Source of the DNA: Kineococcus radiotolerans SRS30216 = ATCC BAA-149
Lineage (GTDB): Bacteria > Actinomycetota > Actinomycetes > Actinomycetales > Kineococcaceae
Assembly: GCF_000017305.1 (NCBI RefSeq)
Contig: NC_009664.2
Location: 3,870,001-3,902,000 of the forward strand
DNA length: 32,000 bases
Direction of reading: 5' to 3'
The notes beneath the pieces were generated by a model, which saw nothing but the letters and a program-made list of their open reading frames with translations, searched no databases and was not told the origin of the DNA. A program made the translations under genes and the position numbers. Below, piece after piece: positions 1-32,000 of the stretch. How positions within the stretch are numbered: position 1 is the first letter of the stretch; each line of letters starts with the position of its first letter.

Positions 1-1
1 G

Positions 2-682
2 TTGCGGCGCACCCGCGCCGACCTCGCCGTGCTCGGCCGCCGGACCGGGGAGTTCCTCGCGACGAAGGTCGTCGCCGGGCTCGTCCTGCTGCTGCTGGCG
101 CCGGTCTGCTGGCTGGTGCTGCGCGCCTGGGGGGTTCCCCTGCCCGGCGGGGTTCCGGTGTCGCTGGCGCTCGTCCTGGGCGGGGCGGGTTTCCTGGTGC
201 CGGACCTGGCGCTGCGCGGTGACGCGCAACGCCGCCGGCGCGACTTCCGCCGCGTCGTCGGGGTGTTCTCCGACCTCGTCGCGATGAACCTCGCCGGCGG
301 GCGCGGGCTCCCCGAGGCGTTGCTGAGCTCGGCGTCGGTCAGCGACTACTGGGCGCTGGTGCGCATCCGGCAGGCGCTGGCCGGGGCCCGGCTCTCCGGC
401 CGCACGCCGTGGCAGGCGCTGGGTGAGCTCGGGGAGGAACTGGCCGTCGCCGAGCTTTCCGACCTCGCCGGCGCCCTGGCGCTGGCCGCCGACGACGGAG
501 CCAAGATCCGCGCCTCGCTGGCCGCCCGCGCGGCGACCGTGCGCCGGCGCGACATGGCCGACGTCGAGGGCGACGCGGGGGAGAAGTCCCAGTCCATGCT
601 CGTGGCCCAGCTGGTCCTGTGCACCGCCTTCATGGTGTTCCTGGCCTTCCCCGCCGTCCACAACCTGATGGCCCAGTCGTGA
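2..682 (+). CDS. tadC: Type II secretion system F-family / TadC-like Flp pilus assembly inner-membrane protein. It may continue upstream of the window.
   Basis: The ORF runs from the window edge and shows strong GC3 bias. It has hydrophobic N- and C-terminal TM segments (LVLLLLAPVCWLVL, LVLCTAFMVFLAFPAV). The central T2SS-F-like helical region reads FSDLVAMNLAGGRGLPEALL...LSDLAGALALAADDGAKI. It lies immediately upstream of a Flp-like prepilin, as tadC does in actinobacterial tad loci. Confidence 0.65.
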   Translation: MRRTRADLAVLGRRTGEFLATKVVAGLVLLLLAPVCWLVLRAWGVPLPGGVPVSLALVLGGAGFLVPDLALRGDAQRRRRDFRRVVGVFSDLVAMNLAGGRGLPEALLSSASVSDYWALVRIRQALAGARLSGRTPWQALGELGEELAVAELSDLAGALALAADDGAKIRASLAARAATVRRRDMADVEGDAGEKSQSMLVAQLVLCTAFMVFLAFPAVHNLMAQS

Positions 683-709
683 CCGAGAAGCAGTTCGAAG
701 GGAAAACCC

Positions 710-943
710 ATGTCCGACCACTTCCTCCTCATCTCCCGCCTCGCCCGGCTGCTCTCGGCGCGGGCGCGCCGGGCGGCGGCCTCCGGGCGCGACGCGGGAG
801 CGTCGGCGCTGGAGTGGGCGGTGATCGCCGCGATCGTCGTGGTCGCGGCGACGCTCATCGGCGGGGCGGTCTACAACATCGTCCAGAGCAAGAGCGAGGG
901 GCTGACGGAGTGCGCCGCCGTGGCGGTCGGCTCGAACTGCTGA
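710..943 (+). CDS. flp: Flp/Fap-family type IVc prepilin (77 aa)
   Basis: An ATG at 710 is preceded by GAAGGGA. The prepilin-peptidase-type motif G/ASALEW (G at 797-799) is followed by the hydrophobic stretch AVIAAIVVVAATLIGGAV. This matches the Flp G/xxxxE[YFW] pattern. The small size and the position between tadC-like and tadE-like genes also fit. Confidence 0.65.
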   Translation: MSDHFLLISRLARLLSARARRAAASGRDAGASALEWAVIAAIVVVAATLIGGAVYNIVQSKSEGLTECAAVAVGSNC

Positions 944-1347
944 GGGGACCCCGGGACGACCGGGGGTCCGCCGCGCTGGAGATGGCGTTCATCGCCCCGG
1001 TGTTCCTGCTGCTGGTGTTCTTCGGCATCCAGGCGGGGTTGTGGGCCTACGGCCGCTCCGTCGCGCTGGCCGCGGCCCGCGAGGGCGTCGCGCAGCTGCG
1101 CGTCGTCCCCGACGAGCAGTCCGCGGCCGCCGCGGAGCCCGTCGTCCGCGCCCACGTCGAGCAGTTCGCGGGCGCGATCGGCCGCGAGTCGCTGCTCGGG
1201 CCGCGGGCGAGCACGCGCTGGAGCGCGGATCGGGGCGAGGTCTCCGTCGAGGTCACCGGCCGCGTCGTCAGCCTCGTCCCGGGCCTGGACCTCACGACGA
1301 CGCAGCGGGCCTCGGGGACCGTGGAGCGCTTCGGGGACGTGCGGTGA
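910..1347 (+). CDS. TadE-like pseudopilin / Flp pilus assembly protein. The start is uncertain: GTG 910 or ATG 982.
   Basis: The TadE N-terminal signature DDRGSAALEMAFIAPVFLLLVFFGIQAG is present. GTG 910 has GAGGGG 8 nt upstream, whereas ATG 982 lacks a well spaced RBS. The stop overlaps the next start (GTGA at 1344-1347). Confidence 0.7.
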   Translation: MRRRGGRLELLRGPRDDRGSAALEMAFIAPVFLLLVFFGIQAGLWAYGRSVALAAAREGVAQLRVVPDEQSAAAAEPVVRAHVEQFAGAIGRESLLGPRASTRWSADRGEVSVEVTGRVVSLVPGLDLTTTQRASGTVERFGDVR

Positions 1348-1766
1348 ACCGCCCCGACGACCGGCCGGTCCCCGACGCGGGCAGCGTGGCGCTGGAGTTC
1401 ACCCTGGTGGCCCCCGCCCTGCTGCTGCTCGTCGCGCTGCTGCTGGCCTACGCCCGCGTCACCCAGGTGTCGGCGACGCTGGACTCCGGGGTCCGCGACG
1501 CGGCCCGCGCGGCCACCACGGCGCGCAACCCCCTCGCCGCGCAGGAACGGGCCCGCGTCGTGGTCCGCGACGCCGTGGGCGCGGGGAACTGCGCCGACAG
1601 CCTCGTCGTCGAACCGATCCCGGAGTTCGCCGCGGGCCGCGCGGTGACGGTCACCGCCACCTGCACGTACTCGGTGGGCGACCTCGGCCTGCCGGGTCTG
1701 CCCGGTTCGCTGTCGGTGACCAGCTCCTTCGCCAGCCCGCTGGACCCGAACCGGGAACTGTCGTGA
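1344..1766 (+). CDS. TadE-like pseudopilin / Flp pilus assembly protein
   Basis: The GTG start overlaps the upstream stop. The N-terminus PDAGSVALEFTLVAPALLLLVALLLAY matches the TadE signature (G-S-x-A-x-E-F followed by a hydrophobic helix). GC3 bias is strong. Confidence 0.75.
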   Translation: MNRPDDRPVPDAGSVALEFTLVAPALLLLVALLLAYARVTQVSATLDSGVRDAARAATTARNPLAAQERARVVVRDAVGAGNCADSLVVEPIPEFAAGRAVTVTATCTYSVGDLGLPGLPGSLSVTSSFASPLDPNRELS

Positions 1767-2254
1767 GCGCCCTGCGCGGCGGGGGCGACGAGGGTTCCAT
1801 CGCCCCCGCGGTGCCGGTCCTCGCCCTGGTCCTCCTGCTGCTGGCCGGGCTCGTCGTCGACGCCTCCCGCCAGCTGAGCGGCCGGGCCCGCGCCGTGGCC
1901 TACGCCGAGGAGGCCGCCCGGGCCGGGGCGGCGGCGATCGACCTCGACGCCGCGGACCTGGAACTGCTGCCCGACAGCCAGGTCGCGGCGCGGGTGAACG
2001 CGTACTGCCGGGCGGCCGCGGCGTCGGGCGCCCCGATCGTCGACCCGGGGAACTGCTTCCGGGGGACCACCGACGTCGGCGACCCGCTGCACCGCAGGAT
2101 CGTCGTCCAGACCCGCGTCGAGATCGCGCAGCGGGCCAGCCTGCTGGGGATCGTCGGCGTGCAGGAACTGCGGGCCGCCGGCGACGGCCGGGCCCGACCC
2201 TTCGAAGGAACGAGCGAGGAGGACGTGACGTGTCGAGAAACCGGGTCCTGCTGA
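1763..2254 (+). CDS. TadG-like / Tad-associated pilus assembly protein (TadE/G-like N-terminal domain)
   Basis: The GTG start overlaps the upstream stop (GTGA at 1763-1766). The N-terminal segment GSIAPAVPVLALVLLLLAGLVVDASRQLSGRARAVAYAEEAARAGAAAI resembles the hydrophobic helix plus xxD...AAxAGA motif of TadG-type proteins. Confidence 0.55.
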   Translation: MSALRGGGDEGSIAPAVPVLALVLLLLAGLVVDASRQLSGRARAVAYAEEAARAGAAAIDLDAADLELLPDSQVAARVNAYCRAAAASGAPIVDPGNCFRGTTDVGDPLHRRIVVQTRVEIAQRASLLGIVGVQELRAAGDGRARPFEGTSEEDVTCRETGSC

Positions 2255-2808
2255 CCGCCGCGGCGTGCGCGGTGGCGGCGCTGACGGGCGCCTGCTCCGG
2301 CGCCGCCACCGACACCACGACGGCCGTCGAACCACCGGCCGCCAGCGCGACCAGCGCCGCGGTCCCCCCGACGGGGGTTCCCGCCGGGTTCGAGGGGGAC
2401 GCCGCGGTCACCGCGGTGCACGCCTACCTGCGCGAGCAGGCGCTGGCCGTCAACGCCGGGGTCGCCGACCCCGCCCGGCTGCCCGGGTTCACCGCCACGC
2501 TGACCCCCGCGGGTCAGGAGTGGGCGGTGCCGCTGCTGGCGGCGAACCTGGGCGACTGGATGCCCGGGCCCTACCCCGTGGGGGTCCTGGCCAGCACCCG
2601 CGTCGGCGACGACCGCGTCGAACTCGCCCTCTGCCTGCAGGACCGCGGGTGGCAGGTCGAGCGCTCCACCGGGCGCGCCCTCAACGCCCCCCACCACGCC
2701 ACGGCCCGGGCCGTCGTCCTGCGGGTGGGGGAGCGGTGGCTCGTCGACGACGTCGCCGCCGACGGCGGCGAGTGCACCGCGGCCGACGTCGTCGAGGAGC
2801 GGTTCTGA
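2230..2808 (+). CDS. Hypothetical lipoprotein (192 aa)
   Basis: GTG 2230 has a strong RBS, GAGGAGGA (2216-2223), 6 nt upstream. The signal peptide with a lipobox-like LTGAC reads MSRNRVLLTAAACAVAALTGAC/SG. A Thr/Ala/Pro linker precedes a globular domain. I recognise no family. Confidence 0.6.
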   Translation: MSRNRVLLTAAACAVAALTGACSGAATDTTTAVEPPAASATSAAVPPTGVPAGFEGDAAVTAVHAYLREQALAVNAGVADPARLPGFTATLTPAGQEWAVPLLAANLGDWMPGPYPVGVLASTRVGDDRVELALCLQDRGWQVERSTGRALNAPHHATARAVVLRVGERWLVDDVAADGGECTAADVVEERF

Positions 2809-3983
2809 TGCGCCGCTGCGCCGCGGCCCTGGTGGTCGTGCTCGGTCTCGTCGCGGTGGCGGCTCCCGCGCGGGCGGCGGAGGCGGGTGGGGCCCGGCTG
2901 CTCGCGGCCCCCTCGGCCGGGACCGGTTCCGGTTCCGTGCACGGTTCCTGCCGCACCTGGTCGAGCTCGGCCGGCGAGTACGGGGCGGTGTGCTCCGGGG
3001 GTGGGCGCGCCAAGGACTACCGCGCGCTGCTGGACGGCGCGGCGCCCCCGACCTGCTGGCTGGTGCCCCCGGGGAGCACCGACTTCACGCCGAAGGGGGT
3101 GGCACCCCCCGCGGAGGCCTCCACCCTCTCGGTGGCCGTCCCCGCGCCCACCCTGACCGCGCGGCCCGCACCGGGTCCCACCGCGACGCCGACCACCACA
3201 CCCACCGGAACACCCACCGCGACGCCCCCGTCCGTCCCGACGTCGGCGCCGGCGATCCCGTCGGCGCCGGTGCCGGCACCGGGAACCCCCTCGAGCACCA
3301 CCACCGAGGTCCCCGCGCCCACCCCGACCGAGACCGTCCCCGTCGAACGGCCCCAGGACTTCCTCCAGGTCTGCGTGACCTCCGCTCCCGACCCGGGCAC
3401 CCTGGCCCCGGCCCGCCCCACCACGTTCGAGGCCGTGCTGGTCCCGGTGCTGCTCAGCGACCCCGGCCGCCTCCGGTTCTGGTGGGAACTCACCGAGGGG
3501 CAGCGGCAGTACCTCACGTTCGTGGACGACCGCAGCCGCGTCGACGAGGGCAGGATCGTGACCTCGCCCTCCCGCACCCCCCGCATCGGGCAGGTCGTCG
3601 CGTTCTCCGCCACCGGGACCTCGCACCGGCCCCTGGCGATCGGGCGGCTGCGGATGGACGCGGAGCTCGTCTCCCTGCGGGTCCGGACCGGTGAACCCGG
3701 ACGTCCCGACGTGACCTGCGCGGGCCCGGGCCGGGAACTCCCGGCAGGGGCCACCGAGCGCACCGGCCCGGACGTCTGCTCCTTCAGCTACCGGGAGACC
3801 TCCGCGGGCCGGGGCACCGCCGCACCCGACACCTACGACGTCACGGCCACCGAGACGTGGCGGATCCGAGTCAGCTCCGACGCGGGTGCGACGTGGACCA
3901 CCGAACGGGTCGTCGAGATCCCCGTCCCCACCGGTCTGCGGGTCACCGAGGTGCAGACCCTCGTCGTGCCCCTCGTCCCGTGA
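2808..3983 (+). CDS. Hypothetical Sec-secreted protein with a central Pro/Thr-rich linker (391 aa)
   Basis: The ATG overlaps the upstream stop (TGATG), with GAGGAG 8 nt upstream. The Sec signal peptide is MRRCAAALVVVLGLVAVAAPARA/AE. A Cys-containing N-domain is followed by a PT-rich linker of about 70 aa (roughly 3130-3340) and a C-terminal domain of about 200 aa. I recognise no family. Confidence 0.6.
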   Translation: MRRCAAALVVVLGLVAVAAPARAAEAGGARLLAAPSAGTGSGSVHGSCRTWSSSAGEYGAVCSGGGRAKDYRALLDGAAPPTCWLVPPGSTDFTPKGVAPPAEASTLSVAVPAPTLTARPAPGPTATPTTTPTGTPTATPPSVPTSAPAIPSAPVPAPGTPSSTTTEVPAPTPTETVPVERPQDFLQVCVTSAPDPGTLAPARPTTFEAVLVPVLLSDPGRLRFWWELTEGQRQYLTFVDDRSRVDEGRIVTSPSRTPRIGQVVAFSATGTSHRPLAIGRLRMDAELVSLRVRTGEPGRPDVTCAGPGRELPAGATERTGPDVCSFSYRETSAGRGTAAPDTYDVTATETWRIRVSSDAGATWTTERVVEIPVPTGLRVTEVQTLVVPLVP

Positions 3984-4026
3984 CCCACCCCGAACCGACC
4001 GCCCCACCCGAGCAGAGGCGAAACCC

Positions 4027-5913
4027 GTGAGCACCGCCACCTCCACCCGTCCGCCGTCGCGGACCCCGCACCGGCTGCCCCGCGTCGCGCCGTCCCGCCG
4101 CGAACGCGCCGGGGAGGTGCTGCGCGGGCTGGCCGCCGCCCTCGTGCTGCTGGCCGTGCTGGCCGGGGTGCCCCTCGCGCTGGTGGAACTGGTCGGGAAC
4201 CCGCTGCCCGACACCCCTCCCGCCCGGGCCTGGCTGGACGCCGAGCTCAGCGCGTCCGCCGTCCTCGACGTGCTGGCCGTGGTGCTGTGGCTGGTGTGGG
4301 CGCACTTCGTCGTCTGCGTCCTCGCCGAGACCCGGGCCTGGATCGCCGGCGGCGGGGCCCGCGCCGTCCCGGGGGGCGGGGCGAACCAGCTGCTCGCCCA
4401 GCGCCTGGTCGCGGCCGTGCTCCTGCTCGCCTCCGGCGCGGTCTGGGTCCCCGGCACGGTCCCGCTCCTCGACGCGGTCGCGGTGAGCGCGCCGGCCCCG
4501 GCCCCGTCCGCCGGGGCCGAGGCCGGGGCCGCCCGCGCGAGCGCCGTCCCGGCCCCCGCGGGCTCCACGGCTCCCGATCCCGGCTGGGCCGCGGCGCGCA
4601 GCGGTGAACCCGTCGTCCACGTCGTCCAGCCCCCGCAGGGCCGGCACCACGACTGCCTCTGGGACATCGCGGAACGGACCCTGGGCGACCCGCTGCGCTA
4701 CCACGAGATATTCGAGCTCAACAAGGACCGGGTGCAGCCCGACGGGTCGCGCCTCGTCGACGCCGACCTCATCCGCCCCGGCTGGACGTTGCTGCTCCCC
4801 GCCGACGCGCAGGGCGCCGCCCTGACCGCCCCCGTGGCCGCGCCCCCGAGCGCACCCGCCGCGGAACCCGCCGGGGTCTCCTGGGCCCCCACCGCCGCCC
4901 CCGCGACGCCGGAGGGGGCCGGGCCCGCCGCCCCGGGCCCCGCGGACGACCTCACCTCCCGCGCCGCCCTCTCCGGGGGACTGCTGCTGGCGGGGGTCCT
5001 CGTCGCGCTGCGCCGACGGGGCGGGCCGACGGCCGACGGCCTCGCCGACTCCCTGGCTGCGACGGCCGACCCGGAACGGGCCCGGTTCCTCGACCACGCC
5101 CTGCGCCGGCTCGCGGCCGACCGCGCCGCCGCCGGTCTGGCCCTGCCCGACGTGGTGGCCGCCCACCTCTCCGCCGACGAGCTCGTCCTGCACCTCGGGA
5201 CGCGGGCGCAGGGGGCCGCGGCCCGGCCGCCGCGGCCGTGGACGGTGCTCGAGGGCGGGGCGTGGCGGGTGGCGCGCGCCGACCTGCCCGACCTGGCGGT
5301 GCCCGGGCGACCGGCGCCCACCGTGCCCGCGCCCTTCCCCGCCCTCGTCGACGTCGCCCGCTCCGGCGACCACGAGGTCCTGCTGGACCTCGAGAGCGCC
5401 CCGGGGATCGTCGCCCTCGGCGGGGACCCCGGCACCGCCCGCGACGTGGTGGCCTCGATGGCCGTGGAACTCGCCACGAACTCCTGGTCCGACGGCGTCG
5501 AGGTCGACCTCGTCGGTTTCGGCGACGACCTCTCCGCCCTGGCCCCGGAGAACCTCCGCCCGCACGCGCTGCTGGACGAGGTGCTGGACCGCCTCGAACG
5601 CACGGGCCGGGCGGGGACCGGGACCGACCTGCTCGCCGGCCGGCTGGAGCGGGCCGGGGACCGGCCGCGGCCCCGGGTCGTCGTCGTGTCCGGGCCCCCG
5701 ACGGACACCCAGGTGGGGCGCCTGCGGAACCTGGTCGCCGGGGGCCCCACGCCCCTGGCCGTGGTGTGCGTGGGCGACGTCCCCGCCGCCAGCTGGCGCT
5801 TCGCGGTGACGTCCGACGGCCGCCTGGACCTCGGGGTCCTCGGCCTCGGCGGCCGGGCCCGCCGGTTGCCCCCCACCGAGTACGCCGCCTGGGCGGACGC
5901 CCTGCGGCCCTGA
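4027..5913 (+). CDS. Polytopic membrane protein with an extracytoplasmic LysM peptidoglycan-binding domain and a cytoplasmic degenerate FtsK/SpoIIIE-like domain
   Basis: The GTG at 4027 opens a basic N-terminus followed by three TM helices. The LysM motif spans 4618-4800 (HVVQP...DCLWDIAERTLGDPLRYHEIFELN...LIRPGWTLLLP). It is followed by a Pro/Ala linker, a fourth TM (LSGGLLLAGVLVAL RRR), and a tail of about 300 aa. The longer ORF from 3886 overlaps the upstream gene and is less likely. Confidence 0.7.
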   Translation: MSTATSTRPPSRTPHRLPRVAPSRRERAGEVLRGLAAALVLLAVLAGVPLALVELVGNPLPDTPPARAWLDAELSASAVLDVLAVVLWLVWAHFVVCVLAETRAWIAGGGARAVPGGGANQLLAQRLVAAVLLLASGAVWVPGTVPLLDAVAVSAPAPAPSAGAEAGAARASAVPAPAGSTAPDPGWAAARSGEPVVHVVQPPQGRHHDCLWDIAERTLGDPLRYHEIFELNKDRVQPDGSRLVDADLIRPGWTLLLPADAQGAALTAPVAAPPSAPAAEPAGVSWAPTAAPATPEGAGPAAPGPADDLTSRAALSGGLLLAGVLVALRRRGGPTADGLADSLAATADPERARFLDHALRRLAADRAAAGLALPDVVAAHLSADELVLHLGTRAQGAAARPPRPWTVLEGGAWRVARADLPDLAVPGRPAPTVPAPFPALVDVARSGDHEVLLDLESAPGIVALGGDPGTARDVVASMAVELATNSWSDGVEVDLVGFGDDLSALAPENLRPHALLDEVLDRLERTGRAGTGTDLLAGRLERAGDRPRPRVVVVSGPPTDTQVGRLRNLVAGGPTPLAVVCVGDVPAASWRFAVTSDGRLDLGVLGLGGRARRLPPTEYAAWADALRP

Positions 5914-6032
5914 GACGACCCCCGTTCGGGGGTGTGGAAACCCGGCCGGGCCCGGCCCGCGGGTGCTGCACTGGAACTCCCCACCGACCGCGGTGGGGTG
6001 CACGGAACACCGACACGGAGAACGGAAGAACC

Positions 6033-6329
6033 ATGGCGAACCTGAACGTCACCTTCGACGACATGCGCACCGCGGCCACCAACCTCGACCACGGCAAGGC
6101 GGAGATCGCCGACCAGCTCGCGCGGCTGAAGGCCCTCGTCGACGGCCTCGTCTCCAGCGGCTACGTCACCGACCGCTCCTCGGTCGCGTTCAAGGACTCC
6201 TACGACGAGTTCAACACCGGCATCACCCAGGTCCTCGAGGGCCTGACCGGGATGTCCGGCTACCTGAACTCCGCGGCGCAGACGCTGTCCGACGCCGACT
6301 CCCAGCTCGCCGCGAGCCTGGGCCGCTGA
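6033..6329 (+). CDS. WXG100-family (EsxA-like) small helical-hairpin protein, with a degenerate W-x-G turn
   Basis: The product is 98 aa. It shows a two-helix heptad pattern. The central turn ...VSSGYVTDRSSVAFKDSYDEF aligns with the WxG-xAF region of EsxA proteins. The C-terminus YLNSAAQTLSDADSQLAASL resembles the firmicute EsxA tail (LNSTADAVQEQDQQLS). It sits directly upstream of an EssC/EccC-like ATPase. Confidence 0.65.
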   Translation: MANLNVTFDDMRTAATNLDHGKAEIADQLARLKALVDGLVSSGYVTDRSSVAFKDSYDEFNTGITQVLEGLTGMSGYLNSAAQTLSDADSQLAASLGR

Positions 6330-6339
6330 CCCCACCCCG

Positions 6340-6368
6340 CGCCGGGCACCCGCCGCGGGTGCCCGGCG
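6340..6368 (+). terminator. Perfect 12-bp GC-rich hairpin between the WXG100-like gene and the ATPase gene; a possible attenuator or partial terminator
   Basis: CGCCGGGCACCC (6340-6351), loop GCCGC, GGGTGCCCGGCG (6357-6368). The arms are perfectly complementary. There is no U-tract, which is common in high-GC actinobacteria. Confidence 0.45.
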
Positions 6369-6414
6369 GGTTCCCCCGTCACGCTGGAGGACCCGTCGAT
6401 CCGAGGAGCAACCC

Positions 6415-9400
6415 GTGCGTCTGGCCGTGACGGTCGTCGACCCCCGCGCGGGGAGCCGGCGCGACCTCGTCGTCGAGGCGGACCCGCGGACCCCGTTCGG
6501 CGACCTCGCCCCCGTGCTGGGCACGAGCGGCGCCCGGGTGTTCCACGACGGCGCGGAACTCGCCCCGGACGTCCTGCTCGGCGACAGCGGCGTGCGCGAG
6601 GGAGCCGTCCTCAGCCTGCACGACGCCTCCGGCTGCGTCCCCGCCGAACCGGGCGGGTCCGTCGAGCTGCGCGTCGTCGGCGGCACCGGAGCCGGGGCCG
6701 TGCACCGGCTCGGGGTCGGGGAGCACCTCGTCGGCCCCGCCGGGACCGTCCCCGTCCACGGCCCCGCGACCGTCCGCGTCGCCGTCGCCCCCACCGGCGC
6801 CGTGCTCGTCTCCGCGGCCGGGGGAGAGCCCCGGCTGGAGACGGTGGAACTGCGCGCCGCGCAGCTGTGGAGCGCCGGCGACCTCGTCGACCTCGGCGCG
6901 ACCCTGCTCGGGATCGGCGTGCCCACCGCCCCCGACGCCGTGCTGGAACCCGCCGCGGCCTCCGCCGAGGAGGTCGCGGGGTTCGACTACAACCGCCCGC
7001 CCCGCCTCCTGCCCCCGGACCGGACGACGAGGTTCCGGCTGCCGCACCCGCCCGGGGACCCCGCCCGCCGGCCCTTCCCCGTCGTCGCCGCCCTCGCCCC
7101 GCTGGCCATGAGCGCGACGATGGTCGCCGTCAGCCACCACTACGCCTACCTCGCCATCGGCCTGCTGACCCCGGTCGTGGTCGTGGCCAACGCGCTCGTC
7201 GACCGCAGGGCGGGCCGCACCAGCCACCGCGCCGTCCTGGCCCGCTACCGCCGCGAGAAGCTCACCACCGAGGACGACGCCGCCCGGGCCCTGGTCGCCG
7301 AGCGCCGCGCCCGCCGGGACAGCGCCCCCGACCCCGCCGAGCTGCTGCTCACCGCCATCGGCCCCCGCGCCCGGCTGTGGGAGCGCCGGCGCCGCGACGC
7401 GGACCACCTCCACGTCCGCGTCGGCCTCGCCGACCTGCCCTCCGACGTGGTCGTCGAGGACCCCGAGCAGCTCGAGCACCGCCGGCTGGTGACTGCCACC
7501 GCCTCCCGCGTCCCGGTCACGGTGCCGCTGGCCGAGCACCCCGTCACCGGGGTCGCGGGGGCCGGCGCCCGCGCGCTCGCCGCGCGCTGGCTGGTGCAGC
7601 TGGCCGTCCTGCAGAGCCCCCGCGACGTGTCGCTGCACGTCCTGACCAGCGCGGCGGGACTGGCGGAGTGGGAGTGGGTGCGGTGGGTGCCGCACGCCCG
7701 CGCCGAGGCCGGCGGGGCCGCGTCGGTGTTCGTCGGCACCACCACCGAGACCTGGGCCCGGCGCGTCGCCGAGCTCGGCGCGGCCCTGGAGGACCGGCGG
7801 CGGGCGCTGGCGGACCTGCCCGCCGGAGCCCGCCTCGACGTCCCCGACCTCGTCGTCGTCCTCGACGGGGCCCGGCGGCTGCGCTCGCTGCCCGGGGTCG
7901 TCACCCTGCTCACCGACGGGCCCGCGCTGGGGGTCCGGGTGGTCTGCTGCGAGGAGGACCGCCGATCCCTGCCCGAGGAGTGCTCCGCGGTCGTCGAGGA
8001 GCGCCCCGACGGGTCGCTGCGGGTCGAGCGCCAGCGCCACCCCGTCGTCGCCGGGGTCCTGCCCGACCTCCCCGCCCCGGGGTGGGCCGCCCGGATCGCC
8101 CGCGCGCTGGCCCCCGTGCGCGACGCCGGGAACGACGACGCCGGCGCCGGCCTGCCCGACGGTTCCCGGCTGCTGGACGTCCTGGGCCTGGAACCGCCCA
8201 CCCCGCAGGCGGTCTCGGCCCGCTGGCTGCTGTCCCCGGCGAGCACGACCGCCGTCGTCGGGGAGTCCCTGGACGGGCCCTTCGGCATCGACCTGCGCGC
8301 CGACGGCCCGCACGGCCTCGTCGCCGGCACCACCGGGTCGGGCAAGTCCGAGCTGCTGCAGACGATCGTGGCCTCCCTCGCCGTCGCCAACCGCCCCGAC
8401 GCGATGACCTTCGTGCTCGTGGACTACAAGGGCGGGGCGGCCTTCAAGGACTGCGTCGACCTGCCGCACACCGTCGGGATGGTCACCGACCTCGACACCC
8501 ACCTCGTCGCCCGGGCCCTCACGTCGCTGGGGGCCGAGCTGCACCACCGCGAGCAGCTGCTGGCCGCCGCCGGGGCCAAGGACCTCGAGGACCACGACGA
8601 CCTGCGCGAGGCCGACCCCGGGCGGGGGCTGCCGCGCATCCCGCGGCTGCTCATCGTCATCGACGAGTTCGCCTCCCTGGCCCGGGAGCTGCCCGACTTC
8701 GTCACCGGCCTGGTGAACATCGCCCAGCGCGGGCGCTCGCTCGGCATCCACCTGCTGCTGGCGACCCAGCGGCCCACCGGTGTCGTCAGCGCGGAGATCC
8801 GCGCCAACACCAACCTGCGCATCGCGCTGCGGGTCACCGACGCCGCGGAGAGCTCCGACGTCCTCGACGCCCCGGACGCGGCGCGCATCGCCAAGGCCAC
8901 CCCCGGGCGCGCCTACGTGAAGCTCGGGCACGGCTCCCTCGTCCCCTTCCAGTCCGGGCGCGTCGGGGGCCGGCGCCCGGGGGTGTCGTCCGCGCAGGAC
9001 GTCCCCGCCCCCTGGTCGGCGCCCCTGCCCCCCGCCGACCTCGGCCGCCCCGCACCGCGCCGGCCGAGGGGCCCCGCCGCCCGCGACGACGCCGCCGAGA
9101 CCGACCTGAGGCACCTGGTCGCGGCGGTCCGCGCCGCCGCGGAGGACCTGGGCGTCCCCGCCCCGCGCAGCCCGTGGCTGCCGGCGCTGCCCGCCCTGCT
9201 GAGCGCGGCGGACCTGCCCGCGCCGACCGGGACGAACGCCGCCACGTACGGCACGGTCGACGTGCCCGAGCGCCAGCGGCGCGACGGCCTGGAGTTCGAC
9301 CTCGACGTCCACGGCCACCTCTACGTCGTCGGCGCCCCCCGCAGCGGCCGCTCCCAGCTGCTGCGGACCCTGGCCGCCCGCCTCGCCGAGCGCGTGCCCA

Positions 9401-10755
9401 CCGCGGACCTGCACCTGTACGGCCTGGACTGCGGCGGCGGTGCGCTGCTCGCGCTGGCCGCGCTGCCGCACACCGGCGCCGTCGTGCAGCGCAGCGAGAC
9501 CGACCGGGCGGTGCGGCTGCTCACCCGCCTGCGCGAGGAGGTGCTGCGCCGCCAGGGCGAGCTCGGTGCCCTCGGGGTCGCCGACGTCGGGGAGCAGCGC
9601 GCGCTCGCCGCCGCCGGCGGCCCGCCGGCCTGGCCGCACCTGGTGCTGCTGCTGGACCGCTGGGAGGGCTTCCTCGGGGGCCTGGCCGAGCTCGACGGCC
9701 AGGCCCCGCTGGAGCTGGTGACGACGCTGCTGCGCGAGGGGGCCGGCGTCGGGGTGCACGTCGTGGTCGCCGGCGACCGCCAGCTGCTGACCGGCCGCAC
9801 CGGGACGCTGGTCGAGGACAAGCTGCTGCTGCGCCTGACCGACCGCGCCGACGCGGTCCTGGCCGGTCTCTCGGCCCGGCAGGTGCCGGAGGACGTGCAG
9901 CCCGGACGGCTGCTGCGGGCCGGGACCGGGGCCGAGGCGCAGGTCGCGGTCCTCGGCGACGACCCCTCCGGCCCCGCGCAGGTGGCGGCGCTGGCCGCGC
10001 TCGCGGAGCGGCTGCGCACCCGCGACGCGGGGACCCCGCGCGAGCGGCGGCCGTTCCGGCTCGACGTCCTGCCCACCTCCCTGGACTACGACCGGGCGCT
10101 GGAGCTGACCGAGCGGGGCCCGGGGCGCCTCGTGGCGCTGGTGGGGGTCGGCGGGGACGACCTGACCGGGCTCGGGCCGGACCTGCTGGCCGGGCCCGGG
10201 ACGGCGATCGTCGCCGGCCCCGCGCGCTCGGGCCGCAGCACCGTGCTGCTGACGATGGCCCGGTCCCTGCTGGACCAGGGGGCGCAGGTCGTGATCGCCG
10301 CGCCCCGGCCCTCGCCGCTGCGCGCGCTCGCGGGCCGCCCGGGGGTCCGGGCCGTGCTGACCGGGGACGACCTGACCGCGGCCGAGCTCGAACCGCTCCT
10401 CGGCGCCGCGGCCGGTCCCGCCGTCCTCCTCGTCGACGACGCGGAGGTGCTGCGCAACTGCGCCGCGGACGGCTGGCTGAGCGGGCTGGTCGCCCGCTGC
10501 GGGCGCGACGGGACCGCGGTGATCGTCGCCGGGGAGGCGTCGGAGGTGGGGTCCGGTTTCTCCAACTGGCAGGTCCCGTTGCGGCGCAACCGGTGCGGCG
10601 TCCTCATCGCGCCCGGCGACGTCATGGCCGGCGACGTCGTCGGGGCCCGGGTGCCGCGCAGCGCGCTGGGGGCGCCGGCCCAGCCGGGCCGGGTGCTGCT
10701 GCACACCGGCGACGGCGAGCTGCGCACGGTGGCCGTCCCGCAGTCGGTAGCCTGA
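6415..10755 (+). CDS. FtsK/SpoIIIE-family triple-P-loop ATPase, EssC/EccC-like (type VII secretion-type), with an N-terminal ubiquitin-like domain and an FHA-like domain
   Basis: GTG 6415 has GAGGAG 7 nt upstream. Two TM helices lie around 7075-7200. D1 has Walker A GTTGSGKS (8326-8349) and Walker B LLIVIDEF (about 8647). D2 reads GAPRSGRS (9331-9354). D3 reads GPARSGRS (10216-10239). The 1446-aa length is typical of EssC/EccC. Confidence 0.9.
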   Translation: MRLAVTVVDPRAGSRRDLVVEADPRTPFGDLAPVLGTSGARVFHDGAELAPDVLLGDSGVREGAVLSLHDASGCVPAEPGGSVELRVVGGTGAGAVHRLGVGEHLVGPAGTVPVHGPATVRVAVAPTGAVLVSAAGGEPRLETVELRAAQLWSAGDLVDLGATLLGIGVPTAPDAVLEPAAASAEEVAGFDYNRPPRLLPPDRTTRFRLPHPPGDPARRPFPVVAALAPLAMSATMVAVSHHYAYLAIGLLTPVVVVANALVDRRAGRTSHRAVLARYRREKLTTEDDAARALVAERRARRDSAPDPAELLLTAIGPRARLWERRRRDADHLHVRVGLADLPSDVVVEDPEQLEHRRLVTATASRVPVTVPLAEHPVTGVAGAGARALAARWLVQLAVLQSPRDVSLHVLTSAAGLAEWEWVRWVPHARAEAGGAASVFVGTTTETWARRVAELGAALEDRRRALADLPAGARLDVPDLVVVLDGARRLRSLPGVVTLLTDGPALGVRVVCCEEDRRSLPEECSAVVEERPDGSLRVERQRHPVVAGVLPDLPAPGWAARIARALAPVRDAGNDDAGAGLPDGSRLLDVLGLEPPTPQAVSARWLLSPASTTAVVGESLDGPFGIDLRADGPHGLVAGTTGSGKSELLQTIVASLAVANRPDAMTFVLVDYKGGAAFKDCVDLPHTVGMVTDLDTHLVARALTSLGAELHHREQLLAAAGAKDLEDHDDLREADPGRGLPRIPRLLIVIDEFASLARELPDFVTGLVNIAQRGRSLGIHLLLATQRPTGVVSAEIRANTNLRIALRVTDAAESSDVLDAPDAARIAKATPGRAYVKLGHGSLVPFQSGRVGGRRPGVSSAQDVPAPWSAPLPPADLGRPAPRRPRGPAARDDAAETDLRHLVAAVRAAAEDLGVPAPRSPWLPALPALLSAADLPAPTGTNAATYGTVDVPERQRRDGLEFDLDVHGHLYVVGAPRSGRSQLLRTLAARLAERVPTADLHLYGLDCGGGALLALAALPHTGAVVQRSETDRAVRLLTRLREEVLRRQGELGALGVADVGEQRALAAAGGPPAWPHLVLLLDRWEGFLGGLAELDGQAPLELVTTLLREGAGVGVHVVVAGDRQLLTGRTGTLVEDKLLLRLTDRADAVLAGLSARQVPEDVQPGRLLRAGTGAEAQVAVLGDDPSGPAQVAALAALAERLRTRDAGTPRERRPFRLDVLPTSLDYDRALELTERGPGRLVALVGVGGDDLTGLGPDLLAGPGTAIVAGPARSGRSTVLLTMARSLLDQGAQVVIAAPRPSPLRALAGRPGVRAVLTGDDLTAAELEPLLGAAAGPAVLLVDDAEVLRNCAADGWLSGLVARCGRDGTAVIVAGEASEVGSGFSNWQVPLRRNRCGVLIAPGDVMAGDVVGARVPRSALGAPAQPGRVLLHTGDGELRTVAVPQSVA

Positions 10756-10759
10756 CCCG

Positions 10760-11641
10760 GTGCCGGCCAGCCCCTCCCCGCGGAGCCCTCAGGCGTCCCC
10801 GGAGGCCGGGCGCAGCGGGTTCGCCGTGCGGCTGGACAACTTCGAGGGCCCCTTCGACCTGCTGCTGGGCCTCATCACCAAGCACCAGCTCGACGTCACC
10901 GAGGTCGCCCTCGCCCGGGTGACCGACGACTTCATCGCCCACCTGCGCGCCGCCTCCCGCCAGGAGGAGGACTTCGACCTCGACGAGGCCAGCGAGTTCC
11001 TGCTGGTCGCCGCGACGCTGCTGGACCTCAAGGCCGCCCGCCTGCTGCCCGCCGCCGACGTCGAGGACCCCGAGGACCTCGCGCTGCTGGAGGCCCGCGA
11101 CCTGCTCTTCGCCCGGCTGCTGCAGTACCGCGCCTACAAGCAGGTCGCCGCGCTGCTGGCCGAGCGCTTCGAGCAGGCGTCGCGGCGGGTGCCGCGGGCG
11201 GTGGCGGTGGAGCCGCACTTCGAGAAGCTGCTGCCCGAGCTCGTGCTCACCGTCTCCCGCGAGCAGTTCGCCGCGATCGCGGCCCGCGCCCTGACCCCGC
11301 GGCCGACGGCGCTGGTCGACCTGGACCACCTGCACTCCAGCGCGGTGAGCGTCCGCGAGCAGGCGAGCCTCGTGGTGGACCGGCTGCGGCGCGCGGGGAC
11401 GGCCACGTTCGCCGAGCTCGTGGCCGACGCCGGGGACGGGGAGCTCGGGACGCTGGTGGTCGTGGCCCGGTTCCTGGCCGTGCTGGAGCTGTTCCGCGAG
11501 CGCCGGGTGCGCCTGGAGCAGCCGGAGGCGCTGGGGGAGCTGACCGTGCGCTGGGACGCGCAGGTGGAGGCCGAGCGGGGCGCGGCGGCGGCCGCGGTGC
11601 CGGCCGGGCTGGACGAGTTCGAGGGAGGGACCGGCGCGTGA
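10760..11641 (+). CDS. scpA: Segregation and condensation protein A (ScpA kleisin)
   Basis: The conserved N-terminus FAVRLDNFEGPFDLLLGLITKHQLDVTEVALARVTDDFIAHL and the C-terminal winged-helix region LVVVARFLAVLELFRE are present. It is followed by scpB with a GTGA overlap. Confidence 0.9.
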   Translation: MPASPSPRSPQASPEAGRSGFAVRLDNFEGPFDLLLGLITKHQLDVTEVALARVTDDFIAHLRAASRQEEDFDLDEASEFLLVAATLLDLKAARLLPAADVEDPEDLALLEARDLLFARLLQYRAYKQVAALLAERFEQASRRVPRAVAVEPHFEKLLPELVLTVSREQFAAIAARALTPRPTALVDLDHLHSSAVSVREQASLVVDRLRRAGTATFAELVADAGDGELGTLVVVARFLAVLELFRERRVRLEQPEALGELTVRWDAQVEAERGAAAAAVPAGLDEFEGGTGA

Positions 11642-12393
11642 GCGAGCAGGAGCGGGTGGACGGGACGGGCGGGACGAGCGGGGCGGTGGGGGCCGGCGGG
11701 GAGGACCCCGGCCGCCGGGTGCGGGCCGCGCTGGAGGCCGTCCTCATGGTCGCCGACGAGCCGGTGCGGGTGCAGGCGCTGGCCCGGGCGACGGGGGAGG
11801 CCCCCGACGAGGTGGACCTGCTGCTGCGCGAGCTGGCGGGGGAGTACGCCGAGCAGGGCCGCGGCTTCGAGCTGCGCGAGGTGGGCGGGGGCTGGCGGGT
11901 GTACTCCCGCGCCGAGCACGCCGACGTCGTGGAGGCCTTCCTGCTGGACGGGCAGACGGCCAAGCTCACCCAGGCCGCGCTGGAGACCCTGGCGATCGTG
12001 GCCTACCGCCAGCCGGTCAGCCGGGCCCGGGTGTCGGCGGTGCGCGGGGTCAGCGTCGACGGGGTGATGCGCACCCTGCTGACCCGGGGGCTGGTCTGCG
12101 AGGCCGGCGTGGAGGCCACGTCGGGGGCGACGCTCTACCGCACGACCGAGGAGTTCCTGCAGCGGATGGGGCTGGACGGCCTGGAGGACCTCCCGCCGCT
12201 GGCGCCCTTCCTGCCCGACGAGCTGACGGTGGAGGACCTCGAACCGCGCGAGGTCCTTGCCGAGCCGGTGCGCGAGCCGGTGCGCGAGCCGGTTCCCGCC
12301 GCTCCCGGCGTGGGGGATGATGAGGTACCCGGCCGCGGGGCGAGCACGCAGGAGCCCCGGCCGGGTCTCGAACACCACCAGGAGGACTCATGA
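11638..12393 (+). CDS. scpB: Segregation and condensation protein B (ScpB)
   Basis: The motifs ALEAVLMVADEPV, GFELREVGGGWRVYSR, KLTQAALETLAIVAYRQPVSRARVSAVRGV and LYRTTEEFLQRMGL are typical of ScpB. Confidence 0.9.
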   Translation: MSEQERVDGTGGTSGAVGAGGEDPGRRVRAALEAVLMVADEPVRVQALARATGEAPDEVDLLLRELAGEYAEQGRGFELREVGGGWRVYSRAEHADVVEAFLLDGQTAKLTQAALETLAIVAYRQPVSRARVSAVRGVSVDGVMRTLLTRGLVCEAGVEATSGATLYRTTEEFLQRMGLDGLEDLPPLAPFLPDELTVEDLEPREVLAEPVREPVREPVPAAPGVGDDEVPGRGASTQEPRPGLEHHQEDS

Positions 12394-13358
12394 GCCCGAA
12401 CGCGCCCCGCAGCAGCGGTGGCCGAGGGCAGGGCCGCCCCCAGCGGTCCGGCCGCCCCCAGCCGGGCGGCGGCAAGGCGCAGGGCGGACCGCGCGGCGCG
12501 GGCGGCAAGGCCGCCCCGGGTGCCCGCCGCGGCTCCGCCAAGCGGATGACCAACGACGTCAAGCCCGCGCCCCAGCCGCCGCGCCGCGGCCCGGGCCCGA
12601 TCAAGGCCCACCCCGGCACCGACGTCCACGACCCCGAGGGCGTGCGCCTGCAGAAGGTCCTGGCCCAGGCCGGGGCCGGCTCGCGCCGCGCCTGCGAGGA
12701 GATGATCGCCGCCGGGCGGGTCACCGTCGACGGCGAGGTCGTCACCGAGCTCGGCGTGCGCATCGACCCGACCCGCCAGGTCGTCCACGTCGACGGCATG
12801 CGCTTCTCCATCGACGACGAGCTCGTCTACATCATGGTGAACAAGCCCAAGGGCGTCGTCTCCACCATGTACGACGAGGAGGGCCGGCTGAACCTGGCCG
12901 ACATGGTCGGTCCGCGCGAGGAGCGGCTGTTCCACGTGGGCCGCCTGGACCTCGAGACCGAGGGCCTCATCCTGCTCACCAACGACGGCGCGCTGACCCA
13001 CCGGCTGCAGCACCCCTCGTTCGGGGTGCAGAAGACCTACCTCGCCGAGGTCCGCGGGCCGGTCAAGCGCGACCTGGGCCGCAACCTGCGCGCCGGGATC
13101 GAGCTGGACGACGGCCCGGTCTCGGTCGACTCCTTCAAGCTCGTCGACTCCAAGCCGGGGTACGCGCTGGTCGAGGTGGTCCTGCACGAGGGCCGCAAGC
13201 ACATCGTGCGGCGCATGCTGGAGGCCGAGGGCTACCCCGTCCTCAAGCTCGTCCGGGTCCAGATGGGCCCCATCGTCCTGGGCGACCTCAAGCCGGGCAA
13301 GAACCGCCGCCTGACCCGCGGCGAGGTCCAGCAGCTGATGGCGGTCGCGGGCCTGTGA
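12390..13358 (+). CDS. rluB: rRNA pseudouridine synthase, RluB/RsuA family, with a basic low-complexity N-terminal extension and an S4 domain
   Basis: The ATGA start overlaps the scpB stop. The S4 region reads LQKVLAQAGAGSRRACEEMIAAGRVTVDGE. The catalytic motif is HVGRLDLETEGLILLTNDG. The conserved RluB position after scpAB supports the call. Confidence 0.88.
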   Translation: MSPNAPRSSGGRGQGRPQRSGRPQPGGGKAQGGPRGAGGKAAPGARRGSAKRMTNDVKPAPQPPRRGPGPIKAHPGTDVHDPEGVRLQKVLAQAGAGSRRACEEMIAAGRVTVDGEVVTELGVRIDPTRQVVHVDGMRFSIDDELVYIMVNKPKGVVSTMYDEEGRLNLADMVGPREERLFHVGRLDLETEGLILLTNDGALTHRLQHPSFGVQKTYLAEVRGPVKRDLGRNLRAGIELDDGPVSVDSFKLVDSKPGYALVEVVLHEGRKHIVRRMLEAEGYPVLKLVRVQMGPIVLGDLKPGKNRRLTRGEVQQLMAVAGL

Positions 13359-13375
13359 GCGGGGCGGGAGCGGCG

Positions 13376-13756
13376 GTGGGTACCCTTCCGCGCGTGTCGG
13401 TGCGGGCGGTTCGCGGTGCGGTGCAGGTGGACGTCGACGAGCGCGAGGAGGTGCTGGCCCGGACGCGGGACCTCGTGAGCGAGGTCATCCGGGCCAACGA
13501 CCTCAGCCTCGACGACTTCATCAGCGTCATCTTCACCTCCACCGCCGACCTGGTCTCGGAGTTCCCCGCCGTCGCCGCGCGCGAGCTCGGCATGGGCGAC
13601 GTGCCGCTGATGTGCGCGCGCGAGCTGGAGATCGCGGGCTCCATGCCGCGGGTCATCCGGCTCATGGCGCACGTGGAGACGCCGCGGGCGCGCAGCGAGG
13701 TCAAGCACGTCTACCTCAACGGTGCGCAGGCGCTGCGGCGCGACATCGCCCAGTGA
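13376..13756 (+). CDS. aroH: Chorismate mutase, AroH class. Alternative GTG starts lie at 13394 and 13400.
   Basis: VRAVRGAVQVD...VIFTSTADLVSEFPAVAARELGMGDVPLMCARELEIAGSMPRVIRLMAHVE...VKHVYLNGAQALRRD is colinear with Bacillus AroH (IRGIRGATTV...). Confidence 0.85.
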   Translation: MGTLPRVSVRAVRGAVQVDVDEREEVLARTRDLVSEVIRANDLSLDDFISVIFTSTADLVSEFPAVAARELGMGDVPLMCARELEIAGSMPRVIRLMAHVETPRARSEVKHVYLNGAQALRRDIAQ

Positions 13757-13784
13757 CCCGCGCCGCGACCCCCCCGACGACCCG

Positions 13785-14897
13785 GTGACCCTCGACGCGG
13801 CCGCGCCGGCCCGCACCACCGGCACCGTGCGGGTGGTCGGCACCGGTCTGCTCGGGACCTCCGCCGCCCTCGCGCTGACCCTGCGCGGGGTCGACGTCGT
13901 CCTCGTCGACCCCTCGCCGACCGCCGTCGCCCTGGCCCGCGACCTCGGGGCGGGCCGGTTCCCCGCCGCGGGCGACGACCCCCGCCTCGTGCTCGTGGCG
14001 GCCCCGCCGGACGTGGTGGCCGACGTGGTGGCCGCGGAGCTCATCGCCTTCCCGGACGCGGTGGTCACCGACGTCGCCAGCGTCAAGGGCGGACCGCTCG
14101 CGGCGCTGACGGCGCGGGGCGCGGACCTCTCCCGCTACGTGGGCAGCCACCCGATGGCCGGGCGCGAGCGCTCCGGGGCGGTCTCCGCCCGCACCGACCT
14201 GTTCGCCGGGCGGCCCTGGGTGGTCGCCGCGCACGACCTCGCCGCCCCCGCCGCCGTGCGGGCGGTCCACGACCTCGCCACGGACTGCGGCGGGGTCCCG
14301 GTGACGATGGGCGCCGCCGAGCACGACGCGGCCGTCGCCGTCGTCTCCCACGCCCCCCAGGTCGCGGCGAGCCTCGTCGCCGCCCGGCTGCGCGAGGCCT
14401 CCGAGCCCGCGGTCGCCCTGGCCGGGCAGGGGCTGCGCGACGTGACCCGGATCGCCGGCAGCGACCCGACGCTGTGGGCGCAGATCCTCGCCGGCAACGC
14501 CGCCCCCGTGGCGGACGTGCTGGAGGACCTGCGCCGCGACCTCGACGACGTCGTCGCCGCCCTGCGGGCGCTGGCCCGGGACCCGGCCGCGCCCGGGGCG
14601 CGCGGCCGCCTCGCCCGGGTGATCGCCGACGGCGGGGCCGGGCGGGACCGGATCCCCGGCAAGCATGGCAGCGCCCCCACGGCCTACGCGACGGTCGTCG
14701 TCGTCGTCCCCGACCGCCCCGGGGCCCTGGCCGGGCTGCTGACCGACGTCGACGCCGCCGGGGTCAACCTCGAGGACCTGCGCCTGGAGCACTCCGAGGG
14801 GCAGGCCGTCGCGCTCGCCGCCGTCGACGTGCTGCCCGCGGCCGCCGGCCCGCTGGCCGAGGCCCTGCGCGGGCGGGGCTGGACCGTCCCGCTCTGA
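13785..14897 (+). CDS. tyrA: Prephenate dehydrogenase with a C-terminal ACT domain. An alternative GTG start lies at 13722.
   Basis: The Rossmann motif is VRVVGTGLLGTSAALAL. The prephenate dehydrogenase core reads YVGSHPMAGRERSG...HDAAVAVVSHAPQVAAS...RDVTRIAGSDPTLWAQIL. The C-terminal ACT-like segment is VVVVVPDRPGALAGLLTDVDAAGVNLEDLRLEH. Confidence 0.85.
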   Translation: MTLDAAAPARTTGTVRVVGTGLLGTSAALALTLRGVDVVLVDPSPTAVALARDLGAGRFPAAGDDPRLVLVAAPPDVVADVVAAELIAFPDAVVTDVASVKGGPLAALTARGADLSRYVGSHPMAGRERSGAVSARTDLFAGRPWVVAAHDLAAPAAVRAVHDLATDCGGVPVTMGAAEHDAAVAVVSHAPQVAASLVAARLREASEPAVALAGQGLRDVTRIAGSDPTLWAQILAGNAAPVADVLEDLRRDLDDVVAALRALARDPAAPGARGRLARVIADGGAGRDRIPGKHGSAPTAYATVVVVVPDRPGALAGLLTDVDAAGVNLEDLRLEHSEGQAVALAAVDVLPAAAGPLAEALRGRGWTVPL

Positions 14898-14949
14898 CGC
14901 CCGTCCGCGCGATTCACGGCCCGGCGGGGACGTCGACTAACCTCGTGCG

Positions 14950-15741
14950 GTGTCCTCCTCGTCCGCCGATCGTGGCCCCGTCGCGTCCACCACCACCCCC
15001 GACGACGTGCCCGTCGTGACCACCGCGCTCGTGGTCGCCGTCGACGGCCCCTCCGGCAGTGGCAAGTCCAGCGTCAGCCGGGCCGCCGCCCGCGCCCTGG
15101 GCGTCGCCTTCCTGGACACCGGCGCGATGTACCGCGCGGTGACGTGGGCGGCGCTGCGCGACGGCGTCGACCTGGACGACCGCACCGCGGTCGCCGCGCA
15201 CGTGCGCGCCACCGCCCTGGTCGTCGGCACCGACCCCGCCGCCCCGACCGTCGCGGTCGCCGCGGCCGACGGCACCGAGACCGACCTGACCGAGGCCGTC
15301 CGCACCGACGAGGTCACCGCGAGCGTCAGCGCCGTGGCCTCCGTCCCCGCCGTCCGCCAGGACCTCGTGCTGCGGCAGCGGGCGCTCATCGACTCCGCGT
15401 GCGCCGCGCCGCTGCCCGGCCGCCGCGCCGGGGTGGTCGCGGAGGGGCGCGACATCACCACGGTCGTCGCCCCCGACGCCGACGTGCGGATCCTGCTCAC
15501 CGCCGACGAGGGCGTGCGCCTGGCCCGCCGCGCCCGCCAGGACCTCGGCACGGCCGACGAGGCGGCGGTGGAGGCCACCCGCCGCGCCGTGGTCGAGCGC
15601 GACCGCGTCGACTCCCGCACCACGGCCTTCACCACCGCCGCCGACGGGGTCGTGACGGTGGACTCCACCCACCTCGACTTCGACGGGACCGTGGCGGCCG
15701 TCCTCGAGGTCGTCACCCGGGCCGCCGGGGGCGGGGCGTGA
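14950..15741 (+). CDS. cmk: Cytidylate kinase
   Basis: The P-loop is [36 protein letters not shown]. The motifs [21 protein letters not shown] and VVERDRVDS are also present. The position before plsC and der is conserved in actinobacteria. Confidence 0.9.
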
Positions 15742-16493
15742 ACCGGGCCCCGGTGGGCGGGGAGCACCCCGGCCCGCCGCAGGCCTGGACCCGGGCGGTC
15801 GGGAAGCTCCTCGCCCACGGCGTCTGGAACGCCCGCGTCCTGGGTGCGGAGAACGTGCCCACCACCGGTCCGGTCCTCTTCGCGGCCAACCACGCCTCGA
15901 TCGTGGACGGGCCGCTGCTGTACGGCGTGACCCCGCGGCGGGCGCACTTCCTCGTCAAGAAGGAGATGTTCGAGGGCTCGCTGCTGACGCGCTTCGTCGG
16001 GGGGGCCCTGTTGCAGGCCGGTCAGATCCCCATCGACCGCACCCGCGGCGACCGCGACGCGCTGCAGTCGGTGCTGGCGGTCCTCGCCGCCGGCGGGGCG
16101 GCGGGGGTCTTCCCCGAGGGGACCCGCGGGCGCGGCGACGCGGCCAGCGTGCGCAGCGGCATCGCCTGGATCGCGCTGCAGTCCGGCGCCCCCGTGGTGC
16201 CCGTCGCCTGCCTCGGCGCCCACCTGCGCGGCGAGCCCCCCCGGTCGCTGCCGCCCCTGCGGCGCAAGCTGACGTTCTGCTTCGGCGAACCCTTCACGGT
16301 CGTCAAGGAACCCGGGGTGCCCGGGCGGACCGCCCTGGCCAACGCCGTCGAACGCGTCCGGGTGGAGCTGTCCAGCCACGTGCTGGACTCCTTGCAGCGC
16401 ACCGGCATCCAACTACCCGAAGACCAGGACGGCGCCGACGAGCTGGGGCTCGGCGAGATGACGTCCGACGACGTGCCAGGAGGCACCCGGTGA
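15738..16493 (+). CDS. plsC: 1-acyl-sn-glycerol-3-phosphate acyltransferase family protein (PlsC-like)
   Basis: The GTG start overlaps the cmk stop. The acyltransferase motifs NHASIVDGP (HxxxxD) and [11 protein letters not shown] are present. Confidence 0.85.
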
Positions 16494-17980
16494 GCAGCAC
16501 CCCCGAGAACCCCGACATCCCCGAGAGCACCCCGCAGCACCCCGACGAGAACGTCGAGCGCGCCCTGCGCGTCGGCCTCGAGGACTACGACCTCTCGCCC
16601 GAGGACGTCCAGCTCCTCGAGTCCGACGGCCTGGAGGGCGAGGAGGACGCACCCACCGGCCCGCTGCCGGTGCTCGCCGTCGTCGGCCGGCCCAACGTGG
16701 GCAAGTCGACCCTGGTCAACCGCATCATCGGCCGGCGCGAGGCCGTCGTCGAGGACGTCCCCGGCGTCACCCGCGACCGCGTCGCCTACCCGGCCAACTG
16801 GGCCGGGCGCGACTTCACCCTCGTCGACACCGGCGGCTGGGAGGCCAAGGCCGAGGGCCTGAACCTCGCCGTCGCCGACCAGGCCGAGCTCGCCATCGAG
16901 CTCGCCGACGCCGTGATGTTCGTCGTCGACGGGACCGTTGGCGCGACCGCGAGCGACGAGCAGGTCGTGCGCCTGCTGCGCAGGTCCGGCCGCCCGGTGA
17001 CGCTCATCGCCAACAAGGTCGACGGCCCGCGCCAGGAGGCCCTCGCGACCGAGCTGTGGGGCCTCGGCCTGGGCGAGCCGCACCCGGTGTCGGCGCTGCA
17101 CGGCCGCGGCACCGGCGACGCGCTCGACGCCGCGGTCAAGACGCTGCCCGCGGTCTCCGCCGTCGGCGGGGGGCTGATCCCCGAGGGCGGTCCGCGCCGC
17201 GTCGCGCTGCTGGGACGCCCCAACGTCGGCAAGTCCTCGATGCTCAACAAGCTCGCCGGTTCGGAGCGGGTCGTCGTCCACCCCACGGCCGGCACCACCC
17301 GCGACCCCGTCGACGAGATCATCGAGCTCGGCGGGCGGACCTGGCGCTTCGTGGACACCGCGGGCATCCGCCGCCGCGTGCACCTGACCAAGGGCGCCGA
17401 CTTCTACGCCTCGCTGCGGACCCAGACCGCCCTGGAGAAGGCCGAGGTGGCCGTCGTCCTCGTCGACGCCAGCGTGCCCATCGCGGAGCAGGACATCCGG
17501 GTCATCTCCACCGTCGTGGAGTCCGGGCGCGCCCTCGTCGTGGCCTACAACAAGTGGGACCTCACCGACGAGGAGCGCCGGCACTACCTCGAGCGCGAGA
17601 TCGAGAAGGAGCTCGTGCAGATCCCGTGGGCGCCGCGGGTGAACGTCTCGGCGCAGACGGGGCGGCACATGGAGCGCCTCGTCCCGGCCATCGACACCGC
17701 GCTGGCCTCGTGGGAGATGCGCATCCCCACCGGGCGCCTCAACGCGTTCCTGGGCTCGATCGTCGCCGCCCACCCGCACCCGGTGCGCGGGGGCAAGCAG
17801 CCGCGCATCCTCTTCGGGACCCAGGCCTCGACCCGCCCGCCGCGCTTCGTCATCTTCGCCAGCGGCTTCCTGGAGGCCGGCTACCGCCGCTTCCTCGAGC
17901 GCCGGCTGCGCGAGGAGTTCGGCTTCGAGGGCACGCCCATCGAGGTCAGCGTGCGGGTGCGGGAGAAGCGCAAGCGATGA
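16490..17980 (+). CDS. der: Ribosome biogenesis GTPase Der (EngA), with two GTPase domains and a KH-like C-terminus
   Basis: There are two G1 motifs ([12 protein letters not shown] and [12 protein letters not shown]), two DTGG/DTAG motifs and NKVD/NKWD. The C-terminal [32 protein letters not shown] is typical of Der. Confidence 0.95.
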
Positions 17981-17991
17981 GGTAAGGTTCT

Positions 17992-18019
17992 ACCCGGCCC
18001 GCGAGGAACGGGGCCGGGT
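17992..18019 (+). terminator. Hairpin downstream of der
   Basis: ACCCGGCCC (17992-18000), a 10-nt loop, GGGCCGGGT (18011-18019). It starts 12 nt after the der stop. Confidence 0.4.
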
Positions 18020-18038
18020 GGTCGACCCTCGGGTCGAT

Positions 18039-18115
<77 letters not shown>

Positions 18116-18133
18116 GCGTTCGCGCAGGTCAGC

Positions 18134-18171
18134 ACGGAGGGGTCGGACCCGAGAGGGTCCGGCCCCTCCGT
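18134..18171. terminator. Strong 17-bp hairpin between tRNA-Pro (+) and ynfA (-); a likely bidirectional terminator
   Basis: ACGGAGGGGTCGGACCC (18134-18150), loop GAGA, GGGTCCGGCCCCTCCGT (18155-18171). There is one mismatch in 17 bp. Confidence 0.5.
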
Positions 18172-18197
18172 CGTTCCCGGACCGCCCGGGGGCGGCG

Positions 18198-18533
18198 TCA
18201 GGAGGGGCGGGGGGCGTACATGACGATCCCGACCCCGACCAGGCACACCAGCGCCCCGGCGACGTCGAAGCGGTCGGGGCGGTAGCCGTCGACGACGGCG
18301 GCCCACAGCAGCGAGCCGGCGACGAAGACCCCGCCGTAGGCGGCGAGGACCCGGCCGAACTGCGCCTCCGGCTGCAGCGTCGCGGCGAACCCGTACAGGC
18401 CCAGCGCGATGACGCCGGCGCCGATCCAGGCCAGGCCGCGGTGCTCGCGGACCCCCTGCCAGACCAGCCAGGCCCCGCCGATCTCCAGCAGGGCGGCCAG
18501 CACGAAGAGGGCGATCGAGCGCAGGACGTCCAC
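18198..18533 (-). CDS. ynfA: YnfA-family small membrane protein (UPF0060)
   Basis: The product is 111 aa with four TM helices. The N-terminus [21 protein letters not shown] and the motif [18 protein letters not shown] are characteristic of the YnfA family. Confidence 0.85.
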
Positions 18534-18658
18534 GCCGGAACGCTAGCGGGCCCTGCTCGGTGCTCCTGCGGCCCGCACGGGGCCGCGTGGGCCCCCGAGG
18601 GGCCCGCGCGCCGGGGACGGGGAGTCCGGGGCCGCCGGGCCTTGAGTAGGGTCAGCGC

Positions 18659-19510
18659 ATGTCCTGCCAGGAGCCGTCCGAGGCGCCGTTCGTCGCCGTC
18701 CACGACGCCTGCAAGACCTACCCGTCCGCGGACGGCACCGTCCACGCCCTCGACCACGTCGACCTGCAGGTCCCCCGCGGCCGGTTCGTCAGCGTCATCG
18801 GGCCCTCCGGCTGCGGCAAGTCGACCCTGCTGCGCCTGGTCGCCGGGCTCGAGGAGCCCGACGGGGGGCAGGTGCGGATCTGCAGCCGCAGCGCGGCCGA
18901 GGCGCGCGCGGACAAGATGATCGGCTTCGTGCCCCAGGTGCCCGCGCTGCTGCCGTGGCTGGACGTCCTGGGCAACGTCCGCCTGCTGGAGAAGGTCAAC
19001 CGCTCCGGGACCGCCCGCCGGCGGCGCGCGGCCGCCCCCGCCCGCTCGGGCCTGGCCTCCGACCCCGTCGCGCTGCTGACCCGCCTCGGTCTGGGGGACG
19101 TCCTGAACCGCCGCCCCGGTCAGCTGTCCGGCGGCATGCAGCAGCGGACGGCGATCGCGCGCGCGTTCGCCCTCGAACCCCAGGTCCTGCTCATGGACGA
19201 GCCGTTCTCCGCCCTCGACGAGTTCACCCGCGAGTCCGCGCAGCTGCAGCTGCTCGACGTGTGGCAGGAGCTGCGGACCACCGTCGTCTTCGTCACCCAC
19301 TCCATCGCCGAGGCCGTGCTGCTCTCGGACACCGTCGTGGTGATGGCGGCCCGGCCCGGGCGCATCGCGGGCGTCGTCGACGTCGGTCTCGACCGCCCCC
19401 GCCACCACGGGCTGCTGGACTCCGCCGACATGCACGACCACGAGCACCGCATCCGCGAGATCCTCGGGCGCGCCTGGGACCCGCTGGACCCCGCGAGGGG
19501 CGCCGCGTGA
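18659..19510 (+). CDS. ABC transporter ATP-binding protein (NitT/TauT, SsuB/TauB-like family)
   Basis: Walker A is GPSGCGKSTLLRLVAG, the signature is LSGGMQQR, Walker B is LLMDEPFSALD, and the H-loop is FVTHS. Confidence 0.9.
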   Translation: MSCQEPSEAPFVAVHDACKTYPSADGTVHALDHVDLQVPRGRFVSVIGPSGCGKSTLLRLVAGLEEPDGGQVRICSRSAAEARADKMIGFVPQVPALLPWLDVLGNVRLLEKVNRSGTARRRRAAAPARSGLASDPVALLTRLGLGDVLNRRPGQLSGGMQQRTAIARAFALEPQVLLMDEPFSALDEFTRESAQLQLLDVWQELRTTVVFVTHSIAEAVLLSDTVVVMAARPGRIAGVVDVGLDRPRHHGLLDSADMHDHEHRIREILGRAWDPLDPARGAA

Positions 19511-20268
19511 GGTTCGCGCACCCCCGGTTCTGGCTCCCCACCGTCCTGGCCCTCGTCGTCGCCGGGCTGCTGTGGACGTGGGTGGCGCGGGACAACCCCT
19601 ACGTCCTGCCCACGCTGCCCAGCGTGGGACGCCAGTTCGTGGAGAACCCCGACCTCTACCTCGCCAACGCCGCCACCACCCTGCAGGAGGCCCTCGTCGG
19701 GCTGGCGCTGGGCACGCTCGTCGCCGTCCTCGTCGCCGTGCTGGTGGCGGAGTCGGCCCTGCTGTGGCGCGCGACGATGCCGCTGGCGGTGATCCTCAGC
19801 GTCACCCCCGTCGTCGCCATCGCGCCCGCGCTGGTCGTCGCCTTCGGCTTCGGCATGACGCCGAAGTACGTCGTGACCGGCCTCATCACCTTCTTCCCCG
19901 TCCTCATGAACACCGTCACCGGGTTGCGGTCGGTGGACCGGCACGTCCTGCAGGTGTTCCGGACCGTCGACGCGTCGCGCGCGGAGGTGCTGCTGCGGCT
20001 GCGGTTCCCCAGCGCGCTGCCCTACCTGTTCTCCGCGCTGCGGGTGGTGTTCCCGCTCTCCCTCGTCGGGGCGATCGTCGCGGAGTTCTCCGCCTCCGGC
20101 GCCCAGTCCGGGCTGGGGACCCTCATCAGCGTGGCGAGCTCGAACTCCCAGCTGGACCGGGTGTTCGCCGCCATCGCCTGCCTGGCCGCCATGGGATCGC
20201 TGCTGCTCCTGCTCGTCACCACCGTCGAACGTCGTGCGCTGTCCTGGCACGAGTCGCAGAACCGCTGA
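19507..20268 (+). CDS. ABC transporter permease (NitT/TauT family)
   Basis: The GTG start overlaps the ATPase stop. The protein has multiple TM helices. The EAA-like loop region reads DASRAEVLLRLRFPSALPYLFSALRV. Confidence 0.85.
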   Translation: MRFAHPRFWLPTVLALVVAGLLWTWVARDNPYVLPTLPSVGRQFVENPDLYLANAATTLQEALVGLALGTLVAVLVAVLVAESALLWRATMPLAVILSVTPVVAIAPALVVAFGFGMTPKYVVTGLITFFPVLMNTVTGLRSVDRHVLQVFRTVDASRAEVLLRLRFPSALPYLFSALRVVFPLSLVGAIVAEFSASGAQSGLGTLISVASSNSQLDRVFAAIACLAAMGSLLLLLVTTVERRALSWHESQNR

Positions 20269-20291
20269 GAAACCGACCCCAGGAGATCCCC

Positions 20292-21389
20292 GTGACCCGT
20301 CTGCGCACCCCCCTCGCCGTCGGCGCGGCCCTCGCCCTCCTGCTCGCCGGGTGCGGGGGTTCCGACGAGCCGGGGGCCGGCGGCGGCTCCACCCCGACCG
20401 GCAGCCGCGGCTCCGCCGTCTCGCCCGAGCGGTGCGCGCAGAACGAGGCGGCGGGGAAGGTCACCTACGTCACCGGCTACCAGTACCAGTCCTCCGTCGG
20501 CATCCTGGAGCCGATCGCGGCGCAGGCGCTGGGCTACTTCGACGCGGTGTGCCTGGACGTGGAGATCCAGCCGGGCACGGGGGAGACCGCGCAGAACGCC
20601 CAGCTCGTCGCGGCCGGCACGGCGCAGATCTCCTCCATCGCGGGCAACTCCGACGTGCTCGTCAACGTGTCCAACGGCGTCGACGTGCAGGCCGTCGCCA
20701 CCTTCGGCCACGTCCCGGTCGCCACCCTCATGACCCGCCCCGACGTCACCGACCTGAAGCAGCTCGAGGGGACGACGCTGGGGCAGAAGGGGGCGCTGCC
20801 GGTGACGATCGAGGCCATGCTGCGCGCCGCCGGCGTCGACGTCTCGAAGATCACCCAGGTCGTGGTGGGCTACGACCCGACCGTCCTGGTCCGCGGCCAG
20901 GTGCAGTCGCTGACGGGGTACAAGTCCAACGAACCGCTGACCCTGGAGGCGAAGGGGGAGCAGGTGACGCTGTGGAACCCCGAGGACTACGGCGTCCCCG
21001 GGTCCATCGCCACGACCATCGTCAACCCCGGCTTCCTCGCCGAGCACCGCAGCGCCGTCGAGGACTTCCTCCGTGCCCAGCTCAAGGCCTACGCGTACTG
21101 CGAGGAGCACGCCGCCGAGTGCGTCGCCGACGCCGCGGCCCTCTCCCAGGCCGGGTACGACACCGACCACAACGTGCAGGTGTGGCAGACCGAGTCGAAG
21201 CTCGTCGACGACTCCCTGCCGGCGGGGCAGGTGCTGGGGCAGGTCGACGTCGCCTCCCTGCAGACCGAGGGCGACTTCCTCGTGCGGATGGGCCAGATCC
21301 CCTCCGTCCCCGACCTCGGGGAACTCGTCGTGCCCGACCTCGTGACCTCGCTCCACGCGGACGGTCAGCTCGTCTGGCCCGTCCCGTGA
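20292..21389 (+). CDS. ABC transporter substrate-binding lipoprotein (NMT1/SsuA-like)
   Basis: AGGAG (20281-20285) lies upstream of GTG 20292. The lipoprotein signal is LALLLAGC/GG. The periplasmic-binding-protein-like region reads KVTYVTGYQYQSSVGILEPIAAQALGYFD. It sits in an operon with the ABC ATPase and permease. Confidence 0.8.
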   Translation: MTRLRTPLAVGAALALLLAGCGGSDEPGAGGGSTPTGSRGSAVSPERCAQNEAAGKVTYVTGYQYQSSVGILEPIAAQALGYFDAVCLDVEIQPGTGETAQNAQLVAAGTAQISSIAGNSDVLVNVSNGVDVQAVATFGHVPVATLMTRPDVTDLKQLEGTTLGQKGALPVTIEAMLRAAGVDVSKITQVVVGYDPTVLVRGQVQSLTGYKSNEPLTLEAKGEQVTLWNPEDYGVPGSIATTIVNPGFLAEHRSAVEDFLRAQLKAYAYCEEHAAECVADAAALSQAGYDTDHNVQVWQTESKLVDDSLPAGQVLGQVDVASLQTEGDFLVRMGQIPSVPDLGELVVPDLVTSLHADGQLVWPVP

Positions 21390-22462
21390 CCGCGTCCCCC
21401 GCGTCCCCCGCCGCCGCCGCGACGGAGTACGGCATCTTCCTGCCCATCGGCAACGGGGGCTGGATCATGTCCGAGACCGCTCCCCACCCGCGGGCCACCT
21501 ACGCCTACAACCGCGAGGCCGCGCTGACCGCGGACCGCCTCGGGCTGGACTTCGTGATGTCGATGGCGAAGTGGCGCGGCTACGGCGGCCGCACCGACCA
21601 CTGGGGCGAGACCCTGGAGTCGATGACGATGATGTCGGCGCTGGCCGAGGCGACCCAGCGGGTGAAGGTCTGGGCGACGGTGCACACCAACCTCTTCCAC
21701 CCCGCCCTGGTCGCCAAGATGTTCGCGACCCTCGACCAGGTCTCGGACGGCCGGTGCGGCATGAACGTCGTCGTCGGCGCCTACGAGCACGAGTTCTCCC
21801 AGATGGGGCAGTGGCGCTCGGACTTCAGCCACGACGACCGCTACCGCTACACCGAGGAGTGGCTGCACCTCGTCCAGCGGTTGTGGAGCGAGGACTCCGT
21901 CACCGCGCACGGGGAGTTCTTCACCCTCGACGACTGCCAGTCCCGGCCCCACCCGTCCCGGCGCCCGACCCTCGTCTCCGCCGGGCGCTCGGAGGCCGGC
22001 CTGCGGTTCCAGGCCGCCCACTGCGACGGGTCCTTCCTCACCGCCGAGGACCTGCCCGGGCTGCGGGCCGCCGGGGAGCACGTCAAGGCGCTGGCCGCGG
22101 AGCGGGGGCGCTCGCTGAGGACGTACGCCATGCTGACCGTCGTCCTCGACGAGACCGACGCCGCGGCGGAGGCGAGGTTCCGCGAGCACGGCCGCGGCTA
22201 CGACGCCGAGGCCATCACCAACATGAAGCTGTCGTGGGGTCTGCCGCTGGACCGCGCGATGTCCATGACGGCCGGGGACGAGGCCCACGAGGCGTTCCAG
22301 ACCGCCGTCGTCGTGGGCGGACCGGCGTCGGTGGCCGAGCAGGTCCTCACCCACGTCCACGAGACCGGGCTGGACGGGCTCATGCTGATCTTCCCCGACT
22401 ACCTGCAGGACCTGCCCGCCTTCGGGGAACTGGTCCTGCCCACCCTGCGCGCGGAGTCCTGA
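21386..22462 (+). CDS. LLM-class flavin-dependent monooxygenase, RutA-like (pyrimidine monooxygenase family)
   Basis: The GTG start overlaps the upstream stop. YGIFLPIGNGGWIMSETAPH...FVMSMAKWRGYGGRTDHWGETLESMTMMSALAEAT...GRCGMNVVVGAYEHEFSQMGQW is colinear with E. coli RutA as recalled from memory (GVFVPIGNNGWLIS...FALSMIKLRGFGGKTEFW...[22 protein letters not shown]). Confidence 0.85.
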   Translation: MTASPASPAAAATEYGIFLPIGNGGWIMSETAPHPRATYAYNREAALTADRLGLDFVMSMAKWRGYGGRTDHWGETLESMTMMSALAEATQRVKVWATVHTNLFHPALVAKMFATLDQVSDGRCGMNVVVGAYEHEFSQMGQWRSDFSHDDRYRYTEEWLHLVQRLWSEDSVTAHGEFFTLDDCQSRPHPSRRPTLVSAGRSEAGLRFQAAHCDGSFLTAEDLPGLRAAGEHVKALAAERGRSLRTYAMLTVVLDETDAAAEARFREHGRGYDAEAITNMKLSWGLPLDRAMSMTAGDEAHEAFQTAVVVGGPASVAEQVLTHVHETGLDGLMLIFPDYLQDLPAFGELVLPTLRAES

Positions 22463-23085
22463 TGGACCCCCGGCTGCCGCGGCTGGCGGGCCGGCGCGGG
22501 GCGCTGCTCGTCGTCGACGTCCAGCGCTCCTTCGCCGACCCGGCGTTCCTCACCGACCTCCCCGGGCCCGCCCGCGCCGACGTGGCCGCCGCGGTCGGGG
22601 GGATCGTCCGGGCGGTCGCCGCCGCGCGCGCGGCCGGCACCGCCGTGGTCTGGGTCCGGCTGCGGGTGCCGCCCACCGACCCCTGGGAGGCGTCGAACTG
22701 GTTCCGCGGGCTCGCACCCGGCGACGACTGGCCCACCGCGTGGGAACCCTGCGTCGAGGGGACACCCGGCGCCGAGGGCTACGCCGTGGAACCCGCCGAC
22801 GGCGAGCTCGTCCTCACCAAGCGGACCTACGACGGGTTCGCCGGCACCGGCCTGGCCGACCGGCTGCGCGAGCGCGGGGTCGAGTGGCTGGCCGTCGCCG
22901 GGCTGACCAGCGACTGCTGCGTGCTGGAGACCGCCGGCAGCGCCTTCACCCACGGCTTCCGCACGGTGGTCCTGGCCGACGCCACCGCCGCCCACGACCG
23001 CCGCGCCCACGACGCGGCCCTGCACGTCCTGTCCCTGCACAGCGCCGTCGTCGCCGACCTCGACGAGGTCCGCGCCCTCTGGTGA
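22462..23085 (+). CDS. Isochorismatase-family cysteine hydrolase (RutB-like)
   Basis: The ATG overlaps the upstream stop (TGATG). The isochorismatase motifs are ALLVVDVQRSF, VLTKRTYDGFAGTGL and LAVAGLTSDCCVLETA, the last containing the catalytic Cys. Confidence 0.85.
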   Translation: MDPRLPRLAGRRGALLVVDVQRSFADPAFLTDLPGPARADVAAAVGGIVRAVAAARAAGTAVVWVRLRVPPTDPWEASNWFRGLAPGDDWPTAWEPCVEGTPGAEGYAVEPADGELVLTKRTYDGFAGTGLADRLRERGVEWLAVAGLTSDCCVLETAGSAFTHGFRTVVLADATAAHDRRAHDAALHVLSLHSAVVADLDEVRALW

Positions 23086-23102
23086 GCCCGGCGCCGGGCC
23101 GC

Positions 23103-23933
23103 TCAGGCGCCGACGGACAGCGTCCCGCGCAGCACGCTGTCGGAGGAGTGGCCGGGGTCCCCGTCCAGCGGTTCGCGGGAGACGTCGACGACGGCGAAGC
23201 GGTCCAGGTCGAGGTCGGCGGGCAGCGTCACCGTGGTCACCGCGGTCACCGCGCCGGCGTCCGCGGTGCCCCCGTCGAGGGTCCCCAGCGACACCAGCCC
23301 GCCGTCCGCGTCGAGCAGCCACGCCTCGAGGAACCCGTCCACCGGGGCGGGCACGCCGGAGATCCGCAGCTCCAGCCGCCGGGTGCCGTCCTGCTCGGTG
23401 ACGTCGGCGGTGCCGCGGGCGGGGCCCGGGTCCTGGCCGGGCAGGGGGCCCAGCGCCGCCGAGGACACCACCACCGGCCGCGGCGCGGCGGTGGGGGTGG
23501 GCGGGTCCGCCGCCAGCCGGGTGCCGAGCACCCCCAGGCCCAGGCCGACGGCCGCGGCCGCCGCGACCGGGAGCCAGCGGCGGCGGGGCGCGGTGCGCCC
23601 GGGCTCCCGCCGCAGCGGTCGCACGACCGGGGCGACCGGCTCGGGACCGCCGGCGGGCGCGGGGGACGGCGCACGGGGGGTGAGCGGGTCGAAACCGAGC
23701 TCGCGGGCGATGCCCTCCCACGTCCCCGCGGGCACCGGCACCGGCTCCACCACGTCCTCGGAGCGGGCCGCGCCGACGACCCGCGACCAGGCGGCGACCT
23801 CGTCGCGGCACACCGCGCACCCCGCCAGGTGGGCGTCGACCTCCGCGGGGACGTCCTCGCCCAGGGCCACGAGCACGGCGGTGTCCTCGGGGAGGTGACC
23901 GCCCTCGGGGAGGGTGGACTCATCCATCGGCAC
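23103..23933 (-). CDS. rskA: Anti-sigma factor, ZAS-type N-terminus with an RskA-like extracytoplasmic domain. An alternative ATG start lies at 23927.
   Basis: GGAGGA lies 5 nt upstream of GTG 23933, and the gene overlaps the sigma gene stop. The HxxxCxxC motif is AHLAGCAVC. There is a single TM (WLPVAAAAAVGLGLGVLG). The C-terminal RskA-like region reads LEAWLLDADGGLVSLGTL...VSREPLDGDPGHSSDSVL. Confidence 0.8.
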   Translation of the reverse strand: MPMDESTLPEGGHLPEDTAVLVALGEDVPAEVDAHLAGCAVCRDEVAAWSRVVGAARSEDVVEPVPVPAGTWEGIARELGFDPLTPRAPSPAPAGGPEPVAPVVRPLRREPGRTAPRRRWLPVAAAAAVGLGLGVLGTRLAADPPTPTAAPRPVVVSSAALGPLPGQDPGPARGTADVTEQDGTRRLELRISGVPAPVDGFLEAWLLDADGGLVSLGTLDGGTADAGAVTAVTTVTLPADLDLDRFAVVDVSREPLDGDPGHSSDSVLRGTLSVGA

Positions 23934-24531
23934 GGTCGTCCTCCAGGCGCGAACGCAACCGGCGCAGGGACCGCCGGAGGTGGCTCTTCACGGTACCCAC
24001 GGGCAGACCGGTGCGTTCGGCGATCTGCGTCTGGGTCAGGTCCTCGAAGAACGCCATCCGCACGAGGGTGCGCTGGGGTTCCCCGAGCTCGTCCACCTCG
24101 GCGAGCAGGACCACGCGGTCGGTCGCGGTGTCCTGCGGCGCGGGCTCCAGCACCACGGTGGCGTCCCCGCCGTGCAGCTGCTCGGGGTCGGTGAGGACCT
24201 CGGGCCGGTAGCGGGTGGTGAGGGCGTCGGCGATGCGGTGGCGGGCGATGCCCACCAGCCACGCCGGGAGCGAGGACCGCTCGGGGTCGAAGCGCTCCCG
24301 CGAGCGCCAGGCCGAGACGAAGACCGCCTGCACCACGTCCTGGGCGTCGGTCTCCTCCAGCCGGCGCCGGGCGAGGCCGTTGACCAGCGGGGCCCAGCGG
24401 GTGAACGCCTCCCGCAGGGCGCGCTCGTCCCCGGCGGCCAGCGCCCGGCCGACCGCGGCGTCGTCCCACGACGCCGGGTCGGTCCAGGCGGCTGCCGCCC
24501 GTGACGGTGACGGGTCGGGCCGGGGGTTCAC
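23920..24531 (-). CDS. sigK: ECF (group IV sigma-70) RNA polymerase sigma factor, SigK-like. The start is uncertain: GTG at 24531, 24540 or 24585.
   Basis: Region 2 reads DAQDVVQAVFVSAWRSRERFDPERSSLPAWLVGIARHRIADAL. The region 4 HTH reads LTQTQIAERTGLPVGTVKSHLRRSLRRLR. The gene is translationally coupled to an RskA-type anti-sigma gene. Confidence 0.85.
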   Translation of the reverse strand: MNPRPDPSPSRAAAAWTDPASWDDAAVGRALAAGDERALREAFTRWAPLVNGLARRRLEETDAQDVVQAVFVSAWRSRERFDPERSSLPAWLVGIARHRIADALTTRYRPEVLTDPEQLHGGDATVVLEPAPQDTATDRVVLLAEVDELGEPQRTLVRMAFFEDLTQTQIAERTGLPVGTVKSHLRRSLRRLRSRLEDDRADG

Positions 24532-24589
24532 GGGCCCCACCGTAGGGGTCCCGACCCCCGGCGCCAGCCCGGCGGGCCCTCCCACGGGC

Positions 24590-25270
24590 TCAGGCCCGCG
24601 CCGTGACGACGACGTTGTCCTCGTACGTCCCCGTCCGGGGGTCGAAGTCGCCGCCGCAGGTGACCAGCACCAGCTGCGGCGGCCCCTGCCGGGCGAACAG
24701 CTCACCGGTGGGCAGCTCGTCCTTGGGGTAGCTGCGCCGGGCCGTCACCGCGTGCTCGGAGACGCTCCCGTCGGAGGAGGTGACCCGCACGAGCATGCCG
24801 TCCGCCACGTCCTGGAGGTCGAAGAGGGCACCGGGCCCCGCGTCGCGGGTGTCGACGTGCCCGGCGAGCACGGCGTTGCCCGCCTCGCCCGGGACCGGGC
24901 CCCACCGGTACCAGCCCACGACGCGGGGGTCGTCGGGCACGGCCAGCGCCCCCGCCCCGTCCACGCCCACCGGGACGACGGGAGCGTCCACCCCGAGGGC
25001 GGGCACCTCCAGGCGCACCGGGACCGGCTCGGGGGCCGCGGGGACGGGAGCCGCGTCCCGGCGCCCCACCGGCGCCGGGACGGCCGCGGTGACCACCGGC
25101 CCCGGCGCGAGCGCGGGGGCGGTGGGAGCGGGAGCGGCGGCGGGCGGCGCCGGCAGGGGCGTCCCGAACCCCGCCGCCGGGCGCGCGAGCCACCACCCGG
25201 CGATCAGCAGGACCCCGACGAGGGCCAGCGCGCACGCCAGGACGGCGCGGACCCCGGCCCGGGGGCGCAC
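24590..25270 (-). CDS. Class F sortase (transpeptidase). An alternative GTG start lies at 25321.
   Basis: The N-terminal TM anchor is VRAVLACALALVGVLLIAGWW. The sortase motifs are VGWYRWGPVPGEAGNAVLAGHVD (catalytic His), LVLVTCGG (catalytic Cys) and NVVVTARA (Arg). Confidence 0.8.
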   Translation of the reverse strand: MRPRAGVRAVLACALALVGVLLIAGWWLARPAAGFGTPLPAPPAAAPAPTAPALAPGPVVTAAVPAPVGRRDAAPVPAAPEPVPVRLEVPALGVDAPVVPVGVDGAGALAVPDDPRVVGWYRWGPVPGEAGNAVLAGHVDTRDAGPGALFDLQDVADGMLVRVTSSDGSVSEHAVTARRSYPKDELPTGELFARQGPPQLVLVTCGGDFDPRTGTYEDNVVVTARA

Positions 25271-25301
25271 CGGGACCGGTGCGCCCCCGTCCCGGCGCGC
25301 C

Positions 25302-26144
25302 TCAGGCCGCGGCGCGCGCACGCCGGGAGGCGACGGCGGCGACCCCCGCACCGGCGAGCGTGAGCGCGCCGGCGCCGGCCACCCAGCCGGGCAGGCCGTC
25401 CTGGGCCCCGCCGCCGGAACCGGACGGGACGCCGGTGGGAGCACCCGCACCGGCGGTGATCTGCTGGGTGGCCAGGGCGAGGTTCCCGTCCGCGGCCGAG
25501 CCCCAGGCGTAGACGACCGTCTCGGTGCCCTCGGGCAGGGTCAGGTCGGCCGGGCCGATCGCGACCTGGTCGGTCCCGGCGAGGACGACGTCGGCGCTGA
25601 CCGTGCCGGCGGGCACGGTGGCGCTGGCCTCGTTCGGGTTGGTCAGCCCGGTCAGCGCGGGCTGACCGCCGGCGCGCACGTCCACGGCCGGCGCGGCCGC
25701 GACGTGGCGGACGGTGAGCTCGGCCTGCCCCGCGGCCAGGTCGGCGGGCGTGTTCACGAACGGCGTCAGCGTCGGGGCGCCCTCGGCGCTCAGGTGGGCC
25801 ACGACGGTGACGTTCGCCCCGGCGGGGACCTGCACGTCGTTCGCGGAGATCGCCGGCTGGGTGGTGGCCGGGTCCGCCCCGGCCGGGTAGACGGCGAGGT
25901 CGTAGCTGCCCGTGGGCAGCTGCTGCGGGTCGGTCAGGGTCCCCGGGGTGAAGCCGGGCACGAGGGCCTGGCCGTTGGCGTACACGTCCACGGTCAGCCC
26001 GGGGACGGCGTGCAGGATCGAGACGGTGGCCGTGCCGGTCGTGGCGGCGGCCGCGGTGCCCGCGGTGGCGACCACGGCCACCGGGACGGCGAGGGCGATC
26101 ATCGGTGCGGCGACGAGAGCGGCGGTGCTGCGGGCGGTGCGCAT
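25302..26144 (-). CDS. DUF4397 domain-containing secreted protein with a C-terminal hydrophobic anchor and a basic tail
   Basis: GGAGGA lies 6 nt upstream of ATG 26144. An N-terminal signal peptide is present. There are two DUF4397-like repeats (VSILHAVPGLTVDVYANGQ... and LTVRHVAAAPAVDVRAGGQ...). The C-terminus is WVAGAGALTLAGAGVAAVASRRARAAA. Confidence 0.8.
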   Translation of the reverse strand: MRTARSTAALVAAPMIALAVPVAVVATAGTAAAATTGTATVSILHAVPGLTVDVYANGQALVPGFTPGTLTDPQQLPTGSYDLAVYPAGADPATTQPAISANDVQVPAGANVTVVAHLSAEGAPTLTPFVNTPADLAAGQAELTVRHVAAAPAVDVRAGGQPALTGLTNPNEASATVPAGTVSADVVLAGTDQVAIGPADLTLPEGTETVVYAWGSAADGNLALATQQITAGAGAPTGVPSGSGGGAQDGLPGWVAGAGALTLAGAGVAAVASRRARAAA

Positions 26145-26332
26145 CGGTTCTCCTCCAGGGTCTCGGGCCGCGCGGTGCGGCCCGTCACCCCCTCCTTCCG
26201 CCCGGGGGCGGTCGACGGATGCACCCGGCTCGGGTTTTCTCCCCGGTCTCCTCCCCGGGGGTCCGGGGCCCGCCCGGCGCCGGTGGTCGCCGACCGGTGG
26301 GGTGCCGGACCGCCGCCTAGACTCGACCGGTC

Positions 26333-29300
26333 ATGTCCCGGTCCTCCCAGCGGCGTTCCCGCCCCGCCTCCCGCACCCCCGTCCGCTCCCGCCCGGGCTC
26401 CGCCCCCGGGGCGCTGCCCGCCGACCCGCGCGCCAGCGCCCTCGCCGAGCGGCTGCGCGCGGTCTCCCTGCGCGACGAGGACCGCCTCCGCCGCCGGCTG
26501 GCGGGCCTGGCCCGGCGCCCGGTGGAGGCCTTCGAGGAGGAGCTGCCCGCCCTGGAGCAGCAGACGGTCGCCGCCGAGCAGCGGGTGACCGCCCGCGCCG
26601 CGAGCGTCCCCGCCCTGCGCTACCCGGAGCAGCTGCCGGTCAGCCAGGAGAAGGACCGCATCGCCGCCGCGCTGCGCGACCACCAGGTGATCGTCGTCGC
26701 CGGCGAGACCGGGTCGGGCAAGACGACGCAGCTGCCGAAGATCTGCCTGGAGATCGGCCGCGGGCTGCGCGGGCGGATCGGGCACACCCAGCCCCGGCGG
26801 ATCGCCGCGCGCGCGGTGGCCGAACGCGTCGCCGAGGAGCTCGGCACCGAGCTGGGCGGCAGCGTCGGCTACGCCGTGCGCTTCACCGACACCGTCGGCG
26901 AGGACAGCCTCGTCAAGGTCATGACCGACGGGATCCTGCTGGCCGAGATCCAGCGCGACCCCGAACTGCTCCAGTACGACACCCTCATCATCGACGAGGC
27001 CCACGAGCGCAGCCTGACCATCGACTTCCTGCTCGGCTACCTCGCCCGGCTGCTGCCGCGCCGGCCCGAGCTGAAGCTCGTCATCACCTCCGCGACGATC
27101 GACCCCGAGCGGTTCTCCCGCCACTTCGGCGGGGCGCCGATCCTCGAGGTCTCCGGGCGCACCTACCCCGTGGAGGTGCGCTACCGCCCGCTGCTGGCGG
27201 CCGAGCTCGCCGAGGAGCTGCTCGGCCCCGCCGACGAGGAGGAGGGCGACGCCCTCGACGAGCGCGACGACCTCGTCGGCGACGACCGCGACCAGACCGA
27301 GGGCATCCTCGACGCCGTGCGCGAGCTCGCCGCCGAGGGACCCGGCGACGTCCTGGTGTTCCTGCCCGGCGAGCGGGAGATCCGCGACACCGCCGACGCG
27401 CTCGCGGACCTGGTCAAGGAGCGCGGGTTCCGCGGCACGGAGATCCTCCCGCTGTTCGCCCGGCTGTCCGCCGAGGAGCAGCACCGCGTGTTCCGGACCG
27501 CCGCCCACCGCCGGATCGTGCTGGCCACCAACGTCGCCGAGACCTCGCTGACCGTCCCCGGCATCCGCTACGTCGTGGACGCCGGGACCGCGCGGATCTC
27601 CCGCTACAGCCACCGCACGAAGGTGCAGCGGCTGCCCATCGAGCGGATCTCGCAGGCCTCGGCCAACCAGCGGGCCGGCCGCTGCGGCCGAGTCGCCGAC
27701 GGCATCTGCATCCGGCTCTACTCCCAGAGCGACTTCGAGTCGCGCCCGGAGTTCACCGACCCCGAGATCCTGCGGACCAACCTCGCCGCGGTCATCCTGC
27801 AGATGACCTCCCTCGGGCTCGGCGACATCGCCGCGTTCCCGTTCGTCGAACCCCCCGAGCCGCGCGCGATCACCGACGGCCTCGCCCTGCTGGCCGAGCT
27901 CGGCGCGCTGGAGGACGCCCGCCCGGGCGACCGCGGCGTCCCCCGCCTGACCCCCACCGGGCGCGACCTCGCCCGGCTGCCCATCGACCCGCGGCTGGGG
28001 CGGATGGTGCTGGAGGCCCAGCGCAACGGCTGCCTGCACGACGTCCTCGTCGTCGTGGCGGCGCTGTCGGTGCAGGACCCGCGCGAACGCCCGCTGGAGA
28101 AGCGCGAGCAGGCCGCGCAGCTGCACGCGCGGTTCCGCCACGAGCAGTCCGACTTCCTCACCTACCTCAACCTGTGGTCCTACCTGCAGCACCTGCAGCG
28201 CGACCTGTCCTCCTCGGCGTTCCGCCGCCGGGTCAAGGCCGAGATGCTGCACTTCCTGCGGATCCGGGAGTGGCAGGACACCTATTCCCAGCTGCGCCGG
28301 GTGACCCGGGACCTGAGGTTCTCCGTCGAGGTCCGCGAACCCGCCGAGCTCGGCGAGGACGAGCTGTTCCCCGCGCCGGGCTACGACGCCGACGCGGTGC
28401 ACCGCTCGCTGCTGGCCGGGCTGCTGGGCAACATCGGGCTGAAGGACGTCCGCGAGGACACCGCCAAGGCCGGGGCGAGGACCGGGGGACGCCGTGAGAG
28501 CCGGCCCACCGGCCGGCAGCAGGTGGAGTACACCGGCGCCCGGGGGGCGAAGTTCGCCGTCTCCCCGGGGTCCTCGCTGGGCCGGCGCAGCCCGGACTGG
28601 GTCGTGGCGGGCGAGCTCGTGGAGACGTCGCGGTTGTGGGCGCGCGTCGTCGCCGCCATCGACCCGCGCTGGATCGAGCCGCTGGCCGCGCACGTCGTGC
28701 GGCGCAGCTACTCCGAACCCCGGTGGTCGCGCAAGCGCGCCGCGGTGATCGCCACCGAGCGCGTCACCCTCTACGGGGTGCCGATCGTCGCCGGGCGCAG
28801 CGTGCCCTACGGCGGCGTCGACCCCGAACTGGCCCGCGACCTCTTCATCCGCCACGCCCTGGTGGAGGGGGACTTCGAGACCCGGCACGAGTTCTTCCAC
28901 CGCAACCGGGAACTGCTGGCCGAGGCGGAGGAGCTGGAGCACCGCGCCCGGCGGCGCGACATCGTCGTCGACGACGAGGTGCTCTTCGCCTTCTACGACG
29001 CCCGCGTCCCCGCCGACGTCGTCTCCGGCCGCCACTTCGACGCGTGGTGGAAGGACGAGCGGCGGGTGCGCCCGGACCTGCTGACCTTCGACCCGGCGAT
29101 GCTGGTCACCGAGGACGACGCGGTGAGCGAGGAGCAGTTCCCCCGCGTCTGGCGCCAGGGGGACCTGGAGCTGGCCCTGGACTACGTCTTCGACCCCGGC
29201 TCGCCCGCCGACGGCCTGACCGTGGACGTGCCCGTCGAGGTCGTCAACCGCTTCGACGACCGGGACCTGCTGTGGCAGGTCCCCGGGTTCCGCCACGACC

Positions 29301-30499
29301 TGGTGACCGCGATGATCCGGGCGCTGCCCAAGGAGCTGCGCAAGAACCTCGCCCCGGCGCCCGACAAGGCCGCCCGGTTCCTGGAGCGGGTCCGGCCCCA
29401 CGTGGACCGGTTCTGGCCCGCCTTCGAGGCCGAGATGCCCCGGCTGGGCGACGGGACGGAGATCTACGCCGAGGACGTGGACTGGACGAAGGTCCCCGCC
29501 CACCTGCGCCCCACGTTCCGGGTGCTGGCGGGGGACGGGTCGGTCCTGGCCACCGGCAAGGACTTCCCCCGGCTGCGGGCCTCCCTGGAGACCGCCGTCG
29601 TCGAGACCCTCGCCGCCGCCGCCGACGACGTGCAGCGCACCGGGGCCACCTCGTGGGCCGACCTGCCCGAGGAGGTCCCCCCGACCCACACCAGCGTCGT
29701 GCGCGGCAGCGACGTCACGTCCTACCCCGCGCTGGTCGACGAGGGCACCACCGTCGGCCTGCGGACCTTCCCCGACGCCGCGCGGGCCGCCGTCGCCCAC
29801 CGCGAGGGGGTGCTGCGGCTGCTCGTGCTGGCCCTGCCGTCCCCGGCGCGCCGCGTCCAGGACGCTCTCACCAACGACGCGAAGCTGCTGCTGGCCCGGG
29901 CTCCGCACGCCGACGCCGGCGCCGTCGTCGCCGACTGCGCGCAGGCCGCCGCGGCGCAGTTGCTCGACGAGGCCCGCGGCGGCGAGGTCCGCACGGCGGG
30001 GGAGTTCCGGCGGCTGCTGGAGCGGGTGTCGCCGCGCTACGCCGACCTCACGGCCACGGCGGTGGAGCGCACGCTGCGGGTGCTGCGCACCGCGGCCGCG
30101 GTGGAGAAGAACATCTCCCGCACCAGCAGCCTCGCGCTGGTGCCCTCCCTGGCCGACGTCCGCGAGCAGTTCACCGGTCTCGTGCACGCGGGGTTCGTCG
30201 CCGAGACCGGGGTCGAGCGGCTCCCGGACCTGCTGCGCTACCTGCAGGGGATCGACCGCCGGCTGGCGACGATGCCGGAGAACCCGCAGCGGGACCGGGT
30301 GCGGATGGCGGAGTTCGCCCGGGTGCGCGAGGAGCACCGGAAGCGGCTGGCGCGCGCCGGTTCACCGGTCCCCCCGGAGCTGGCGCGGATCCGCTGGACG
30401 CTGGAGGAGCTGCGGCTGCAGAAGTTCGCCCCGGGGATCCCCACGGCCCACCCGGTCAGCGACGAGCGCGTGCTCAAGGCGCTGGCGGAATTCCCCTGA
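26333..30499 (+). CDS. hrpA: ATP-dependent RNA helicase HrpA (DEAH-box)
   Basis: The helicase motifs are VVAGETGSGKTTQLPK (motif I), IIDEAHERS (DEAH), ITSATID and TNVAETSLTVPGIRYVVD...QRAGRCGR. The long C-terminal HA2/OB/HrpA-specific extension and the 1388-aa length fit HrpA. Confidence 0.95.
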   Translation: MSRSSQRRSRPASRTPVRSRPGSAPGALPADPRASALAERLRAVSLRDEDRLRRRLAGLARRPVEAFEEELPALEQQTVAAEQRVTARAASVPALRYPEQLPVSQEKDRIAAALRDHQVIVVAGETGSGKTTQLPKICLEIGRGLRGRIGHTQPRRIAARAVAERVAEELGTELGGSVGYAVRFTDTVGEDSLVKVMTDGILLAEIQRDPELLQYDTLIIDEAHERSLTIDFLLGYLARLLPRRPELKLVITSATIDPERFSRHFGGAPILEVSGRTYPVEVRYRPLLAAELAEELLGPADEEEGDALDERDDLVGDDRDQTEGILDAVRELAAEGPGDVLVFLPGEREIRDTADALADLVKERGFRGTEILPLFARLSAEEQHRVFRTAAHRRIVLATNVAETSLTVPGIRYVVDAGTARISRYSHRTKVQRLPIERISQASANQRAGRCGRVADGICIRLYSQSDFESRPEFTDPEILRTNLAAVILQMTSLGLGDIAAFPFVEPPEPRAITDGLALLAELGALEDARPGDRGVPRLTPTGRDLARLPIDPRLGRMVLEAQRNGCLHDVLVVVAALSVQDPRERPLEKREQAAQLHARFRHEQSDFLTYLNLWSYLQHLQRDLSSSAFRRRVKAEMLHFLRIREWQDTYSQLRRVTRDLRFSVEVREPAELGEDELFPAPGYDADAVHRSLLAGLLGNIGLKDVREDTAKAGARTGGRRESRPTGRQQVEYTGARGAKFAVSPGSSLGRRSPDWVVAGELVETSRLWARVVAAIDPRWIEPLAAHVVRRSYSEPRWSRKRAAVIATERVTLYGVPIVAGRSVPYGGVDPELARDLFIRHALVEGDFETRHEFFHRNRELLAEAEELEHRARRRDIVVDDEVLFAFYDARVPADVVSGRHFDAWWKDERRVRPDLLTFDPAMLVTEDDAVSEEQFPRVWRQGDLELALDYVFDPGSPADGLTVDVPVEVVNRFDDRDLLWQVPGFRHDLVTAMIRALPKELRKNLAPAPDKAARFLERVRPHVDRFWPAFEAEMPRLGDGTEIYAEDVDWTKVPAHLRPTFRVLAGDGSVLATGKDFPRLRASLETAVVETLAAAADDVQRTGATSWADLPEEVPPTHTSVVRGSDVTSYPALVDEGTTVGLRTFPDAARAAVAHREGVLRLLVLALPSPARRVQDALTNDAKLLLARAPHADAGAVVADCAQAAAAQLLDEARGGEVRTAGEFRRLLERVSPRYADLTATAVERTLRVLRTAAAVEKNISRTSSLALVPSLADVREQFTGLVHAGFVAETGVERLPDLLRYLQGIDRRLATMPENPQRDRVRMAEFARVREEHRKRLARAGSPVPPELARIRWTLEELRLQKFAPGIPTAHPVSDERVLKALAEFP

Positions 30500-30515
30500 G
30501 GAGTTCCGCCGAGGT

Positions 30516-30542
30516 CTTGCACTCGACCCGTCGGAGTGCTAG
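30516..30542 (+). promoter_or_regulatory. CIRCE-like inverted repeat (putative HrcA operator) overlapping a putative promoter upstream of hsp20
   Basis: CTTGCACTC-N9-GAGTGCTAG compares with the CIRCE consensus TTAGCACTC-N9-GAGTGCTAA. The GCACTC/GAGTGC core is perfect and there are 3 mismatches in 18 positions. TTGCAC (30517-30522) and TAGATC (30540-30545) are spaced 17 nt apart, like -35 and -10 elements. Confidence 0.6.
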
Positions 30543-30619
30543 ATCTGAGGTGTGGCACCGGCCCGGCCGGTGACCCGATCGGCAGCGCATCTCCTTCTCT
30601 CGCACTGGAGGTGGTGTAC

Positions 30620-31039
30620 GTGTTGATGCGCACTGATCCCTTCCGGGAGCTCGACCGGCTCACCCAGCAGGTCCTCGGGACGACAGCCCGGCCCGCGCTC
30701 ATGGCGATGGACGCCTGGCGCAGCGGCGAGGAGTTCGTCGTCGAGTTCGACCTCCCGGGGGTCGACCCGTCCAGCATCGAGCTGGACGTCCAACGCAACG
30801 TCCTCAGCGTCCGGGCCCAGCGCCCGGTGCACGAGGGCACGGCCGAGATGGTCGCGGCCGAACGTCCGCGCGGGGTGTTCAGCCGCCAGCTGATCCTCGG
30901 CGACAACCTGGACACCGAGCGGATCACCGCGAACTACCAGGCGGGTGTCCTCGCGCTGCGGGTCCCGGTGGCGGAGAAGGCCAAGCCGCGACGCATCGCC
31001 GTCGAGACGGCCGAGCAGCCGCAGGCCATCTCCACCTGA
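30620..31039 (+). CDS. Hsp20/alpha-crystallin-family small heat-shock protein. The start is GTG 30620 or ATG 30626.
   Basis: GGAGG (30607-30611) lies 8 nt upstream of GTG 30620. The N-terminus (V)[19 protein letters not shown] is typical of actinobacterial Hsp18/Hsp20. The alpha-crystallin domain reads [39 protein letters not shown]...GVLALRVPV. Confidence 0.9.
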
Positions 31040-31048
31040 GGGGTCCCC

Positions 31049-31288
31049 GTGGGCGTGCTCGTGCAGGAACGACGGCGCCCCGGCGAGGACCGGCCGGCCG
31101 CGGGGCTGGACGGGTGGTCGCAGGACGAGGTCGAGGAGGAGTTCCGCGCCCTGGTGGCGACCCTCCTCGACACCCCGACCGACGTCGTCCGCCCCGGTCC
31201 CCACCCCCCGGTGCCACCGCGCCCGCCGGTGGCGGTGGCCGGGGCCGGGGACCGCAGACCGCCCCGCCGGGAGCGCTCGCCCCCGTGA
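31049..31288 (+). CDS. Hypothetical small protein (79 aa), with an acidic N-half and a Pro-rich C-half
   Basis: GTG 31049 lies 9 nt after the hsp20 stop, with GAGGGG upstream. GC3 is high throughout. I recognise no family. It could be a chance ORF in high-GC DNA. Confidence 0.4.
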   Translation: MGVLVQERRRPGEDRPAAGLDGWSQDEVEEEFRALVATLLDTPTDVVRPGPHPPVPPRPPVAVAGAGDRRPPRRERSPP

Positions 31289-31453
31289 CGGGACCCGCGG
31301 GGGCGTGGCGGTGAGCTCCACGGGCCCGGTCGCGCCCACCCGGACGCGACCGGGCCCACCGGGACCCGCCGCCGTCCGCGCCGACGGCCCGGCGGGGGGT
31401 CCCCGTAGGCTGCACGCTCGGGGCACGGGCGGCAGCGGGGACGGGGGACGACG

Positions 31454-32000
31454 GTGGTGGCGAGCGGGCACGTCGTCAGCGACCGCGTGCTCACGATCCC
31501 CAACGGCCTCAGCCTCCTGCGGCTGCTGCTGCTGCCGGTCTTCGCCGTCCTGATCCTGGGCGGCCGCGACGGGTGGGCCCTGCTCGTCCTCGTCGTCAGC
31601 AGCGCCAGCGACTACCTCGACGGCAACCTGGCCCGGCGCTGGAACCAGGTGACCCGCCTGGGGCAGGTGCTGGACCCCTTCGCCGACCGGCTCTACATCC
31701 TCACCACCCTGCTGGGCCTGGCCCACCGCGACCTCGTCCCCTGGTGGCTCGTGGTCGTGCTGCTCGCCCGCGACCTCGTCCTGGTGGCGACGGTGCCCGT
31801 GCTGGCCCGGATGGGTCACACGGTGCTGCCCGTGCACTTCCTGGGCAAGGCCGGCACGTTCTGCCTGCTCGGCGCCTTCCCGCTGCTGCTGCTGGCGGAG
31901 GTGTCGACCACCCTGGCCGGGCCCGCCGGCGCGGTGGGCTGGGCCCTGGCGCTGTGGGGCACCGGGCTGTACTGGTGGGCCGGGGTCCTCTACCTCGTCC
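31454..32000 (+). CDS. CDP-alcohol phosphatidyltransferase family protein (PgsA / actinobacterial cardiolipin synthase-like), 3'-truncated by the window end
   Basis: This frame is not in the ORF track because it stays open to the window end. Translation from GTG 31454 gives VVASGHVVSDRVLTIPNGLSLLRLLLLPVF...SDYLDGNLARRWNQVTRLGQVLDPFADRL. That sequence contains the signature D-G-x2-A-R-x8-G-x3-D-x3-D. Confidence 0.8.
   Translation, partial: MVASGHVVSDRVLTIPNGLSLLRLLLLPVFAVLILGGRDGWALLVLVVSSASDYLDGNLARRWNQVTRLGQVLDPFADRLYILTTLLGLAHRDLVPWWLVVVLLARDLVLVATVPVLARMGHTVLPVHFLGKAGTFCLLGAFPLLLLAEVSTTLAGPAGAVGWALALWGTGLYWWAGVLYLV

What the first reader, a model, noticed from the sequence alone, without database searches (positions are those of the whole stretch)
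2..10755. A Tad (Flp) pilus operon runs without a break into a stripped-down WXG100 / EssC-like type-VII-like module
Seen in sequence:
- From 2 to 5913, eight same-strand ORFs are packed with overlaps or tiny gaps: a GC-rich RBS-spaced start at 710, a 34-nt overlap at 910, GTGA overlaps at 1344 and 1763, a 25-nt overlap at 2230, TGATG at 2808, and a 43-nt gap before 4027.
- After two short hairpin-containing gaps (119 and 85 nt) come a 98-aa WXG100-like gene and a 1446-aa triple-P-loop FtsK/SpoIIIE ATPase.

Established knowledge: TadC, Flp, TadE and TadG belong to type IVc (Tad) pili. A WXG100 protein plus a multi-domain FtsK/SpoIIIE ATPase are the two universal markers of type VII secretion.

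What is missing: I cannot recognise the actinobacterial T7SSa core (EccB, EccD, EccE, mycosin) or the firmicute T7SSb core (EsaA, EssA, EssB) anywhere in the window. In their place sit three unassigned envelope proteins: a lipoprotein, a Sec-secreted PT-rich protein and a LysM polytopic protein.

Inference: this is either a minimal T7-like exporter that uses novel membrane and cell-wall partners, or a functional hybrid in which Tad pilus assembly and WXG100 export are coupled. I do not know of a described system with this composition.
Basis: partly seen in the sequence, partly recalled or inferred. Interest (0 to 1): 0.8.

Follow-up and report, generated by a model that had tools for sequence, protein, structure and literature searches.

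The report
Tad pilus operon beside minimal T7SS
In Kineococcus radiotolerans the end of a Tad pilus operon is followed by a two-gene type-VII-like export cassette, and this pairing recurs across many actinobacteria alongside an undescribed wall-binding membrane protein that carries a dead copy of the type-VII motor domain.

Summary
The window is Kineococcus radiotolerans.

- **Tad genes:** g1-g5 are tadC, an Flp-type prepilin, two tadE and a tadG-like gene.
- **T7-like pair:** g9 has a WXG100 fold but no Trp in the loop. g10 is an EccC/EssC-family ATPase with a ubiquitin-like domain, one FHA domain, two TM helices and three P-loop domains.
- **No other T7 core:** no Ecc, Ess or mycosin genes lie in the window or flank the cluster in relatives.

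Across 82 related loci, g6, g7 and g8 travel with the tad operon, not with the ATPase. The WXG100/ATPase pair is a separable cassette:
- present near g8 in 30 of 59 flank-complete loci;
- found on either strand;
- present as two co-varying lineages;
- deleted, with scars, in some Kineococcus species.

The linkage is still far above chance and holds in reverse (5 of 6 ATPase-anchored loci). g8 has a predicted dead FtsK/EccC-type domain and sits next to the ATPase in Frankia with no tad genes in view.

Best reading: two cooperating machines, possibly bridged by g8. This is a new variant of a known kind. Tad adjacency was previously noted for T7SSg/h in Bacillota.

The parts
2..682 (+). g1: tadC-type platform protein (T2SSF family), 5' end cut by the window edge
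   Evidence: PF00482 7e-5. Clusters with the TadC family found in 67 loci, whose members hit T2SSF.
710..943 (+). g2: Flp-type prepilin (77 aa), motif G|ASALEW followed by a hydrophobic helix and two C-terminal Cys
   Evidence: Weak DUF4244 hit. The motif is conserved in 66 homologues.
910..1347 (+). g3: TadE-like pseudopilin
   Evidence: PF07811 1.5e-11.
1344..1766 (+). g4: TadE-like pseudopilin
   Evidence: PF07811 4.6e-10.
1763..2254 (+). g5: TadG-like pseudopilin (PF13400 'Tad')
   Evidence: PF13400 1.4e-9.
2230..2808 (+). g6: lipoprotein (lipobox LTGC), family unknown, tad-linked
   Evidence: Sequence read directly. No Pfam or NCBIfam hit; the PDB profile hits cover only the signal-peptide/lipobox region. 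The family HMM finds it in 62 loci, always in the tad operon.
2808..3983 (+). g7: Sec-signal protein with a Pro/Thr-rich linker and five invariant Cys, family unknown, tad-linked
   Evidence: Its family occurs in 71 loci, immediately upstream of g8 in nearly all of them.
4027..5913 (+). g8: membrane protein with 3 strong TM helices plus 1 weaker one, an extracytoplasmic LysM (about aa 196-260), and a cytoplasmic FtsK/EccC-type P-loop fold (aa ~340-628) that lacks Walker A Lys and Walker B acidic residues
   Evidence: LysM hit 4.7e-4. AF2 model with C-terminal pLDDT above 90. Foldseek top hits are EccC, FtsK, EssC and the EccC5 DUF domain, probability 1.0. Motif degeneracy holds across 74 homologues. 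Topology. Family size: 487 50%-identity clusters at E<=1e-30.
5914..6032 (+). 119-nt gap with GC hairpins; a likely boundary between the tad-g8 unit and the T7-like cassette
   Evidence: Fold (not significant against shuffles). The cassette is inverted or absent at this junction in relatives.
6033..6329 (+). g9: WXG100-fold protein (98 aa), subfamily 'a', with G-Y-V-T in place of W-x-G
   Evidence: PF06013 6.6e-18 and TIGR03930 5e-11. Alignment of 36 homologues.
6341..6367 (+). Perfect 12-bp GC stem-loop after g9, with no T-tract
   Evidence: Its function was not tested.
6415..10755 (+). g10: EccC/EssC-family ATPase (1446 aa). Layout: Ubl (aa 1-~70), FHA (~80-180), TM helices (220-264), stalk, then D1 (Walker A 638-646 GTTGSGKSE, Walker B 745-753), D2 (973-981 GAPRSGRSQ) and D3 (1268-1276 GPARSGRST)
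   Evidence: for family; 35, 36, 67, 72 for the N-terminal domains; 69 for motifs; 96 for TM helices.

Best explanation
Two machines are encoded side by side.

(1) The distal end of a type IVc (Tad/Flp) pilus operon: tadC, an Flp prepilin, two TadE and one TadG-like pseudopilin. In this actinobacterial lineage the operon is extended by three conserved envelope proteins. g6 is a lipoprotein. g7 is a secreted Cys-rich protein. g8 is a polytopic protein whose LysM domain faces the peptidoglycan and whose cytoplasmic domain is a catalytically dead FtsK/EccC-type P-loop fold.

(2) A self-contained, exchangeable and dispensable two-gene T7-like cassette. g10 is a membrane ATPase of the EccC/EssC family. 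Only its D1 domain has a canonical ATP site. Its N-terminus carries a fused ubiquitin-like domain and a single FHA domain that lacks the usual phosphothreonine-binding residues. By analogy with EccC/EssC (inferred), g10 would form a hexameric motor and channel. Its matched WXG100 protein g9 would be exported as a helical-hairpin dimer (also inferred).

The cassette is kept next to tad-g8 because the two systems cooperate. The most likely physical link is g8. Its EccC-like pseudo-ATPase domain would dock onto the ATPase or its FHA/Ubl module, and its LysM domain would fix the assembly in the wall beside the pilus base.

Shown: gene identities, domain architectures, conservation, the linkage statistics, and the modularity and loss of the cassette. 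Inferred: hexamer formation, export of g9, the g8-g10 contact, and the benefit of co-localisation.
For: Identities and architecture.

Module membership: across 82 g8-anchored loci from at least 10 named genera (82 plus the window in the clustering), g8 occurs in 80, g7 in 71, TadE/G in 70, TadC and Flp in 67 each, and the EssC-like gene in 41.

Linkage: among 59 flank-complete loci, 55 have tad genes and 30 have an EssC-like gene within about 10 kb. For one such gene in a roughly 5-Mb genome, about 0.4% would be expected by chance (my estimate). In reverse, 5 of 6 non-duplicate loci found through the ATPase N-terminus have tad genes within 10 kb, in divergent or co-directional layouts.

Cassette behaviour: two ATPase clades co-vary exactly with two WXG100 subfamilies, and both occupy the same g8|scpA slot within Kineococcus. 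Deletion scars are present: a 27-aa remnant 96% identical to g10 residues 1420-1446 in L003, an internal remnant in L006, and g8 truncated together with the cassette in L054 and L063.

T7 character in relatives: T7SS_signal (PF21725), DUF6571 and extra WXG100/EspC-like genes lie beside the ATPase.

g8 as a bridge: it has an EccC-type fold; g8-like genes lie next to an EssC-like gene in Frankia with no tad, g6 or g7 in view; and its motif order aligns with g10 D2 (not significant).

Parallel case: T7SSg and T7SSh in Bacillota are always adjacent to Tad genes (PMC11217815).
Against: No experiment and no interaction prediction supports a g8-g10 contact. g8 is retained with tad in Aeromicrobium (0 of 7 loci with EssC), Kribbella (0 of 7, counting the Kribbella-like 'Streptomyces' record L050) and 7 of 11 flank-complete Kineococcus loci, so its primary role may lie with Tad alone. 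The profile-profile match between g8 and the ATPase is not significant (E 0.026, probability 1.9%). The loci are phylogenetically related, and many come from one MAG project, so the counts overstate independence. The K. radiotolerans cassette has no cargo gene beside it, and its WXG100 lacks the Trp. The DNA upstream of the window in the source genome could not be read. The rest of the genome was not examined for ecc genes.
Confidence: 0.5

Rival explanations
1. Simple neighbours. The Tad operon (including g6-g8) and the WXG100/EssC cassette are mechanistically independent. They sit together because of shared regulation or ecology (both are surface or contact functions) or because the g8|scpA junction is a permissive insertion site.
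For: The cassette is absent near g8 in Aeromicrobium and Kribbella and has been deleted in several Kineococcus species with tad intact. Its orientation and distance vary. Hairpin-containing gaps separate it from g8. Two different cassette lineages occupy the same slot. One Streptomyces locus has the ATPase with T7 cargo and no tad genes in 10 kb.
Against: Adjacency recurs in at least 8 named genera or families and in both search directions, despite rearrangement. A purely local hot-spot cannot explain divergent layouts at other chromosomal sites. g8 carries an EccC-type fold and pairs with the ATPase in Frankia with no tad genes in view. The same adjacency arose in Bacillota (PMC11217815).
Confidence: 0.3
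2. Single hybrid machine. The Tad filament or pseudopilus, with g6-g8, replaces the missing EccB/D/E or EsaA/EssA/EssB conduit, so that WXG100 export and pilus assembly are obligatorily coupled.
For: No other T7 core genes lie in the window or flank the cluster in relatives. The genes share a strand and are tightly packed in K. radiotolerans. g8 combines a wall-binding domain with an EccC-like domain.
Against: Tad-g6-g7-g8 persists without the ATPase in many genomes, and the ATPase occurs without nearby tad genes in Streptomyces L084 and Frankia. An obligatory coupling would not tolerate repeated one-sided loss.
Confidence: 0.12
3. The K. radiotolerans cassette is a decaying or silent remnant on its way to the deletion seen in sister species.
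For: No cargo genes lie beside it. There are deletion scars in congeners. The WXG100 lacks the Trp.
Against: The 1446-codon frame is intact, with GC3 of 0.97. D1 Walker A and B are invariant, and hundreds of family-invariant positions are kept. Identity to L004 and L014 is 75-76% across the full length. The G-Y-V-T loop is a conserved subfamily trait, not decay.
Confidence: 0.05
4. g10 is a DNA translocase (FtsK/TraB-like) serving Tad-pilus-dependent DNA uptake or conjugation rather than protein export.
For: It belongs to the FtsK/SpoIIIE superfamily. From memory, not checked here: Tad pili support transformation in Micrococcus luteus.
Against: Scores to EssC (1e-140) and EccC far exceed those to FtsK (5e-19) or TraB (1e-7). 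It has three tandem P-loop domains behind two TM helices, as in EccC/EssC. It co-varies with a WXG100 partner. T7SS_signal cargo lies beside it in relatives.
Confidence: 0.03

Closest known systems
T7SSg and T7SSh of Bacillota (Garrett, Higginson and Palmer 2024, PMC11217815)
   Same: Small T7 gene sets (WXG100, a Ubl element and an EssC-type ATPase) that are always encoded next to a full Tad pilus gene set. The meaning of the adjacency is explicitly left open.
   Different: They occur in Bacillota (Acetivibrio, Paenibacillus). TsgC and TshC lack FHA domains and the Ubl is a separate protein. They have TsgL (a beta-propeller) or TshG/TshM. No LysM protein is mentioned (no occurrence of 'LysM' in the paper's main text). 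Here the phylum is Actinomycetota, the Ubl and FHA domains are fused to the ATPase, and a LysM/pseudo-ATPase protein accompanies the tad genes.
T7SSb (EssC, EsxA, EsaA, EssA, EssB, EsaB) of Bacillota
   Same: A membrane ATPase with an N-terminal FHA that lacks phosphothreonine-binding residues, a ubiquitin-like component, and a WXG100 substrate. g10 scores 1e-140 against the EssC model and 1e-61 against YukB.
   Different: There is one FHA domain rather than two. The Ubl is fused to the ATPase instead of being free EsaB/YukD. No EsaA, EssA or EssB is present. The score is below the curated EssC cut-off (470 against 778 bits).
T7SSa / ESX (EccB, EccC, EccD, EccE, MycP, EsxAB) of Actinomycetota
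   Same: The same phylum. The best solved-structure match is Thermomonospora curvata EccC (1e-77). A WXG100 partner is present.
   Different: No EccB, EccD, EccE or mycosin is in view. The ATPase is a single polypeptide with Ubl and FHA domains. In ESX the YukD-like Ubl sits on the 12-TM protein EccD (PMC1779556). Scores are below the EccCa and EccCb cut-offs.
T7SSd (Olsenella, Bifidobacterium; PMC11217815)
   Same: Actinomycetota, few components, an FHA-bearing ATPase, and no separate Ubl gene.
   Different: T7SSd has a Ser/Thr kinase TsdD, TsdH and the 1654-aa Ig-like TsdI, and its FHA keeps the phosphothreonine-binding consensus. None of these is present here.
Tad/Flp type IVc pilus loci (tadZABC-flp-tadE/F/G)
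   Same: tadC, an Flp prepilin with the G|xxxxE(Y/W) motif, and TadE and TadG-like pseudopilins. SAF/CpaB-like, TadZ, TadA and TadB genes lie upstream in all relatives.
   Different: The operon carries three extra conserved genes (g6, g7, g8) for which the searches here found no description. No prepilin peptidase is in view.
EccC 'DUF' domain and the degenerate D2/D3 domains of EccC/EssC
   Same: The g8 cytoplasmic domain is a P-loop FtsK-type fold without catalytic residues. It matches the EccC5 DUF domain, EssC D3 and EccC D2-D3 in Foldseek.
   Different: It sits on a separate 4-TM LysM protein, not on the ATPase. Sequence-level homology is not significant.

Membership tests
Type VII secretion (generic, the two universal markers) | Membrane-bound EccC/EssC-family ATPase with tandem FtsK/SpoIIIE P-loop domains | tested here: met
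   TIGR03928 1e-140, EccCa 3e-117, EccCb 1e-86. PDB hits: EccC 1e-77, YukB 1e-61. Two TM helices and three P-loops. All scores are below the curated equivalog cut-offs.
Type VII secretion (generic, the two universal markers) | Adjacent WXG100-family protein | tested here: met
   PF06013 6.6e-18, above its cut-off. TIGR03930 scores 42.6 against a 44.85 cut-off. The W-x-G motif itself is replaced by G-Y-V-T.
Type VII secretion (generic, the two universal markers) | ATPase-dependent export of the WXG100 protein | not testable with these tools
   Needs a secretome comparison of wild type and a g10 mutant.
T7SSa (ESX) | EccB, EccD, EccE and mycosin encoded with EccC | tested here: not met
   No such Pfam or NCBIfam hit in any scanned window protein (two small or partial ORFs at the window's 3' end, 31049-31999, were not scanned). 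None in the flanks of the closest relative, L004. The rest of the genome was not examined.
T7SSb | EsaA, EssA and EssB encoded with EssC; two N-terminal FHA domains; free EsaB | tested here: not met
   No hits. One FHA domain preceded by a fused Ubl.
T7SSd | TsdD Ser/Thr kinase, TsdH and TsdI (a large Ig-like protein); FHA with the phosphothreonine-binding consensus | tested here: not met
   No kinase or Ig-like giant protein in the window. The GR and SxxH positions are not conserved in the FHA alignment. Definitions taken from PMC11217815.
T7SSg / T7SSh | Bacillota; ATPase without FHA; separate Ubl TsxB; TsgL or TshG/TshM; adjacent Tad genes | tested here: not met
   Only the Tad adjacency is shared. 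The ATPase here has FHA and a fused Ubl. No direct sequence comparison with TsgC or TshC was possible.
Tad/Flp (type IVc) pilus | Flp prepilin with a G|xxxxE(Y/W) processing motif | tested here: met
   G|ASALEW is conserved in 66 homologues.
Tad/Flp (type IVc) pilus | TadB/TadC platform proteins and TadE/TadF/TadG pseudopilins | tested here: met
   for g1 and g3-g5. TadB and TadC were seen in relatives.
Tad/Flp (type IVc) pilus | TadA ATPase and TadZ | tested here: inconclusive
   They lie outside the window. They are present upstream in all 11 flank-complete Kineococcus relatives and in most other loci. The source genome's own upstream DNA could not be fetched.
Tad/Flp (type IVc) pilus | Dedicated prepilin peptidase (TadV/CpaA) | not tested
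   None was seen in the window or in the annotated loci. It is often encoded elsewhere (general knowledge).
LysM peptidoglycan-binding proteins | LysM domain in an extracytoplasmic position | tested here: inconclusive
   NF008399 LysM region 4.7e-4 for g8. Pfam LysM scores only 0.027 in the Nocardioides homologue. The AF2 model has a small, confidently folded domain at residues 196-257 between TM3 and TM4.

The most novel reading that the evidence does not exclude
The g8 family (LysM outside, dead EccC-type domain inside) is a physical coupler that joins a Tad pilus machine and a Ubl-FHA-EssC hexamer into one envelope-spanning assembly. That would define a further T7SS subtype in monoderm Actinomycetota, in which Tad-operon envelope proteins take the place of EccB/D/E or EsaA/EssA/EssB. 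It would also explain why T7 systems were independently found beside Tad genes in Bacillota.
Probability: 0.13. Interest if true: 0.9.

Novelty: new variant of a known kind. Interest (0 to 1): 0.62.

Why it matters
T7 secretion is defined by only two universal parts, and how substrates cross the thick wall in systems lacking the ESX or Ess core is an open question. Garrett et al. 2024 noted that two Bacillota subtypes are always next to Tad genes, but could not tell whether that was coincidence because few genera were available. This work adds several things:

- an actinobacterial counterpart spread over many genera;
- both gain/replacement and loss of the cassette within one genus, which gives natural controls;
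- a concrete candidate linker (g8) from a large protein family whose core has no Pfam or NCBIfam model: 487 clusters at 50% identity;
- an ATPase architecture (Ubl and FHA fused to EssC) not found in the literature searched.

Together these turn the Tad-T7 question into a testable one. Kineococcus species that differ only in whether they carry the cassette, and in which type, are ready-made comparison strains.

Tried and rejected
- **Pfam and NCBIfam on g6, g7, g8:** nothing beyond a weak LysM hit.
- **Profile searches of the g6 and g7 families against PDB and Pfam:** no real hits.
- **Pfam on the g10 N-terminus alone:** nothing. A family profile and a structure model were needed.
- **SARP-type winged-helix plus BTAD module in the C-terminal extension of long g8 homologues:** this was my own idea. 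Only a single TPR-like motif matched solved structures, so it is not supported by that test (weak BTAD/TPR Pfam hits).
- **hhalign of the g8 family against the EssC family:** motifs are in register with D2, but the match is not significant.
- **Promoter and terminator scan:** uninformative at 77% GC. Hairpin energies do not differ from shuffles.
- **Fetching the source genome's upstream DNA through g8 or g9:** failed; only short contigs are held.
- **g6/g7 homologues in Frankia:** the 203-aa and 370-aa genes upstream of the Frankia EssC are not g6 or g7.
- **Garrett et al. supplements:** no Kineococcus, Nocardioides, Serinicoccus, Frankia or Kribbella entries in the files held.
- **Literature searches for the actinobacterial cluster:** nothing found.
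- **DNA-translocase reading of g10:** considered and rejected.

Full report
**Observation.** The window is about 77% GC, so raw ORF lists are useless. The junction sequences confirm the stated overlaps and gaps. g8 is 100% identical to a Kineococcus radiotolerans protein on a 4.76-Mb contig.

**Gene identities.** Pfam and NCBIfam give the following.
- g1: T2SSF/TadC.
- g2: a weak DUF4244 hit. Its family carries a strongly conserved Flp motif, G|ASALEWA(I/L)IAAVVVVAA, plus two C-terminal cysteines.
- g3 and g4: TadE.
- g5: PF13400.
- g9: WXG100 (6.6e-18).
- g10: strong but sub-threshold matches to EssC (1e-140) and EccCa/EccCb.
- g6, g7 and g8: no family apart from a weak LysM hit in g8.

Directly after g10 (a 4-nt gap) come scpA, scpB, rluB, chorismate mutase, prephenate dehydrogenase, cmk, plsC and der. 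The rest of the window holds an ABC transporter, a monooxygenase, an isochorismatase, an ECF sigma/anti-sigma pair, a sortase, an HrpA-like helicase and Hsp20. No Ecc, Ess or mycosin gene is present.

**The ATPase.** Against solved structures, g10 matches T. curvata EccC (1e-77), B. subtilis YukB (1e-61, starting at g10 residue 191) and EccC5.
- The N-terminal 230 residues alone hit nothing in Pfam.
- A profile of ten homologues hits FHA domains (7.5e-4 to 2e-3) and, weakly, ubiquitin-like proteins. Pfam Yop-YscD_cpl (FHA-like) hits 6 of 10 members and YukD hits 3 of 10.
- An AF2 model of residues 1-330 (pLDDT 79) resolves a beta-grasp domain that matches SUMO and ubiquitin (TM 0.6-0.74). It also resolves an FHA domain that matches CT664, OdhI and GarA (TM 0.74-0.78, rmsd about 2.2 Å). 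Two TM helices and a long stalk helix follow.
- The FHA lacks the canonical GR and SxxH positions. In this it resembles T7SSb EssC and differs from T7SSd TsdC as described in PMC11217815.
- Across 34 full-length homologues, D1 has invariant Walker A and B motifs, while D2 and D3 carry GRS instead of GK[ST].
- Iyer et al. 2006 state that the actinobacterial YukD domain is always fused to the 12-TM protein. A Ubl on the ATPase is therefore a different architecture.

**g8.** An AF2 model built on 24 homologues is confident for the LysM region and very confident (above 90) for residues ~340-628.
- Foldseek places that domain with EccC, FtsK, EssC D3, TcpA and the EccC5 DUF domain, at probability 1.0.
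- The Walker A lysine and the Walker B acidic residues are missing in all 74 homologues, so the domain is catalytically dead.
- The topology puts LysM outside the membrane and the P-loop fold inside.
- hhalign against the EssC family lines up the linker, Walker A and Walker B positions with D2, but the match is not significant.
- Most homologues are about 900 aa, with an extra TPR/BTAD-like tail that Kineococcus lacks.
- The family is large: 487 representatives of 50%-identity clusters at E<=1e-30.

**Comparative neighbourhoods.** I collected 80 genome loci anchored on g8, plus two more found through the protein index. I then called genes and clustered the proteins.
- The order is nearly invariant: SAF/CpaB-like, tadZ, tadA, tadB, tadC, flp, tadE, tadE, tadG-like, g6, g7, g8.
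- g7 occurs in 71 loci and g6 in 62, by HMM.
- The EssC-like family occurs in 41 loci and WXG100 in 36.
- Among the 59 loci with complete flanks, 55 have tad genes and 30 have the ATPase.
- By taxon, the ATPase is present in 0 of 7 Aeromicrobium, 0 of 7 Kribbella (counting one Kribbella-like record labelled Streptomyces), 4 of 11 Kineococcus, 3 of 3 Serinicoccus, 2 of 2 Ornithinimicrobium, 2 of 2 Nocardioides and 15 of 21 MAGs.
- g6-g8 therefore belong with the tad operon, not with the T7 cassette.

**The cassette is modular.** It lies on either strand and at variable distance from g8. The ATPases form two clades that co-vary perfectly with two WXG100 subfamilies: 'a' with G-Y-V-T (this includes g9) and 'b' with canonical W-x-G. 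Both clades occupy the same g8|scpA slot in different Kineococcus species.

Several Kineococcus species have lost the cassette:
- L003 keeps 27 codons that are 96% identical to the end of g10, between g8 and scpA.
- L006 keeps an internal fragment of g10.
- L054 and L063 have lost the g8 cytoplasmic domain together with the cassette.

In relatives the cassette brings typical T7 cargo: T7SS_signal proteins, DUF6571, extra WXG100/EspC-like genes and an AAA_16 ATPase. K. radiotolerans has none of these beside its ATPase.

**Linkage is nevertheless real.** I searched with the family-specific N-terminus of g10 and inspected six loci that are not duplicates of the first set. Five have tad genes within 10 kb, in divergent or co-directional layouts. 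Where the locus reaches past the last tad pseudopilin gene (L086 and L088), a g8 homologue follows it. Only a Streptomyces locus shows no tad genes. In Frankia, a 1330-1460-aa g8-like gene lies beside an EssC-like gene with no tad, g6 or g7 in view.

**Flanks.** In the closest relative with the same layout (L004), the tad operon is preceded by XerD-like and ParA-like genes. The whole cluster therefore sits inside the xerD-parA-scpA-scpB housekeeping block and is not flanked by ecc genes. The source genome's own upstream DNA could not be retrieved.

**Literature.** Garrett, Higginson and Palmer 2024 define T7SSc-j. They report that T7SSg and T7SSh (Bacillota) are always next to Tad genes, and they leave the reason open. 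Their only new actinobacterial type, T7SSd, has a different composition. Their held supplements do not list the genera found here. No paper describing this actinobacterial cluster, the g8 family or a Ubl-FHA-EssC fusion was found.

**Conclusion.** The region is the tail of a Tad operon with three lineage-specific envelope genes, followed by a minimal, exchangeable T7-like cassette. The two are linked far more often than chance allows, but not obligatorily. g8, a wall-binding protein with a dead T7-motor-type domain, is the most plausible point of contact between them. That contact, and export of g9, are inferences and remain untested.

Noticed in passing
L003:11852-11932; L006:12008-12094; L054 and L063 at about 10001-11000: Deletion scars of the WXG100/EssC cassette in Kineococcus congeners. 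L003 has a 27-aa remnant 96% identical to g10 residues 1420-1446. L006 has an internal 29-aa remnant. In L054 and L063, g8 is truncated at about residue 276-304 and scpA follows directly.
   Followed up: yes
window 6033-10755 compared with L007, L010, L011, L012, L037, L045: Two distinct ATPase/WXG100 cassette lineages occupy the same g8|scpA slot in one genus: type 'a' with G-Y-V-T and type 'b' with W-x-G. This implies either cassette replacement or differential loss of old paralogues.
   Followed up: yes
L059:3137-14080; L068; L071: Frankia has a 1330-1460-aa g8-like gene near an EssC-like gene and small 80-105-aa genes, with no tad, g6 or g7 in the 20 kb available.
   Followed up: partly
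g8 homologues outside Kineococcus, e.g. L002:11948-12787: A roughly 300-aa C-terminal extension with weak TPR/BTAD hits. Its start (LLGPVxVxAPG...) reminded me of SARP winged-helix domains, but a profile search of solved structures found only TPR repeats.
   Followed up: partly
window 9331-9357 and 10216-10242 (g10 residues 973-981 and 1268-1276): The Walker A motifs of D2 and D3 carry GRS (Arg in place of Lys) throughout the family, and D2 Walker B reads DRWE. These are probably nucleotide-binding but non-hydrolysing domains.
   Followed up: partly
window 10753-10762: Only 4 nt separate the g10 stop codon from the scpA start, so the T7-like ATPase gene may be co-transcribed with the chromosome-segregation genes scpA and scpB.
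   Followed up: no
L023:18207-19415 and its homologues in Serinicoccus and Ornithinimicrobium: A 402-aa AAA_16 ATPase follows the type 'b' cassette in 6 of 6 loci. It may be an accessory ATPase, reminiscent of EccA or TsfV.
   Followed up: no
window 23103-26102 (- strand): An ECF sigma factor, an RskA-type anti-sigma factor, a sortase and a DUF4397 protein lie in a row, which looks like a small cell-surface module unrelated to the finding.
   Followed up: no
window 26333-30499: A 1388-aa HrpA-like DEAH helicase with DUF3418.
   Followed up: no
P0015; L018; L050: These records are labelled Paenibacillus sp. TRM 82003, Janthinobacterium lividum (MAG) and Streptomyces sp. SID13031. They carry g8/tad loci that group with Kineococcus or Kribbella, so they are probably contaminated or mislabelled.
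   Followed up: no
L083, L086, L088: The EssC-like genes in several long MAG or genome contigs are split into 2-4 gene calls. These are probably assembly frameshifts rather than real split genes.
   Followed up: no
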